Shown: positions 1-64,000, counted from the first letter of the stretch. The stretch is 64,000 nucleotides of DNA from Bacteroidales bacterium (GCA_025454795.1 JALONT010000012.1:6569-70568); one strand, 5' to 3'. Notes: generated by a model from the letters alone, not told the origin. Numbers and translations are program-made.

Positions 1-2349
1 ATGCCCGGAGTCCTGAAAGTAGCAGGCTGGTTTGAACTGCTCTTTGTAAATGTCTTCGGTTTGCCTTACAATACAGGTCTGCTTGTTTTTGTTGTTACAA
101 TTATTGCTTTGCTTGTCCTGGGGATCAGGTATTCACTGAAGAGTAAAAGGGTAATCCTGAATTACGTAATGACCTCTCTTACAGTTATCATGATCGGATA
201 TTCCTCCTATGCCATGATTATGATCAGGTCATCTGCCAGACCTCCAATGAATCAGAATAATCCTTCTGATATCTTTTCGCTCTCTTATTACATAAACATG
301 CAGCAATATGGCAGTTCTCCAAAGTTTTTCGGGAATTATTACAGCGCACCGGTCATTAGTGTAAAAAGAGTTATTGCAGGTTATAATAAAATTGACGGAA
401 AGTACAAACCATATTATCACCCTGAATATAAATACAATAAGGATTTTGTTACAATATTTCCCAGAATGTTCAGCTCTGATCCGGAACATGTTGCAGCGTA
501 TAATTACTGGGGAAAGATTAAAGGGAAAAGATACAACTCCGGTTCAGGTGATGCAAAGGAAACTATTGTATGTCCTACCTTCGGAGAGAACCTTCGTTTC
601 TTTTTCAGGTATCAGACAGGATTTATGTATCTGCGCTATTTTATGTGGAATTTTGCCGGACGGCAGAATGATATCCAGGCTAATGGAAACAATATCAACG
701 GTAACTGGATCAGCGGTATAAAATTCATTGATGAAGCACGTCTGGGTGACCTCGATAATTTACCACAGGACCTGAAGAATAATCCTGCAAACAATAAATA
801 TTACCTTTTTCCGCTGCTGGTTGGGATCGCCGGTCTGCTATGGCAGTATAAGAAAGACAGAAACGGACTTGTGCTGGTATTTGCATTTTTCATTATGACA
901 GGAATTGCAATAATTCTCTATCTGAATCAGAATCCGAATCAGCCAAGGGAGCGTGACTATGCTTATGCCGGGTCATTCTATGCATTTGCGATCTGGATCG
1001 GAATGGGTTTTATGTATGCTTATGAACTTTTACAGAAATATTTGAATCATAAAATATCTGCAGTTATTACACTCGTTGTCCTGGTTACTGCCTGCCCTGC
1101 TCTGATGGCTGTGGAAAATTGGGATGACCATAACCGGTCAGGTCGCTACACGGCACGAGACATAGGGGCTAATTACCTTGAATCCTGTGCTCCCAATGCC
1201 GTTATTTTTACTTACGGTGATAATGATTCCTTCCCGGTCTGGTATGTTCAGGATGTTGAAGAGGTCAGAACCGACATAAGAGTAGCTAACCTGAGTTATA
1301 TCCAGGCAGGGTGGTATATCGAAATGATGAGACAGAAAGCATTTAACTCTGATCCTATTCCGCTCAGCCTTCCGCCTGAAAAATATATTGAAGGTGTCAG
1401 AACCCAGATCCCGGTTAACAAAAGGGTGGACAAGCCGGTAAATCTGAAAGAAATTGTAAGGTTTGTCGCGTTCGACGATAAGAAGTATATGATAGATTAC
1501 AGCGGCAGGGGTGATTACCTTAATTATCTGCCTACGAACAAATTTCTTATCGATGTCGATTCAGCCACAGTCCTTTCCAACGGTACTGTTAAGAATTATT
1601 TCAGTGACAGGCTGGTCTCTCCAATGTTATGGGAATATACTGATGAAGATGCTTTTAAGGGAGATCTTGCAATAATGGACCTCCTCACTACAAATAAGTG
1701 GGAACGTCCCGTCTATATATCAACTACTGTCCCCTCGAGTCAGTATAAAGGGCTTGAAAAATTTTTTATTCAGGAGGGAATGGCTTACAGGATTGCCCCT
1801 GTAAGGACAGATGAACCTGACCAGGGAGAGTACGGAATGATCGACCCTGATGTGATGTTTGATAACATGATGAATAAATTCAAATGGGGAAATGCTGATG
1901 ATCCTTCTGTATATCTCGATGAAAACAACCGTAGAATGTTCAGTAACTTCAGACGCCTTTTCGGGAATCTTGGAAATGCACTCCTTGAGAAAGGGGATAC
2001 TCTTAAAGCAGTTGAAGCCGTCAGCAGAGGACTGGAGATTGTCCCGGGAAATAAAATTCCACATGACTATTTTTCAATTGGTTCAGCTGAAGTGCTTATC
2101 CGGGCCGGTAAGAAAGTGGAGGGTGAGCAGCTCCTGAATAAAATAATTGATTACTCAAAAGAATATCTTGAATATTCTGTCAGTTTAAGATCAGGAGAAA
2201 GGTTTGGTCTTGATTATCCATCCGGAATCAACATGCAGACACTTCTTGATATATATAACTTTTCAATGAGTACAAAAGATGAAAAGCTGACAGCGATTGT
2301 AGAACCTCTGATAAATAAATACTACGAAAAGCTCTATTCGGTTAAATAG
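1..2349 (+). CDS. DUF2723-type (GT-C-fold, TMEM260-like) integral membrane glycosyltransferase-like protein; the ORF touches the window edge, so the N-terminus may lie upstream
   Basis: 782-aa ORF with many hydrophobic helices in the first ~400 aa. The motif IRSSARPPMNQNNP...YINMQQYG matches what I recall for Bacteroidota DUF2723 proteins. Long soluble helical C-terminal half. Confidence 0.65.
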   Translation: MPGVLKVAGWFELLFVNVFGLPYNTGLLVFVVTIIALLVLGIRYSLKSKRVILNYVMTSLTVIMIGYSSYAMIMIRSSARPPMNQNNPSDIFSLSYYINMQQYGSSPKFFGNYYSAPVISVKRVIAGYNKIDGKYKPYYHPEYKYNKDFVTIFPRMFSSDPEHVAAYNYWGKIKGKRYNSGSGDAKETIVCPTFGENLRFFFRYQTGFMYLRYFMWNFAGRQNDIQANGNNINGNWISGIKFIDEARLGDLDNLPQDLKNNPANNKYYLFPLLVGIAGLLWQYKKDRNGLVLVFAFFIMTGIAIILYLNQNPNQPRERDYAYAGSFYAFAIWIGMGFMYAYELLQKYLNHKISAVITLVVLVTACPALMAVENWDDHNRSGRYTARDIGANYLESCAPNAVIFTYGDNDSFPVWYVQDVEEVRTDIRVANLSYIQAGWYIEMMRQKAFNSDPIPLSLPPEKYIEGVRTQIPVNKRVDKPVNLKEIVRFVAFDDKKYMIDYSGRGDYLNYLPTNKFLIDVDSATVLSNGTVKNYFSDRLVSPMLWEYTDEDAFKGDLAIMDLLTTNKWERPVYISTTVPSSQYKGLEKFFIQEGMAYRIAPVRTDEPDQGEYGMIDPDVMFDNMMNKFKWGNADDPSVYLDENNRRMFSNFRRLFGNLGNALLEKGDTLKAVEAVSRGLEIVPGNKIPHDYFSIGSAEVLIRAGKKVEGEQLLNKIIDYSKEYLEYSVSLRSGERFGLDYPSGINMQTLLDIYNFSMSTKDEKLTAIVEPLINKYYEKLYSVK

Positions 2350-2355
2350 ATAAAT

Positions 2356-2970
2356 ATGAGGCTTTTCAGGCCATCAGCTATTGTACGCTGGCTTTACCCT
2401 GAAGCTCTATTCAGGTTAAAAACAAAGGAAAAGATCCTTTGTCTGACCTTTGATGATGGACCTGATCCGGGATCGACTCCTTATCTGCTGGAGACACTTG
2501 AGAGGCATGATATAAAAACTGTTTTTTTCTGCAGCGGAAAAGCAGCTGAGAAGTACCCGGAACTTATTGATAAGATAACAAGCAAAGGTCATATCATTGG
2601 TAATCATGGTTATAACCACTTAAACGGCTTGAAAACACCTGCCGGAAAGTATTGTGAAGATGTGCATTTTGCTTCCGGTCTTACATCTGACAAACTATTT
2701 CGTCCCCCCTATGGCCGTTTAAGTATCAGACAATATAACAGACTCCGTAAATCTTATTGCATCGTTTTATGGGATATCATGCCCTATGATTTTGATACTG
2801 GATACGGAATGGAAAAGTCACTGCGAACACTTATCAGGATGATAAGGCCGGGTTCAGTGATCGTTCTGCACGATACTCCTGCGTCAGCTTCACCGGAATT
2901 TCTCAGAGAGTTTCTGGATCTGGCACTAAGTAAAAATTACAGATTTGGCCTTCCGGATTTCCGTCGATAA
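2356..2970 (+). CDS. polysaccharide deacetylase (NodB / CE4 family)
   Basis: NodB motifs LTFDDGPDP and GNHGYNH; ATG start 6 nt after the upstream stop. Confidence 0.85.
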   Translation: MRLFRPSAIVRWLYPEALFRLKTKEKILCLTFDDGPDPGSTPYLLETLERHDIKTVFFCSGKAAEKYPELIDKITSKGHIIGNHGYNHLNGLKTPAGKYCEDVHFASGLTSDKLFRPPYGRLSIRQYNRLRKSYCIVLWDIMPYDFDTGYGMEKSLRTLIRMIRPGSVIVLHDTPASASPEFLREFLDLALSKNYRFGLPDFRR

Positions 2971-3013
2971 AATTTTCGCTTATCTTCAGGATTCAGTTAT
3001 CAGATTGAAATAT

Positions 3014-3021
3014 TACATTTG
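3014..3021 (+). promoter_or_regulatory. Bacteroidota sigma-A -7 box (TACATTTG, consensus TAnnTTTG) for purD
   Basis: Exact TAnnTTTG match 22 nt upstream of the ATG at 3043. It supports that ATG over the TTG at 3019 used by the ORF track. Confidence 0.45.
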
Positions 3022-3042
3022 GGATACTTAAATTCTTTAAAA

Positions 3043-4311
3043 ATGAATATTCTTATCCTGGGTTCAGGAGGCAGGGAACATGCACTCGCCTGGAAACTTG
3101 CCCGGAGCAGAAAGATCAGCAGGATCTTTATCGGACCCGGAAATGCAGGAACATCCTCGGTAGGGACTAACCTGGTGATTGACCCTGAAGATTTTAAAGG
3201 GGTAAAGAAAGCTGTTATTGAGAACAGCATCAATATGGTGGTGGTTGGTCCGGAGGCTCCCCTTGTTGAAGGTATCCATGATTTTTTTCTCAGCGATGAA
3301 CATCTTAAGAACATTCCTGTGATAGGTCCGAAAAAATCTGCCGCCAGACTCGAAGGGAGCAAGGATTTTGCAAAGGTGTTTCTTTCCCGGCATAAAATTC
3401 CAACCGCAGCTTATAAAAGTTTTGACGCTGGAACACTGAAAGAAGTTGTTCCGTTTCTGAGAACTCTCAAGCCTCCCTATGTTATTAAAGCTGATGGTCT
3501 TGCTGCGGGCAAAGGAGTAGTTATTATTGATAATATTTCTGAAGCCGGGAAGGAAGTAAGGGATATGCTTGGCGGAAAATTCGGAGATGCAGGGAAGAAA
3601 GTCGTTATAGAACAATTCCTTAAAGGCATTGAATTATCAGTATTCGTAATAACTGACGGCAAATCATATAAGCTGCTGCCTGAAGCTAAAGATTATAAGA
3701 GGATAGGAGCAGGAGATACCGGACTTAATACCGGAGGAATGGGTGCTGTATCTCCAGTCCCGTTCGCCAGTCCGGAATTTATGAAAAAGGTGAGGGAAAG
3801 AATAATCGATCCAACGATGAAAGGATTGTCAGATGATGGCATCATCTATAAGGGATTTCTTTTCTTCGGTTTAATAAACGTAGAGGGTGATCCTTTTGTA
3901 ATTGAATACAATGCCCGCCTCGGCGATCCTGAGTCTGAAGTAATCATCCCAAGGATAAAATCGGATCTCTTTGAGCTCATTGAAGGAGTAGCGATGGAGA
4001 ACCTTTCTGAAAGGAACTTTGAAACAGACAGCGGATTTGTAACGACGGTTATGCTGGTATCCGGAGGTTATCCGGAACACTATGAAAAGGGAAAGGAAAT
4101 CCACGGGCTTGAGCAAACAAAGGAATGCGTAGTCTTTCATTCCGGAACAAAAATATCGGATAATAAGGTAGTTACTTCAGGAGGCCGGGTGCTTGCTGTG
4201 AGCTCCATGGGAACAACAATGAAAGAATCACTAAACGGCTCATACGCGAATGCCCGTCTTTTATCATTCGAGAAAATGTATTTCAGACCTGATATAGGAT
4301 TTGATTTATAA
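3043..4311 (+). CDS. purD: phosphoribosylamine--glycine ligase
   Basis: MNILILGSGGREHALAWKL N-terminus, ATP-grasp core, and full-length collinearity with PurD (~422 aa). Confidence 0.95.
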   Translation: MNILILGSGGREHALAWKLARSRKISRIFIGPGNAGTSSVGTNLVIDPEDFKGVKKAVIENSINMVVVGPEAPLVEGIHDFFLSDEHLKNIPVIGPKKSAARLEGSKDFAKVFLSRHKIPTAAYKSFDAGTLKEVVPFLRTLKPPYVIKADGLAAGKGVVIIDNISEAGKEVRDMLGGKFGDAGKKVVIEQFLKGIELSVFVITDGKSYKLLPEAKDYKRIGAGDTGLNTGGMGAVSPVPFASPEFMKKVRERIIDPTMKGLSDDGIIYKGFLFFGLINVEGDPFVIEYNARLGDPESEVIIPRIKSDLFELIEGVAMENLSERNFETDSGFVTTVMLVSGGYPEHYEKGKEIHGLEQTKECVVFHSGTKISDNKVVTSGGRVLAVSSMGTTMKESLNGSYANARLLSFEKMYFRPDIGFDL

Positions 4312-4315
4312 GATA

Positions 4316-5308
4316 ATGTTAAGATTATTCAAAGGAACCGGCCCGGGTGTTATTTTACTTATTGTAGTTCTCCTGGGTGGATTATGGGCAAGTGCTTTTA
4401 TGGATCCTCAGATGCCGGGGCAGGAACCTTTTGAGACCAGCCCGATGCCGTTATATGGAATAGTTCAGTCAATTATCGGAAACCATCCCTTGTCAGGAGT
4501 GATTTTCACATTCCTGATTCTGTCTGTCATGCTTTTTCTTCTGGTTAATTTCAACACAATTGTCTTTTTTATCAATGAAAGAACATTTCTGCCGGCAGTC
4601 ATCTATCTGTTATTCAGCGCTATCTTTCCCGAGATGCAGGTTCTGAATCCGGTCCTTCCTGCTGCACTGTTTCTTTTACTGGCTTTTATCAGGATAATGG
4701 ATGCCTACAGAAAACCTGGTATTGCCTTTAACTTTTTTGATGCAGCCCTGCTCATAAGCATCGGAAGTCTCTTTTATGCTAACCTGATCTGGTTCGGATT
4801 GCTGGTTATTATAGGGATTGCCTTACTTAGGACAGGAAACATAAAAGAAATAGCAGTTTGCTTAACCGGACTGGCTGTACCCTATATTCTTACATTCGGC
4901 CTCTATTATGTACTGGGCAAGGATATCGGAACTTTTTTGACTGATATACGTGATAATCTTTTTGGAGAGAATGCCGGCTACGCTTTCACACGACTTTCCG
5001 TTATTATTCTTATATTACTGGGACTGATAATTCTCACCAGCATTGTTTACCTTATGATGCAGTTGAATTCAAAAAAAATAAAAACAAGAAAAACCTTTTA
5101 CCTGCTTCTATGGAGTTTTGTCATTCCACTGATATTATATTTGGTCTTATCATCTGTCTCCGTTGAATTAATATGGATAACAGGTATCCCGGCAGCTTAT
5201 TTTCTGGCCCATTATTTTGTATTTGAAAGGAAGAAACTTGTTCCGGAGATAATGTTTACCGGACTCCTGGTTTTAATACTGCTTCTGCAGCTGCTTACAA
5301 TAATCTGA
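4316..5308 (+). CDS. multi-pass integral membrane protein of unknown function
   Basis: About 9-10 hydrophobic segments and no catalytic motif that I recognise. The first ATG is at 4316; the track start at 4301 is TTG and overlaps purD. Confidence 0.55.
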   Translation: MLRLFKGTGPGVILLIVVLLGGLWASAFMDPQMPGQEPFETSPMPLYGIVQSIIGNHPLSGVIFTFLILSVMLFLLVNFNTIVFFINERTFLPAVIYLLFSAIFPEMQVLNPVLPAALFLLLAFIRIMDAYRKPGIAFNFFDAALLISIGSLFYANLIWFGLLVIIGIALLRTGNIKEIAVCLTGLAVPYILTFGLYYVLGKDIGTFLTDIRDNLFGENAGYAFTRLSVIILILLGLIILTSIVYLMMQLNSKKIKTRKTFYLLLWSFVIPLILYLVLSSVSVELIWITGIPAAYFLAHYFVFERKKLVPEIMFTGLLVLILLLQLLTII

Positions 5309-5313
5309 TGAGA

Positions 5314-5745
5314 TTATTTTACCATTGATACCACGCCAACACCTGACCCCTGCTGTCCGTCAACGAAATCATAGTTAAGCTGGTAGATGCCACTTTTATT
5401 GCATATGAAATCGACATAAGGGTATGTCTTTCCGGTTTTTTGATCGAATGAAGACAAGACCAGTTTATTGGCATTATCTTTTATGCTGAGGATAAGCTTA
5501 CCTTTTGAATCTTCTGCGTTGCAAAGGGAAAACCTGTACTTTGTGTTTTTCCAGAGTGACATTTGAGCCTTATATCTCAGTTCGCCGGCAGAAGGAGCCT
5601 TGCCAAGCTGAACTCTGAAGTCCTTCAGATATTTTGAACCTGGTCCTGCCGTTGTAAGGCAGTTGCTTACAAGTGGATCTGAGGTCTGTCCTTTTACAAG
5701 GATACCTGCTGCAAGCAAAAACAAGATGATAAAATATTTTTTCAT
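5314..5745 (-). CDS. small secreted protein, unknown function (signal peptide, beta-rich)
   Basis: MKKYFIILFLLAAGILVKGQ signal peptide. Sits 1 nt downstream of the preceding gene in a four-gene same-strand block. Confidence 0.5.
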   Translation of the reverse strand: MKKYFIILFLLAAGILVKGQTSDPLVSNCLTTAGPGSKYLKDFRVQLGKAPSAGELRYKAQMSLWKNTKYRFSLCNAEDSKGKLILSIKDNANKLVLSSFDQKTGKTYPYVDFICNKSGIYQLNYDFVDGQQGSGVGVVSMVK

Positions 5746-5746
5746 A

Positions 5747-6661
5747 CTAATTATTTAAAATTAGTTTGTCTCTGATACTTTTTGTTACTTCAATGATGCT
5801 GGCAATCTGTGCATCAGTCATTTCAACTACACTGGTTTCGGTTTGTCTGATCACAAGTCCGCCATTTTCTTCAACACTTTCGGGTTCCCCGAGAGTATAA
5901 GTAATCCTGACGTCCCTGTATGTTTCCTTGATTGCCTGCAGGTTCCGGCAAAGGGAACTGAATTCTGTGTCCCGGTCGCAATAAGGTGCTGCAAGCATAA
6001 TAAGATCATTCAGGATAATTTTTTGTTCTCCTATACGGTCTTTAAGCATCGGATCAGGATACTCCTTCATAACCTGTGTGGCAAGATACTGGCCTTCAAT
6101 CCAGACTCCTATAATCATAAGTGAGGAGAGCTGGCCGCGATCATTGTCGCGAAGGTATTTATCGATCTGTGTATAAGAGTCAATTGACAGAAATAAGAGA
6201 GAATCGAGATTTGATTTATTGAGGGAAAGTCTTTTAATTGTCTCAAAATCAAAGAACTGACCTACCCTGATCCCTTCAGCAAGTTTTCTTATGGAAGATA
6301 AAATATCGATGGAAGTTCCGGTTTTTTCATACATATTCAGATATCCCAGATCAGCCCCGAGTACTCCAAGTGAAAATGCTTTGTCAAAGGCAGTAGTCTG
6401 CTTATTTGCATCAATTGAAGAGGCAAGATACTCTGGAGAATAGGGTACCGCCATAACCTGAAGGAGATTTGCTATTTCGACAGGAGAGGCTATATTTTTT
6501 GAAATCTCCTCAATGGCCTCAGTGCTAAGTTTCTCGGCTTCACTTGCAGGAATCGAATCAGCTTCGGGGAATACAAATTCAGACCCCTTGTTTGATGCGT
6601 TCCTGCATGAGAAACTCATAAACATGATAATAAACAAGACAAAAAAGAATCTTCCCTTCAT
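5747..6661 (-). CDS. putative lipoprotein, unknown function (helical)
   Basis: N-terminal hydrophobic segment ending in FSC (lipobox-like). Sits 16 nt downstream of the ABC gene. Confidence 0.5.
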   Translation of the reverse strand: MKGRFFFVLFIIMFMSFSCRNASNKGSEFVFPEADSIPASEAEKLSTEAIEEISKNIASPVEIANLLQVMAVPYSPEYLASSIDANKQTTAFDKAFSLGVLGADLGYLNMYEKTGTSIDILSSIRKLAEGIRVGQFFDFETIKRLSLNKSNLDSLLFLSIDSYTQIDKYLRDNDRGQLSSLMIIGVWIEGQYLATQVMKEYPDPMLKDRIGEQKIILNDLIMLAAPYCDRDTEFSSLCRNLQAIKETYRDVRITYTLGEPESVEENGGLVIRQTETSVVEMTDAQIASIIEVTKSIRDKLILNN

Positions 6662-6677
6662 AAGGATGATACATTGA

Positions 6678-9600
6678 TTAATACAAAAATATAAAAAAAC
6701 AGATTACTAAGCTATTAAATATGCCCTTTCGGATTTTAAATTTTTCCATGAACCTGACAACTTTAGCCAGGAGCTCATAGTACAGTATCAGGTAGAGCAA
6801 TATTGTACTTATCATAACAAGGACAATGTTGAATGTAAAAGCATCGGTCCTGATCCCGAAGAAATATTTAACCGGTGCATAAAAATGAGCTCTGAACCCT
6901 AAGAATCCCCTCTTATTAGGGTCAAGATAGATCGGGTCAATGTTCTGAACAATCGAATTCTTGTAAAGAAGGAGTTTTTTCCGCTCGTAGTATTTTGTAA
7001 CAATCTCTTCGAGCTTGTAATTATAGTAATCATTCTTCCACTGATCCAACTTCTTACTATTCACATTGTAAAACATATCTCTTCTGTTTTCAGCAGAATT
7101 AGATATCGTGCTGAAAACTTCATCCATTTTCTTCAGATAAGCGGTGACGGAATCAGCAATGCCTGGATTGAATTCATAAGGTGTCAGATAATTAATATAC
7201 CTGAACTCAGGTACACCGTAACACCCCGATATTTTAGTAAGTTCATTTACAAGCAATGGAAGTTTGCTGAACTTGCGGGTCTGCTTGCTCAGTAACAGTT
7301 CTTCCCTGGCACCATAGTTCTTTGGATTGCTCCTGTATTCATAAAGACATGAATCAAGTGCTTTATTCAATTCAGGGATCCTGTATACCTTGTTGAAATC
7401 AGCCTCACTGATCTTTTTCTGAAGAAGGTAATATGTTTCTTTCTCCTGATTATATTCTATTTTACTATATTTGTTATCTTTGAATTGGGCAACCATAAGT
7501 GCTTCATAAGTCCATCTTGTCGGCATCAGTTCTGCAATAAGAGGAACCTTATCTACATTTCCGATCTTCCTGTTCAGCTTGTCGAAAGGGAACATAGCAC
7601 CGCTGAGCACCATCATCGGAATTATCAGCAGTGGGATTACAATATAGATGGTAATAGCAGAATTAAATGAAGCCGAAATGTTAAGTCCCAGCATGTTAGC
7701 ACAGAATGACGTCGTAAAAAGTGCAATCCAGTAATAAAAAAACATTCCTTTAATACCAAGAATAGGATTGGCAATAATAAGGAACAACAAAGTCTGAAGG
7801 GCTGAGATTAAGATCATTATCGAGATCTTGGCTGACAGGTAGCTTGTGCGGCTCAGGTTAAGAAAACGTTCCCTTTTAAGGATCTTCCTGTCACGGAAGA
7901 TCTCTTCAGCGCTTATTGTAAGCCCGATGAAAAGAGCCACAATGAGACTCATGAAAATATAAATCGGGATATTCTCATTTTCCGAAAAAATATAGATGTT
8001 TGAATCAGGGTCAGGGATGTACCTGATAATGAAAGAAAGTACAAATCCAAGGACGGGAGCTTCAAGTAGAGTAAGTCCAATATATTGCCTGTTCGAGAGC
8101 TTGCTTTTTAAGTCTCTTGTGAGATAGATTAAAAACTGCTTCCATAATCCGGGTCTCTGAAGATTCTTATGCGGAGGCTCTTTAACATCGGGAATCCTTG
8201 ATAAGGGATGCTTCTGCTTAAAAGTATTAGCCCATTCTTCAGGTTTGACTTTCCGTTTATCTGTATATTTTCCGAACTCATCCACAACATGCGTTTCGAG
8301 GATATTGAAGATCGTCTCAGTATTTACGTTCCCGCATGAAGGACACTCTCCTACGGTGGAATTAATCTGTGCATCAAGGGTTTTAAAATAGATAACCGCA
8401 TCAACAGGATTGCCATAATACGCCATACATCCTTTCTGGTCAAGAATAATGATCTTATCGAACATCTTGAATATTTCGGATGATGGCTGGTGGACAACTG
8501 TGAACAATAGTTTTCCCTTCAGAGTAAGATCCCTGAGGAGGTCCATAAGAATTTCTGAATCCCTTGAAGAGAGTCCCGATGTCGGCTCATCAAGAAAAAG
8601 AACCGAGGGTTCCCTGATAAGTTCAAGAGCAATATTGAGCCTCTTCCTCTGACCTCCGCTGATCACCTTATTGAAGGGAGTACCAACCTTCAGATCCCTT
8701 TTTTCAAGCAGACCCAGGTTCAGGAGGGTATTATCGACTAATGAGGTCAGATCCTCTTTTGATCTTTCTTTAAAGCATTGGCAAGCAGCAAAATACAGGT
8801 TCTCAAAAACCGACAGGTCCTCAATCAGCAGATCATCCTGGGGGACATATCCCAAAACTCCTTCCAGTGCCTTATTGTCATTAATGATATCAAGCCCGTT
8901 TATTCTGACGGATCCGTTTACAGGTTTTTCTATTCCGCTTAATAGATTTAAAAGGGTTGTTTTTCCGGAACCGCTTGCACCAAGAATTCCGACAAGTCTC
9001 CCTTCATCAATCGAAAAGCTGATATCGTCAATTGCATGATGTCCTTCGATGAAATCGTAAGTCAGGTTTTCAACTGTAAACGAAAGTTTATGAATAATGA
9101 TGTCGGAAAGAAAATTCGAACTTATGTCGCTGTAATAAATAGCATGACCCTGCGAGGATCTCAACGATCCTCCTTTTGCAAAGGAATAAACCTGCCCGGA
9201 ACTTATTGGAAGACCGTTCAGATAAAGTTGCTCCTCTGAGATATATTTAAAAAAATAAAGATCAACACTGGCAATTCTTAAGAAATAGATATTAGTGTCC
9301 TGATATCCAATGAGCATCCTCTTGCAGATATCGCACTCTTCATTTCCCGGGCTCATGACAAGAATAGCCGGATTTTTAAGCTTCTCAGGGTCATCATTTT
9401 TAACGAATTGCTCGGTAGCTGCAAATTCTTCGGGAGATATTTTAAAGACTTCCGCAACGGTATTGATAATATTCATCCTCTGCGGTGTGAACCTGCGTTC
9501 AGCATTTAATAGTTCATAAAGGCGCATAAGCACAACCACCTTTTGTTCCTGGTTCAGAGTACGGTTTATCTTCTTGCAGATACCTAGCACCTTTACGGAG

Positions 9601-9821
9601 TCTCTTACAGAGGGGGTAGCAGGTTCTGCTTCCGCAGACTTTTCCTTAACCGAACCTGCTTGCTCATCGAAAAGAGCAAGATACTCCCTTCCACTTTCCC
9701 GGGTCAGTTGTTTTGTCAGAAACATTGAAATATACTCACGCTCACTTATTATCATACCCCCGTCCTGCTTGACTATAAGCGCAAATAATTCCATTAGTGC
9801 CTTCAGGATCTCCTCACTCAT
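6678..9821 (-). CDS. fused ABC transporter (ABCG-like: ATPase followed by an ABC-2 permease) with a ~270-aa N-terminal extension (TerB-like helical module plus possible FHA-like segment)
   Basis: Walker A GASGSGKTTLLNLLSG, signature ISGGQRKRLNIALEL, Walker B LFLDEPTSGL, then about 6 TM helices. The N-terminal 270 aa precede the ATPase. Confidence 0.85.
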   Translation of the reverse strand: MSEEILKALMELFALIVKQDGGMIISEREYISMFLTKQLTRESGREYLALFDEQAGSVKEKSAEAEPATPSVRDSVKVLGICKKINRTLNQEQKVVVLMRLYELLNAERRFTPQRMNIINTVAEVFKISPEEFAATEQFVKNDDPEKLKNPAILVMSPGNEECDICKRMLIGYQDTNIYFLRIASVDLYFFKYISEEQLYLNGLPISSGQVYSFAKGGSLRSSQGHAIYYSDISSNFLSDIIIHKLSFTVENLTYDFIEGHHAIDDISFSIDEGRLVGILGASGSGKTTLLNLLSGIEKPVNGSVRINGLDIINDNKALEGVLGYVPQDDLLIEDLSVFENLYFAACQCFKERSKEDLTSLVDNTLLNLGLLEKRDLKVGTPFNKVISGGQRKRLNIALELIREPSVLFLDEPTSGLSSRDSEILMDLLRDLTLKGKLLFTVVHQPSSEIFKMFDKIIILDQKGCMAYYGNPVDAVIYFKTLDAQINSTVGECPSCGNVNTETIFNILETHVVDEFGKYTDKRKVKPEEWANTFKQKHPLSRIPDVKEPPHKNLQRPGLWKQFLIYLTRDLKSKLSNRQYIGLTLLEAPVLGFVLSFIIRYIPDPDSNIYIFSENENIPIYIFMSLIVALFIGLTISAEEIFRDRKILKRERFLNLSRTSYLSAKISIMILISALQTLLFLIIANPILGIKGMFFYYWIALFTTSFCANMLGLNISASFNSAITIYIVIPLLIIPMMVLSGAMFPFDKLNRKIGNVDKVPLIAELMPTRWTYEALMVAQFKDNKYSKIEYNQEKETYYLLQKKISEADFNKVYRIPELNKALDSCLYEYRSNPKNYGAREELLLSKQTRKFSKLPLLVNELTKISGCYGVPEFRYINYLTPYEFNPGIADSVTAYLKKMDEVFSTISNSAENRRDMFYNVNSKKLDQWKNDYYNYKLEEIVTKYYERKKLLLYKNSIVQNIDPIYLDPNKRGFLGFRAHFYAPVKYFFGIRTDAFTFNIVLVMISTILLYLILYYELLAKVVRFMEKFKIRKGIFNSLVICFFIFLY

Positions 9822-9867
9822 AAATGAATTGTGATATTATCGATTTCAGAAAAACTAAGTTATAAAA

Positions 9868-10953
9868 CTATTTCTTTATAATCGTAGATTTTACAATTTT
9901 TCTTTGAATCCAGCCGGGACCAATAGATGCACCGATTATCAGGTAAGGATAATAGCTGATAATTCTCCAGATAATAGCAATAGCAAGTGCAATACTTCCT
10001 ATATATGCCGGATCTGCGGGGATAGTATCTGAAATATAACGTCCGAGAATTATCTCTGCAAAGCCACTGCCTCCCGGGGTAGGGCTTATGATCATCATGA
10101 TCCAGGTTACCAGTTGTCTGGCAAATATCAGGAAATGGTCTTTCACCGCAAAGAATGCAAGAAGAATAGCATTTACAACCCAGTACCTCGATGTCCATGA
10201 AAGAAAAGTTGCTATAATTGCCTTTACCCAGAATGAAAAGGGTTGTTCTTTTAATTCAAATGAGCTTTCCACAATATCATCACCTGCTTTTACCGCCGCA
10301 TCCTTCCATCTTCTTAGAAAAGGAAGCCTGAAAAAATATATAATTGTTTTTCTGATGCCGTCCGGATTAAGAAAAAGTCCATATCCTACCAGTAACACCC
10401 ACATCAGAATAATTGTATATCCTATTAATGCGACTATTACAAGGTTATTCAATAAGTCGATACCTGTCCCCTGCAATGAAGTAGTAAAAAGAATATCACT
10501 GCCTACGATCATGAGTATCAGAGGGAACATAATTACAAAATAGAGCTCATCAAGGAATGATGTCGCAAGAACCACAGCCGTACTTCTTCCTACACTTAAT
10601 CCCTCCTTATGCAGAAAAACTACTGCAACTGCAGTACCTCCGACAGTTGACGGAGTTATAGCTGAAGTGAATTCCCAGAGCATTATTACTCTGAATGACT
10701 GTTTCCAGCTAAGATTATTTTCAGTCAGTATCCTGATCCTTATCATATAACCTAAATCACGACCTATCATGAAGCACCAGGCAATAAACAACCAAAAAAC
10801 AGAATTCCACGTAAAATTCAATGTGCTTAAGGCATCACTATTAATCTCTCTGAGAATAAACCAGGCAACCACAACTAGTCCGATCAGAACAGGGATGATG
10901 ATCCTGACAGGCTTCAGTCTGCTTACAAGTTTATAATGGCTGTCGGTTGTCAT
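9868..10953 (-). CDS. lysylphosphatidylglycerol-synthase-TM-like / flippase-like (UPF0104) membrane protein
   Basis: 361 aa with about 8 TM helices. The C-terminal PTPGGSGFAEI motif is typical for the LPG_synthase_TM family. Confidence 0.65.
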   Translation of the reverse strand: MTTDSHYKLVSRLKPVRIIIPVLIGLVVVAWFILREINSDALSTLNFTWNSVFWLFIAWCFMIGRDLGYMIRIRILTENNLSWKQSFRVIMLWEFTSAITPSTVGGTAVAVVFLHKEGLSVGRSTAVVLATSFLDELYFVIMFPLILMIVGSDILFTTSLQGTGIDLLNNLVIVALIGYTIILMWVLLVGYGLFLNPDGIRKTIIYFFRLPFLRRWKDAAVKAGDDIVESSFELKEQPFSFWVKAIIATFLSWTSRYWVVNAILLAFFAVKDHFLIFARQLVTWIMMIISPTPGGSGFAEIILGRYISDTIPADPAYIGSIALAIAIIWRIISYYPYLIIGASIGPGWIQRKIVKSTIIKK

Positions 10954-11612
10954 TGACCAGAATTATTGTTGCTTATTCCGTGAATGTGTTTTTAATCCGG
11001 ACAGGCTTGTAATCCTTGACTCTGAATGGAAAAGAAAACGATTGTATAATGACCATCATCAGAGTCACATAATTAATCATATAAGACGAAAATTTTATGA
11101 TCAGTGAGAACAGTTCTCTAAACTTAACCTGATAAAGATGAGACAATTTTAATTAAATCCAAAATGCTGTTAAAAACTGTACATCCGGCTAATATGGAAT
11201 TTCAATCTGTTGTTAACGGATTTCCTTCTTTTTACCATGACTATTCAATCAAATTTAATGTAATCCCTGAATTTTTATCAATACCAGGAAACCATTGGTC
11301 AAAAAAAGGATTTCTCAAAAATGGTTATAAATCTGATTCAATAAACTTATTAATATGCATATAATCATCGTTTTGTAATTCCGGAAACTGCAAAACAACT
11401 CTGATTTTATTCGGAATTTTAGTCAATTCTATGATTCTTTTGACTAATAGCCTTCTTATTCATGTAAACAGTTTAATCCTGTAAATATTCATCAAAATTA
11501 CATAGACCAACCAGAGGTAAATCCATCCCATATTCCCACTAATAGGGCATTTGCGATTTGACGTGAATATTCTTTAGCATTACCTTTATATAATTGATTA
11601 TTTAATAAAATA

Positions 11613-12191
11613 ATGGAAAATATTACAGTTTTAAAAAACCCCGGAGTTAGTATGAACAAAACTTACGGGATAAATGTTGATAAGGAAAAATCATCTAAAG
11701 TGAAGACTGGTTTTAATCCTGCCATCAGAACTTTGATGGCAGAAGGAGGTTTAAGCTTTTACCGTTACCTTACAAGTATCAATCTGTCAAGAGAATCTGA
11801 TATCCTGGTACTCCCTTCAAATCACCATTATTATTATGATGGAAAAGAGTTGAAGGATGTCAGGATTCTAATAAATCTTAAAAAGCTGAATCTGATAAAA
11901 CATCTGGATATGTTTTTAAATACTCTTGTTCGTATTTTACCCCCGGAGACCAATTTCATAGGATGTTTTTCAGACAGTAATACTCTGAAGAGGAATGGTT
12001 TTCCATTTTATCACCCATCGAGGTTATTCAACAGGCTCAATAATTTTCTCGATTTCAGGACAGATCAGATCATGAATAAAAATGAAGTTTCAGAACTTTT
12101 AAAAAGAAACGGTTTCAGAACAATTGATATGAAAGAAATGAATGGACTTACATATTTTTATTCCCGGAAGGTCATCAACCAGTTTAATTAA
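11613..12191 (+). CDS. hypothetical protein (orphan ORF in an AT-rich island)
   Basis: 192-aa ORF and the only long ORF in a ~1.5-kb AT-rich stretch. No motif I can name with certainty. Confidence 0.4.
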   Translation: MENITVLKNPGVSMNKTYGINVDKEKSSKVKTGFNPAIRTLMAEGGLSFYRYLTSINLSRESDILVLPSNHHYYYDGKELKDVRILINLKKLNLIKHLDMFLNTLVRILPPETNFIGCFSDSNTLKRNGFPFYHPSRLFNRLNNFLDFRTDQIMNKNEVSELLKRNGFRTIDMKEMNGLTYFYSRKVINQFN

Positions 12192-12472
12192 AAGCAAAAC
12201 GATTATCGTCACCCAATAACAGCTGAAATATCATTCTTTTTGGCAAATAACAGCAAAAAGTGATGAAAGTACTTTATCAGATTAAGTCAGAGGCAACCGG
12301 TCCGGTTTTAATAAGACACAGAAAGATCGCCAAGGCATTACGCTGGTGGTTACGTGAGAATGGATTTCCCTTCGAGTATAACTATTTTTTTGGGTATGCT
12401 CATTAGACGGTGTCTGATACAATAATAAATAGTTTATAATTTTCTGTTCATTTTGATTGCATATGGTTATGT

Positions 12473-12946
12473 TTGCTTCAATATTCACAGCTTGCCGGCC
12501 GGATAGACATTCTTGTAAAAGAATTAAGGAAGTCAGGTTGTCGTCTGGGCCTTTATAACCATGGCGGCTGGGGTGGGCAGCCAAATAATCTGGTTGAAAC
12601 CATTAAAAGAGTAAAATCCGATAATGTAGGTATAGTATATAATTTTCATCATGCACATGAACATTTAGCATTGATGCCAGCCGCATTTAACCTGATGGTA
12701 CCATATCTTTACTGCGTGAATCTGAATGGGATGAATAAGGAAGGCCCTCAGATATTACCCCTTGGGCAGGGAACTGAAGATGTACAAATCCTCAAAATGA
12801 TAGCAGAATCAGGATACAATGGTCCAATAGGTATTATAGGACATGTTATTGAAGAAGATGTTGAAATAGTTCTGAAAAGGAATCTTGAAGGTTTAAAAAA
12901 GCTGTTGCAGGCAACAGGGGATACTGAAGCGTTGAAAACCTATTAA
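12473..12946 (+). pseudogene. 3' fragment of a xylose-isomerase-like TIM-barrel (sugar phosphate isomerase/epimerase) gene; the N-terminal ~120 aa are missing
   Basis: The sequence GIVYNFHHAHEHL...NGPIGIIGHV resembles the C-terminal half of ~280-aa TIM-barrel enzymes. The reading frame opens just after a TAA, has no ATG (the track start is TTG), and has no upstream N-terminal half. Confidence 0.6.
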
Positions 12947-13001
12947 TTGATCAAACCTGGAACTTAAAACAGCATTTGTTTCTTCGGTTGAGTATTCAAT
13001 T

Positions 13002-13037
13002 AAAAAAGACAGCTATGTTTTGGTTTCATAACTGTCT
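13002..13037 (-). terminator. Rho-independent terminator downstream of tRNA-Ala
   Basis: On the minus strand, an 11-bp stem (AGACAGTTATG/CATAGCTGTCT, one mismatch), a 9-nt loop and then TTTTTT. Confidence 0.6.
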
Positions 13038-13048
13038 CATCATTAGAG

Positions 13049-13122
13049 TGGAGATTAGGGGAATCGAACCCCTGGCCTTTAGACTGCCAGTCTAACGCTC
13101 TAGCCAACTGAGCTAAACCCCC
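13049..13122 (-). tRNA. tRNA-Ala (anticodon GGC)
   Basis: Hand-folded cloverleaf: acceptor GGGGGTT/AATCTCC with the G3:U70 alanine identity pair, anticodon loop CTGGCAG, T-arm AGGGG-TTCGATT-CCCCT. CCA is not encoded. Confidence 0.9.
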
Positions 13123-13214
13123 TTTTGTTGCCTTAGCAAATGTAAAAAAAATTATATTAAACAAAACCTTCTCCTTTGAATCTCTGTATGTTTTGTCCAT
13201 ATGGAGCTATTTTG

Positions 13215-13222
13215 TAATTTTG
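13215..13222 (+). promoter_or_regulatory. -7 box TAATTTTG (TAnnTTTG) for the TonB-like gene
   Basis: Exact consensus match 7 nt before the ATG at 13230, giving a near-leaderless arrangement. Confidence 0.4.
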
Positions 13223-13229
13223 CCCGGCA

Positions 13230-14018
13230 ATGGAAGAAAAATATAACATCATACCTGAATTTGATGATATTCTTTTTGAGTCGCGGAACAAAGAGTACGG
13301 TGCATACCAGCTGAGGAAAAGATATAACCGTGTTCTATTAGCAGGACTACTGGTTGCCATTGGTATCGGATGTTCTGCTGTTATTCTGCCTTTCATAATA
13401 AACCCTCAGGAGGATCGTGTTATAAATGGTGGATCCAGGTATGTTCAGATGCAGATGGAGGCTCTTGAACTCCCTCAGGAGGAGATCATCATCCCTCCGT
13501 CACCCCCGCCTCCGCAGTCTGAAAAGATGCAGGAAATAGTAAAATATGTTCCACCTGAAGTTGTGGATACCATAGTCCCTGTAAACAGAACACAAATTAC
13601 AGCTGATGAAGCACTGGTACATTCAGGTGATAGCGAGAGTGACCTGAAAACCCAGGGTTATGGGGATGAGCTTTTATCAGGTGAAGGAGGACCATCCTCC
13701 GATGAACCATTTTTCCTGGTTGAAGTGATGCCATCATTCAGGGGAGGTGATCTGAACAAATTCCGTGAATGGGTGCAAAAAAGGACGAACTACCCGCAGG
13801 AAGCTCAGGACAGAAGGATACAAGGAAGGGTTTTTCTGACGTTTATTATAGAACCTGATGGCTCTGTGACCAATGTTACAGTAGTCAGGAGCGTTGATCC
13901 GCTTATTGATAGTGAAGCCGTCAAAGCTATCCAGAGCTCCCCGAAATGGAGTCCGGGACTTCAGAGGGGCCAGCCGGTAAGAGTGAGATATTCAATGTGG
14001 CTGAGTTTTGTAATTTAG
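13230..14018 (+). CDS. energy transducer TonB family protein
   Basis: N-terminal TM anchor, Pro-rich spacer PPSPPPPQ, and a C-terminal TonB domain (RIQGRVFLTFIIEPDGSVTNVTVVRS...). Confidence 0.85.
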   Translation: MEEKYNIIPEFDDILFESRNKEYGAYQLRKRYNRVLLAGLLVAIGIGCSAVILPFIINPQEDRVINGGSRYVQMQMEALELPQEEIIIPPSPPPPQSEKMQEIVKYVPPEVVDTIVPVNRTQITADEALVHSGDSESDLKTQGYGDELLSGEGGPSSDEPFFLVEVMPSFRGGDLNKFREWVQKRTNYPQEAQDRRIQGRVFLTFIIEPDGSVTNVTVVRSVDPLIDSEAVKAIQSSPKWSPGLQRGQPVRVRYSMWLSFVI

Positions 14019-14102
14019 TACCTTCAATATGCAACAAAAGAGCAGGTTGTAAATATTTGATATTTCAATGTTTTTCATATCTTTAACAACGGTAAAAAAT
14101 AG

Positions 14103-15281
14103 ATGTATATGAAAAAAAGTTTACTCATTTCTTTTGCGATAATGATCATCCTCTCCGGATGCGGATCATCAAAAAAGCAGCTTGAAAGAGGCAATTATGA
14201 TGCTGCAATAGTATCCGCAGTTAAACAGCTGCGAAAAAATTCAGACGACGCCAAGCAAATTGCAACCCTGGAACGTTCATATAGAATAGTGAATGATCAG
14301 GACAATGAAAGGATCAGGTTCCTCAAACTTGAGGGTAGACCACAGAACTGGGATGAGATCTACCTGATTTACAAGAGAATGAATGAAAGGCAGGCTCTTG
14401 TAAAAACTGTACTGCCACTGAATGACGGAGGAAGATCCATCGATTTCCCCTATGTGGATTATTTGACTGAAATGATAGCTGCCAAACGCAAATCAGCTGA
14501 CTATTACTTTGCACATGGAAATGAACTGATGAAGAGCGGTCTTAAGGATTCTTACAGGCAGGCATATTATGAATATGTCAGAGCAAAAGAATATGTGGGT
14601 GATTATGAAGGGATCGACAACAAAATCCAGGAAGCCAGATACCTTGGCATGAGCCGGGTATTTGTGGATCTGCAGAATACTACAATGACAATATTTCCCC
14701 AGGATTTTGAAGAAAACCTCCTTGCCGTTGACCTTCAGGCCCTTAATAGCGAATGGGTTGAATTCCACACTCTTAACCTGGACAAAAATACCCAGTATGA
14801 CTATTTCATCAATGTAAATGTCAGGAATATTGCCGTTAGTCCTGATCAGACGGCTCAAAGAGATTCGGTAGTTAAAAGAGAGGTTGAAGATGGATTTACT
14901 TATAAACTTGACAACAGGGGTAATGTAATGAGAGATACCTCCGGAAATGACATCAGGATCAAGAAGTATAAAACCCTCCAATGTGCACTCATTTCAACGC
15001 TTCAGACCAAATCCTGCCAGATCGATGGTGATATCGAAGTCATCCAGATGAATCCCAACAAGGTACTTAAGAAAGATCCTATGGGAGCACAGTCGACATT
15101 TGAACATGTTTCAGCAAGAGCTCTCGGTGATATCGGGGCACTTAACGTTTCCCAGCTCGAAAGGACCAAAATACAAACAATACCATTCCCTTCCGATATA
15201 GAAATGGTTGTCCGCTGCTCAGAAAATCTCAAAAATGCAATCCGGGGATCAATTCAGTCAAACAGGAGGCTTATAAATTAG
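14103..15281 (+). CDS. lipoprotein of unknown function
   Basis: Signal peptide with lipobox ILSGCGSS. The start is at 14103 or at MKKSLL (14109). Confidence 0.55.
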   Translation: MYMKKSLLISFAIMIILSGCGSSKKQLERGNYDAAIVSAVKQLRKNSDDAKQIATLERSYRIVNDQDNERIRFLKLEGRPQNWDEIYLIYKRMNERQALVKTVLPLNDGGRSIDFPYVDYLTEMIAAKRKSADYYFAHGNELMKSGLKDSYRQAYYEYVRAKEYVGDYEGIDNKIQEARYLGMSRVFVDLQNTTMTIFPQDFEENLLAVDLQALNSEWVEFHTLNLDKNTQYDYFINVNVRNIAVSPDQTAQRDSVVKREVEDGFTYKLDNRGNVMRDTSGNDIRIKKYKTLQCALISTLQTKSCQIDGDIEVIQMNPNKVLKKDPMGAQSTFEHVSARALGDIGALNVSQLERTKIQTIPFPSDIEMVVRCSENLKNAIRGSIQSNRRLIN

Positions 15282-15306
15282 CAGTTCCTCCACACAATAT
15301 TATTAT

Positions 15307-15343
15307 ATGCCGCAAATAAGTATTTTTGCGGCATAACTTTTTT
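15307..15343 (+). terminator. Rho-independent terminator after the lipoprotein gene
   Basis: Perfect 10-bp stem ATGCCGCAAA/TTTGCGGCAT with an 8-nt loop, followed by AACTTTTTT. A TAnnTTTG match (TATTTTTG, 15321-15328) lies inside it and could serve hflX. Confidence 0.7.
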
Positions 15344-15348
15344 ATTAT

Positions 15349-16554
15349 ATGATTGAAACAGGCATTCCGGTCGAAAGGGCAATACTTATCGGTATAAACT
15401 ACCCGGGTCAGGATGAACGTGAGACTGAAGAATATATTGACGAACTATCCTTTCTTGCGGATACTGCCGGTGCAAAACCAGTCAGTAGATTTATCCAGAA
15501 GCTCGAAATACCTAATCCACGTACTTTTGTCGGATCAGGTAAAATTGATGAGATAGCAAGGTATGTCGCAGAGAACAAAATTGATATTGCAATTTTCGAT
15601 GATGAGCTTTCCCCAGGCCAGATCAGAAATATCGAAGAAGCACTTGGTTGCAGGATTCTCGACAGGACAAACCTGATCCTCGATATATTTGCACGGCGAG
15701 CCCGGACATCACACGCCAGGACACAGGTGGAGCTTGCACAATACAAGTATCTTTTACCCCGGCTTACAGGTATGTGGACTCACCTTGAAAGACAAAGGGG
15801 CGGTATCGGACTCAGGGGTCCGGGAGAAACTGAGATTGAAACTGACCGAAGGATCATCAGGGATAAAATAGCCCTTCTTAAAACTCAGCTTAAGAAGATC
15901 GATATGCAGATGAGCACACAACGGAAAAACCGCGGGAAAATGGTAAGGGTAGCTCTGGTTGGTTATACCAATGTAGGTAAATCAACTATAATGAATCTAT
16001 TGAGTAAATCGGATCTTTTTGCTGAGAACAAGCTCTTTGCAACACTCGATACTACCGTCCGCAAAGTCGTTATTGGCAACCTGCCTTTTCTACTTTCAGA
16101 TACGGTTGGATTTATTCGCAAACTTCCCCATGACCTTGTCGAATCATTCAAGTCCACCCTCGATGAGGTAAGGGAATCTGACCTTCTTGTCCATGTTGTT
16201 GATATCTCGCATCCCGGGTTCGAAGAGCAGATAAAGGTTGTGAATGAAACATTGCGTGATCTTGAATCTTTTAATAAACCATCCGTTATGGTCTTCAATA
16301 AGATTGACGTTTTCTCTTATATTGTCAAAGATGAAGATGATCTGACACCTGTCTTAAAAGAAAATTATTCCATTCAGGAGCTGAAAAAGACATGGATGTC
16401 AAATAATAAAGACCATCCGACAGTCTTCATTTCAGCAAAAACCAAAGAGAATATTGAAGAACTCCGGAAGATACTTTATGAGGAAGTAAAACGGTTCCAC
16501 ATTAAAAGGTATCCTTATAATGATTTTCTGTTTGAAGTTAATCCTGAAACCTAA
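15349..16554 (+). CDS. hflX: GTPase HflX
   Basis: HflX N-terminal domain, G1 GYTNVGKST, G3 DTVGF, NKID. Confidence 0.95.
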   Translation: MIETGIPVERAILIGINYPGQDERETEEYIDELSFLADTAGAKPVSRFIQKLEIPNPRTFVGSGKIDEIARYVAENKIDIAIFDDELSPGQIRNIEEALGCRILDRTNLILDIFARRARTSHARTQVELAQYKYLLPRLTGMWTHLERQRGGIGLRGPGETEIETDRRIIRDKIALLKTQLKKIDMQMSTQRKNRGKMVRVALVGYTNVGKSTIMNLLSKSDLFAENKLFATLDTTVRKVVIGNLPFLLSDTVGFIRKLPHDLVESFKSTLDEVRESDLLVHVVDISHPGFEEQIKVVNETLRDLESFNKPSVMVFNKIDVFSYIVKDEDDLTPVLKENYSIQELKKTWMSNNKDHPTVFISAKTKENIEELRKILYEEVKRFHIKRYPYNDFLFEVNPET

Positions 16555-16555
16555 A

Positions 16556-16661
16556 TCTCTGTGTATCTCTGTGACTTCTTAGTGTAACTCTGTGTGAGTT
16601 CTTCAACGTTTTATTACACAGAGAGCCACAGAGAAGGCACAGAGAGTTACACAGAGAAGAA
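16556..16661. repeat. inverted heptamer-array cassette: 3x CTCTGTG, 22-nt centre between core heptamers, 4x CACAGAG; fills the whole hflX/asd convergent spacer
   Basis: CTCTGTG at 16557, 16567 and 16588. CACAGAG at 16617, 16627, 16638 and 16650. Positions 16580-16597 pair with 16637-16654 (about 16/18). Confidence 0.8.
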
Positions 16662-17651
16662 CTAATAAATTCTATTCGTTAACATATACTCTGCAATCTG
16701 AATTGCATTGGTTGCAGCACCCTTGCGGATATTATCGGATACAATCCAGAGATTCAGACACTTCTCCCTCGACAGGTCCCTTCTTATCCTGCCTACAAAA
16801 ACCTCATCCCTGTTATGTGAGAGAATCGGCATCGGGTATTTATTTTCAGAAGGTGAGTCATAAACGACATTCCCGGGGAACTGACTGATCAGGGACTTTA
16901 CATCATCAATATTGAATTCTTTCTCAAATTCAATATTTACAGCTTCAGAATGTCCGCCGACAACAGGTATTCTGACAACTGTAGCAGTTACCATAATGGC
17001 CTGATCTTCAAGTATCTTACGTGTTTCATCGATAAGCTTCTGTTCTTCAGTGGTATAACCATCAGGCTGGAATGATCCGCCGTGTGGAAAACAGTTCATG
17101 TCAATCGGATGTGCATAAGCCATTTCCCCTTTAACGCCATGTCTCTCATTCTCCATCTGAGCGACAGCTTTTACACCCGTTCCGGTAACCGACTGGTATG
17201 TTGCAACAACAAGCCTTTTAATCTTATATTTCCTGTGAAGCGGGGCCAGAGCCATCACCATCTGAATTGTCGAACAATTAGGATTTGCTATTATCCTGTC
17301 ACCTTTTTTCAGAACATGGCTGTTTATTTCAGGAACTATGAGTGGCACATTTTTGTCCATACGCCATGCGGAGGAATTATCTATTACAACAGTTCCGTTC
17401 TTTGCAAAAGCAGGAGCCCATTCTTTCGAAACAGATGTTCCGGCGGAAAAAATGGCAAACTCGGGTTTTGCATCGACAGCTTCCTGTATACTTACAACCT
17501 TAACCGGTTTACCTTTGAAAATAATTTCCTTACCAACTGATTTCTCCGAAGCGGCAGGAATTAGTTCTGTAACAGGAAAATTTCTTTCTTCAAGGACTTT
17601 CATCATTGTCCGGCCAACCATTCCGGTTGCTCCAACAACAGCTGTCTTCAT
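16662..17651 (-). CDS. asd: aspartate-semialdehyde dehydrogenase
   Basis: VGATGMVG NAD(P) motif and active-site NPNCSTIQ; 329 aa. Confidence 0.95.
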   Translation of the reverse strand: MKTAVVGATGMVGRTMMKVLEERNFPVTELIPAASEKSVGKEIIFKGKPVKVVSIQEAVDAKPEFAIFSAGTSVSKEWAPAFAKNGTVVIDNSSAWRMDKNVPLIVPEINSHVLKKGDRIIANPNCSTIQMVMALAPLHRKYKIKRLVVATYQSVTGTGVKAVAQMENERHGVKGEMAYAHPIDMNCFPHGGSFQPDGYTTEEQKLIDETRKILEDQAIMVTATVVRIPVVGGHSEAVNIEFEKEFNIDDVKSLISQFPGNVVYDSPSENKYPMPILSHNRDEVFVGRIRRDLSREKCLNLWIVSDNIRKGAATNAIQIAEYMLTNRIY

Positions 17652-17743
17652 AATTTTAGATTTGAATAGTTTAAGTTAATGACTATATTTACTGTAAGTT
17701 AAAAACGGTCAAAATTAACTTTTTTTTCAATCCGTCCCGCTGC

Positions 17744-20362
17744 ATGAAAAAAGTTATTTTGCTGGCTGCGCTGATGCCATTTATGGCATCCGGCCAGATA
17801 ATTGAAAATTTCGAATCCGGTAATCTTAATAATTGGATTCAGAGCATTCCAGGACACTGGCAGGCAGATACTGCAGTCAGTCTTAACGGACGTTTTTCAC
17901 TGCATCATGTTTTTGATAATCAGTCAGGCGGTACAGATTGTGCCGGAGTGCCACTGACTGATCTGCATCCCGGGGAGGGAGCAACCCGATGGTCATTCCT
18001 GATAAGACATGGCTGTGATCCCTCGTCATCAAACAACTGGGCCCTGTTCCTTATGTCTGACCTTGATCCTGTTTCTTTTAGCGGAGGATCCCCTGTTAAT
18101 GGTTATACTCTGGGCGTAAATCTTACAGGTTATGATGACACGCTAAGACTCTGGAAAATTAAAAACGGGTCTCCTGTTAAAGTGGTGACATGTCCCTTAA
18201 ACTGGCAGACCCGTATAGGAACAGGTGATGCCGTAAAAATAATTACAGACAGAAGTGAATCAGGTATCTGGACCATTTCGGTTTATGATACCGGGAATAA
18301 TCTTATTTCAGCGGCAACAGGAAATGACAGTGAATTGTTCTCCTCATCCTGGCTCATCCTGAATTACCGTTACACCTCCACCCGCGACATGCTCCTGTGG
18401 TTTGATGATCTGGTGATTGAAGGTGTTTATTATGAAGATAAGTTACCTCCTGAAGTGATTGACTGCCGGATACATGGGAAGAATTCAGCAGAGATATTCT
18501 TTAATGAAGAGCCATCAGAAGCAATAGTGCAGATATCAAATTTCTCTGTCAACGGGAACATGATACCTGAAAGAATTGAAAAGATAAGTCCGTTAAATAT
18601 CAGGTTGATTTTCGAAAATCATTTTAATAACAAAGTAACTAATTATCTGTTATTCAGACATCTATGTGACAATAACGGGAATTGTGAAAGTAATGTCGAA
18701 ATAAAATTTATACCTGTCTGGGCAGAACCCGGCGATGTTATAATTTCTGAAATAATGGCAGATCCGTTTCCTGAGGTTGAACTCCCGGGTAAAGAATATC
18801 TTGAAATATTAAACAGGACACAGTTCTCTTTTGATCTGAAAAAGTGGATACTGGCATCGGAGAACCAGAGTTCTGTTTTCCCTTCTTTGACAATTAATCC
18901 TGGTCAGTTTTTAATTATCTGCCCTGTTGCAGATACATCATTTTTCTCAGGTTATGGTAAGGTTTCCGGATTAAAATCTTTTCCGGCGCTTACCGATGAG
19001 GGCAGGATGATTTATCTGACTGACTCTCTGGGAGATCTGATACATGGATTGGAATATTCTTCAGACTGGTATGGAGATAATCTGAAAGAGACAGGCGGAT
19101 GGTCTCTTGAAATGATCGATCCAAATTATCCTTTTTTCATGGAGAGTAACTGGGCTGCTTCATTATCAAGAACGGGAGGCACGCCCGGAAAATCAAATTC
19201 AGTCTTGTCGACAGAACAGGACAATGTATTTTCAGGGATCATGAATGTATTTCCGGAAGACAGTGTCACGATCATCCTCATATTATCAGAACCGGTAATA
19301 GGCTTTACAGAATATACTGACAGAATTTCAATAGGAGAGGAGCGGATCAGTTCAGTCAGCTCAATAGATCCTTTGTACAGACAGTTCAGCATTTCGACTG
19401 TCAGTCCTTTGAAGCGTGATGTCGTATATTCACTTCTGATATCAGGAGATGTGACAGATTTTGCAGGAAACTCAATCTTAAGAAATAGCTTCAGATTTGG
19501 AATGCCGGCAACAACCGTAAAAGGTGATGTGGTATTTAACGAGCTGCTGTTCAATCCGTTCCCTGATGATCCGGATTATGTTGAGCTTTTTAACTGTTCG
19601 GACAAAGTCATCGATGCTTCCCGTATTTACCTCGCATCAGTTGATCCGCGAACCGGCAGTACTTCTGAAGCAAAAAAGATTACAAATGAACACAGGTGCA
19701 TTATCCCAGGTTCATTTTATGTTGTTACCACTGACCCTGGCAAAGTCATAAGCAGGTATACAGCATCAGACCCTGAGGCTATCTTCATCACTGCGTCTCT
19801 CCCTTCAATGCCTGATGACAGGGGGCATCTGCTCCTTCTGAACAGAGAACTTGATATTATCGATGAAGTCTTATATGACGACGATATGCATTTTCCCCTG
19901 CTTGCTGATAAAGAAGGTATCTCACTCGAAAAGGTCAGGCCGGCGATCTCATCGAATGAAAAAAGCAACTGGCATACTGCTTCTGAATCTTCCGGATGGG
20001 GAACTCCCGGAACAGAAAATTCTGTTTTCAGCTCCATTGCACAGGTCAATGACCTGATATTACTTTCTTCAGGGAAGATATCTCCTGATAATGATGGTTA
20101 TGAGGATGTTCTTGTCATCGACATAAACCTTACAGTCACTGGTAATGTTGTTTCAGTTACAGTTTTTGACGAATCAGGAAATTATATACGGAAGCTGGCC
20201 GAGAATCATTTTGCAGGGAGCAACGCTTCATTTATCTGGGATGGTACAGCAGCTGACGGTTCCCTGGTAAACAGGGGCATTTATATTCTTTTTATAGAGA
20301 TGTATAACGACCACGGCCAAACAAAAAGATGGAAGAAAGTTTGTGCAGTAATTAGAGAATAG
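17744..20362 (+). CDS. secreted lamin-tail-domain (LTD) containing protein with an Ig-like C-terminal domain
   Basis: Signal peptide and two LTD-like segments (ISEIMADPFP..., VFNELLFNPFPDDPDYVELFN). The C-terminal ISPDNDGYEDVLVI... resembles FlgD-Ig / CHU_C-type sorting domains. Confidence 0.65.
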   Translation: MKKVILLAALMPFMASGQIIENFESGNLNNWIQSIPGHWQADTAVSLNGRFSLHHVFDNQSGGTDCAGVPLTDLHPGEGATRWSFLIRHGCDPSSSNNWALFLMSDLDPVSFSGGSPVNGYTLGVNLTGYDDTLRLWKIKNGSPVKVVTCPLNWQTRIGTGDAVKIITDRSESGIWTISVYDTGNNLISAATGNDSELFSSSWLILNYRYTSTRDMLLWFDDLVIEGVYYEDKLPPEVIDCRIHGKNSAEIFFNEEPSEAIVQISNFSVNGNMIPERIEKISPLNIRLIFENHFNNKVTNYLLFRHLCDNNGNCESNVEIKFIPVWAEPGDVIISEIMADPFPEVELPGKEYLEILNRTQFSFDLKKWILASENQSSVFPSLTINPGQFLIICPVADTSFFSGYGKVSGLKSFPALTDEGRMIYLTDSLGDLIHGLEYSSDWYGDNLKETGGWSLEMIDPNYPFFMESNWAASLSRTGGTPGKSNSVLSTEQDNVFSGIMNVFPEDSVTIILILSEPVIGFTEYTDRISIGEERISSVSSIDPLYRQFSISTVSPLKRDVVYSLLISGDVTDFAGNSILRNSFRFGMPATTVKGDVVFNELLFNPFPDDPDYVELFNCSDKVIDASRIYLASVDPRTGSTSEAKKITNEHRCIIPGSFYVVTTDPGKVISRYTASDPEAIFITASLPSMPDDRGHLLLLNRELDIIDEVLYDDDMHFPLLADKEGISLEKVRPAISSNEKSNWHTASESSGWGTPGTENSVFSSIAQVNDLILLSSGKISPDNDGYEDVLVIDINLTVTGNVVSVTVFDESGNYIRKLAENHFAGSNASFIWDGTAADGSLVNRGIYILFIEMYNDHGQTKRWKKVCAVIRE

Positions 20363-20368
20363 TTTTTC

Positions 20369-20849
20369 TACCACAAAGGATCACAAAGGATAACTCAAAG
20401 AAGCACAAAGGAAAAATCAAAAAACCTTGACATATGAATAATGAAGAAATTTTCAAGAAAATATTGGACTGTTCTTTTTTGGTTCATACTGCGTTAGGAC
20501 CTGGGTTGCTAGAAAGTGCTTATACTGAATGCTTGAATTATGAACTTCTGCAATCAGGGTTGAGAGTAGAAAAACAAAAACCATTACCTCTGATTTATAA
20601 AGAAGTGAATCTTGAAGCAGGTTACCGGATAGATTTGTTAGTTGAGGGTTCAATTGTTATTGAAATCAAATTCGTAGAGGCCTTAGCAGATATCCATATG
20701 GCTCAAATACTTACTTATATGAAACTGACAAAATGCAGATTAGGTTTACTGGCAAACTTCAATGTTCTACACTTTAAATCCGGATTTAAAAGGGTAATTA
20801 TTTAATCCTTTGTGTCCCTTCGTGATGTACTTAGTGTCCCTTTGTGGTA
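20369..20849. mobile_element. candidate miniature cassette: GxxExxY gene bracketed by 44-bp imperfect terminal inverted repeats built from CACAAAGG / CCTTTGTG octamers
   Basis: The left repeat (20369-20412) and the reverse complement of the right repeat (20806-20849) have equal length and match at 33/44 positions. The outer 11 nt (TACCACAAAGG) and inner 9 nt (CACAAAGGA) are identical. The cassette occupies the whole convergent spacer. Confidence 0.4.
20434..20805 (+). CDS. GxxExxY protein (PD-(D/E)XK nuclease-fold family)
   Basis: GPGLLESAYTECL contains the eponymous G-x-x-E-x-x-Y, followed by a D...E-x-K-like core (RIDLLVEGSIVIEIK). 123 aa, the typical size. Confidence 0.85.
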   Translation: MNNEEIFKKILDCSFLVHTALGPGLLESAYTECLNYELLQSGLRVEKQKPLPLIYKEVNLEAGYRIDLLVEGSIVIEIKFVEALADIHMAQILTYMKLTKCRLGLLANFNVLHFKSGFKRVII

Positions 20850-20855
20850 AAAAAA

Positions 20856-21671
20856 TCAAAGTGACGATATCATCTCAGTCATGATAGTTGTCATCCGATC
20901 TTCGCTTTTAGCGGCCTCATCAAGAACAGACTGATGAGTTGTGTATTCGATTTTCCCTTCAATTCCAAGATCAGTTATGATACTTACTGCGAAACATGGA
21001 AGGTTCATGTGTCGTGCAATAATCACCTCAGGAGTTGTCGACATTCCTACCGCATCAGCGCCAATGATCCTGAAATATTTGTATTCGGCCGGAGTCTCGA
21101 ATGTAGGACCGCTTGTTGAAAGATAAACCCCTTTATGAACCCTGATCTTATTCTCCTGTGCAATCAACAATGCTTTTTTGATCAGATACCTGTCATATGT
21201 TTCACCCATATCCGGAAACCGGGCTCCGATACGGGCATCGTTAGGGCCGATAAGCGGATTTGGCAGCAGGTTTATATGATCTGTTATTATCATGATATCG
21301 CCTATCTGGAAAGAAGGATTAACACCGCCTGCCGCATTCGAAAGAAAGAGGCATTTTATTCCAAGGTATTTGAGTACTCTCACGGGTAATGCAACCTGCT
21401 CCGGACCATACCCTTCATAGTAATGAAACCGACCCTTCATAGCTACAATTTTCTTTCTTCCGAAATCGCCATAGATCAGCTTTCCGGCATGTCCCTCCAC
21501 AGTTGAGACCGGGAAATTGGGTATATCCTTATAATCGATCTCAATGCTGTTTTCAATTTTTGAAGTCAGTCCTCCAAGACCGGTACCAAGTATTATTCCT
21601 GCATCAGGATTGGTTATTCCTTTTGCTTTAAGAAACTCTGTTGTTTCGTTTATTTTTTCTAACATAGTCAA
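20856..21671 (-). CDS. purine nucleoside phosphorylase (trimeric PNP/MTAP family)
   Basis: GTGLGGL and VGMSTTPEVIIARH motifs. The start is at 21671 or 21665 and overlaps the lpxK 3' end. Confidence 0.9.
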   Translation of the reverse strand: MTMLEKINETTEFLKAKGITNPDAGIILGTGLGGLTSKIENSIEIDYKDIPNFPVSTVEGHAGKLIYGDFGRKKIVAMKGRFHYYEGYGPEQVALPVRVLKYLGIKCLFLSNAAGGVNPSFQIGDIMIITDHINLLPNPLIGPNDARIGARFPDMGETYDRYLIKKALLIAQENKIRVHKGVYLSTSGPTFETPAEYKYFRIIGADAVGMSTTPEVIIARHMNLPCFAVSIITDLGIEGKIEYTTHQSVLDEAAKSEDRMTTIMTEMISSL

Positions 21672-22722
21672 CTATCAGATTATCAAACTCATCTTGATCG
21701 TCATTCAGAAATTTTGTCCCAACAGGGATATAGTAAAACGACGATTTTACTGGTTCTGCAAAATTAGTAAATTCCTGCAACCTGACTGCATCTTTTTCAG
21801 TGGTAATGACATACTTCTGTTGTGATCTGAGACTGGCCCATGCATCACTGATCTTATTAACATCATTCAAAGTGAAGAGATGATGATCACCAAACTGAAG
21901 ATGAATGATTTCATTGAAACTTTTTCCAAGGTATTCATAAAAAGGTTTTGGATTGGCAATTCCTGTTACCAGCACAATTCCACACGAGCTACTGTCATCC
22001 GGGAATGATGGGGTTGCTTCCTGAAGGTGATTTCCAAAGACCGGAACAGGATCTTTGTAGGTTATTGATGTAAAATAAAGGTTCTGGTAAGGAGCCTTAT
22101 GGATCTCCTTTACAATCAGTCTTCGCTGTATAGGAGAAATTTTTTCCGGCGATTTGGTTACAAGAATAATATCAGCCCTATCCATATTATTGATGCTTTC
22201 CCTGAGGTTCCCGTAAGGAAGGAGATGATCTCGTATCATCAGCCTGTCAAAATCTGAAAGAAGTATTGAAAAGCCTGGAGTTATTTTTCGGTGCTGAAAT
22301 CCATCATCCAGAATGATAACTTCCGTTTCGGGTTTTTCTTTCAATATCTTTTCTATACCGCGAACCCTGTTCCGGTCCACAGCAACGGTAATATCAGGGA
22401 GCTTCCTGAATATCTGCATCGGCTCATCGCCGATGTCGCTAACTTTGGAATTCGCATCAGCGAACATGAAACCGGATGATTTTCTTTTATATCCCCTGCT
22501 CAGGATCACCACACTGAAACTTCTTTTCAGCAGTTCGGCAAGATATTCAGTATGAGGTGTTTTGCCTGTTCCCCCGATTGTCAGATTCCCAACACATATC
22601 AGAGGGATGCTGAATTCCTGCGATTTAAGGATCTCCGCGTTATAGAGGAAATTCCTTATGGATGTGACCAATCCATAAAGAAGTGAGAACGGGTAAAGAA
22701 GAATACTCCTCTGATATGACAT
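21628..22722 (-). CDS. lpxK: tetraacyldisaccharide 4'-kinase
   Basis: P-loop GNLTIGGTGKTP; 364 aa. Confidence 0.9.
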   Translation of the reverse strand: MSYQRSILLYPFSLLYGLVTSIRNFLYNAEILKSQEFSIPLICVGNLTIGGTGKTPHTEYLAELLKRSFSVVILSRGYKRKSSGFMFADANSKVSDIGDEPMQIFRKLPDITVAVDRNRVRGIEKILKEKPETEVIILDDGFQHRKITPGFSILLSDFDRLMIRDHLLPYGNLRESINNMDRADIILVTKSPEKISPIQRRLIVKEIHKAPYQNLYFTSITYKDPVPVFGNHLQEATPSFPDDSSSCGIVLVTGIANPKPFYEYLGKSFNEIIHLQFGDHHLFTLNDVNKISDAWASLRSQQKYVITTEKDAVRLQEFTNFAEPVKSSFYYIPVGTKFLNDDQDEFDNLIVDYVRKNKRNNRVS

Positions 22723-22725
22723 ATA

Positions 22726-24498
22726 TTAATGGATCTCAATAAAATATGGTAAACGTGCCTGGATTCCCGACAAATCCCTGATCTCAAGAAGTTCATTATA
22801 AATTCTCAATGATTCCCCAAGCTCCTTTTTAAGAAGGTTTAAGCGTACTTCGCCAGTGAGTTGATTCAGCAGTTTCATATAAGGATCCTCAACAACAGGA
22901 AGTTCTCTTATGGAATAAGTTTCAAGACCTGCAAGTTCAGCAGCCCCTTTTACAGCATCTTTTAAGCCCCCAAGTTCGTCAACCAGGCCGATCTTCCGGG
23001 CACTTTTTCCACTCCATACACGACCCTGTCCGATACTGTCAACTGATTCAACAGACATTTTTCTTCCTGCAGCAACTTTGCTGACAAAATCACTGTAAGC
23101 CTTTTCAATACGGATCTGCATGACTTCTTTTTCATAAACGCTCATCGATCTGTATATTGATGGGAAATCTGAGTTTTGGTTTGTATTTACGGTTTCGGTG
23201 GAGATTCCAAGTTTCTGTTCCATAAGTTTTCCGGTATTCGGAATCAGGCCAAAAACCCCGATAGATCCTGAAATTGTTGTCGGATCTGCATAGATCTTTG
23301 TGCCTGGCGCTGAGATATAATAGCCACCTGAAGCAGCATAATTGCCCATGGATATTACAACAGGTTTGGCTCTGGCAGCAAGCTCCATCTCTCTCCAGAT
23401 AATGTCGGAAGCTGTATTAATACCACCCGGAGAATTCACCCGCATAACAATAGCTTTGACTGTAGTGTCGAGCCGCTCTTTTCTGATGATATCAGAATAG
23501 TTATTCCCTCCGATATTATAATCAGTCCCTTTACCCATTACTATTGTACCGGAAGCATAAATCACAGCAATTCTGTTTTTTGCAGAAAAACTCTTTCCCG
23601 GATCCGGCACTTTAGTGTATTTAGACATTGAAACGAGATTGATCTTATCCCTGGTTGTAAGTCCCGACAAAATTTTCAGGGTATCGTTCAGCTGATCACG
23701 GAAAAGCAAACCATCAACAAGCTTGCTTTCAAAAGCTCCGGTTGCTATATTCCCGGCAAGTTTGTCAGCCAGCTGGTTAAGCTGTTCCTGCGGTATCCCT
23801 CTTGATTCAGAGATCTTTTCGACGATATGGTTCCAGATTGAACCCACATAATCAGTGATCTGTGCTTTGTTTTCATCACTCAGTTTCTCAAGGATATAGG
23901 GTTCAACTGCTCCTTTAAATTTCCCGTGACGGGTAACCTGCACCTCAATACCAAGCTTTTCGAGAGCTTTTTTATAAAACATCACTTCTCCGCTTAAGCC
24001 TTTGAAATCAACCATCGAGGACGGGTGGATGTATATCTCATCAGCGATTGTAGAAAGATAATAACCTTCCTGCTGAAGCACATAATCAGAATATGAGATT
24101 ATGAATTTACCACTCTCCACCCTGAATTTATTCAGTGCATTCCTTATCTCTTCTGTCGTTGCCCATCCAGAGGGAAGAAGCCCGTTCTCTATCAGAATTC
24201 CTTTTATTTTCGGATCTGAAGCAGCTTTTTCCAGATTGAGGAGTATTTCATTGAGGCCCGGGTTAGGGGAAAAAGTCATGTTAATGATGTCAAGGCCGGC
24301 TAAAGGATTTGTATCGCCACGATCAGGAATAGGTACACCGGCTTTCAGCACCAATATTGAATTTTGACTGATCGAAGCAGGTTTATCACCCGACGCGACC
24401 ATTATGCTGAGGCTTGCCAGCATAATGAAGAAGAGGGTGAATGACGCAATAATGATTCCGGTTATGGTAGCTAATGTGTAGATCAGGAAATTTTTCAT
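22726..24498 (-). CDS. sppA: signal peptide peptidase SppA, 67K type
   Basis: N-terminal TM anchor, duplicated ClpP/crotonase-like halves, and GNYAASGGYYIS serine motif. Confidence 0.9.
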   Translation of the reverse strand: MKNFLIYTLATITGIIIASFTLFFIMLASLSIMVASGDKPASISQNSILVLKAGVPIPDRGDTNPLAGLDIINMTFSPNPGLNEILLNLEKAASDPKIKGILIENGLLPSGWATTEEIRNALNKFRVESGKFIISYSDYVLQQEGYYLSTIADEIYIHPSSMVDFKGLSGEVMFYKKALEKLGIEVQVTRHGKFKGAVEPYILEKLSDENKAQITDYVGSIWNHIVEKISESRGIPQEQLNQLADKLAGNIATGAFESKLVDGLLFRDQLNDTLKILSGLTTRDKINLVSMSKYTKVPDPGKSFSAKNRIAVIYASGTIVMGKGTDYNIGGNNYSDIIRKERLDTTVKAIVMRVNSPGGINTASDIIWREMELAARAKPVVISMGNYAASGGYYISAPGTKIYADPTTISGSIGVFGLIPNTGKLMEQKLGISTETVNTNQNSDFPSIYRSMSVYEKEVMQIRIEKAYSDFVSKVAAGRKMSVESVDSIGQGRVWSGKSARKIGLVDELGGLKDAVKGAAELAGLETYSIRELPVVEDPYMKLLNQLTGEVRLNLLKKELGESLRIYNELLEIRDLSGIQARLPYFIEIH

Positions 24499-24574
24499 TT
24501 TTGAAATAGCTTATGAAATGGGTTTTAAATATATAAAAAAGCCGATGATTATTTTAAGATGTTGTATGATTTAA

Positions 24575-24582
24575 TACATTTG
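24575..24582 (+). promoter_or_regulatory. -7 box TACATTTG (TAnnTTTG) for folK
   Basis: Exact consensus 18 nt before the ATG at 24601. It lies inside the longer track ORF, which argues for the 24601 start. Confidence 0.45.
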
Positions 24583-24600
24583 ATCCGGGGTAGATTACTT

Positions 24601-25104
24601 ATGAAGAGGGTATTTCTGGGAATCGGGTCAAATCTTGGCAAAAGAAAGAACAATATTCTGGAGGCCGTTGAAAGGATAAGGGAATTAGTTGGACCTGTCA
24701 TTAATTCTTCTTCTATATATGAAACAGAGCCATGGGGGTTCAGGAGCAAGAAATATTTTCTGAATATGGTTATTGAAGTGGAAACAAAACTTAAACCTTC
24801 AGGGCTCCTGGGAAGATTACTGATGATCGAATCTCTTCTTGGAAGAGTCAGAGAAGGGAAGAAGTATACATCAAGGATTATTGATCTTGATATTCTGCTG
24901 TACAATGATAAGGTGCTGGAGAGTAGTGCCCTGGTTATTCCTCATCCCATGATCCGGGAAAGGAAGTTTGTCCTGGTTCCGTTATGTGAAATTGCACCCG
25001 ATATTGTTCATCCAGTAATGAAAAAAACGATTAGCGAATTGCTGAAGGATTGCCAGGATAAAAGCAAGATCAGACCGCACGACCTTACGACCGCAAGACC
25101 TTAA
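24601..25104 (+). CDS. folK: 2-amino-4-hydroxy-6-hydroxymethyldihydropteridine diphosphokinase (HPPK)
   Basis: MKRVFLGIGSNLG start, ETEPWG, IDLDILLY, and PHPMIRERKFVLVPL. The last ~11 codons and the stop lie in the octamer array. Confidence 0.9.
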   Translation: MKRVFLGIGSNLGKRKNNILEAVERIRELVGPVINSSSIYETEPWGFRSKKYFLNMVIEVETKLKPSGLLGRLLMIESLLGRVREGKKYTSRIIDLDILLYNDKVLESSALVIPHPMIRERKFVLVPLCEIAPDIVHPVMKKTISELLKDCQDKSKIRPHDLTTARP

Positions 25105-25235
25105 GACCGCAAGACCGCAAGACTGCAAGACTGCAAGACCGCAAGACTGCAAGACTGCAAGACCGCAAGACTGCAAGACCGCAAGACCTTAAGACCGCAC
25201 GACCGCAAGACCTTAAGACCGCACGACCGCACGAC
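25073..25235. repeat. tandem array of 20 in-phase 8-bp units (GACCGCAA and variants GACTGCAA / GACCTTAA / GACCGCAC / GACCTTAC)
   Basis: Hand-parsed units start at 25073 and recur every 8 nt without any indel. A degenerate 21st unit (GACAATTA) contains the radC stop. The array fills the folK/radC convergent spacer. Confidence 0.95.
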
Positions 25236-25237
25236 AA

Positions 25238-25921
25238 TTAAAGTACTCCGTTATCCGCAAAACTATAGTAATCTTTCTCTGAGATTATGAGATGATCAAG
25301 AAGTTGAATATCCATAAGATTTCCGGCCTCTTTTATCTTCCGGGTGATATTTGTATCCGATTCACTCGGATTCAGGTTCCCTGAAGGGTGGTTATGACAG
25401 ACTATGATGCCTGAAGCAAGATATTCGATGGCTTTCTTCATTACTATTCTCACATCAGTAACCGTCCCGCTGACCCCTCCCTGACTCAGTTTCATCCTGT
25501 TTATCACCTTATTGGATCTGTTGAGAAAAAGTATCCAGAACTCTTCATGCAGAAGGTCGGAGAGGAGCGGCTTGAAGATATCTGCAACATCCTTTGAGCA
25601 GCGGATCTGAAGTACATCTTCAGCTTCCGCAAGTTTTCGTCTTCTTCCCAGCTCCAGTGCAGCAGCAATTGTTACAGCCCTTGCAGGTCCTATCCCGTGT
25701 AATTTTCTCAGATCTGAAAGGGCAAGCTTCCCAAGAGTATTAAGGTTATTATTTACCATGTTCAGCAATTCTCTTCCAAGATCGACAGCCGATTTATTCT
25801 TAGTGCCTGAACTGATAAGTATGGCAAGTAGTTCGGCATCACTCAGACTGGCAGTACCTTTCTGAATAAGCTTTTCCCTGGGTCTGTCCTCAGCAGCCCA
25901 GTCAGTGATTTTTAGCGACAT
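25238..25921 (-). CDS. radC: RadC-family JAB/MPN-domain protein (UPF0758)
   Basis: HhH N-terminal region and JAMM motif HNHPSG...SESD. Confidence 0.9.
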   Translation of the reverse strand: MSLKITDWAAEDRPREKLIQKGTASLSDAELLAILISSGTKNKSAVDLGRELLNMVNNNLNTLGKLALSDLRKLHGIGPARAVTIAAALELGRRRKLAEAEDVLQIRCSKDVADIFKPLLSDLLHEEFWILFLNRSNKVINRMKLSQGGVSGTVTDVRIVMKKAIEYLASGIIVCHNHPSGNLNPSESDTNITRKIKEAGNLMDIQLLDHLIISEKDYYSFADNGVL

Positions 25922-25968
25922 ACAGCGAATATTGATATTCCGTATGCAAGATAAGAAAACGGCAGGAA

Positions 25969-25996
25969 ATAAAAAAGGGACTGAAAACAGCCCCTT
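25969..25996 (-). terminator. Rho-independent terminator of rpsT
   Basis: On the minus strand, AAGGGGCTG-TTTT-CAGTCCCTT (one mismatch) followed by a T-run. Confidence 0.6.
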
Positions 25997-26021
25997 AAAA
26001 TATTATTATGAATAAAAAATA

Positions 26022-26276
26022 CTACTTAAGATTTTTTACATGCTTTTCTACCGATGATTTCAGGTTTGAAGCTTTGTTGCTGTGAATGATGTTCTTCTTT
26101 GCAAGTCTGTCAAGCATTGAATTCATTTTAGGAAGAAGCTCTGCAGCCTCTTTTTTACTTGTTATGGACCGGATTTCCTTCAGGGCATTACGCATTGTTT
26201 TTGCATGATACTTGTTGCTCTCATTTTTACCAACGGTCTGCCTGATCCTTTTTTCTGATGACTTATGATTTGCCAT
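26022..26276 (-). CDS. rpsT: 30S ribosomal protein S20
   Basis: MANHKSSEKRIRQ N-terminus; 84 aa and basic. Confidence 0.95.
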   Translation of the reverse strand: MANHKSSEKRIRQTVGKNESNKYHAKTMRNALKEIRSITSKKEAAELLPKMNSMLDRLAKKNIIHSNKASNLKSSVEKHVKNLK

Positions 26277-26307
26277 TATTTTATATTATTTGTCTTTTTT
26301 ATGGGTG

Positions 26308-26315
26308 CAAAGATA
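26308..26315 (-). promoter_or_regulatory. -7 box TATCTTTG (TAnnTTTG) for rpsT
   Basis: Exact consensus on the minus strand, 31 nt upstream of the rpsT ATG. Confidence 0.45.
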
Positions 26316-26464
26316 ATCATATTTTTTTATCTGACAAAAACCCTTATTGTCTTAACTACAACAATTTAAAATTAACCCGCCTTCATTGATGGGAATTGCA
26401 ACTGATGATGATATAAAGATTACTTTTAAAGTTGTTTATTAAGAATATTAAGTACAGTATCTGT

Positions 26465-26501
26465 ATAAAAACTCAATAGGGGCTGATTCAAAAGCCCCTA
26501 T
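26465..26501 (-). terminator. probable Rho-independent terminator ending the DUF5684-gene transcript
   Basis: Perfect 9-bp stem ATAGGGGCT/AGCCCCTAT with an 8-nt loop, followed on the minus strand by TGAGTTTTTA. Confidence 0.55.
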
Positions 26502-26648
26502 TTCTTTGATTGCCCTAAAGGGGACTTATTGATATACAACTACTTAGATTACCCCTTTTAGAGCCTGTCCCGCTTCGGCGGGAGGGAAGGGGGCAAGTCT
26601 GAGGCTTTTGAGATGGCCTCATCCTGGTAATTAATTTGTATGAATAAT

Positions 26649-27008
26649 TTAAGCCTGGGTCTCTTTTGGCTTACCAGCGGGTCCGATATATTTTGAATCA
26701 CCCAGACCAAGAATCGGAAAGAAAATAAATGAGAGAAGAATCAGTCCGATTGTAAATCCTGCACTATGACCAAAACTTTTTGACAGCAAGTTGATCATCC
26801 AGATTATAATTACGAAGTTCACAACAGGAATTAGCATCAACAATAGCCACCACCACGGCTTACCGACTATCTCCAGCAGAATTATTATGTTGTAGATTGG
26901 AATAAGACATGCCCAACCAGGTTTCTGAGCTTTGGTGAAAATTTTCCACATTGAAACAATCATCAGAACAAAGAGAGCCACGTTGATACCGATAAGAGAT
27001 CCATTCAT
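26649..27008 (-). CDS. small membrane protein, DUF5684-like
   Basis: KAQKPGWACLIPIYNIIILLEIVGKPWWW matches my memory of the DUF5684 signature; 3-4 TM helices. Confidence 0.65.
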   Translation of the reverse strand: MNGSLIGINVALFVLMIVSMWKIFTKAQKPGWACLIPIYNIIILLEIVGKPWWWLLLMLIPVVNFVIIIWMINLLSKSFGHSAGFTIGLILLSFIFFPILGLGDSKYIGPAGKPKETQA

Positions 27009-27139
27009 GTCATTAAAATATTAGAAAGTCCTACTCATAAGGCTTTTCAGTTACGCCCCGTTTTTATGGTGGTCACTGGTCTCCACCCAAATTCAAATTT
27101 AAACTATTCTAAGAAAAAAACAATTATATCTCAATTAAA

Positions 27140-29356
27140 CTATTTCATTACACCTTTTGCCAGTAATAATTCAATCCTGTCAACCTTTTCCTGAAGCGTC
27201 TGAAGTTGTGATTTGAGATTATCGTTTTCTGATTTATAGGATCCGATCTGCTGTTGCTGTTCTTTAAAAGCTTGCAACAATATTACCGATATTTTGCTAT
27301 AGTCGATTGATAAAAATCCCCGACCATCCTTCTGGACAAGTTCCGGAAGTACTTCCTGTACCTCCTGTGCAATTACTCCGATCTGACGACCCTCAGGATG
27401 TGTATTTTTATCTTTGAAATAAAAATACACAGGGTTGATCTTTTCAATCAGTACGGTTCCATTTGATATGGACACAATATTTTCTTTTAATCTGAAATCA
27501 GAATTTTGGGCTAGGATGCCTGCAATCGTCATATTACCATTTTTATAAAGAGTGAGAGCATTTGATGCATCTCCTCCGTTTCCATTTCCAGCAACAAATA
27601 ATGGATCAGAAGGTACCCAGGAAAATGATGAAGTACAAGTTGTGTCGTTATAACTTCCAATAGCAACTGAAGCATAAGATTTGGCATTTGTATTCCAGCC
27701 CATTGCAGTAGAAGACCCTCCGTTTGCTTTAGTTCCAAATCCCGTTGCTAATGCAAAATCTCTGGTTGCAGATGAATGGTAACCCATGGCTATTGAGCCA
27801 TATGCTTTTGCATATGCATTATAACCCATTGCTATTGAATAGCTTCCGGATGCAGAAGACCATATTCCCATGGCAAGAGAGGATGTACCACTTGCAATAC
27901 AGGAACGACCTATAGAAATCGCTTCAGTGCCCGTAGCATAAGTATGAAGCCCCATTGCAGTCGAAAATTCACCGACTGCATTTGTATAATAACCTATTGC
28001 TGTTGAAAAATCTCCTATGGCTGAATCAGCTATCCCAATGCTAAATGACCCCTTGCCAATGGATTTGGATCCTTGTCCGATTGCAAAAGAGTAATTACCC
28101 GAAGCCGTGGCAACATCTGTGGCATAACCCGAATTATCAACTCCTGCACTACCCAATGCGAAACTTCGATATCCACTGGCAATAGCACCTCTGCCAAAGG
28201 CATAACTTTCTTCGTTTACTGCCCTTGCACTTTCGCCAAATGCAAAAGAATTTATTTTGTTTGCAACCGCATTCTTCCCTATTGCTGTTGAATAGTCTCC
28301 CCTTGCAATCGCTTTATACCCCATTGCCTGTGAATATTTACCTTTTGCTTTTGATTCAAAACCCGAAGCAAATGAGTTTACTCCCACACTGTCTTTATTC
28401 TCAATTAGTACCTTCCCTGTCATGAAAGCATTTTTTTGCGGGTACCAGAGTATCCTGTTCTGTGATGGTTTGATAATACCTGTGGTATCAATTGCAACAT
28501 TAAAAAAGTTCTGAATTCCATTTTTTGACATATCATAGCTGCCCACAGCAAAGCCTCCCTTTTTGCCTTTTGTCAAAGGATTATTGTCAATATAAATCCT
28601 TACACTGTCTTCACTCACATCAAGATAATTCTGAACAAGTCCCTTTGACATATCATAACCTCCAACCGCAAAACCACCTTTTTTTGCTTTGGTCAATGGA
28701 TTGCTGTCAAGATACATCCTGATGCTGTCCTTCGAAACCACCAGATATTTCTGTGATTCAGCTTTCCCTTCGCCAAAGCTACCCACAGCAAAGCCACCTT
28801 TTTTCCCTTTCGCTCCATCTGCGACATATACTCTTACTCCTTCAGGATAAACAGCAAAAACAGTCTGTCCAATCTTGTTTCTCACCTCGAATAATGCCGA
28901 ATCAACCGATGATTCTGATCCCCTGATGCCAAGTCTTTCTATCGGTCCCTCTACATCTTTTGCGACAAGTGAATATGGAACTGATAAAATCGGGGCAGTA
29001 CCCATTTCTGTTACTGTTCCGACAGGGTATTCAACAGTCGTTTTCAGGTAAAGAGGCTGTGCTTTCCAGTCGATCAGATCGAATGATGCAACGCCTGAAA
29101 CATATGTACCCGAACCCACAGCAAAGGAGACAAGTCCAAACTGGTTTGATGTAACATTATGATATTCTTCCCAGAGTACTATCCCGCCAGTAAGAGCTGT
29201 TTTTATTGCAACTGTCACCTTAAGCGGCTTATCCTTGAGAACTTCACCTGCAGTGTTTCGGACAATAGCCTGATAGTTAAAGCCCTGAGGGATCTGAGAA
29301 GACAAAAGATAAAAGACAAAAGATAAAAGTACCGAGAGGAGGAATTTCTTTTTCAT
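27140..29356 (-). CDS. surface protein with YadA-head-like (Hep_Hag) repeats and a C-terminal tail-fibre intramolecular chaperone (peptidase S74) domain
   Basis: Signal peptide. Three ~38-aa tandem repeats (KKGGFAVG...NPLTK). Many SxAxG / YSxAMG head-type repeats. C-terminal SDFRLKENI...GVIAQEVQEVLPELV...IDYSKI followed by a coiled coil. Confidence 0.75.
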   Translation of the reverse strand: MKKKFLLSVLLSFVFYLLSSQIPQGFNYQAIVRNTAGEVLKDKPLKVTVAIKTALTGGIVLWEEYHNVTSNQFGLVSFAVGSGTYVSGVASFDLIDWKAQPLYLKTTVEYPVGTVTEMGTAPILSVPYSLVAKDVEGPIERLGIRGSESSVDSALFEVRNKIGQTVFAVYPEGVRVYVADGAKGKKGGFAVGSFGEGKAESQKYLVVSKDSIRMYLDSNPLTKAKKGGFAVGGYDMSKGLVQNYLDVSEDSVRIYIDNNPLTKGKKGGFAVGSYDMSKNGIQNFFNVAIDTTGIIKPSQNRILWYPQKNAFMTGKVLIENKDSVGVNSFASGFESKAKGKYSQAMGYKAIARGDYSTAIGKNAVANKINSFAFGESARAVNEESYAFGRGAIASGYRSFALGSAGVDNSGYATDVATASGNYSFAIGQGSKSIGKGSFSIGIADSAIGDFSTAIGYYTNAVGEFSTAMGLHTYATGTEAISIGRSCIASGTSSLAMGIWSSASGSYSIAMGYNAYAKAYGSIAMGYHSSATRDFALATGFGTKANGGSSTAMGWNTNAKSYASVAIGSYNDTTCTSSFSWVPSDPLFVAGNGNGGDASNALTLYKNGNMTIAGILAQNSDFRLKENIVSISNGTVLIEKINPVYFYFKDKNTHPEGRQIGVIAQEVQEVLPELVQKDGRGFLSIDYSKISVILLQAFKEQQQQIGSYKSENDNLKSQLQTLQEKVDRIELLLAKGVMK

Positions 29357-29740
29357 ACCAATAGGTTTTAGAACTTTGGAAACGAGATAATTATATGAAA
29401 GTTAGGACTAAAAGTAATACAAGTCAACTTTTTTTGACGAATACAAGAATATTGAGGAGATGAGAACTGAATCTACGGATAATCCTAAGTTATAAGTAGA
29501 TATCTTTCAGTAGAACCTGTAATAAGTTAACATCTAATAAAATGCAGCGTAACTCAACTTTCCACTATGATTTTAAAATATATTATTTAATAAGTTATGC
29601 CTCTTATCACGAAGACTTCTTTAACCTCTACAGTAGATTCAATGCCATCTACAGGCACTTACTCTCTTTTGGTAATACAAGTCTATATGAAAAGGAGAAA
29701 GGGCGGGGGTAAGGATTAAAAAGTGTATAACCAGTTTTGT

Positions 29741-29781
29741 AAAATAAAAAATCCCATTGTATCTGATTCATTTACAACAGG
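29741..29781 (-). terminator. Rho-independent terminator of tRNA-Glu
   Basis: On the minus strand, a CCTGTTGTA / TACAATGGG stem (9 bp including two G:U pairs), an 11-nt loop, then ATTTTTTATTTT. Confidence 0.6.
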
Positions 29782-29793
29782 ATCTGAAAAAAT

Positions 29794-29868
29794 TGGTAGT
29801 CCATAGGGGAATCGAACCCCTGTTACCAGGATGAAAACCTGACGTCCTAGCCACTAGACGAATGGACC
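29794..29868 (-). tRNA. tRNA-Glu (anticodon UUC), CCA encoded
   Basis: Hand-folded: acceptor GGTCCAT/ATGGACT, D-arm GTCT-AGTGGCTA-GGAC, anticodon loop TTTTCAT, T-arm AGGGG-TTCGATT-CCCCT, 3' ACCA. Confidence 0.9.
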
Positions 29869-30020
29869 ATGTAAAGAACTTTAAAATGCGGATGCAAAGA
29901 AAGTATGTTTTTTTTGATATGCAAAACTTTTCGTTGGAAAAACTTGATTCAAACTGTATAATATTACAGTTTATCGCAAAGCTTGATGTACAGCATGAGA
30001 ATATCCTGGATTATTTTAAC

Positions 30021-30090
30021 CCGCACACCGCATGCCGCAGACCGCATGCCGCAGACCGCATGCCGCAGACCGCATGCCGCATACCGAATT
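30021..30090. repeat. heptamer array, 10 in-phase 7-bp units CCGCAYR (14-bp super-unit CCGCATGCCGCAGA)
   Basis: Units parsed by hand from 30021. Read in the sense of the adjacent minus-strand gene, the array is NNTGCGG x9 starting 4 nt after its TGA. Confidence 0.9.
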
Positions 30091-30091
30091 C

Positions 30092-30562
30092 TCAGAAAAC
30101 ATACCTGATAGAAAGGGCGCCGTTGATTCCTCCCCAACCTGTATCCCCAATTAGATTTACCGTGGGCAGCAGATCAAGAGATAAGTTAACAGGGAATTCA
30201 TCAAAAGTATATTCAAGCCCGAGTATACCATCAATACCAAGGACTGATCCCACATAAGTCGCATTAACATTGGGATTTCTTCCGGTATCCCAGAATCCGG
30301 CATGAGCGCCAACACCCCAGAACCAGTTCAATGCCGGGTATTCTCCTGTCCAGTGCTCATTCTCATAAAGACCTGTAATAACAAATCCACCCCAGCTGCT
30401 GGCAAGTGTCCCTTCCAGTGCATTTGTTTTTGAAATGAAATGCTTAAGTGTCAACCCGTAAGGAATCCCTACCCTGAGTCCCAGGCTGGTCCTGTAATCC
30501 TGTCCGTTTGAAAGAACACTTAGCCCGATAGTTAAAATAAAAAGTAAAATTGTCCTTTTCAT
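30092..30562 (-). CDS. small outer-membrane beta-barrel protein
   Basis: Start at MKRTILLF (ATG at 30562), signal peptide, alternating amphipathic strands rich in G/Y/W, and a C-terminal beta-signal ending ...SIRYVF. Confidence 0.65.
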   Translation of the reverse strand: MKRTILLFILTIGLSVLSNGQDYRTSLGLRVGIPYGLTLKHFISKTNALEGTLASSWGGFVITGLYENEHWTGEYPALNWFWGVGAHAGFWDTGRNPNVNATYVGSVLGIDGILGLEYTFDEFPVNLSLDLLPTVNLIGDTGWGGINGALSIRYVF

Positions 30563-30670
30563 CCGTATATAATTTATTTTTAAAGGTCGGATGGAACCAC
30601 ACATGATTGAAATAGAATTATTTTCATACTTGTTTGTGATTGGTATCAATCATGTGGGTTTCATATCCTT

Positions 30671-32035
30671 TTATTTAATCTTTAATAATCCCTCTGACAG
30701 CGATTTTAAGTTGCATCCGTCATAATCTCCGGAACTCATAAACAGGTAAACCGGATTCCTGAAATTTTGTTGCCTGATAAACGAAAACATTTCATCTGAA
30801 TTGTCATAAACCTTAATATTGCCTTTCCCGAATGCTTTCTTTACATCTTCTGATGACAGGTCCGGAAGTCTTTTTAACCTTAAGGCATGAGGATTAAAGT
30901 ATACAATTGCTGACGTTGCTTTTTCGAGAGTTCCATCATAAAGAGGAAGAAAACCGGGACTCAGGCTTGAATAGGTATGCAACTCCAGGACGGCAACAAT
31001 ATCTCTCCCGGGATACCTGGAAACGATGGCTTCCAAGGTAGCTCTTACTTTTGATGGGGAATGGGCGAAATCGAGATATGCTACTCCGTTTTCATTTTCA
31101 TTTAGCTTCTGAAGCCTTTTGGAAGTACCCTCAAAGCTCCGGACAGCCTGGTAAAAATCATCCTCTGATACTCCCGAAATAATACAGGCTTCCCTGGCGG
31201 CAGAAAGATTCTGCATATTATGCTCTCCGAATATCTTTACCGGGACTACCCGGTTATGTGTTGCAGCAAAGAAACCGGTCTTATTCTGAAAATAACCATG
31301 AACTTTATAAGGGATCTTTCTGATCTTTTTTTCTGTAGCGAGTGCAAGTTTTCTGACTTCAGGATCACCATCAAAAAATATCAGATACCCGCCTTCAGTG
31401 ATCTTTTCGATGAATATCCTGAACTGATCTATGTAATTCTCAAATGTCGGGAATACATTCATGTGATCCCAGGCAATACCATTAAGGATTGCAATATCAG
31501 GCATGTAAAGATGAAACTTGGGTCTCTTGTCGAGGACGGAGGTGAGATATTCATCGCCTTCAAGAACAGCGATCTGAGCATTGTCAGATAGCCCGACCAT
31601 TGTTTCATAGCCGTCGATTGAGGATCCTACCATATAGTCAAACCTTATCCCGAGGAATTTGAAGACATGCATTATAATTGCCGTCGTTGTAGTCTTTCCA
31701 TGGCTTCCGGCAACTACTATCCTCTTTTTATTTTTTGTTTGCTCGTAAATGTATTCAGGGAATGACATTATTCTGATTCCCAGTTCACGGGCCTTTAGAA
31801 GTTCAGGATTATCCTCTTTGGCGTGCATTCCGAGAATAATCGTATCGATATTATTTGAAATACGCGAAACATCCCATCCCTGCGCAGAAGGCAAAAGACC
31901 ATATTGTTCCAGCCTCGATCTTGAAGGTTCGAATATCTCATCATCAGAGCCAGTGACTGTATATCCTTTTTTATGAAGGGCAATTGCAAGGTTATGCATT
32001 ACCGCTCCACCAACAGCTATGAAATGTACCCTCAT
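30671..32035 (-). CDS. mpl: Mur-ligase family enzyme, Mpl-type (UDP-N-acetylmuramate:L-alanyl-gamma-D-glutamyl-meso-DAP ligase)
   Basis: MRVHFIAVGGAVMHNLA Rossmann N-terminus, GSHGKTTTT P-loop, and collinearity with E. coli Mpl. Confidence 0.75.
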   Translation of the reverse strand: MRVHFIAVGGAVMHNLAIALHKKGYTVTGSDDEIFEPSRSRLEQYGLLPSAQGWDVSRISNNIDTIILGMHAKEDNPELLKARELGIRIMSFPEYIYEQTKNKKRIVVAGSHGKTTTTAIIMHVFKFLGIRFDYMVGSSIDGYETMVGLSDNAQIAVLEGDEYLTSVLDKRPKFHLYMPDIAILNGIAWDHMNVFPTFENYIDQFRIFIEKITEGGYLIFFDGDPEVRKLALATEKKIRKIPYKVHGYFQNKTGFFAATHNRVVPVKIFGEHNMQNLSAAREACIISGVSEDDFYQAVRSFEGTSKRLQKLNENENGVAYLDFAHSPSKVRATLEAIVSRYPGRDIVAVLELHTYSSLSPGFLPLYDGTLEKATSAIVYFNPHALRLKRLPDLSSEDVKKAFGKGNIKVYDNSDEMFSFIRQQNFRNPVYLFMSSGDYDGCNLKSLSEGLLKIK

Positions 32036-32041
32036 GAAATA

Positions 32042-33928
32042 CTATTTAACGATACTTTTCGGCCAGTCTGAAATATTTTTAGCTGATACAACACTATTCT
32101 CAATAGCTCCATCCGGAAGAAGAAGTACAGTAAGATTTGCAGTGGAATTTGCCGGAACGACAACTTCGAAACCAACCATTGTGGTTCCCGGGTTTGCTGC
32201 ATCATAGCTGTTAGGCGAAACGGTGTTCCAGATTTTCAAAGAGATTGTTCCGGGTTCTACAACTTTCAGGATAAGTTTTTTATTGTTTTTGAAAAGTTCA
32301 GCACTGTTGTTTCCTGTAATTGTTACCAAAGCAGATGTTACCATATTCCATCTGATAGTTGTTTCAGATGTTAGCGTTTCCACCTCATCACGGACCATTA
32401 CGTACTGTTTGTCAACGATGGCTATCCCCCTTACTGTTTTTTTAAGCTGCCCGTCATATAGGGTGGACAGATCAGTAACGGCAGTAAGCATATCAGTCTG
32501 ATCATAATATCCTGTTATGCTGGCTTTTCCGGAAACCCTCTGATACTGACCATTAACTGTTAATGTATTATGAGCCAGGTTATTATATCTGAAGACGTCC
32601 CATCTTTCCGAATACTGCGCCATGTTCCAAAGGTCAACACCTGCCTGTTCCAGTGAATTGTAGTCCTGCGACCCGAAATCCATTGCCCAGCGTTCTCCGT
32701 TTGCGTCCATAACAAATGATCCGACATCCATGTGTGCATGATTTGCAGATGGAGATCCTGCTTTCAGTCCGACATATATTGCATTCTTATCTGCCCACGA
32801 TGTACGCATCAGGGCAACAGGATTTTTTCCCTGGCCGACCCAGATTCTTTCAGGGGGAGCTGAAATCTCGTTAATAGTAAGTCCCTCACACCAGATCAAG
32901 AGTGCAGGTAAAAGCCGGTCATCCGGAAGCGATTTATTTAAAAGCTGATATTTGTCTGACCATAATATTGATGGATCATCAAGTATATTACCAAACCAGA
33001 ACATCGCAGGATCCATATTGGCACTTGTTCCACAATCGGAATAATTAAAGGGAACTCCTGTGGGACCAGTCATATTTTCAAGATACCGTGCTGTCTTTAA
33101 AAATCCCTCTGTTATTCCCAGGTCATATTTATCTCCGAATGCTTTTTCCATTGCACTGATGAACATTACATGAAAGCTGGTTCCGTAACCCCAGTATCCA
33201 AAACCTTCAGGATAAGCACCGTCAGGATCATAATCTCCCATAGGAAGTTTGATTGAGGTGACAGCCCGGTCAATTATCTGCAGCGCCAACTCTTTTTCAT
33301 CTTCATAAACAGCCAGTGCCCCGAAAGTCATTCCTGCATTACACACCTGGTTCCAGTTATTTGTTCGGGTTGTCCACCCATTGTTGGCCGGAAGAAGAGA
33401 AGGTTTTAATCCCTTTTCCACAATAGCTGTCTTGATAATATTCCGTGATTCTTCTGATAATTTATCGTATAGCCAGTCGTACCCGATTGCAGCGGCCATT
33501 GTCATTTCAGCGACATCAAGAAAATGTGAAGGATTCCAGTCGCTGAAGGCAGAAACTGCAAGCATCTCCTGCTCAGCCCTTTCCAGGTATCTGACATCAG
33601 AGGTCATTCGCCATGCATACGACAGGTAAAATATCCTTCTGAGAGCTTCCCTTGATTTGCTGAGAAGTCTTCTTCCTGTGAGTACCCTTTCCACAGGAGG
33701 CTCTTTAACAATTTTATTACATTCATAAATTATAAAACTGCTTACAGATCCCCATTTATTTTCAGATGAAAGAGTTTTCCTGACAGCTGCCTCTTCTCCT
33801 TCAAGCAGGAGGATCCTGGGATGTTGTGGAGGTATCTCCGCTATAACAGGATTTTTAGTTTTTTCACAGGAAAAGGAAGAGATTAAAATAAATGTCACTC
33901 CAAATAAAAGAATAAAATATCTATTCAT
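32042..33928 (-). CDS. heparinase II/III family protein (secreted)
   Basis: Signal peptide, an alpha/alpha toroid-like N-terminal half, and NHAHMDVGSFVMDANGERWAMDFG typical for heparinase II/III-like proteins. Confidence 0.8.
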   Translation of the reverse strand: MNRYFILLFGVTFILISSFSCEKTKNPVIAEIPPQHPRILLLEGEEAAVRKTLSSENKWGSVSSFIIYECNKIVKEPPVERVLTGRRLLSKSREALRRIFYLSYAWRMTSDVRYLERAEQEMLAVSAFSDWNPSHFLDVAEMTMAAAIGYDWLYDKLSEESRNIIKTAIVEKGLKPSLLPANNGWTTRTNNWNQVCNAGMTFGALAVYEDEKELALQIIDRAVTSIKLPMGDYDPDGAYPEGFGYWGYGTSFHVMFISAMEKAFGDKYDLGITEGFLKTARYLENMTGPTGVPFNYSDCGTSANMDPAMFWFGNILDDPSILWSDKYQLLNKSLPDDRLLPALLIWCEGLTINEISAPPERIWVGQGKNPVALMRTSWADKNAIYVGLKAGSPSANHAHMDVGSFVMDANGERWAMDFGSQDYNSLEQAGVDLWNMAQYSERWDVFRYNNLAHNTLTVNGQYQRVSGKASITGYYDQTDMLTAVTDLSTLYDGQLKKTVRGIAIVDKQYVMVRDEVETLTSETTIRWNMVTSALVTITGNNSAELFKNNKKLILKVVEPGTISLKIWNTVSPNSYDAANPGTTMVGFEVVVPANSTANLTVLLLPDGAIENSVVSAKNISDWPKSIVK

Positions 33929-33998
33929 AAAGGATATTTTGATTTGATCTGCAAATTAATACAAATATTCAAACAATCCGGCTGATCTTTTAAACTCT

Positions 33999-34006
33999 TA
34001 TATTTG
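33999..34006 (+). promoter_or_regulatory. -7 box TATATTTG (TAnnTTTG) for the PLD-family gene
   Basis: Exact consensus 28 nt before the ATG at 34035. Confidence 0.4.
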
Positions 34007-34034
34007 TACCAGGGAAATAGTCCAGGAGATCAAT

Positions 34035-35222
34035 ATGAAAATCCGGTCGGACCAATATGAATACAGAAACGGGCATCAGGTGGAGCTGCTTCAGAGCGGT
34101 GAATCCTTTTTTGCATCTGTTGAAAAAGTCATTGATGAGGCAGAACATTTTATTCATTTTCAGACATATATAGTCGATGAGGATAAAACAGGTATAAGAA
34201 TCATTAATGCGCTTATACGGGCAGCAAAAAGAGGTGTCAGAACATATCTTCTGCTCGATGCCTTTGGTACCGGCTATCTTTCCAAATCCTTCATCGACAG
34301 CATTGAGAATTCCGGAATTCTTTTCCGTTTCTTTTCTCCGACTTTTACTACAAAAGGATTCCAGCTTAGCTTAAGGCTACATTCCAAAGTGATAATGGCC
34401 GATGGAATAGTCGCAATAATTGGCGGAATGAATTTTGCAAACCGATACCATGGCACTACCGGAAAGAAAGAGTGGCTAGACTTTGCTGTTAAGGTAAGAG
34501 GCCCGGAATGTGCTTATATACTTGATATTCTTAAGAAGCTCTGGAATAAAACCTTCATACCCAAAAATGAACGGTCACTTGAAAAGATCCTCAGACCGGT
34601 TTCCTATACTGATAATGTGAAGCTGAAAGTCCTTCAGAATAACTGGTACAGGAATAAGATCGAGATACTTAAAAGCTATCGTAATGCTTTTAAATCTTCT
34701 CAAAGCAGAATGATAATTTTTGCAAGTTATTTCCTCCCCGGGAGGAATGAGCGAAAACTTCTCAGAAACGCAAGCCTTCGTGGTGTTGATATTACAATTG
34801 TCCTGGCAGCACAATCAGATGCCCCTATGTTTGAGAGGGCTACCCATTTTCTTTATGATTTCATTTTGAGGAACAACATTAAGATATTTGAATACCTGCC
34901 TTCAAACCTTCATGCCAAGGTTGCAACCGTTGATGGAAAATGGAGTACCATTGGCAGCTATAATATGAACCACCTGAGCGATTATGCAAGTGTCGAAATT
35001 AATGTGGGGATACTTGATGAAGGCTTTACCCTTCAGTTTGAAGAAAGATTAAAGAACATAATAAGGAATGATTGCCGGCAGGTAACTTTTGATGAATTTA
35101 ACAGGCGCCGGACCTTGTTCTCCAGGTTCAGGGGCTGGTACTCATACCAGATGATAAGGCTGATGATGAGGATCATGTACCAGATGACATCGAAGAAGAA
35201 AAAATCTTATCAGGCTTTTTGA
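34035..35222 (+). CDS. phospholipase D / cardiolipin synthase family protein (ClsB-like)
   Basis: Two HKD motifs: HSKVIMADGIVAIIGGMN and HAKVATVDGKWSTIGSYN. Confidence 0.85.
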   Translation: MKIRSDQYEYRNGHQVELLQSGESFFASVEKVIDEAEHFIHFQTYIVDEDKTGIRIINALIRAAKRGVRTYLLLDAFGTGYLSKSFIDSIENSGILFRFFSPTFTTKGFQLSLRLHSKVIMADGIVAIIGGMNFANRYHGTTGKKEWLDFAVKVRGPECAYILDILKKLWNKTFIPKNERSLEKILRPVSYTDNVKLKVLQNNWYRNKIEILKSYRNAFKSSQSRMIIFASYFLPGRNERKLLRNASLRGVDITIVLAAQSDAPMFERATHFLYDFILRNNIKIFEYLPSNLHAKVATVDGKWSTIGSYNMNHLSDYASVEINVGILDEGFTLQFEERLKNIIRNDCRQVTFDEFNRRRTLFSRFRGWYSYQMIRLMMRIMYQMTSKKKKSYQAF

Positions 35223-35238
35223 ATTATAACCATTTACG

Positions 35239-36081
35239 ATGAAACTACATCTATTTAATATTGCCAATTTTAAAGTCGATGGAGGCGCTTTGTTCGGAGT
35301 TATCCCCAAGGCACTCTGGTCAAGGGCTTATCCCTCCGATGAAAATAACCTGGTTGTACTTACACTACGTTCCCTCGTTGTGGAAACAGATGGTCGTGTA
35401 ATCCTGGTCGATTCCGGCTGGGGAGACAAACAGGACGAGAAGTTTTTCCGTTACATTTACCAGCATAATGGAGAAGGACTTGTTAATGGCCTTAAGGTAA
35501 GAGGATATAATCCCGGAGATATTACGGATGTGGTACTGACCCATCTTCATGCCGACCATTGCGGAGGCTGCGTAAAGAAGAAACCAGAAAGCACCGGTTT
35601 TGAACTGGTATTCCCGGAAGCGGAATATCATGTAAGCAGATCTCAATGGGAATGGGCTTCGAAGAATAATCTCAGGGAAGAAGATGCTTTTCTTGAAGAG
35701 AATTATCTGCCCATTGGACAGAGCGGCAGACTTAACCTGGTAGATGAGGAGGATGAACTATTCCCGGGATTCTCGGTCAGGATCTGTTACGGGCATACAC
35801 CGGGGATGATGATCCCGGTGATAAAATACAAGGACAAAACACTGGTATATACAGGGGATCTCATCCCGACTGTTGCACACCTGCCTCTTATCTGGAACAT
35901 GAGCTACGATATTGAATCTCTTAAAACAATTGAAGAAAAAAAGAAGTTGCTCGACGAGGCACTTGAGAACAACTATACCCTTGTATTCCAGCATGATGTG
36001 CACATCGAGTGCTGTACACTCAGGATGACCCCAAAAGGTATCCGGGTCAATGAGAAGTTTAATTTTTCAGAGATAATTTAA
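35239..36081 (+). CDS. MBL-fold metallo-hydrolase
   Basis: THLHADHCGG metal-binding motif; 280 aa. Confidence 0.85.
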   Translation: MKLHLFNIANFKVDGGALFGVIPKALWSRAYPSDENNLVVLTLRSLVVETDGRVILVDSGWGDKQDEKFFRYIYQHNGEGLVNGLKVRGYNPGDITDVVLTHLHADHCGGCVKKKPESTGFELVFPEAEYHVSRSQWEWASKNNLREEDAFLEENYLPIGQSGRLNLVDEEDELFPGFSVRICYGHTPGMMIPVIKYKDKTLVYTGDLIPTVAHLPLIWNMSYDIESLKTIEEKKKLLDEALENNYTLVFQHDVHIECCTLRMTPKGIRVNEKFNFSEII

Positions 36082-36118
36082 TTGAAGAATTCATTGTTAA
36101 TTAATTAACACATACGCC

Positions 36119-37729
36119 ATGGCAGAATTCATTTATGAAAAACCTTTTCAGATAGAAAAGGATACAACAGAATACAGGTTACTTACAAAGGATTTTGTAA
36201 AACTGGTTGAAACTGATGGAAGAAAAATTCTGAGAGTGGATCCCCGGGGACTTGAGCTCCTTGCTAAAACAGCAGTTTCAGATCTCTCTTTTTTCCTGAG
36301 GAGATCCCATCTTGAAAAGCTTGCTGCTATTCTTGACGATCCTGAAGCAACTGATAATGACCGGTTTGTTGCATATGTAATGATCCGCAATTCTGTAATC
36401 TCTGCCAAAGAGGACCTTCCCTGGTGCCAGGATACCGGAACTGCTATTGTGATTGGCAAAAAGGGGGAAGATGTACAGACCGGAGTTAATGATGCATTGT
36501 ATTTATCAAAAGGTATTTATGAGACATTTAAGGATAAGAACCTGAGATATTCACAGGTTGTCCCTCTTACAATGTTTGAGGAAAAGAATTCGGGAACAAA
36601 CCTGCCGGCCCAGATTGACATATATTCAGTCGAGGGTAACTCTTACGAGTTTTTATTTATTACCAAGGGCGGTGGATCAGCCAATAAGACTTTTCTTTAT
36701 CAGCAGACAAAATCTTTGCTTAACGAAGAATCACTTGTTAAATTCGTGAAAGAAAAGATAAAAGAGCTTGGCACTTCAGCTTGTCCTCCATATCATCTGG
36801 CACTGGTCATAGGCGGAACATCGGCTGAAGCAACACTTAAAACTGTCAAGGAGGCATCAGCCGGATACCTAGATCATCTTCCGACTACAGGCAGGGAGAG
36901 CGGTCGTGCTTTCCGCGACCTTGAATGGGAGAAGAAAATTGAAAAGATATGCCATGAATATGGTGTTGGTGCCCAGTTCGGAGGGAAGTATTTTGTCCAT
37001 GACGTAAAAGTGATCCGTCTCCCGCGTCATGCAGCTTCCTGCCCGGTAGGAATTGGTGTCAGCTGCAGTGCCGACAGGAACATTAAGGCTAAGATCACAG
37101 GTGACGGTATTTATCTTGAGGAGCTTGAAAGAGATCCGGCACGTTTTCTTCCGGTAAAAGCACCTGAGCTTGAAAAGCCGGTAGAGGTGGATCTTGACAG
37201 ACCCATGAATGAGGTGCTGGCACAACTTACCAGGTACCCCGTTAAAACAAGGTTGAACCTGAAAGGTACACTTATCGTTGCCCGGGATATTGCGCATGCA
37301 CGCATTAAAAAGGTGATTGATGAAGGGAAACCCATGCCTGAATATTTTAAGAACCACCCTGTTTATTATGCCGGGCCTGCCAAGACACCTGCCGGAATGG
37401 CTTCAGGAAGTTTTGGGCCTACTACTGCAGGAAGAATGGATACGTATGTTGATCTTTTCCAGAGTCTCGGAGGTTCGTTGATAATGGTTGCCAAAGGAAA
37501 TCGAAACAGAGCAGTTATCGATGCCTGCAAAAAATACGGTGGATTTTATCTCGGGTCAATCGGAGGACCTGCTGCGATCCTTGCTGCTGAGAATATCAAA
37601 TCGGTGGAGATGGTTGATTTTGAGGACCTTGGAATGGAGGCAATAAGAAAGATTAAAGTCGAGAATATGGCTGCCTTTATAATTACCGATGATAAGGGAA
37701 ATGATTTCTTTGATGAATACAATAAATGA
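36119..37729 (+). CDS. class I (Fe-S) fumarate hydratase, fused alpha/beta
   Basis: About 536 aa with CQDTGTA, GGGSANK and C-terminal beta-domain motifs of FumA/FumB-type enzymes. Confidence 0.9.
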
Positions 37730-37773
37730 TTAACTTCGGTATACTTGAGCCTGTTCACTATAAGGGATAGACA

Positions 37774-37921
37774 GATTGCTTCGCTTCGCTCGCAATGACG
37801 GTGGTTTTTAATTTACCTTGTACTATCTCAACCACTGGATAGAATAAAATTTAGTGTCATTGCGAGCGAAGCGACCCTAGTTTAGAAATTCAACTGTCAT
37901 TGCGATCGAAGCGAAGCAATT
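37774..37921. repeat. inverted-repeat cassette of the GTCATTGCGAGCGAAGCGAAGCAATC family (three copies)
   Basis: Copy 1 (37774-37799) is in reverse orientation. Copy 2 (37856-37875) is truncated. Copy 3 (37896-37921) matches copy 1 with one mismatch in the first 25 nt. The cassette lies in the fumarase/hydrolase convergent spacer. Confidence 0.85.
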
Positions 37922-37942
37922 CTTTGAACAAATCCGGAAACG

Positions 37943-39373
37943 TCAGTAAAGTTCCTCGATTAAAAATATCACATGTCTGTCCAGCGCGGACCAGTATTTT
38001 ATAGAATTCTTCCTTACCAGTTCCCAGTAAATATTACTGTCGAGGCCATGGACGAAATTAATTTCCTTAAGCTCGGAAATTATTCTTCCTGCAATTTCCG
38101 GCTTCAGTGTCAGCCGTATTTTCCTGTTCATATAAGTGAATTCAGCAGAAGCAGTTGCGACAGTGTCATTTCTGACAGTCAGGAGACCATGTCCTGGAGT
38201 GGCACCCGTGCTTACCTGAATCCCGTCATTCATGCAGCTGAGGGGAGGCAATGAACCGGCAAATGAGGTTGTTGAGAATTCATCGACACCGGTGTTAAAA
38301 TACTCCCTGGCCCTGATCCCCATTTTTACACCAACAATTGCAAATACACCAAGGTGACGATGAAGTTCATTTGCAAGTACCCCGGATGTCCACTCATCAA
38401 CCCCGAACTTTAAAATAATTTCATTTACTGAGGATTGTATATCATCAAAATAAAATTCAGGATCAACGGGCATCTCTTTGATTACCTGGTTCTTTGAGAC
38501 GGTTTCGCATTTAAGCATTCTGACCAAACCACCCATGAGCATCTCTTTTTGCGATGGAAAGCTCTCTGAATTTATTCCTGAAGTATCAGTTTTAAAGTAT
38601 TCCGGATACTGCAAAAAGAGTGCTAATGTTTCATCGGTAGCGAAATATAAAAAATCGTGTCCCTTAGCAACCTCTGAGCTGAAAAATCCGTAAAACTTTT
38701 CTCCGTATTTTGTGCTTATCCCCCTAATCTCTTCAACCAGGGCTTCGTTGAAAAGCTTTTCCTGTCCAAACCCTCTGACAGTTTTGACCGGGATCTCTCC
38801 TTTTAAAACATTTAATGAAGAGGTTGGGTCGATATTATAGTTAAATCCTTTGGTGTCGGATAGCCCGTTTGAACTCCAGATTATCTCCTTTACCTGTTGC
38901 CTGAACAGAGGAATGTTTTTCCTTGCAAATTCAGCGGTTGACATTCCTCCCAGACATAAAAAGCTTATCCGGGTTTTCTCATGCGAAAGGAGATCATCTA
39001 TTAAAGTAAAGCAATCAGGTGCCTTCTCAGGATTTATGCCGGTCTCATCACCCCATATAGCCTTCATGGGAATAGTAAATTCAGGTGATTTAAATGCTGA
39101 ATTTCTGTTGATCCCTACCGGAATGCCCTCATGATAGAATGAGTTCAGAAGACTCTTAATTTTGATGTATGCTTTTTCCCGGTTAAGAGCCCCCGGAGAA
39201 ACAGTTACTGCAAGAACCCTGATGTCTGGTGAAGCGAGAAGCATCGTTATTGCTCTCATGTCATCTATTCCGCCGTCAGTGTCAACTATAACATAATGAG
39301 ACGGTTTCCACGGATGAGAATATGCCAGGATATTAAGAATCAGTCCCAAAATGAGCAATAATGATCGTTTCAT
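37943..39373 (-). CDS. secreted fusion protein: inosine-uridine-preferring nucleoside hydrolase-like N-terminal domain plus FmdE-like C-terminal domain
   Basis: Signal peptide, then IVDTDGGIDDMRAI (nucleoside hydrolase Asp cluster). The C-terminal HLGVFAIVGVKMG...SCMNDGIQVSTGATPGHG resembles FmdE family motifs. Confidence 0.65.
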   Translation of the reverse strand: MKRSLLLILGLILNILAYSHPWKPSHYVIVDTDGGIDDMRAITMLLASPDIRVLAVTVSPGALNREKAYIKIKSLLNSFYHEGIPVGINRNSAFKSPEFTIPMKAIWGDETGINPEKAPDCFTLIDDLLSHEKTRISFLCLGGMSTAEFARKNIPLFRQQVKEIIWSSNGLSDTKGFNYNIDPTSSLNVLKGEIPVKTVRGFGQEKLFNEALVEEIRGISTKYGEKFYGFFSSEVAKGHDFLYFATDETLALFLQYPEYFKTDTSGINSESFPSQKEMLMGGLVRMLKCETVSKNQVIKEMPVDPEFYFDDIQSSVNEIILKFGVDEWTSGVLANELHRHLGVFAIVGVKMGIRAREYFNTGVDEFSTTSFAGSLPPLSCMNDGIQVSTGATPGHGLLTVRNDTVATASAEFTYMNRKIRLTLKPEIAGRIISELKEINFVHGLDSNIYWELVRKNSIKYWSALDRHVIFLIEELY

Positions 39374-39526
39374 CTTTAAATTGTTAATTGCTAAAAAACA
39401 TTAGTGTCCACTAAGAATTATATAACGTTCTTTGAAATCATGAGTACATCGAGATTGTAAAGCTTATTTGACAGGTGTAGATTTGAAATAAAATCACAAT
39501 TAAGTTTTGATCATTATAAAATTGTT

Positions 39527-39655
39527 TTCAATTACCGTTGGCTTTAGCCAACGGTATAACAGCCTAACAATAAAGGACTTTAGTCCTTATTTTAGGGCTA
39601 AAGCCCGTACCTGGGAAGTCTCTTCATCCGTTGGCTAAAGCCAACGGTAATTGAA
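39527..39655. repeat. 129-bp hairpin-rich element bounded by perfect 28-bp terminal inverted repeats (TTCAATTACCGTTGGCTTTAGCCAACGG)
   Basis: Left repeat 39527-39554; right repeat 39628-39655 is its exact reverse complement. Each repeat is itself a hairpin. Two internal hairpins (AAGGAC-TTTA-GTCCTT and GGGC-TAAA-GCCC) share the CTTTAG/CTAAAG core. Confidence 0.85.
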
Positions 39656-39898
39656 TTAAAACACTAAAATTATGCATATTTTAAGCATAACACAATTTAA
39701 CAAAATATTTCAAACTAGCTACTTACAAACCAAGATTACCAAGATGTCAAAGGACTAAACTGTATACAGTTGAGAATCAATGATATTTAAATGGACATTA
39801 ATTGCTAAATATAATAATTATTAGAATTATTAACCTTAAAATCGAAATACTATTGCATTGGGAATATTTTTTTATCTTCATCCGGTCAATAAATAGAA

Positions 39899-41419
39899 AT
39901 GAAAAAATTCCTGATATTGTTTGTTCCCGGATTGATAACAGGGATTTTATTGATAATTGGAGGGGGGATGGTCATCACTAAAACTTCAACAAACAAATTC
40001 TGCGTTTCATGTCACATTCATACGGCGGCTGATGCTTCCTGGAAAAGATCGGTACATTATGAAACACAGTCAGGATACCGGGTTGCATGTGTGGAGTGTC
40101 ATCTTCCTCCCACAGGAGATGCTTACCTCTGGGAAAAAGGTAAGACAGGTCTCAGGGATATCTGGAGTTACTGGACAAAAGATTCGGCATCTTTTAACTG
40201 GGAAGATCGCAGTAGACTTGAAATTGCCCGTGGATATGTTTACGAAGGCAGTTGCATAAAATGCCATGAGAATCTTTTTCCGGTAAAGCTGACAAAAAAG
40301 GGTGAAGATGCTCACCTCTATTATAAACAGTCGAAGAAGACGCCTGATCTTCATTGTATTAACTGCCATCTTAATGCCGGACATTATATGGAAGGTTATA
40401 CACATGGAAGCAATAAGACTTTTGGATCTGTCTCTTCAGCTCCAAAAGAAATTTTTAAAGAACCTGCAAAAGTGAATGGATTTGAATCATTCACCGAACA
40501 GATACCTCATTCTCCTGTATCATTCAGGATGGTAGCAATTCCAGGCGGGAAGTTTCTGATGGGAAGTCCTGAAGAAGAACCATTCCGTAAAGCTGATGAA
40601 GGACCTGTAAGGGAAGTTGAAATATCTCGGTTTTTCATGGCCGAGGTCGAAGTGACCTGGGATGAATATCTGGCGTTTTATGCTCAGACTGCTGCTGAAG
40701 GGAGGTCAACTGATACAGAAGGAGTAAGATCAAAAACAACTTCTGATATAGACGCTATATCAGGCGCGACACCTCCTTACGGGCAACCTGACCAGGGATG
40801 GGGAATGGATCAGAGACCTGCAATATCATTAAGCTATCATGCAGCACAAACATACTGCAGGTGGCTATCATCTGTAACCGGAAGATCTTACCGGCTGCCT
40901 GCGGAGGCGGAATGGGAATATGCATGCAGGGCAGGAACAACAACTCCCTATTCCTTTAAAGGTGATCCGGAAAAATTTCAAAAAACCGGATTTAAAGCAA
41001 AGCTGTCAAAGGATGATACTGCTGTAATTAATTCATATATAATATATAAGGCTAACAGTTCAGGCAAAACACAAACTTCTGAAATGGTAAAATCCAATCC
41101 GTTCGGATTGAAGAACATGACAGGCAATGTAGCTGAATTCTGCCTTGACTGGTACCAGCCTGATGCATACTCACAATATCCTGAAGGTGTTGTTAAAGAT
41201 CCACGCGGACCGGAAACCGGGGAAGAGCATGTGATTCGCGGAGGATCATACAGGAACTTTGCCGGATCTTTACGCAGTGCAGCCCGTGGTTATACACGGA
41301 CAGAAGAATGGCTGAAGACTGATCCTCAGATCCCCAAAAGCATTTGGTGGTATTCCGATTGTTTCTATGTGGGATTCAGAGTTGTGTGTGAATTTGACGA
41401 AACGACCGGGAAATTGTAA
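39899..41419 (+). CDS. membrane-anchored NapC/NirT/NrfH-type tetrahaem cytochrome c fused to an FGE-fold (SUMF1/EgtB/PvdO family) domain
   Basis: One N-terminal TM helix. Four CxxCH sites (CVSCH, CVECH, CIKCH, CINCH). Then IPGGKFLMGSP...WEYACRAG...RGGSY, typical of the FGE fold. Confidence 0.8.
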   Translation: MKKFLILFVPGLITGILLIIGGGMVITKTSTNKFCVSCHIHTAADASWKRSVHYETQSGYRVACVECHLPPTGDAYLWEKGKTGLRDIWSYWTKDSASFNWEDRSRLEIARGYVYEGSCIKCHENLFPVKLTKKGEDAHLYYKQSKKTPDLHCINCHLNAGHYMEGYTHGSNKTFGSVSSAPKEIFKEPAKVNGFESFTEQIPHSPVSFRMVAIPGGKFLMGSPEEEPFRKADEGPVREVEISRFFMAEVEVTWDEYLAFYAQTAAEGRSTDTEGVRSKTTSDIDAISGATPPYGQPDQGWGMDQRPAISLSYHAAQTYCRWLSSVTGRSYRLPAEAEWEYACRAGTTTPYSFKGDPEKFQKTGFKAKLSKDDTAVINSYIIYKANSSGKTQTSEMVKSNPFGLKNMTGNVAEFCLDWYQPDAYSQYPEGVVKDPRGPETGEEHVIRGGSYRNFAGSLRSAARGYTRTEEWLKTDPQIPKSIWWYSDCFYVGFRVVCEFDETTGKL

Positions 41420-41445
41420 TTTTAAATTCTTAAAACCAACTTAAT

Positions 41446-42804
41446 ATGAAGAAAGCCAGTATCTCAAGGCGTAATTTTTTAGGTAAAGCTGCCACTGTGG
41501 GGGCAGCAGGAATAGTTGTTCCTTCATTATTATCTGGCTGTGATCGTTATAATAAGAAACGGGTCAAAGCTATATCGTGGCTCGACCAGGCTCCTGACGG
41601 ACCAGTTCTTAAGGCAGGTGTTATAGGCTGTGGAGGTCGTGGTACAGGAGCTGCCATTAACTTTCTGAATGCAGGGCCAAAACTTCAGATTACAGCTCTG
41701 GGAGACACATTCAAGGACCGTATTGAGAATTGCAGGGCAAAGATATTAAAGGAAAAAGGACAGGAAGTTCTTGAAGAAATGTGCTTTATAGGTTTCGATG
41801 CTTACCAGAAAGTGATTAACTCCGGGGTCGACATTATTATTAATGCCACCCCGCCATTCTTTCGCCCCGAAATTATTGCTGCAGCTGTTGCAGCCCGTAA
41901 GCATGTTTTTGCTGAAAAACCTGTGTGCGTTGATCCTGTTGGTGCAAGGTCAATAATGGCAACTGCATTAAAAGCCAAAGAATTGGGATTGACAATTGTT
42001 ACGGGGACCCAGCGCCGTCATCAGCGCGATTATGTGGCTAACTATCAGAACGTTCAGGCTGGTGCAATAGGCGATATAGTTGGCGGAACTGTTTGGTGGA
42101 ATGGTGGAAAACTATGGCATCGGGATAATAATCCTGAATGGAGTGAAATGGAATGGATGATCCGCGACTGGGTCAACTGGTGCTGGCTCTCAGGCGATCA
42201 TATTGTAGAACAGCATGTCCATAATCTTGATGTACTGAACTGGTTTACAGGTTCACATCCGGTAAAAGCAGTTGGCATGGGATCAAGGCAGAGGCGTGTT
42301 ACCGGTGATCAGTTTGATAGTTTCAGTGTCGATTTTGTATTTGAGGACGGAAGACATTTCCATAGCATGTGCAGACAGATAAATGGTTGTGCTAATAATG
42401 TTTCGGAAAGACTCCAGGGAGCTGCCGGCTCAACAAACTGCCAGAATTCAATCCTTGACCTTGCAGGAACAGAAATATGGAAATATGAGTACCCGAAGGA
42501 TGAAAAAGGTATTGAAAACAAAGCATTAATGAAGGCTGCCATGGACCAGGAGCATATCGACTTTATTAACTCAGTAAGGAATAATCTGGCTTTCAATGAA
42601 CTTGAGAACACAGCAATCTCAACTTTGGTAGCTATCATGGGTCGTGTTTCAGCTTATACAGGTAAAGAAGTAACCTGGGATGAGATGATGAACTCTGATC
42701 TCAGACTTGGTCCTAAAGTTTTTGAATTTGGTCCGGTTGATGTTCCAAAAGAGGTGCCAATAGCAGGTCTTGCTTATGTACCTCAGGAAAATAACAAGAA
42801 ATAA
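41446..42804 (+). CDS. Tat-exported Gfo/Idh/MocA family oxidoreductase (probable lipoprotein)
   Basis: Twin-arginine motif SRRNFLGKAA followed by LLSGC, a Rossmann GVIGCGGRG motif, and a Gfo/Idh/MocA C-terminal domain. Confidence 0.85.
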   Translation: MKKASISRRNFLGKAATVGAAGIVVPSLLSGCDRYNKKRVKAISWLDQAPDGPVLKAGVIGCGGRGTGAAINFLNAGPKLQITALGDTFKDRIENCRAKILKEKGQEVLEEMCFIGFDAYQKVINSGVDIIINATPPFFRPEIIAAAVAARKHVFAEKPVCVDPVGARSIMATALKAKELGLTIVTGTQRRHQRDYVANYQNVQAGAIGDIVGGTVWWNGGKLWHRDNNPEWSEMEWMIRDWVNWCWLSGDHIVEQHVHNLDVLNWFTGSHPVKAVGMGSRQRRVTGDQFDSFSVDFVFEDGRHFHSMCRQINGCANNVSERLQGAAGSTNCQNSILDLAGTEIWKYEYPKDEKGIENKALMKAAMDQEHIDFINSVRNNLAFNELENTAISTLVAIMGRVSAYTGKEVTWDEMMNSDLRLGPKVFEFGPVDVPKEVPIAGLAYVPQENNKK

Positions 42805-42819
42805 TCTAATAATTCCTTT

Positions 42820-43764
42820 ATGAATAGTTCCCGGAGAGACTTCATAAGAAAAGCCACGGCAACAGGAGCCGCTATCATAGCTGCTCCTGCTGTATTCGGT
42901 TCTGAAGAACTGGCAAAAAGACGCAGATCAGCCGAACCTGTGGTTCCTTTTAAGCTTAAATATGCACCCAGCCTTGGAATGTTCAGGGAGCATGCAGGTA
43001 CAGATCCTGTCGATAACATTAAATTCTGTTACGATCAGGGATTCAGGGCAATGTTTGATAACGGCTTTCCTAAACGACCAGTAGATGAGCAGGATAAAAT
43101 AGCTAATGAGATGCAGAAGCTGGGGATGCTGCTGGGTCCTTATGTTCTCTATGCTGATTTTTCAGTAACCTCTTTCGTCCTGAATAAACCGGAGGTCAGG
43201 GAAATGCTTATAAACAAAATGAAGGAGGGGGTTGAAGTAGTTAAAAGGACAGGGGCTAAGTGGGCTCTGATGGTTCCCGGACGATATGATGAAAAACTTC
43301 ACCGGGATTTTCAGACTGCAAATGTCATCGACAACCTTCGTTATTGCTGCGAAATTGCTGAGCCGGAAGGTCTTACAATTGTTCTCGAACCGCTAAATAC
43401 CCTCAGAAATCACCCTGGATTATTTCTGACAGGAATTCCGCAGGCATATTCAATATGTCGTGCCGTAAACAGTACTTCCTGCAAAATAGTCAATGATATT
43501 TATCACCAGCAGATCACTGAAGGCAACCTGATCCCAAACATTGAAGCAGCATGGGATGAGATTGCAGCTTTCCATTGCGGAGATAACCCCGGCCGGAATG
43601 AACCCTATACCGGAGAGATTAATTTTAAAAATGTATTCAAATACATTTACAGCCGTAAATATGAGGGCGTTATCTGCATGGAGCATGGTAAAAGCTTAAA
43701 AGGGAAAGAAGGCGAACTTAAACTACTGGAAGCTTATCGCGAAGCTGATAGCTTTGAAGTATAA
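42820..43764 (+). CDS. Tat-exported hydroxypyruvate-isomerase-like (Hyi family) xylose-isomerase-fold TIM barrel
   Basis: SRRDFIRKATATGAA Tat motif. LEPLN...NDIYHQQITEGNL...GDNPGRNEPYTGEINF...CMEH matches the Hyi-family pattern. Confidence 0.8.
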   Translation: MNSSRRDFIRKATATGAAIIAAPAVFGSEELAKRRRSAEPVVPFKLKYAPSLGMFREHAGTDPVDNIKFCYDQGFRAMFDNGFPKRPVDEQDKIANEMQKLGMLLGPYVLYADFSVTSFVLNKPEVREMLINKMKEGVEVVKRTGAKWALMVPGRYDEKLHRDFQTANVIDNLRYCCEIAEPEGLTIVLEPLNTLRNHPGLFLTGIPQAYSICRAVNSTSCKIVNDIYHQQITEGNLIPNIEAAWDEIAAFHCGDNPGRNEPYTGEINFKNVFKYIYSRKYEGVICMEHGKSLKGKEGELKLLEAYREADSFEV

Positions 43765-43772
43765 TAATCATC

Positions 43773-43801
43773 AAAAGAGACTGAAAATAAGCCTCTTTTT
43801 T
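43773..43801 (+). terminator. weak/possible intrinsic terminator between the Hyi-like and lactonase genes
   Basis: AAAAGAGAC / GCCTCTTTT stem (one mismatch), a 9-nt loop, then a T-run. Confidence 0.4.
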
Positions 43802-43808
43802 ATCTGAT

Positions 43809-44939
43809 ATGTATAAATCAATGAAAAAATATTCAGTTTTGGTATATTCACTATTATTCTTTACCGGGCTTTTCTCTACCGGTTGCAGGGAAAATTCAAT
43901 TTTTTTTGCCGGCGGATTCTCAAACGAGGGCGAAAAGGGATTCTCAGTTTTTAAGTTCGACAACCGGAATGGAATCGCTGAGAAAATATCAGATTGGGAT
44001 GCAGGAACCAAACCAGCTTTTTTCTGTTATAACAGCAAGCGTAATCTGATCTACATCCTAAATGAAGTTATGGAATTCAGGGGAACCCCAGGTAGCGGAC
44101 TTACTACATTGGAATACGATCCCCTTAATAACCTTATAAAAAAAAGAAATGAAATTTTAGTCCCATACGGAGGATCGTGCCATATTTCATTGTCAGCAGA
44201 TAAACAATTTTTATTTTTTGCAAATTATGCTACGGGTTCTGTTGCAGTCGTCGGCCTGGATGAAAATGGGATTCCTGAAAGAGTTACCGATTCTATATTA
44301 TACGCAACGGAAGCCCAGGATGTTTCACATCCCCATATGATATTACAAGATCCCTCAGGTAAACATATATACCTGACCGACCTGGGTCTCGACAGGATCG
44401 TTAAATATGATCTTGATACCAGCACCGGGAAGCTGATTCAATCTGAGAATGGTATTATTGAGCTATCTGAAGGCTCTGGTCCCCGTCATTTTGTGTTTAA
44501 TCCGGATGGTTCACAGCTTTATGTTATCAATGAACTGGGATCAACACTAATGGTATTTAATGTTGTTGAAAATGGTGTTCTGAAACTGGTTCAGACATTG
44601 CCAACAGTTAAGCCGGGATTTGAGGGCAAAAATTTTTGTGCTGATATCCATATCGGAACAAATAACAAATTCCTTTACGGGTCGAACAGAGGCGAGAATT
44701 CAATTGTTGTCTTCAGGATTGAAGGTGACGGAACATTAACTCTTGCAGGAAGTGTATCGTGTGGAGGCGACTGGCCAAGGAATTTTATAATAGATCCGTC
44801 TGGTAAATTCCTTCTCGTGGGAAATCAGAGATCAGATAATATTTCTGTATTAAGGATCAACCGTAAGACGGGTATTCCAGGAAAACCTGTAAGCAATACT
44901 TCCCTTAAGGCACCCGGCTGTATCAGATTCTGGGAATAG
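43809..44939 (+). CDS. lactonase family lipoprotein (7-bladed beta-propeller, 6-phosphogluconolactonase/cycloisomerase-like)
   Basis: Lipobox FSTGC. Repeated blade motifs and GSGPRHFVFNPDG / NRGENSIVVF, typical of the PF10282-type lactonases as I recall them. Confidence 0.75.
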   Translation: MYKSMKKYSVLVYSLLFFTGLFSTGCRENSIFFAGGFSNEGEKGFSVFKFDNRNGIAEKISDWDAGTKPAFFCYNSKRNLIYILNEVMEFRGTPGSGLTTLEYDPLNNLIKKRNEILVPYGGSCHISLSADKQFLFFANYATGSVAVVGLDENGIPERVTDSILYATEAQDVSHPHMILQDPSGKHIYLTDLGLDRIVKYDLDTSTGKLIQSENGIIELSEGSGPRHFVFNPDGSQLYVINELGSTLMVFNVVENGVLKLVQTLPTVKPGFEGKNFCADIHIGTNNKFLYGSNRGENSIVVFRIEGDGTLTLAGSVSCGGDWPRNFIIDPSGKFLLVGNQRSDNISVLRINRKTGIPGKPVSNTSLKAPGCIRFWE

Positions 44940-44949
44940 AATTTCTGAA

Positions 44950-46515
44950 ATGATCATGAAACGTGGAGATTTAATCGCTGATTTACAGCGCAACAAAAAC
45001 ACCGGATGTGATATAATAGTGATCGGAGGCGGGGCCAGCGGATTAGGTATTGCCCTGGATGCAGCAACAAGAGGTTACAAAACACTTTTACTTGAACAAT
45101 ATGACTTTGCAAAAGGGACTTCATCACGAAGTACAAAGCTGGTTCACGGAGGAGTTCGCTATCTTGCACAGGGCGATATCCTTCTGGTAACGGAAGCATT
45201 GCATGAACGGGGAAGGATTTTAAAGAATGCCCCTCATCTTACAGCAAACCAGGAGTTTATCATTCCTGTCTATTCTCTGTGGGATGTGATTTTATATACG
45301 GTTGGATTAACTTTTTATGATCTTCTTGCCGGAAGGCTGAGTCTGGGCAGATCATATTTCATCAGCCGTTCCAGGGCCATTGCACGGCTGCCTCTTCTCA
45401 GAAAAGAAGGGCTGAAAGGTGGAATTGTTTACCGGGATGGACAGTTTGATGATTCCAGACTGGCGATTGCCCTCGCCAAAACCTGTGTGGACAAAGGCGG
45501 GACCGTACTTAATTATTTCAAAGTCATTGGTTTTCTGAAGAATGGAGATGGGAGAATAACAGGTGTCACTGCAAAAGATCAGCAGATAGGAGAGGAAATA
45601 ACACTAAATTCAAAACTGGTGATTAATGCTACAGGCGTTTTTGCAGATGAGATCCACCGGATGGATGATCCCGGTTCAAAACCAACTATCCGTCCAAGCC
45701 AGGGAGTTCATGTGGTACTGGATAGCTCTTTTCTTCAGAGCAGTTCAGCAATAATGATCCCTAAAACTGATGATGGCAGGGTACTGTTCGCAATCCCATG
45801 GTATGGGAAAATCGTTGTCGGAACAACTGATACACCCCTTGATGAAATAACACCCGAACCTAAAGCACTCGATACTGAAATAGATTTCATCCTGAAAACT
45901 GCAGGCAAATATCTTACAAGGGCTCCCTCAAGGAAAGATGTTCTGTGTATCTTTGCAGGACTAAGGCCTCTGGCGGCGGATCCTGATAACCCTTTGTCAA
46001 CGAAAGAGGTATCACGAAGACACAAGATCACCCTTTCAAAATCAGGCCTTTTATCAATTATTGGCGGGAAATGGACGTCATACCGCCGGATGGCTGAAGA
46101 GACTATCGAAAAAGGGATAAATGCAGGGATCCTTGAGAAGAGAAAATGCATTACAAAAGATCTCAGGTTAATTTCAAACGAAGCAGCGCTAAGATCGGAC
46201 CGTCTGAAGATCTATGGCGATAATGCAGACGAAATTGAAGAGCTGATAGAGGAACAACCATCACTCGGAGAGCCTCTTCACATTTCTCTCCCTTATACAA
46301 GAGCTGAAATAATCTGGATCTGCAGGAACGAAATGCCTTTAACCCTCGAGGATATACTGGCAAGAAGGACGAGGGCATTGTTTCTCGATACGAAGGCAAG
46401 CATTGAAATTGCACCTGCTGTTGCATCCATTATGACAAAGGAACTTGGATTAAGCACCAGCTGGGAAAAAGAACAAATTGAAACTTATAATCAACTGGTA
46501 TTAAATTATTTATAA
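44950..46515 (+). CDS. glpD: FAD-dependent glycerol-3-phosphate dehydrogenase
   Basis: DIIVIGGGASGLGIALDAATRG FAD motif and GTSSRSTKLVHGGVRYL; 521 aa. Confidence 0.9.
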   Translation: MIMKRGDLIADLQRNKNTGCDIIVIGGGASGLGIALDAATRGYKTLLLEQYDFAKGTSSRSTKLVHGGVRYLAQGDILLVTEALHERGRILKNAPHLTANQEFIIPVYSLWDVILYTVGLTFYDLLAGRLSLGRSYFISRSRAIARLPLLRKEGLKGGIVYRDGQFDDSRLAIALAKTCVDKGGTVLNYFKVIGFLKNGDGRITGVTAKDQQIGEEITLNSKLVINATGVFADEIHRMDDPGSKPTIRPSQGVHVVLDSSFLQSSSAIMIPKTDDGRVLFAIPWYGKIVVGTTDTPLDEITPEPKALDTEIDFILKTAGKYLTRAPSRKDVLCIFAGLRPLAADPDNPLSTKEVSRRHKITLSKSGLLSIIGGKWTSYRRMAEETIEKGINAGILEKRKCITKDLRLISNEAALRSDRLKIYGDNADEIEELIEEQPSLGEPLHISLPYTRAEIIWICRNEMPLTLEDILARRTRALFLDTKASIEIAPAVASIMTKELGLSTSWEKEQIETYNQLVLNYL

Positions 46516-46545
46516 ATACGGGTCTATTATTTTATTCTCACAGAC

Positions 46546-48039
46546 ATGAAAAAATTCATTCTTTCACTTGACCAGGGAACTACCAGTTCAAGAGCAATAA
46601 TATTTGACAGGAAAGGATTGCCGGTTTCAACAGCACAAAAAGAATTCACACAGTATTATCCTGAACCTGGCCGTGTTGAGCACAATCCGGAAGAGATATG
46701 GTCAACTCAGGCCGGAGTCGCCACGGAAGCAATCACCAAAGCAGGACTGGAAAGCGTAAACATTGCTGCAATCGGCATTACCAACCAGAGAGAGACGACA
46801 GTAGTCTGGAACAGAAAGACAGGCAAGCCGGTTTATAATGCTATTGTCTGGCAGGACAGGCGAACTGCTGACTTTTGCGACCGCCTGAAAAACGAGGGTT
46901 ATGATCAGATAATACTAGAAAAGACAGGACTTATAGTAGATGCATATTTCTCCGCTACAAAGGTCAGATGGATACTCGATAATGTAAGTGGCGCCAGTGA
47001 GATGGCAAACAGGGGAGAGCTTGCGTTAGGGACAATTGATTCATGGCTGGTGTGGAATCTTACTCGCGGGAAGCTTCATGTTACTGATGTTTCGAATGCA
47101 TCCCGGACAATGATATTTAATATCCATAGTTTAAAATGGGATGATGAGCTGCTTAAAATATTTGATATTCCGGCAAGTATGCTGCCCGAGGTAAAATCAT
47201 CAAGTGAAACATACGGGGAAGCTTCGGGGATTTTTTCAACACCCATTCCTGTTGCCGGTATTGCAGGCGACCAGCAGGCAGCTCTCTTCGGCCAGATGTG
47301 TGTCGACCCCGGGATGGTGAAAACCACTTATGGAACAGGCTGTTTTATGATGATGAACATAGGGACAAAACCTATTAAATCAAAAAACAGGTTGTTGACA
47401 ACCATAGCATGGAAGATTGGGAACAAAACTGATTACGCACTTGAAGGCAGCATTTTTATAGGCGGAGCAGTTGTCCAGTGGCTGCGCGACAGTCTTGGAA
47501 TTATTAAAAAATCAGCTGATGTTGAGAAGCTTGCAGCAAAAGTTAAGGACAGTGAAGGAGTCTATTTTGTTCCCGCTTTTGCGGGACTGGGAGCGCCCTA
47601 CTGGAATCAGCATGCAAGAGGATCAATAACAGGGATCACACGAGGATCAATGTCAGCACATATCGCCAGGGCGGCCCTCGACAGTATTGCTTACCAGACC
47701 CTTGAGGTACTGCTGGCAATGAATAAAGATTCAGGAATTGAAATTAAAGAACTCAGGGTTGACGGAGGTGCAACATTAAATAATAGCCTGATGCAGTTTC
47801 AGACCGATCTCCTGCAGGCAAATGTTGTGCGCCCGAGGATAACCGAAACAACGGCTCTCGGTGCTGCCTATCTGGCAGGACTTGCTGTAAACTACTGGGC
47901 TGACCTTAATGAGATAAGACAGCAATGGCAGGTTGACCGGACTTTCATACCTGGCATAAAACCTGAAGAAACTCATTCTCTGATAAAAGGCTGGCAGCGT
48001 GCAGTAAAAGCTGCAACAACATGGGCTGATGATAAATAA
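46546..48039 (+). CDS. glpK: glycerol kinase
   Basis: [26 protein letters not shown], and full-length FGGY kinase collinearity. Confidence 0.95.
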
Positions 48040-48132
48040 GGGGATGAAAGGCTCAAGACTCATAACTCACGGCAATCCAATAATCAAAAACCAGAAGTCG
48101 GAAGTCAAAAGAAAACTCTAAACTTTTAAAAT

Positions 48133-48846
48133 ATGAACCAGTTTTTTGCAGAATTTTTCGGTACAGCCATGATCATTGTTTTAGGTGGAGGAGTAGTATC
48201 CATTGTTCTTCTCAGTAAGACCAAAGGCAACAACAGCGGATGGATCGTCATCACATTCGGATGGGCAGTCGGAGTATTTACCGGAGTGCTGATAGCGGCA
48301 CCTGTAAGCGGCGCTCATCTGAATCCGGCCGTAACCCTTGACCTCGTGCTTGCACATAAATTTTCACCATCGCTTATGCCTTTATATATAAGTGCATAAC
48401 TTCTTGGTGCAATGTTCGGAGCCGGACTGGTATGGCGTGCCTATAAAAAGCACTTTGATGCAACGGATGATGCAGATGCAAAGCTTGCAGTTTTCTGTAC
48501 TACACCGAATATCAGGAGCTACTGGTATAATGTTGTAACAGAAATAATCGGAACCTACGTTCTTGCGCTGGCTGTTCTTTATATGGCAGCACCGGAAGTT
48601 GGACTTGGTGCACTAAATGCACTTCCTGTGGCTATCGTTGTTCTTGGTATAGGACTTTCATTGGGAGGACCTACCGGGTACGCAATAAATCCGGCACGTG
48701 ATCCTGGGCCACGTCTCATGCACTTTTTCCTGCCTTTACCACGCAAAAGAGACAGTGACTGGAAATACTCATGGGTGCCAATCCTCGGTCCAATGGTCGG
48801 AGCATCGCTGGCAGCTGTTATGTTCGTTTTGTTCGGTGGAGTATAA
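48133..48846 (+). pseudogene. glpF: glycerol uptake facilitator (MIP/aquaporin) interrupted by one in-frame TAA
   Basis: ORFs 48133-48399 and 48412-48846 are in the same frame. NPAVT lies in the first half and NPARD in the second. The TAA at 48397-48399 sits where aquaporins carry the conserved Gln (YISA*LLGAMFGAGLV versus ..SQVAGAF.. in E. coli GlpF). Confidence 0.85.
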
Positions 48847-48876
48847 TACCGGCAATGTAACTATTAAAGACGATCC

Positions 48877-49398
48877 TTACTGACAATCATGGGCAACCCT
48901 GATAATTGGTTTCACATCATAGCCATTGTCTGTTGCCTTTTTGAGCAGCATATTATAGGTCGATTCTTCCATCTTCTTTTCCCTGCAAAGAATCCACAGG
49001 TATTTCATTGTGGGATCACCAACAAGAGCATATCTGTAATCTTTGTCCAGGTCAAGAATCCAGTAATCACCCCTGAAGGGCCAGAAGAACTGAACCTTCA
49101 GCTTTGCCGGGACATTTTTATCAGGAATCCATGCGACAGCTTTTGCCGAACTCTTTTTCCCCGGATTGTTAATGTTTTGCCCCTGGTTCAGAACTGTTAT
49201 TTTTCCGTCTTCACGTAAAGTATAGGTGGCGGTTATGCATTTCAGATTCCGTTCAAAGGAGTTGGGCAATCTGGCAATCTCGTACCAGGTTCCGGCATAT
49301 CTTTTCAGGTCAATAGATAAAACAACGTTTGGAACATTTTGTGAATTTACTGCTGAGAATAACATAGATAAAAAGATTATGAGTATTGTTTTTTTCAT
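48877..49398 (-). CDS. blc: bacterial lipocalin (Blc-like)
   Basis: Signal peptide plus the lipocalin signature GTWYEIARLPNSFE. Confidence 0.85.
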   Translation of the reverse strand: MKKTILIIFLSMLFSAVNSQNVPNVVLSIDLKRYAGTWYEIARLPNSFERNLKCITATYTLREDGKITVLNQGQNINNPGKKSSAKAVAWIPDKNVPAKLKVQFFWPFRGDYWILDLDKDYRYALVGDPTMKYLWILCREKKMEESTYNMLLKKATDNGYDVKPIIRVAHDCQ

Positions 49399-49491
49399 AT
49401 TACCATATATATAATTTAAAACAATACCAAAAGTACTACTTTATGAAGAAATACAGAACCCTGACCTGATATGACTCTGCCTTTTCTTAAC

Positions 49492-50505
49492 TTAAAGAAC
49501 CTCAGTCAGTTTTACGGGGCGATTTTCCAGGAGTGATTTCTTTGCTGCCAATGCAACAGCAACAGCAACTAATCCGTCATTGCCGGATTCTGAAAGGGGC
49601 AGATCTTTAATGACTGCATTACAAAACATTTTCATTTCAGTGGTAAATGCCTCAATATACCTGTCCATGAAGAAATTCAACGGCAGTGATCTGTGCACAC
49701 CATCACTGGCAAAATAGAAGTGATTATCAGGGAAATTATTGTCAGCACATAGCATACCTTTCGAACCAAATATTTCAACTCTCTGGTCGTATCCGTATAC
49801 TGCCTTCCGGCTGTTGTCGATGACTCCGATTGCCCCATTGGTAAAGGTGAGCAAAATTACTGCTGTGTCTACATCACCTGCTTTGCCGATTTCAGGATCA
49901 ACCAGCACTGCAGCTTTTGTGAATACCTCAGTAACTTCGCTTCCGGTAATATATCTGGCCATATCAAAATCGTGTATGGTCATGTCCATGAACATACCCC
50001 CCGATGCTTCAATATATCCGGGATGAGGAGGAGTCGGATCACGTGAAGTGATCTTTAGAATGTGAGGATCGCCAATTTTTCCTTCAGCAACCAGCTGCTT
50101 GATCTTCAGAAAATTAGGATCAAAACGACGATTAAATCCTATCATCAGCTTAACACCTGCCTTTTCAACAGCCTTTAATGATCCTTTGATGACATCAAGA
50201 GAAAGGGCAATAGGTTTTTCACAAAAAATATGTTTTCCGACGTTGGCTGCATCTATAATATATTGTGCATGCGTATCTGTCGGAGAACAGATAGCAACGG
50301 CATCAACTTCGGGAAGATTGAATACGTCTTTATAGTTGCTGAATACCTTATTTATTCCGAAATTCTTCGCTACTTCTTTTGCACTAACAAGATTAGTGTC
50401 AGCAATTGCAACTAATTCAGCTTGAGGAACACTCTGAACCATTGTTGCAATATGGACCTTGCCAATTCTTCCGGTACCTATTACTCCAAGTTTTAGTTTT
50501 TTCAT
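49492..50505 (-). CDS. iolG: inositol 2-dehydrogenase (Gfo/Idh/MocA, cytoplasmic)
   Basis: Start at MKKLKLGVIGTGRIG. CEKP and GFNRRFDPNF motifs. Sits within the iol gene context. Confidence 0.85.
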   Translation of the reverse strand: MKKLKLGVIGTGRIGKVHIATMVQSVPQAELVAIADTNLVSAKEVAKNFGINKVFSNYKDVFNLPEVDAVAICSPTDTHAQYIIDAANVGKHIFCEKPIALSLDVIKGSLKAVEKAGVKLMIGFNRRFDPNFLKIKQLVAEGKIGDPHILKITSRDPTPPHPGYIEASGGMFMDMTIHDFDMARYITGSEVTEVFTKAAVLVDPEIGKAGDVDTAVILLTFTNGAIGVIDNSRKAVYGYDQRVEIFGSKGMLCADNNFPDNHFYFASDGVHRSLPLNFFMDRYIEAFTTEMKMFCNAVIKDLPLSESGNDGLVAVAVALAAKKSLLENRPVKLTEVL

Positions 50506-50539
50506 TTTATAAATTTTAAGGTTCAATTAGTTATTGATA

Positions 50540-51439
50540 TTATAAGCCAAGAGATTTAATAAACTCCCTGTTGTGTTGTGCACAAACTTTTGGATTTCCC
50601 ATCCCGGGGAGGACATCCTGCTCAACAACTATCCAACCGGAGTACCTCTGTGCTTTGAGCTTCTTGACAATAGCTTTGAAATCGACCGATCCCTTTCCAA
50701 GCTCACAAAAAACGCCATTGGCAACGGATTTAAAATAATCCCATCCTTCAGCCCTGGATTTTTCTGCCGCACCCGGATGGCAATCTTTGAAATGGATATG
50801 CCATATCCTGTTCCTGTGCTCTTTCAGCGCTTCAACAGGATTTCCACCTCCAAACATATAGTGACCCATATCGAGAACAAGACCAACAAGAGAGGGATCA
50901 GTTAGGGAAAGCAGATTGTCAATTTCAGCAGGTGTTTCCACATACCCTGCACAATGATGGTGAAAGACAGTTCGAAGACCTGTTCTGGATTTTACTTCAG
51001 ATGCAACAAGATTTGCTCCTTCAGCAAAAATTTTCCACTCATCTTTGCTGAGTCCCGTTGATGGAGTTACTCTTCCTGCATTCAATGTCCGTTCTTTCAC
51101 GCTTCCGTTTTTATCGGCAAGAACGATAAAAGCATCACTATAACCCGCATCAGCCATCAGCTTTGCAGTTTTTACTGCTGTTTCGGCACCCGCAGCATGT
51201 TTTGACCTGTCCTTCATAAAAACCGGGACAAACGCTCCAACCATTGAAAGTGATCGTTTGTCGAGCTCCTTTTTTAATTTAAAAGGTATTGTCGGCATAA
51301 AACCCCAGTCGCCAAGCTCAGAGCCTTCATAACCGGTTTCCCGGATTTCATCAAGAACCTGTTCAAATCCGGCAGCTTTACCACCCAGATCAAATTCGAG
51401 GACACCCCATGAACAAGGGGCATTGGCAATTTTTATCAT
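50540..51439 (-). CDS. iolE: myo-inosose-2 dehydratase-like TIM barrel
   Basis: FHHH..G..ET..E, D.GH, HIHFKD and YSGWIVVEQD align with my recollection of B. subtilis IolE. The N-terminal half is less similar. Confidence 0.7.
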   Translation of the reverse strand: MIKIANAPCSWGVLEFDLGGKAAGFEQVLDEIRETGYEGSELGDWGFMPTIPFKLKKELDKRSLSMVGAFVPVFMKDRSKHAAGAETAVKTAKLMADAGYSDAFIVLADKNGSVKERTLNAGRVTPSTGLSKDEWKIFAEGANLVASEVKSRTGLRTVFHHHCAGYVETPAEIDNLLSLTDPSLVGLVLDMGHYMFGGGNPVEALKEHRNRIWHIHFKDCHPGAAEKSRAEGWDYFKSVANGVFCELGKGSVDFKAIVKKLKAQRYSGWIVVEQDVLPGMGNPKVCAQHNREFIKSLGL

Positions 51440-51476
51440 AGTAAATTGAAATTAGAAAAACATTTATATTGTTTTA

Positions 51477-52949
51477 TTAAAACTTTCTTGTCCATTCATC
51501 GTGCCAGCGCTCAATGACCACCTTTGTCTGGGTATAAAATTCTACAGCGTGAAAAGATTGTCCATGGAGATCTCCAAAGAAGCTTTCTTTCCAACCGCTG
51601 AAAGGGAAGAATGCCATGGGTGCTGCAATCCCAATGTTCACCCCGATATTGCCTGCCTGAGCATCGTGCCTGAATTTTCTGGCTGCAGCTCCGCTGGTGG
51701 TAAAGATGCTGGCAGCATTACCATGAACGCTATCATTTGTCAATTTTATTGCATCATCCAGTGAATCAACATTATTGATGATAATTACCGGACCGAATAT
51801 TTCTGTTTTGTACAATTCACTTTCAATATCAACACTCCCTAATATTGTTGGGCCAATAAAGTTTCCATCTTCACATCCAGGAACTTTAATATTTCTTCCG
51901 TCGAGTAATAGTTTTGCACCGTCATCAATACCCTTTTGTATCAGTTTTTCAATCCGCTCCTTACTCTCCATAGTAATAACCGGTCCTATTTCCACACCAT
52001 TTGTCATCCCGTTTCCAATTTTCTTTGATTTTGAGGCTTTGATAATTTTTTCAGTAAAGATTTCTCCGGCCTTCCCGACAGTCAGAATAATCGCAACAGC
52101 AAGACATCTCTGTCCTGCACATCCATAAGCACTGTCGGTAATAATTTTAACGGTAGCATCTACATCAGCATCAGGCATTATAACTACCGGATTCTTTGCA
52201 CCTCCCAGAGCCTGAACCCGTTTTCCATGGGCAGTGCCGGTTTTATATATGTATTTTGCTATAGGGGTAGAACCCACAAAACTAACTGCCTTAATATAAG
52301 GATGTTCGAGAATTGCATCGACGGTTGCCTTACCGCCATGAACCATATTCAAAACTCCTGCGGGCAGGTTTAATTCCTCAAATAATTCGAAGACGCGGTT
52401 CATTGTTCGAGGTACTTTCCCTGAAGGCTTTATTATATATGTATTACCGCAGGCAATAGCATAAGGCATGAACCAGAACGGTATCATAACCGGGAAATTG
52501 AATGGAGAGATACTTGCGCCAACGCCCAATGGCTGGCGTATATAATACTCATCAACGCCGACAGCTATATCTTCAGAAAAATCACTCTGCAGAAGTGTCG
52601 GTATACCACAGGCTACCTCAATATTTTCAATGGCACGAGCTAATTCCCCTTTGGATTCTGCAAAAGTCTTGCCACATTCACTGGTACATATTTCAGCGAT
52701 CTCATCTGAGTTTTTTTCCAGGATCTGTTTCATCTTAAAGAGATACTGTACGCGCTGAGTGGGAGGCTTATTACGCCATGACCACCATGCCTGATGAGCA
52801 CTCTCTGCTGCATCATCAATATCCTCTTTTGATCCTGCAGGAACCTTTGCAAGACATTCACCGGTAGCCGGATTTAAAACATCCCGGACTTTTGATTCCT
52901 TGCTATCACACCATTGTCCGTTAATGAAGTTTTTTAAAATTCTTGTCAT
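51477..52949 (-). CDS. iolA: CoA-acylating (methyl)malonate-semialdehyde dehydrogenase
   Basis: ALDH fold with the catalytic Cys context GCAGQRCLA; 490 aa; iol gene context. Confidence 0.9.
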   Translation of the reverse strand: MTRILKNFINGQWCDSKESKVRDVLNPATGECLAKVPAGSKEDIDDAAESAHQAWWSWRNKPPTQRVQYLFKMKQILEKNSDEIAEICTSECGKTFAESKGELARAIENIEVACGIPTLLQSDFSEDIAVGVDEYYIRQPLGVGASISPFNFPVMIPFWFMPYAIACGNTYIIKPSGKVPRTMNRVFELFEELNLPAGVLNMVHGGKATVDAILEHPYIKAVSFVGSTPIAKYIYKTGTAHGKRVQALGGAKNPVVIMPDADVDATVKIITDSAYGCAGQRCLAVAIILTVGKAGEIFTEKIIKASKSKKIGNGMTNGVEIGPVITMESKERIEKLIQKGIDDGAKLLLDGRNIKVPGCEDGNFIGPTILGSVDIESELYKTEIFGPVIIINNVDSLDDAIKLTNDSVHGNAASIFTTSGAAARKFRHDAQAGNIGVNIGIAAPMAFFPFSGWKESFFGDLHGQSFHAVEFYTQTKVVIERWHDEWTRKF

Positions 52950-52981
52950 ATAATTATATTATTTATTGTTATCAGTTTATT

Positions 52982-54841
52982 TTACAGGAAGTACCTCTGT
53001 TTCTTCTTATTCTCGATGTAGCTCTGATAAGCTTTCTTAACTGTATCTTTTTCAGCGACCTCTGCAACAGCTACTTCCCACCAGGCGTATCCCGGAATGC
53101 CTTTATAGAGATCAGTATCAATAGTTATAACAGTTGTCACAGCCTGTTTTTTAGCTTCTGCAAGAGCATTTTTTAAAGACTTAATATCAGTCGCTTTAAT
53201 AACATGTGCTCCAAGACTTTGTGCATTTTGTGCAAAATCGACAGGAAGAGTATCTCCTGTCAGTAATCCGGATTTTTCGTCGCGGTAGCGGTATTTCGTA
53301 CCGAAGCGCTTCGATCCTATCGATTCGGACAATCCTCCAATACTGCCGAATCCATTGTTATTCAGAAGGATAATTATAACTTTAATTCCTTCCTGGATTG
53401 CTGTTACGATTTCATTATTCATCATGAGATAGTTGCCATCACCAACCATGACATAAATCTCACGGTCAGGGCAGGCCATTTTTGCACCAATTCCTGCTGC
53501 ACATTCATATCCCATAGTTGAGTAACCATATTCAAGATGAAAACCTTTTGGATCCAGTGTCCTCCAGAGCTTATGGAGATCTCCGGGTAAACTTCCGGCA
53601 GCGCAAAGCACAACGTCGCGGGGTTCTGCAAACTCATTAACAGCACCAACAACTTCAGCCTGTGAAACCGGGAGATCCCCCGTGACCTTACAGAATTCGC
53701 TGACCTGTTTATCCCAGGTTTTATTTGAATTGGCAGCGCGTGTCATATATTCATCTGAAACCCTGAATCCGGCTAATAAGCTTAAGAGTTCCTCAAGGCA
53801 TACTTTAGCATCACCAGTTACAGGCAGTGCAGAGTGCTTATACGAATCGAATTCAGCAATATTAATGTTAATGAATTTTACATCAGGATTCTGGAAGGCG
53901 GTTTTTGACGCAGTTGTAAAATCGCTGTAACGTGTTCCGATACCGATAATAAGATCAGCCTCTGAAGTAAATTCATTTGCGCCGGGAGTTCCTGTCACAC
54001 CCACAGCCCCAAGGTTTAAATGGTGGTTATAAGGGAGCGAACCTTTCCCTGCAAAGGTCTCAGTAACGGGGATCCCGCATTGTTCAATAAGATTAATCAG
54101 GGCTTCCGTTGCCTGGCTGTATATCACTCCGCCGCCGGCCACAATGACTGGTTTTGTTGAAGATTTGATCATTGCAGCAGCTTTTTCTAAGATGGAAGAA
54201 TCAGGTCTGGGCCTTGCAATCCTCCAAACCCTTTTCAGAAACAGCTCTTCCGGAAAGTTAAAAGCTTCTGCCTGCACATCCTGTGGTAACGCCAGGGTGA
54301 CAGCTCCGGTATCCGAAGGTGATGTAAGTACTCTCATCACCTCAGGAAGAGAAGTAATTATTTGTTCAGGCCGGTTAATCCTGTCCCAGTATTTTGACAC
54401 CGGTTTAAAACAATCATTCACTGAAATATCCTGTGAATCAGATGATTCAAGCTGTTGTAAAACAGGTGCAACATTGCGACGTGCAAAAATATCACCAGGC
54501 ATAAGCAGCACTGGTAACCTGTTGATTGTTGCACAGGCTGCCCCGGTTATCATGTTTGTTGCGCCGGGACCAATTGAGGAGATACATGCAAAAGCACCCA
54601 GGCGGTTCTTCATTTTCGCATAAGCTGTAGCAATATGCACTGAAGCCTGTTCGTTTCTGGTCATATAATAACGGAAATCGGGATTTTCCATCAGTCCTTC
54701 ACCAACTCCGGCCACAATACCATGGCCGAATATTCCCAGGCAGCCGGCAAAAAACTGATTTTCAATACCGTCCCTTTCAACATACTGGTTTTTCAGAAAT
54801 CTGACAATTGCCTGTCCGACAGTAAACCGATTTGTTTGCAT
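52982..54841 (-). CDS. iolD: 3D-(3,5/4)-trihydroxycyclohexane-1,2-dione acylhydrolase (ThDP-dependent)
   Basis: N-terminus FTVGQAIVRFLKNQYVERDG...IFGHG parallels B. subtilis IolD; GDG..LM ThDP motif; 619 aa. Confidence 0.9.
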   Translation of the reverse strand: MQTNRFTVGQAIVRFLKNQYVERDGIENQFFAGCLGIFGHGIVAGVGEGLMENPDFRYYMTRNEQASVHIATAYAKMKNRLGAFACISSIGPGATNMITGAACATINRLPVLLMPGDIFARRNVAPVLQQLESSDSQDISVNDCFKPVSKYWDRINRPEQIITSLPEVMRVLTSPSDTGAVTLALPQDVQAEAFNFPEELFLKRVWRIARPRPDSSILEKAAAMIKSSTKPVIVAGGGVIYSQATEALINLIEQCGIPVTETFAGKGSLPYNHHLNLGAVGVTGTPGANEFTSEADLIIGIGTRYSDFTTASKTAFQNPDVKFININIAEFDSYKHSALPVTGDAKVCLEELLSLLAGFRVSDEYMTRAANSNKTWDKQVSEFCKVTGDLPVSQAEVVGAVNEFAEPRDVVLCAAGSLPGDLHKLWRTLDPKGFHLEYGYSTMGYECAAGIGAKMACPDREIYVMVGDGNYLMMNNEIVTAIQEGIKVIIILLNNNGFGSIGGLSESIGSKRFGTKYRYRDEKSGLLTGDTLPVDFAQNAQSLGAHVIKATDIKSLKNALAEAKKQAVTTVITIDTDLYKGIPGYAWWEVAVAEVAEKDTVKKAYQSYIENKKKQRYFL

Positions 54842-54863
54842 AATCTTTAGTCCTTATTAATAA

Positions 54864-55757
54864 TTACTTACCATTCATTTCAATTGTCACAACCGGGATT
54901 CTGGGATCCATCCCTTTCCATGTTCCATAAATCCATTTATGATCAGGATCATCTGTACTTTTCAGGCTCTGGTCACTTCCTGCAAGAAAATTAAGATAAT
55001 AGACATTGTATCCGTGTCCGGCAACAACAGGGTGGTATCCTTCAGGTATCAGAACCACATCATTATTATGTGCTTCAGCTATTTCATCCAGGCTGCGATC
55101 ATCATTATATACCTTCTGAATTGCAAATCCCTGGGGTTTATCGGTCTTATAAAAATAGATCTCTTCCAGGCTTGCTTCAATAAGTTTGCCCGTAACCGGA
55201 TCAGTTTTCCTGGTGTCGTGCTTATGAGCAGGGAATGAGCTCCAGTTTCCTGAAGGCGTATAAACCTCAACACATACCAGACGGCTGCATTCAGATCCCG
55301 GAGGTAATATGCTGTTTATCTGACGACTGGCATTATCTCCACCCCGGAATTCAATGCCCATATTAACAATGTCAGCAGGAGATATCAACCTGGCCGGGAA
55401 ATTCTTTTCCGCAATGCTCCAGCCACAAGCGATATCAAGAAAATCACCGGCAGGAGAAATTTCAAATTCAGTATGAGGAGGAAGATATAATGCATGAGGG
55501 AGTCCGCTGAATACATTTTTTCTTCCATCTGAGGTTACCCAGGTACCAGCAGATGTTTCTGCCAGTAAATTGCCTCCCATCAGCACAAACAGGTATTCAC
55601 ATCCTCCTGTTTTTCCGGTCCATTTTTGTGATGGCTTTATTGTTCTTGCTGTAAAATTCAATAGATTCCAGCCTGCTTCATCTGCAGTTATCTCCTGGTA
55701 GATTTCTTTATCCAAGGATGATCTTACCAGTACCCGGCATTTTTTATCCCTTTTCAT
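54864..55757 (-). CDS. iolB: 5-deoxy-glucuronate isomerase
   Basis: VEVYTPSGNWSSFPAHKHD...GYHPV...YYLNFLAG closely parallels B. subtilis IolB. Confidence 0.9.
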   Translation of the reverse strand: MKRDKKCRVLVRSSLDKEIYQEITADEAGWNLLNFTARTIKPSQKWTGKTGGCEYLFVLMGGNLLAETSAGTWVTSDGRKNVFSGLPHALYLPPHTEFEISPAGDFLDIACGWSIAEKNFPARLISPADIVNMGIEFRGGDNASRQINSILPPGSECSRLVCVEVYTPSGNWSSFPAHKHDTRKTDPVTGKLIEASLEEIYFYKTDKPQGFAIQKVYNDDRSLDEIAEAHNNDVVLIPEGYHPVVAGHGYNVYYLNFLAGSDQSLKSTDDPDHKWIYGTWKGMDPRIPVVTIEMNGK

Positions 55758-55767
55758 GAATTAGTTT

Positions 55768-56841
55768 CTAGATCAGCATCATATCCCTGATCTTTAGAAC
55801 AAGATCAGAGGTTGCCTGACAAAATTGCCTTAAGGTCCTTACTGTAGCTCCGAATTCATCGAACTCCTCTGCTTTCATTCCCTTTTCATCATATGCACGC
55901 CGGAAATCAACAAACTTCTTTTCAAGTTCAGAAATTATCTTCGGATCTACAGGTGTATCCATCCTGTTCTCTACTGTTATATCCGATGCATTGTATCTTT
56001 TCTGCCATAGCCAGGGCGGAGAGATTACAACATTTCCTCCAATGAATTCTGACCAGTGCAGATGATTTCTGAAGGCAGCACTTAATAACCTTAACCGGTA
56101 TCCTCTTTCGCAGTATATCCTGTAAGCTTTCTTCATTACAGCCACACCTGCCCAGTCAAGAATTTCAGGGTTTGCAATGATGTTTTCCTTATCTGCCACC
56201 ACTTTCAGCCAGTCATCGAGCCTTCCTACCATGAGAGTACAGACAGGACCCATCGTGCTGATATCTTTTCCTTCTTTCTCGCGATGTTTTAATCCGCGTT
56301 CCACGGCTTCAGCTACTTCAACAGCCTGAGGGAGAGTAAAGCTTACTGTTGCATTAATGCTTATTCCCATGTATGTCGCCTCTTCTATAGCTTCTATTCC
56401 GGCTTTTGTAGCCGGTATTTTAACAATCATGTTCGGGGCAAGCTCACTGAAATGGACGGCTTGGGCAAGGATTCTTTTGGCATCACGGTAGAGTCTGGGA
56501 TCTGTCTGTATCGACAGCCTTCCATTCCTGCCTTTTTCCCTGTCGAATACAGGCTTAAGAAGCGCTGCTGCCTTAATCGACATTTCCTCGATAAGTTTCC
56601 AGGCAATATCATCTTCGGATGCAGCTGGATTCTCCAGGATGATTTGCGGTATCCGGATTTTCCAGATATCCCATTCCTGTTTAAGAACACTATTGACAAT
56701 CACCGGATTGCAGGTTGCTCCCAAAGCTCCATGCTCTATCGAAGATGTTAACTCTGCTAAAGAGCAGGAATCATTCCACAGAACTGTCGGCGTTGTCTGT
56801 GTCATTTCATGAAGGGTGCTTTTATAAGTTTTGTTTTGCAT
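55768..56841 (-). CDS. transaldolase-family protein (class I aldolase fold)
   Basis: Start at MQNKTYK (ATG at 56841, preceded by GGAGGAG). GATCNP motif. Schiff-base lysine context MIVKIPATKAG. Confidence 0.8.
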   Translation of the reverse strand: MQNKTYKSTLHEMTQTTPTVLWNDSCSLAELTSSIEHGALGATCNPVIVNSVLKQEWDIWKIRIPQIILENPAASEDDIAWKLIEEMSIKAAALLKPVFDREKGRNGRLSIQTDPRLYRDAKRILAQAVHFSELAPNMIVKIPATKAGIEAIEEATYMGISINATVSFTLPQAVEVAEAVERGLKHREKEGKDISTMGPVCTLMVGRLDDWLKVVADKENIIANPEILDWAGVAVMKKAYRIYCERGYRLRLLSAAFRNHLHWSEFIGGNVVISPPWLWQKRYNASDITVENRMDTPVDPKIISELEKKFVDFRRAYDEKGMKAEEFDEFGATVRTLRQFCQATSDLVLKIRDMMLI

Positions 56842-56888
56842 TGATTCTCCTCCCAGGATGTTTTTATTTAAGTTATGATTTTTAAAGA

Positions 56889-58697
56889 TTACCAGAAGAA
56901 ATAATAGAGTGATGCCAGAATTCCACAAATTCCAATAACAGCAATATTGAATGTCATTGAGGTATTGAATAATCCTTTACGGATAATAATTGCCCTGGCA
57001 TCCATCTTCTTTAATTTATTATTCAGTATCAAAATGAGACCGACCAGCATAAACATAAAAACCAGTACATAAACAGCATCAAGCGCCAGGTTTCTTAAGG
57101 GATAAACGAAAAAAGTAGCAATAATTCCTACAAACATGGCTATAGCCATAATTTTCATTCCTAATCCAACAAATTTTCCCCCGGATTCTTTATCAAAAAC
57201 ATTTTCAGTTTTATGTTTTTTATCCAGAAGGCTCATACCGACAAATACAAAAGATAAAATAATGAATACGTAACCAATACGAAGGACAAACGGCATTTCA
57301 GGGAAAAGCATTTTCATCCCCAGTCCAAGTGGTATGGTCAGTAACGCTGTCGCAAGCGCTGCATTAGAAGATGCCTGCCGCCAGAAGAGTCCGCAGAAGA
57401 ATATAAGAAATTCGCCAGGATAAATAAATCCTGTGTATTCCTGGACGTATTGAAATGCCTGGTCGAGAGTTTGCAGATGAGGAGCAATAAAGGTTGATAT
57501 CGACAGGAAAATAAAACCTGCTATAGTACCTGTTCTGACCAATTGTTTTTCTGTCGCATTTTTCTTCAGGAAACTTTTATAAATATCCATGGTAAAAACC
57601 GTGGAAGCACTATTGACAAGGGAACTAATGGAAGAGACTGCCGCAGCAGCTATTGCTGCAAATGAAAGCCCTCTGATCCCGATAGGTATTATGTTTCTAA
57701 TTAGCCACGGATAAGCTTCATCTGATTTCCCCAGTTTTGCACCCAGGGCGAATACTGCAATTCCCGGTATAACAACCAGGAGAGGTATCAGCAATTTCAG
57801 ATATCCCGCAAAAGCTACTCCAAGCTGAGCTTCTTTCAGGTTCTTCGCAGCAAGCCCTTTCTGGATTATAAACTGATTGAATCCCCAGAAACTTAAATTA
57901 GTCAGCCACATAGATCCCAGAATTACCCCTAAACCCGGAAGATCTGAAAAGGCATCCTTTAACCCTCCTTTTCCATCCGGAGCAAACAGGGTATTTTTTT
58001 CAATGATCATATGTAATTTCTGGGGTACTTTGTCCAATAATTCAGCAAAACCGGCAATCACCCCATTGCCGTCACTAAGAGCATTAAGTGCGAAAGCTGT
58101 TGTTATCAGCCCGCCCAGAATTAAAACAGTTACATTTATAACATCTGTCCATGCAACAGCTTTTATCCCACCCCAGAGGGAGTATAATGCAGAAAAAGCT
58201 GAAAACCCGATAACTCCGTAAATCATTGGAACTCCGATAATTCGTTCCATTGCCAGGGCTCCCAGATATATGACCGTAGTCATATTTACAAAAGTATAGA
58301 CCAGTATCCAGAAAACTGCAAAACAGGTACTGACTCTTTTATCATATCGTTGTGAAAGATACTGGGGCATTGTAAAGAACCCCTTTTCAATAAAGACAGG
58401 AAGAAAGAACTTGGCCACAATTATAAGTGAAGCAGCTGCAATCCATTCATAAGCGGCTATGGCTAATCCGATTGCATAACCGGAACCTGACATTGCAATA
58501 AAATGTTCTGCCGATATATTAGCAGCAAGCAGTGTTGATCCTATCGCCCACCAGGGTAATGAACGGCTTGCTAAAAAATAGTCCTGGGATGTTCTCTGGA
58601 CCCCCTTCTTTCTGCGTGATACCCATAATCCAATAATGACAATTATGGAAGCATATCCAAAGAAAACTATCCAGTCGATAGTGGTAAACTGATTCAT
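56889..58697 (-). CDS. sodium:solute symporter (SSS/SGLT family), probable inositol transporter
   Basis: 602 aa with about 14 TM helices, SSS-family layout, and first position in the iol block. Confidence 0.8.
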   Translation of the reverse strand: MNQFTTIDWIVFFGYASIIVIIGLWVSRRKKGVQRTSQDYFLASRSLPWWAIGSTLLAANISAEHFIAMSGSGYAIGLAIAAYEWIAAASLIIVAKFFLPVFIEKGFFTMPQYLSQRYDKRVSTCFAVFWILVYTFVNMTTVIYLGALAMERIIGVPMIYGVIGFSAFSALYSLWGGIKAVAWTDVINVTVLILGGLITTAFALNALSDGNGVIAGFAELLDKVPQKLHMIIEKNTLFAPDGKGGLKDAFSDLPGLGVILGSMWLTNLSFWGFNQFIIQKGLAAKNLKEAQLGVAFAGYLKLLIPLLVVIPGIAVFALGAKLGKSDEAYPWLIRNIIPIGIRGLSFAAIAAAAVSSISSLVNSASTVFTMDIYKSFLKKNATEKQLVRTGTIAGFIFLSISTFIAPHLQTLDQAFQYVQEYTGFIYPGEFLIFFCGLFWRQASSNAALATALLTIPLGLGMKMLFPEMPFVLRIGYVFIILSFVFVGMSLLDKKHKTENVFDKESGGKFVGLGMKIMAIAMFVGIIATFFVYPLRNLALDAVYVLVFMFMLVGLILILNNKLKKMDARAIIIRKGLFNTSMTFNIAVIGICGILASLYYFFW

Positions 58698-58857
58698 GAA
58701 TACTGTTAAAATTTTAGTGAATGATTACAAGGTAAAATTAATTTGAAAAGGGATCACGTTTATACTTTAAATTTATCAATTAGTAATGCTATATTAGCAA
58801 TTCTTGATCAGGTTACCAGAAGTTATGCAAATACTGATATAAATATGCTATTATTTT

Positions 58858-59748
58858 ATGAAACCATTTTATCAGAAGCTTGTAACATTACCAGCTCAAT
58901 CAGTGATCTTTTATAATGAGGAAAAACCCCATTTTACCGTGCCATGGCATTTCCATCCTGAAATCGAAATACTATGTGTTATTAAAGGTTCTGGGATTTG
59001 TTATTCGGGAGATGGAATTCATCCTTTTTCAGAAGGCGAAATAAGTTTATTAGGTGAAAACATACCTCATTGGTGGAAAAGTGACAGTAAATACCTGGAT
59101 CCTGAAAACGAACAAGGAATTAAAGCCCTTATAATACAATTCAAGAAAGAGATTTTTGATGCAAATTTTATTAACCTGCATGAGATGCGCGCAATTAAAG
59201 AACTAATCGGAAAATCTCAGAGAGGCATTCAGTTTATGGGGAAAAACAGAAAAATTCTTGGTGATCAGATAATGAAAATATTCAGGTTAAAGGGTGTAAA
59301 AAGAATTACGGAGCTGATAATTCTCCTGGACATGATGGCAAAAGTCAGAGAATATAAATACCATTCGAGTGTTGGTTATTCAAGGATAATCAGTTCATAT
59401 GATTTCTTCCGTTTTAATTCGGTTCATGAATATGTAATACGGAATTTTACCAAACCAATAACACTTCAGGAAATTTCAGAAAAAGCAAATATTTGTCCAA
59501 CTGCCTTTTGCAGATATTTTAAAAAACATACCGGGAGGACCTTTGTTTCTTTTCTCAATGAGATCAGAATAGGGTATGCATGTAAACTTTTAATTGAAGA
59601 AGCGCGTCCTGTAAACCTGGCCTGTATTGAGAGCGGCTTTAATAATCTGGCTCATTTCAACAAAATATTCAAACGGACATTCAATTTAAGTCCGACCGAA
59701 TACATTAAAGCACATGGCCTTTATGGAGTTCCGCTCAAAGAATATTAA
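58858..59748 (+). CDS. AraC-family transcriptional regulator with N-terminal cupin domain
   Basis: C-terminal double HTH (ISEKANICPTAFCRYFKKHTG...NNLAHFNKIFKRTFNLSPTEY). Divergent from the iol block. Confidence 0.85.
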   Translation: MKPFYQKLVTLPAQSVIFYNEEKPHFTVPWHFHPEIEILCVIKGSGICYSGDGIHPFSEGEISLLGENIPHWWKSDSKYLDPENEQGIKALIIQFKKEIFDANFINLHEMRAIKELIGKSQRGIQFMGKNRKILGDQIMKIFRLKGVKRITELIILLDMMAKVREYKYHSSVGYSRIISSYDFFRFNSVHEYVIRNFTKPITLQEISEKANICPTAFCRYFKKHTGRTFVSFLNEIRIGYACKLLIEEARPVNLACIESGFNNLAHFNKIFKRTFNLSPTEYIKAHGLYGVPLKEY

Positions 59749-59795
59749 AAACACTGCCAAGCTGACATCTCATCCTGGAGGAGAGAAAAAATTTC

Positions 59796-59809
59796 TGCAT
59801 TTAAATGCA
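59796..59809. promoter_or_regulatory. perfect 14-bp palindrome TGCATTTAAATGCA upstream of the glucarate-cluster transporter (candidate operator)
   Basis: Perfect dyad symmetry about 90 nt upstream of the ATG at 59900. No binding protein can be assigned from sequence. Confidence 0.3.
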
Positions 59810-59899
59810 ATTACCTTAACAGAATGAATCTGAGATTCAATTATTTTGTAAATAGCATAGCGATTGGAAGATAGATTAACACTCCACATAAAATTAAAA

Positions 59900-61237
59900 A
59901 TGAACACTACAAGCCAGTCAATAGAGGAACCAAAGAAAAGTAATTTCCGTTGGGTCATAGTAAGTTTACTTTTCTTTGTGACGGCAATAAATTATGCAGA
60001 CCGTACAGTACTTTCAATTGCAGGGCCGGCATTATCCAAGAGCCTGCATCTGAATTCGGTGTCAATGGGATATATTTTTTCGGCATTTGGCTGGTCATAT
60101 GTTCTTGCCCAGCTTCCAGGAGGATGGCTCCTGGACCGTTTTGGGTCAAGGAAAATATATGCTATCAGTCTTTTTGTATGGTCTTTCTTTACATTTATTA
60201 CAGGATTTACAGGTTTCTTTGCTGGTTTTTCGGCCGTTGTTGTGCTATTTATCTTAAGGTTCCTTCTGGGTGTTGCAGAAGCTCCGGCTTTTCCGGCAAA
60301 CAGCAGAATTTCCGTGGCCTGGTTCCCTACAAAAGAAACCGGTACTGCAGCAGCTTTATTCAATTCATCACAATATTTTGCAACAGTGCTCTTTGCTCCT
60401 TTATTAGGATTTATAGTTCATACTTATGGGTGGAAGTATTCTTTTATGTTTATGGGGATAGTAGGATTTGTTTTTCTGATCTTCTGGCTGAAGTATGTGC
60501 ATGCTCCAAAGAAATCCCCGTACATTAATCAAGCCGAGCTGGACTATATTACAAAAGGTGGGGCTCTTGTAGAGATGGACCTTGCAGTGAAAAGCAATAG
60601 AAACGATGCCCCCAGATGGAAATTCCTGAAGCAACTTTTAAAGAACCGTATGTTTATAGGCGTTTATATTGCCCAATATTGTATAAATGCAATTACCCAT
60701 TTTTTCATTACCTGGTTTCCGGTTTATCTGGTTCAGGACCGGGGAATGACCATTCTTAAAGCCGGGTTTGTTGCTGTATTACCAGCAATTGTTGGTTTTG
60801 TCGGAGGGAACCTTGGCGGTATATTCTCAGATTCTCTGTTGAAAAAAGGCTATTCTCTTTCTGTTGCCAGAAAAGTGCCGATTGTTATCGGGATGCTGTT
60901 ATGCATGAGTATGACTTTATGCAATTATACGAATGTTGAATGGATGGTGGTTGCTCTTATGGCATTGTCGTACTTTGGTAAAGGTATCGGAGCCCTTGGC
61001 TGGGCAGTCAATGCCGATACGGCACCAAGAGAAATCACAGGTCTGAGCGGATCTCTTTTTAACACCTTTAGCAATCTTTCAAGCATCGTCACACCAATCG
61101 TAATCGGTTATATAATAGGAGCTACAGGTTCCTTTAACTGGGCATTGATTTTTGTCAGTTTTCATGCATTCCTGGCTATTGTCAGCTATGTTTTTATTGT
61201 AGGAGAAATCCAGCGTTTCGAACTTAAGAAAATATAA
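59900..61237 (+). CDS. MFS transporter, anion:cation symporter (ACS) type (GudP/GarP-like)
   Basis: 12 TM helices and an ADRTVLS... motif region, in a glucarate context. The first plausible ATG gives MNTTSQS. Confidence 0.8.
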   Translation: MNTTSQSIEEPKKSNFRWVIVSLLFFVTAINYADRTVLSIAGPALSKSLHLNSVSMGYIFSAFGWSYVLAQLPGGWLLDRFGSRKIYAISLFVWSFFTFITGFTGFFAGFSAVVVLFILRFLLGVAEAPAFPANSRISVAWFPTKETGTAAALFNSSQYFATVLFAPLLGFIVHTYGWKYSFMFMGIVGFVFLIFWLKYVHAPKKSPYINQAELDYITKGGALVEMDLAVKSNRNDAPRWKFLKQLLKNRMFIGVYIAQYCINAITHFFITWFPVYLVQDRGMTILKAGFVAVLPAIVGFVGGNLGGIFSDSLLKKGYSLSVARKVPIVIGMLLCMSMTLCNYTNVEWMVVALMALSYFGKGIGALGWAVNADTAPREITGLSGSLFNTFSNLSSIVTPIVIGYIIGATGSFNWALIFVSFHAFLAIVSYVFIVGEIQRFELKKI

Positions 61238-61276
61238 TCTCATACAAAACTAAAACTCAAATAAGGAGGACATATT

Positions 61277-62164
61277 ATGTATAAAATCGGATTTATTGGT
61301 TTGGGGATAATGGGAAAACCCATGAGTAAAAATCTTATTAAAGCGGGATACAAACTGGTTGTACTTGATTTAAACCAGGGCGCCATGAACGAACTTGTAT
61401 CAATGGGTGCAGAGAAAGCAGCAACTCCCAAAATAATTGCAAATAATTGTGAATTCATAATTACTATGTTGCCTAATTCTCCGCAAGTTAAGGAAGTCGT
61501 ACTTGGTAAAAACGGGTTGATAGAAGGATTAAAAACCGGTTCTGTCTTTATTGATATGAGCTCTATATCACCTATCGTAAGCAGGGAATTATCCAGAAAA
61601 GTTGAAGAAAAGGGTGTGGAAATGCTGGATGCTCCCGTAAGTGGCGGCGAACCAAAAGCAATAGACGGAACACTCTCGGTTATGGTGGGTGGTAAAAAAG
61701 ATGTTTTTGACAGAAGCTTTTCCATCCTGAAAGCCATGGCTGCATCCGTAGTGCATACTGGTGGTATTGGTGCAGGAAATGTTACCAAACTCGCCAATCA
61801 GATTATTGTAGCACTGAATATAGCAGCAATGTCTGAGGCGCTGGTTCTGGCTACTAAAGCCGGTGTTGAACCCGAACTTGTTTATCAGGCGATACGGGGA
61901 GGACTTGCCGGAAGCACAGTATTGGATGCAAAAGCGCCATTGGTGATGGATAGAAAGTTTAATCCAGGATTCAGGATAAATCTGCATATCAAAGACCTGA
62001 GTAATGCGTTGGATACATCACACGAAATCGGCGTCCCATTGCCACTTACATCAGCAGTAATGGAAATTATGCAGGCACTTAAGGTGGATGGACTGGGAGA
62101 AAAAGACCATGGAAGCCTGATACAGTACTATGAAAAATTAGCGAAGATTGTAGTAAAGAGATGA
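61277..62164 (+). CDS. garR: 2-hydroxy-3-oxopropionate (tartronate semialdehyde) reductase
   Basis: IGFIGLGIMGKPM, DAPVSGGEPKA and GAGNVTKLANQ; near-collinear with E. coli GarR. Confidence 0.85.
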   Translation: MYKIGFIGLGIMGKPMSKNLIKAGYKLVVLDLNQGAMNELVSMGAEKAATPKIIANNCEFIITMLPNSPQVKEVVLGKNGLIEGLKTGSVFIDMSSISPIVSRELSRKVEEKGVEMLDAPVSGGEPKAIDGTLSVMVGGKKDVFDRSFSILKAMAASVVHTGGIGAGNVTKLANQIIVALNIAAMSEALVLATKAGVEPELVYQAIRGGLAGSTVLDAKAPLVMDRKFNPGFRINLHIKDLSNALDTSHEIGVPLPLTSAVMEIMQALKVDGLGEKDHGSLIQYYEKLAKIVVKR

Positions 62165-62171
62165 TCAGAAA

Positions 62172-62290
62172 TCGGTATGCGGCATGCGGCACGCGGTTCA
62201 CGGCACAAGGCACTCGGCACACGGAAAAAGAAACACGAAACCCAGGCACCAAGCACCGAGCGCCAAGCAACAAGGACCCAACACCAGAAT
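62172..62290. repeat. 7-bp periodic tract (TATGCGG CATGCGG CACGCGG TTCACGG CACAAGG CACTCGG CACACGG, decaying into A/C-rich heptamers)
   Basis: Units parsed by hand from 62176. The first 18 nt (62172-62189) are the exact reverse complement of 30070-30087. Confidence 0.8.
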
Positions 62291-62317
62291 TAATTAGATG
62301 ATAACCCATTATAATGA

Positions 62318-63670
62318 TTGAATATGAATCCTGAAGATTTCAAAGGAGCACCCATCGTAACTGAAATGTCGGTAATTCCGGTTGCGGGTTACGACAGTAT
62401 GTTGCTTAATCTCAGCGGTGCCCACAGCCCCTTTTTTACACGAAACGTTGTTATTCTGAAAGATAGCGCAGGAGACACCGGTGTCAGCGAAGTTCCTGGC
62501 GGAGAGCTTATCCGGCAGGTGCTGGAAGAATCAAAGACTCTTGTAATCAACAAGCCAATAGGTTCTTATAATAATATCCTAAACGAAGTCCGGCAGAGGT
62601 ACAACGACAGGGATTCAGGAGGACGTGGCTTACAGACCTTCGATTTACGCATTACCATTCATGCAATAACAGCATTAGAAGCTTCATTACTGGATCTTCT
62701 CGGCCAGTTTCTTGGTGTTCCTGTTGCTGCATTGCTTGGCACAGGCCAGCAGCGGCAAAAGATGGAAATGCTTGGCTATCTGTTTTATGTTGGCGACCGG
62801 GGGAAAACAGATTTGCCATATTTCAGTGCTTCAAATCAAAAGGATGACTGGTTGAGATTGAGGAGCGAAAGTGCTCTGACCCCGGAAGCAATTGTCCGGC
62901 TGGCAGAAGCAACTCATCAGCGCTATGGCTTTAAAGACTTTAAACTAAAAGGCGGGGTAATGAGCGGCAGCGAAGAAATGAAAGCAATGGTTGCACTTGC
63001 CAACCGCTTCCCGGATGCCAGGATGACTATAGATCCCAATGGCGCATGGTCGCTTGATGAAGCTATACAATTATGTAAGAATAAACATGATGTACTTGCA
63101 TATGTTGAGGACCCCTGTGGTGCAGAAAAGGGCTACTCAGGACGTGAAATAATGGCAGAATTCAGGAGGGCAACAGGATTGCCGACAGCCACAAATATGA
63201 TAGCTACCGATTGGCGTCAGCTGGGACATTCAATTCAGTTGCATGCGGTGGACATTCCCCTGGCCGATCCGCATTTCTGGACAATGCAGGGTGCAGTAAG
63301 AGTTGCACAGATCTGTCACGAATGGGGATTAACATGGGGTTCACATTCCAATAATCATTTTGATATATCGCTTGCAATGATTGTCCATACCGGGGCTGCA
63401 GCTCCCGGCAAAATTACTGCTTTGGACACACACTGGATCTGGCAGGAAGGACGGGAACGCTTAACCAGGGAGCCTCTTAAAATTACTGGAGGAATGATCT
63501 CTGTGCCTGACAAGCCAGGTCTGGGAATTGAAATTGATATGGATCAAATTGAAAAAGCAAATAAACTGTACATGGAAAAAGGACTTGGGGCAAGAGACGA
63601 TGCTGTGGCAATGCGATATCTGATACCGGGATGGAAGTTTGACAATAAACGCCCTTCTCTTGTTCGTTAG
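62318..63670 (+). CDS. gudD: glucarate dehydratase (enolase superfamily)
   Basis: [32 protein letters not shown] closely parallels the E. coli GudD N-terminus. Confidence 0.9.
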
Positions 63671-63714
63671 TGCAGAGCTTAGATAACTTCACTTATATAA
63701 GGGAAAAATAAAAT

Positions 63715-64000
63715 GCAAAAGAAAACAGAATTTAAACCCAAAGGAATAATCCCGGCAGTAATAACTCCACTCACCAATGATGGTAAGTTTAACGAGAAAG
63801 CCATGCGCAAATTGTTGAATTATCTGATTGACGGGGGAGTGCATGGCTTGTTTGTTGTTGGTACAACAGGCGAATTTTACGGGCTGACACCTGAAGAAAA
63901 AATGGAGATATACCAGGTTGCTATGGATGAGACTAAAGGAAAGGTACCTGTTTATGCCGGAACAAATGGTATTACGACCCGGGAAACAGTTATGCTGACC
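63715..64000 (+). CDS. DapA/DHDPS-family class I aldolase/dehydratase (possibly 5-dehydro-4-deoxyglucarate dehydratase or KDG aldolase), 3'-truncated by the window
   Basis: My own translation from the ATG at 63715 gives MQKKTEFKPKGIIPAVITPLTNDG...GLFVVGTTGEF, the DapA-family N-terminal signature. It is not in the ORF track because no stop falls within the window. Confidence 0.7.

What the first reader, a model, noticed from the sequence alone, without database searches (positions are those of the whole stretch)
49492..59748. myo-Inositol catabolic cluster without iolC (kinase) or iolJ (aldolase), with a transaldolase-family gene in their place
Seen directly:
- One tight minus-strand block has gaps of 10-47 nt.
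- It encodes an SSS transporter, a transaldolase-family protein (55768-56841), iolB, iolD, iolA, iolE and iolG, with a divergent AraC regulator.
- No PfkB-type kinase and no class II FBA-type aldolase is present in the block or anywhere in the window.

Established knowledge:
- The canonical pathway needs IolC to phosphorylate 5-dehydro-2-deoxy-D-gluconate (DKG). IolJ then splits DKG-6-P into DHAP and malonate semialdehyde, which is the IolA substrate.
- Transaldolase-fold enzymes handle the dihydroxyacetone unit as a Schiff base. FSA releases free DHA, and the sulfo-TAL pathway transaldolase transfers the DHA unit from sulfofructose to glyceraldehyde-3-P.
- The C4-C6 part of DKG is exactly a dihydroxyacetone unit, and C1-C3 is malonate semialdehyde.

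Inference: the encoded enzyme could cleave or transfer directly from unphosphorylated DKG. The reaction would be DKG (+ GAP) to malonate semialdehyde + DHA (or F6P), giving a kinase-independent iol-TAL branch.
Basis: partly seen in the sequence, partly recalled or inferred. Interest (0 to 1): 0.65.

Follow-up and report, generated by a model that had tools for sequence, protein, structure and literature searches.

The report
Inositol operon with transaldolase-like bypass enzyme
A Bacteroidota operon for breaking down the plant sugar-alcohol myo-inositol lacks the usual kinase and aldolase and instead carries an unusual transaldolase-like enzyme; the same swap recurs in at least six phyla, which points to an undescribed one-enzyme shortcut in a textbook pathway.

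Summary
Window 49492-58697 (- strand) encodes SSS transporter, TAL-like protein, IolB, IolD, IolA, IolE and IolG, with gaps of 10-47 nt and a divergent AraC regulator. No PfkB kinase, class II FBA or DUF2090/DeoC-type aldolase occurs in the window or about 18 kb of extra flank.

The TAL-like protein is not an ordinary transaldolase. It scores far below every curated transaldolase cut-off. It keeps the Schiff-base Lys, the dihydroxyacetone pocket and both anion-binding Arg. The catalytic Glu96 is Gln (as in FSA) and Phe178/Tyr131 is an invariant Met.

Orthologues (54-92% identity) occur in at least 10 phylum-level groups. In 57 of 80 genome loci the gene directly abuts an iol gene, and 13 have the order IolB-TAL-IolD, where iolC normally sits. 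An IolE-TAL fusion exists. Of 50 TAL-linked iol clusters, 42 lack both kinase and aldolase, at least 5 have both, 3 have kinase only and none has aldolase only.

Best reading (about 0.55): it cleaves unphosphorylated 5-dehydro-2-deoxy-D-gluconate (DKG), passing the dihydroxyacetone unit to GAP (or releasing it) and feeding malonate semialdehyde to IolA.

Caveats: no biochemistry, whole-genome absence of iolC is untestable here, and the enzyme coexists with the canonical genes in some lineages. No paper or curated model describing this was found.

The parts
58858..59748 (+). AraC-family regulator, divergent from the operon
   Evidence: Pfam HTH_18, HTH_AraC and AraC_binding. An orthologous AraC gene lies within the fetched locus, directly upstream of the cluster in L010, L013, L014 and L016, in 10 Bacteroidota loci in all (L008, L010-L016 among them).
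58698..58857 (.). 160-nt AT-rich divergent intergenic region; presumed promoter and operator region
   Evidence: Sequence read. The sigma-70 scan was not above chance, and Bacteroidota promoters are not covered by that tool. The assignment is inferred from position only.
56889..58697 (-). Sodium:solute symporter (SSS), presumed myo-inositol uptake
   Evidence: Pfam SSF at 227 bits and TIGR00813 at 331 bits. An orthologous SSS gene lies near the TAL gene in 15 of 17 Bacteroidota loci and directly abuts it in 14 of the 80 loci. The substrate is inferred.
55768..56841 (-). TAL/FSA-fold protein with a Gln/Met active site; proposed DKG-cleaving DHA transferase or aldolase (the key part)
   Evidence: - Family scores: Pfam TAL_FSA 128 bits, but every NCBIfam transaldolase or FSA model is far below its cut-off (best 126 against 367).
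- Solved structures: best PDB sequence match is 3R5E at only E=1e-21.
- Model: AF2 mean pLDDT 84, TM 0.76 to 3R5E.
- Residue map to E. coli TalB: D24=D17, N45=N35, Q112=E96, K141=K132, N163=N154, T165=T156, T202=S176, M204=F178, R207=R181, A256=S226, R258=R228.
- Q112, K141, M204, R207 and R258 are invariant across phyla.
54864..55757 (-). IolB, 5-deoxy-glucuronate isomerase (makes DKG)
   Evidence: TIGR04378 at 304 bits, above the cut-off of 205.
52982..54841 (-). IolD, trihydroxycyclohexane-1,2-dione acylhydrolase
   Evidence: TIGR04377 at 896 bits, above the cut-off of 715.
51477..52949 (-). IolA, CoA-acylating (methyl)malonate-semialdehyde dehydrogenase
   Evidence: TIGR01722 at 593 bits, above the cut-off of 448.
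50540..51439 (-). IolE-like inosose dehydratase (xylose-isomerase-like TIM barrel)
   Evidence: Pfam AP_endonuc_2. TIGR04379 scores 207 bits, below its cut-off of 290, so the assignment rests on family plus context.
49492..50526 (-). IolG, inositol 2-dehydrogenase (start at TTG 50526 or ATG 50505)
   Evidence: TIGR04380 at 453 bits, above the cut-off of 355. Start codons were read.

Best explanation
The block is an AraC-controlled myo-inositol catabolic operon.

Proposed route:
1. Inositol is taken up by the SSS symporter.
2. IolG oxidises it, IolE dehydrates the product, IolD opens the ring, and IolB isomerises the result to 5-dehydro-2-deoxy-D-gluconate (DKG).
3. The canonical route would phosphorylate DKG (IolC) and split DKG-6-P (IolJ, DUF2090 or Cgl0159-type aldolase). 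Here the TAL-fold enzyme instead forms a Schiff base between Lys141 and the C5 keto group of unphosphorylated DKG.
4. It cleaves the C3-C4 bond and releases malonate semialdehyde.
5. It passes the enzyme-bound dihydroxyacetone unit to glyceraldehyde-3-P, giving fructose-6-P. This makes it a DKG:GAP transaldolase, analogous to sulfofructose transaldolase. Less likely, it releases free DHA as FSA does.
6. IolA converts malonate semialdehyde to acetyl-CoA and CO2.

Shown: gene content, operon structure, the conserved linkage, the co-loss pattern of kinase and aldolase, the active-site map and the TAL fold.

Inferred: the substrate (DKG), the acceptor (GAP), the direction, and the regulation by AraC.
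For: (1) Linkage.
- 80 orthologues (54-86% identity) come from Bacteroidota, Acidobacteriota, Chloroflexota, Bacillota, Verrucomicrobiota, Spirochaetota, Alpha- and Betaproteobacteria, Myxococcota and Actinomycetota.
- Genes found within the fetched locus (at most 10 kb either side of the TAL gene; iolG-like counts any GFO/IolG-family hit): iolB in 57 loci, iolD in 52, iolA in 48, iolE in 46 and an iolG-like gene in 52.
- In 57 of 80 loci the TAL gene directly abuts an iol-cluster gene.
- Some loci keep only the TAL-IolA pair (L079, L041, L044). This fits malonate semialdehyde as the product.

(2) Positional replacement. 13 loci read IolB-TAL-IolD. B-C-D-E is a widespread canonical order (PMC9430895).

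(3) Co-loss of kinase and aldolase.
- Among 50 TAL-linked clusters with at least 2 of IolB/D/E, 42 have no bona fide IolC: 0 of 15 Bacteroidota, 0 of 13 Acidobacteriota, 0 of 2 Bacillota, 0 of 2 Verrucomicrobiota.
- No locus has an IolJ, DUF2090 or Cgl0159-type aldolase without IolC.
- Five of the eight counted IolC-positive clusters also carry their own aldolase (IolC-DUF2090 fusions). So do L037, L047, L067 and Clavibacter pCI3, which fall outside that count. In those genomes TAL is not needed as a DKG-6-P aldolase.
- Survey baseline: 1,024 genomes, among clusters found in 7,384 species, lack one of iolB/C/D/E within 10 kb, which I take as roughly 14%. Binomial p=2e-28, with the caveat that the loci are not independent.

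(4) Fusion. P0127 is an IolE-like domain (30% identity over the full length, E=2e-36) joined to this TAL domain.

(5) Active site.
- The residues that hold the free C1-OH and C3-OH of the DHA unit in TalB are kept: D17, N35 and N154, plus S176 as Thr.
- Both Arg of the distal anion site are kept.
- Glu96 is Gln and Phe178 is Met, invariant across phyla. The roles of S176, R181 and F178Y are described in PMC3962226.
- No Tyr sits at the F178/Y131 position, which favours transfer over DHA release.

(6) DHA kinase. No DhaK/L/M gene occurs in the window or in any of the 80 loci. GlpK adjacency is shared with only one relative.

(7) Chemistry (my own derivation). DKG read from C6 is CH2OH-CO-CHOH-CHOH-CH2-COO- with fructose-like 3S,4R stereochemistry. 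It is an F6P or sulfofructose analogue with a distal carboxylate.

(8) Precedent. The sulfo-TAL pathway does exactly this with sulfofructose and dispenses with the kinase (PMC12890257).
Against: - No enzymology, genetics or expression data exist for any member of the family.
- iolC could lie elsewhere in the genome. Only about 82 kb around the operon was seen, and the close relatives are MAGs.
- The orthologue coexists with IolC plus a dedicated aldolase in Clavibacter pCI3, an Acidimicrobiia MAG, Propionivibrio and about 7 Alphaproteobacteria. No residue discriminates the two groups. The enzyme is therefore not strictly a replacement.
- Three Chloroflexota loci (L045, L052, L055) have TAL-IolB-IolC-IolD with no aldolase. 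This fits a DKG-6-P aldolase role better.
- Rikenella loci carry a KdgK-like PfkB kinase, and six Acidobacteriota loci a ribokinase-like PfkB kinase, a few kb upstream. Both score below the IolC cut-off, 103-114 against 300.
- With Gln for Glu96 and no Tyr, the general acid/base is unidentified, so the catalytic competence of the predicted reaction is itself an inference.
Confidence: 0.55

Rival explanations
1. The TAL-fold protein is a non-orthologous DKG-6-phosphate aldolase that releases DHAP and malonate semialdehyde. The DKG kinase (IolC or another PfkB or KdgK-like kinase) is encoded elsewhere in the genome.
For: - Three Chloroflexota loci have TAL-IolB-IolC-IolD-IolA with a bona fide IolC (TIGR04382, 374 bits above the 300 cut-off) and no aldolase within the fetched locus.
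- Rikenella and Acidobacteriota loci carry other PfkB kinases nearby.
- Non-orthologous DKG-6-P aldolases are already known, such as DUF2090 (PMC9007349).
Against: - The TalB residues that bind a free C1-OH of the DHA unit are all conserved (N45, N163, T202, D24). Nothing marks a phosphate pocket on that side.
- Most IolC-positive TAL loci already have their own aldolase, either DUF2090 or Cgl0159-like.
- Kinase and aldolase vanish together in 42 of 50 clusters, whereas this rival predicts loss of the aldolase only.
- iolC is normally clustered with iolBDE.
Confidence: 0.12
2. The protein is an FSA-like retro-aldolase on unphosphorylated DKG. It releases free dihydroxyacetone, which is then phosphorylated by glycerol kinase or a DHA kinase, or reduced to glycerol. 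This is a sub-variant of the main model without a GAP acceptor.
For: - Gln replaces Glu96, as in FSA (Gln59).
- glpD-glpK-glpF lies immediately next to the operon in the window.
Against: - The FSA acid/base Tyr131 position holds an invariant Met.
- The single TalB change F178Y is what creates aldolase activity.
- No DhaKLM gene occurs in any of the 80 loci, and glpK adjacency is seen in only 1 of 80.
- glpF in the window carries an in-frame stop.
Confidence: 0.15
3. The protein is an ordinary pentose-phosphate transaldolase co-expressed with iol genes to rebalance sugar phosphates during growth on inositol, and iolC/iolJ are simply elsewhere.
For: - Databases name it 'transaldolase'.
- It has the TAL fold.
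- It coexists with the complete canonical pathway in some genomes.
Against: - It scores 126 bits against a 367-bit cut-off for the nearest curated transaldolase model, and it is below the cut-off for all ten models.
- The catalytic Glu96 is replaced by Gln and Phe178 by Met, invariantly.
- It has only 23% structure-based identity to the nearest solved TAL.
- The tight linkage, the occupancy of the iolC position and the IolE fusion are not expected for a housekeeping enzyme.
Confidence: 0.06
4. The enzyme serves another inositol-related substrate, for example a keto-sugar acid from another inositol isomer or from a glycosyl- or methyl-inositol, rather than DKG itself.
For: - It coexists with full canonical sets.
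- Spirochaetota and Myxococcota loci lack iolD and iolE but keep TAL with iolA, iolG-like or short iolB-like genes.
- A distant paralogue in Shinella sits in a quite different E1/E2/E3 cluster.
Against: - The strongest and most direct neighbours are iolB (the DKG producer) and iolD or iolA.
- In the window no other enzyme could take DKG onward.
Confidence: 0.12

Closest known systems
Sulfofructose transaldolase (SqvA/SftT) of the sulfo-TAL sulfoglycolysis pathway
   Same: The pathway logic is the same. An isomerase makes a fructose-configured ketose that bears a distal non-phosphate anion. A TAL-fold Schiff-base enzyme then splits it into a C3 anionic aldehyde and a DHA unit passed to GAP, giving F6P. 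This makes the dedicated kinase and aldolase of the EMP-type variant unnecessary (PMC12890257).
   Different: - SqvA is a short FSA/TalC-type protein of about 220-226 aa. Here the protein is a 357-aa type-2 (actinobacterial/Neisseria-like) TAL scaffold. The sequence match to BmSF-TAL is marginal (E about 1e-5 over 74 residues).
- The substrate anion is a carboxylate one atom closer to the scissile bond.
- The Glu96 to Gln and Phe178 to Met substitutions were mapped here only. The SqvA residues at these positions were not compared.
Canonical transaldolase (EC 2.2.1.2; E. coli TalB, C. glutamicum 3R5E, N. gonorrhoeae 3CLM)
   Same: - TIM-barrel TAL fold (TM 0.76).
- The Schiff-base Lys, Asp17, Asn35, Asn154, Thr156, Arg181 and Arg228 equivalents are all kept.
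   Different: - The catalytic Glu96 is Gln, Phe178 is Met and Ser226 is Ala.
- Scores fall below all curated family cut-offs.
- The gene is embedded in the iol operon rather than among pentose-phosphate genes.
Fructose-6-phosphate aldolase (FSA, E. coli FsaA)
   Same: - Gln at the Glu96/Gln59 position.
- The same DHA-type donor chemistry with 3S,4R stereochemistry.
   Different: - It lacks the catalytic Tyr131 (Met instead).
- It is 357 aa rather than 220 aa.
- hhalign probability to FSA is only 88%, against 98% to TalB.
Canonical myo-inositol pathway (IolG-E-D-B-C-J-A) and its IolC-DUF2090 or Cgl0159 aldolase variants
   Same: IolG, IolE, IolD, IolB and IolA are present in one operon, and malonate semialdehyde is still the expected IolA substrate.
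   Different: No IolC and no IolJ, DUF2090 or Cgl0159-type aldolase are present. A TAL-fold gene is present instead. The known variants (PMC9007349) replace only the aldolase and keep the kinase.

Membership tests
Canonical transaldolase (EC 2.2.1.2) | TAL/FSA TIM-barrel fold with a Schiff-base lysine | tested here: met
   Pfam PF00923 at 128 bits. K141 aligns with TalB K132. The AF2 model has TM 0.76 to 3R5E.
Canonical transaldolase (EC 2.2.1.2) | Catalytic Glu (TalB Glu96) and Phe (TalB Phe178) | tested here: not met
   Gln112 and Met204 occupy these positions. Both are invariant in a 24-sequence cross-phylum alignment.
Canonical transaldolase (EC 2.2.1.2) | Score above a curated NCBIfam transaldolase cut-off | tested here: not met
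   Best result is NF002881 at 126 bits against a cut-off of 367. All 10 TAL/FSA models are below their cut-offs.
Canonical transaldolase (EC 2.2.1.2) | S7P + GAP <-> E4P + F6P activity | not testable with these tools
   This needs an enzyme assay.
Fructose-6-phosphate aldolase (FSA) | Gln59 together with the catalytic Tyr131 | tested here: not met
   The Gln is present (Q112), but the position of TalB F178, which corresponds to FSA Tyr131 (the F178Y change gives TalB FSA-like aldolase activity), is Met204; the direct hhalign alignment to FSA is gapped over this segment.
Fructose-6-phosphate aldolase (FSA) | Short (about 220 aa) subfamily architecture | tested here: not met
   The protein is 357 aa. 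TIGR00875 scores 36 bits against a cut-off of 246.
Canonical iol pathway (B. subtilis type) | IolG, IolD, IolB and IolA equivalogs present | tested here: met
   All four score above their NCBIfam cut-offs.
Canonical iol pathway (B. subtilis type) | IolE inosose dehydratase | tested here: inconclusive
   TIGR04379 scores 207 bits, below the cut-off of 290. The fold is right (AP_endonuc_2) and the position is conserved.
Canonical iol pathway (B. subtilis type) | IolC, the DKG kinase (PfkB family) | tested here: not met
   - No PfkB domain in the 46 window ORFs scanned.
- No tblastn hit in the window.
- None in the extra flanks.
Canonical iol pathway (B. subtilis type) | DKG-6-P aldolase (IolJ class II FBA, DUF2090 or Cgl0159/DeoC-like) | tested here: not met
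   No Pfam hit and no tblastn hit in the window.
Sulfo-TAL-type 'transaldolase bypass' pathways | An isomerase that produces a fructose-configured ketose and a TAL-fold enzyme in one cluster, with the dedicated kinase and aldolase absent | tested here: met
   IolB lies next to the TAL gene, and no kinase or aldolase is present. The pattern repeats in 42 of 50 related clusters.
Sulfo-TAL-type 'transaldolase bypass' pathways | Demonstrated DHA transfer from the ketose to GAP | not testable with these tools
   This needs an in vitro assay with DKG.

The most novel reading that the evidence does not exclude
A widespread, undescribed 'iol-TAL' branch of myo-inositol catabolism. A distinct TAL-superfamily clade with a Gln/Met active site, unlike both transaldolase (Glu/Phe) and FSA (Gln/Tyr), acts as a 5-dehydro-2-deoxy-D-gluconate:glyceraldehyde-3-P dihydroxyacetone transferase. 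It replaces IolC plus IolJ with one enzyme in Bacteroidota, Acidobacteriota, Chloroflexota, Bacillota and Verrucomicrobiota, and it runs in parallel with the kinase route in some Proteobacteria and Actinomycetota.
Probability: 0.38. Interest if true: 0.8.

Novelty: new variant of a known kind. Interest (0 to 1): 0.7.

Why it matters
- **Annotation.** myo-Inositol, derived from phytate, is a major plant carbon source in soil, sediment and gut. Genome surveys and pathway tools (KEGG, GapMind, the IolCatGC survey) treat iolC as a core gene. They would therefore score these organisms as unable to use inositol, or as having a gap. Bacteroidota were reported as only 3% iol-positive in the survey.
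- **Scope.** A one-enzyme bypass would fill that gap for lineages in at least six phyla. The family has 357 clusters at 50% identity with E<=1e-30.
- **Generality.** It would be a second natural example, after sulfo-TAL, of a transaldolase short-circuiting a kinase plus aldolase pair.
- **Enzymology.** It would define a third catalytic constellation in the TAL/FSA superfamily, which is of interest to enzyme engineers who use DHA-transferring aldolases.
- **Energetics.** In organisms that phosphorylate F6P with PPi it would also lower the ATP cost of the pathway.

Tried and rejected
- **Literature.** Seven full-text searches were run, five of them on transaldolase combined with inositol, DKG or iol terms. 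Six papers were read with targeted term searches. None links a transaldolase to the iol pathway. One search was badly framed (min_terms=1) and mostly returned noise.
- **Promoter and terminator scan of the operon.** Hits were no more than chance, and the tool does not model Bacteroidota promoters, so it was uninformative.
- **Whole-genome search for iolC.** This was not possible. The single genome-contig scan went on the TAL query. The close relatives are MAGs. Contig walking reached only +8 kb and -10 kb beyond the window. One look-up failed because of a start-codon mismatch.
- **glpK-glpD adjacency as a clue to free DHA.** Rejected as incidental, because only 1 of 80 loci shares it.
- **DhaKLM linkage.** None was found.
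- **Residues separating TALs that coexist with IolC from those that do not.** None was found, so there is no evidence for two functional subtypes.
- **First structure job.** It was rerun with a shallower alignment. Coordinates are not returned, so active-site geometry and the missing acid/base residue could not be examined.
- **P0159 (TAL plus partial IolB).** This looks like a frameshifted or mis-called gene and was not used as evidence.

Full report
**1. Observation**

The minus-strand block 49492-58697 is a compact seven-gene unit with gaps of 47, 10, 22, 32, 37 and 13 nt (sequence read).
- The order is SSS symporter, TAL/FSA-family protein, IolB, IolD, IolA (CoA-acylating methylmalonate/malonate-semialdehyde dehydrogenase), IolE-like TIM barrel and IolG. 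A divergent AraC regulator lies at 58858-59748.
- IolG, IolD, IolB and IolA exceed their NCBIfam cut-offs. IolE is sub-threshold (207 against 290) but has the right fold and a conserved position.
- The TAL gene most likely starts at the ATG at 56841 (357 aa, preceded by GGAGG). This matches the 357-362 aa homologues.

**2. Absence of the kinase and aldolase**

- Pfam scans of 46 selected non-shadow ORFs (45 of the 53 window ORFs of at least 150 aa, plus one of 144 aa) found no PfkB, class II FBA, DeoC/LacD or DUF2090 domain.
- The only sugar kinase is a bona fide GlpK in a neighbouring glpD-glpK-glpF block.
- tblastn with IolC from Paenibacillus and B. cereus, an IolC-DUF2090 fusion from Rhizobium and an IolJ-type aldolase from the B. 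cereus iol cluster found nothing in the window. Clavibacter IolC and its DeoC-like aldolase, and E. coli DhaKLM, also found nothing.
- A 115-kb metagenome contig that carries identical copies of the two window proteins looked up and the same gene order extends the view by about 10 kb to the left (ribosomal proteins, EF-Ts and others) and 8 kb to the right (a glucarate/galactarate cluster and transposases). The precomputed Pfam labels of its genes show no PfkB kinase or class II/DeoC-type aldolase there; the right-hand cluster includes a DHDPS-family class I aldolase.
The closest relatives are all MAGs.

**3. The TAL-like protein is not a housekeeping transaldolase**

- It matches Pfam TAL_FSA (128 bits). 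It is far below the curated cut-off of all ten NCBIfam TAL/FSA models, the best being 126 against 367.
- The nearest solved structure is C. glutamicum TAL 3R5E, at E=1e-21.
- An AF2 model (mean pLDDT 84) superposes on it with TM 0.76 and 23% identity.
- MAFFT and hhalign alignments to E. coli TalB and FsaA give the following map:

| This protein | E. coli TalB | Note |
|---|---|---|
| D24 | D17 | kept |
| N45 | N35 | kept |
| Q112 | E96 | Gln, as FSA Q59 |
| K141 | K132 | Schiff-base Lys |
| N163 | N154 | kept |
| T165 | T156 | kept |
| T202 | S176 | hydroxyl kept |
| M204 | F178 | FSA has Tyr131 here |
| R207 | R181 | kept |
| A256 | S226 | changed |
| R258 | R228 | kept |

- Q112, K141, M204, R207 and R258 are invariant in a 24-sequence alignment spanning several phyla at 56-92% identity.
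- Published engineering work shows three relevant points (PMC3962226). F178Y alone converts TalB into an FSA-like aldolase. R181 belongs to the acceptor phosphate site of two Arg and one Ser. S176 contacts the donor C1-OH.
- The pocket for a free dihydroxyacetone unit and the distal anion site are therefore intact. The acid/base pair is neither TAL-type (Glu/Phe) nor FSA-type (Gln/Tyr).
- The wider family has 357 representatives at 50% identity with E<=1e-30.

**4. Comparative genomics**

One scan of species-representative genomes returned 80 loci whose TAL orthologues are 54-86% identical. They come from Bacteroidota (17), Chloroflexota (16), Acidobacteriota (14), Alphaproteobacteria (12), Spirochaetota, Myxococcota, Betaproteobacteria, Calditrichota, Bacillota, Verrucomicrobiota and Actinomycetota.
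- Within the fetched locus (at most 10 kb either side of the TAL gene), iolB is present in 57 loci, iolD in 52, iolA in 48, iolE in 46 and an iolG-like gene in 52.
- In 57 of 80 loci the TAL gene directly abuts an iol-cluster gene. 13 loci have the order IolB-TAL-IolD. That is the slot iolC fills in the common B-C-D-E order (PMC9430895).
- 14 of the 17 Bacteroidota loci repeat the window's gene order (SSS-TAL-IolB-IolD-IolA-IolE-IolG) as far as their contigs reach; L009, L012 and L015 are rearranged. None of the 17 has a kinase that meets the IolC criterion.
- A protein in the 1.8-billion-sequence library fuses an IolE-like domain (30% identical to the window IolE over its full length, E=2e-36) to this TAL domain.

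**5. Pattern of kinase and aldolase loss**

Among 50 loci with at least two of IolB/D/E next to TAL, 42 lack a bona fide IolC.

| Group | Clusters with bona fide IolC |
|---|---|
| Bacteroidota | 0 of 15 |
| Acidobacteriota | 0 of 13 |
| Bacillota | 0 of 2 |
| Verrucomicrobiota | 0 of 2 |
| Betaproteobacteria | 0 of 1 |
| Chloroflexota | 3 of 11 |
| Alphaproteobacteria | 5 of 6 |

- No locus has an IolJ, DUF2090 or Cgl0159-type aldolase without IolC.
- Where IolC is present it usually brings its own aldolase. Examples are the DUF2090 fusion in Alphaproteobacteria and Propionivibrio, and Cgl0159/DeoC-like proteins in the Acidimicrobiia MAG L067 and on Clavibacter plasmid pCI3.
- Only three Chloroflexota loci have the kinase without an aldolase.
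- Kinase and aldolase are thus kept or lost as a pair. This is what replacement of the pair predicts, and it is not what replacement of the aldolase alone predicts.
- No alignment column separates TALs that coexist with IolC from those that do not. Mean identity between the two groups is 62%, against 64% within the IolC-less group. One function must fit both contexts, namely a bypass that can also run in parallel.
- Caveat: two Rikenella loci carry a KdgK-like PfkB, and six Acidobacteriota loci carry a ribokinase-like PfkB with a GH4 glycosidase, a few kb upstream. Both score 103-114 against the 300 cut-off of the IolC model. The remaining 34 clusters have no PfkB that tblastn with IolC-type queries could detect (E<=1e-5) in the DNA seen.

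**6. Mechanism**

- My own derivation: after a 180-degree rotation of the Fischer projection, DKG read from C6 is CH2OH-CO-CHOH-CHOH-CH2-COO-. The C4 and C3 hydroxyls are arranged as in D-fructose C3 and C4 (3S,4R). This fits the fact that IolJ is an FBP-aldolase homologue.
- DKG is therefore an F6P or sulfofructose analogue whose distal anion is a carboxylate.
- A TAL-fold enzyme with an intact DHA pocket and two distal Arg can plausibly form the Lys141 imine at C5, break the C3-C4 bond and release malonate semialdehyde, which is the IolA substrate. IolA is retained in the operon and is the sole iol partner in some loci.
- I favour transfer of DHA to GAP, giving F6P, for three reasons. No proton-donating Tyr sits at position 204. 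No DHA kinase is linked in any of the 80 loci. The glpK neighbourhood is not conserved.
- FSA-like release of DHA remains a live sub-variant because of Gln112.
- The net ATP cost equals the canonical route unless PPi-dependent phosphofructokinase is used. The clear gain is one enzyme in place of two.

**7. Comparison with what is known, and novelty**

- The logic copies the sulfo-TAL pathway (SqvA/SftT; PMC12890257), but on a different and longer TAL scaffold and with a different active-site pair.
- Known iol variants replace only the aldolase: DUF2090 (PMC9007349), Cgl0159-like proteins, and possibly housekeeping class II FBA in Dysosmobacter.
- Five full-text searches on this question and six papers read with targeted term searches found no link between a transaldolase and inositol catabolism.
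- NCBIfam release 20 (June 2026) has no model for this clade, and PGAP calls it a 'transaldolase family protein'.
- Subscription-only literature could not be searched, so prior description cannot be excluded.
- I class it as a new variant of a known kind.

**8. Verdict**

It is unproven biochemically and needs one correction: the enzyme is a bypass or parallel branch, not always a replacement.
- Confidence in 'acts on unphosphorylated DKG and feeds IolA' is about 0.55. Within that, transaldolase is more likely than aldolase.
- Interest is 0.7.

Noticed in passing
window 48133-48846 (+), stop at 48397-48399: The glpF (MIP family) gene next to glpD-glpK has an in-frame TAA where aquaglyceroporins have Gln (...YISA*LLGA...). 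It is a pseudogene, a sequencing error or a read-through site.
   Followed up: partly
window 39899-44939 (+): A 506-aa protein fuses a NapC/NirT tetrahaem cytochrome c domain to an FGE-sulfatase domain. It is followed by a GFO/IDH/MocA oxidoreductase, a xylose-isomerase-like TIM barrel and a 7-bladed lactonase. The combination is unusual and its function is unknown.
   Followed up: no
window 27024-27091 (-): An Rfam DUF805 RNA motif (74 bits, above the gathering score of 51) lies just 3' of a 738-aa gene with YadA-head repeats and a Peptidase_S74 (endosialidase chaperone) domain (27140-29356).
   Followed up: no
window 37943-39373 (-): A single ORF fuses an inosine-uridine nucleoside hydrolase domain to an FmdE domain.
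   Followed up: no
window 59864-63670 (+) and L092 11048-15068: Downstream of AraC lies a glucarate/galactarate-type cluster: a GudP-like MFS transporter, a HIBADH/GarR-like reductase and an enolase-superfamily dehydratase. On the longer contig it continues with a DHDPS-family protein and a GD_AH dehydratase, then transposases.
   Followed up: partly
window 56842-56856: Only the TAL gene of the iol operon has a strong GGAGG Shine-Dalgarno sequence. The other six genes have AT-rich leaders typical of Bacteroidota.
   Followed up: no
L088 8806-10026 (Shinella sumterensis plasmid CP132317.1): A distant paralogue (about 35% identity) of the TAL-like family sits inside an acetoin-dehydrogenase-like E1alpha-E1beta-TAL-E2-E3 cluster with a class II FBA, HAD phosphatases, a TIM-barrel protein and TPI. 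The wider Gln-type TAL family probably has other, uncharacterised roles.
   Followed up: no
L012 2830-8480 and L015 (Rikenella MAGs): Here the iol-TAL cluster is preceded, after the AraC gene, by a KdgK-like PfkB kinase, a BglB-like glycosidase and a long SSS transporter. This may be a glycosyl-inositol module or a non-orthologous kinase.
   Followed up: partly
L086 (Clavibacter michiganensis subsp. insidiosus plasmid pCI3, NZ_CP021037.1) 3136-15071: A cultured plant pathogen carries the TAL orthologue (54% identity) beside a complete canonical iol set (iolC, a DeoC-like aldolase, iolB, iolD, an IolE-like gene and an IolG-like gene). This makes it a tractable organism for testing the dual-route case.
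   Followed up: partly
window 12473-12946 (+): A 157-aa ORF matches only the C-terminal half of the xylose-isomerase-like TIM-barrel profile (positions 101-227 of 249). It is probably a truncated gene.
   Followed up: no
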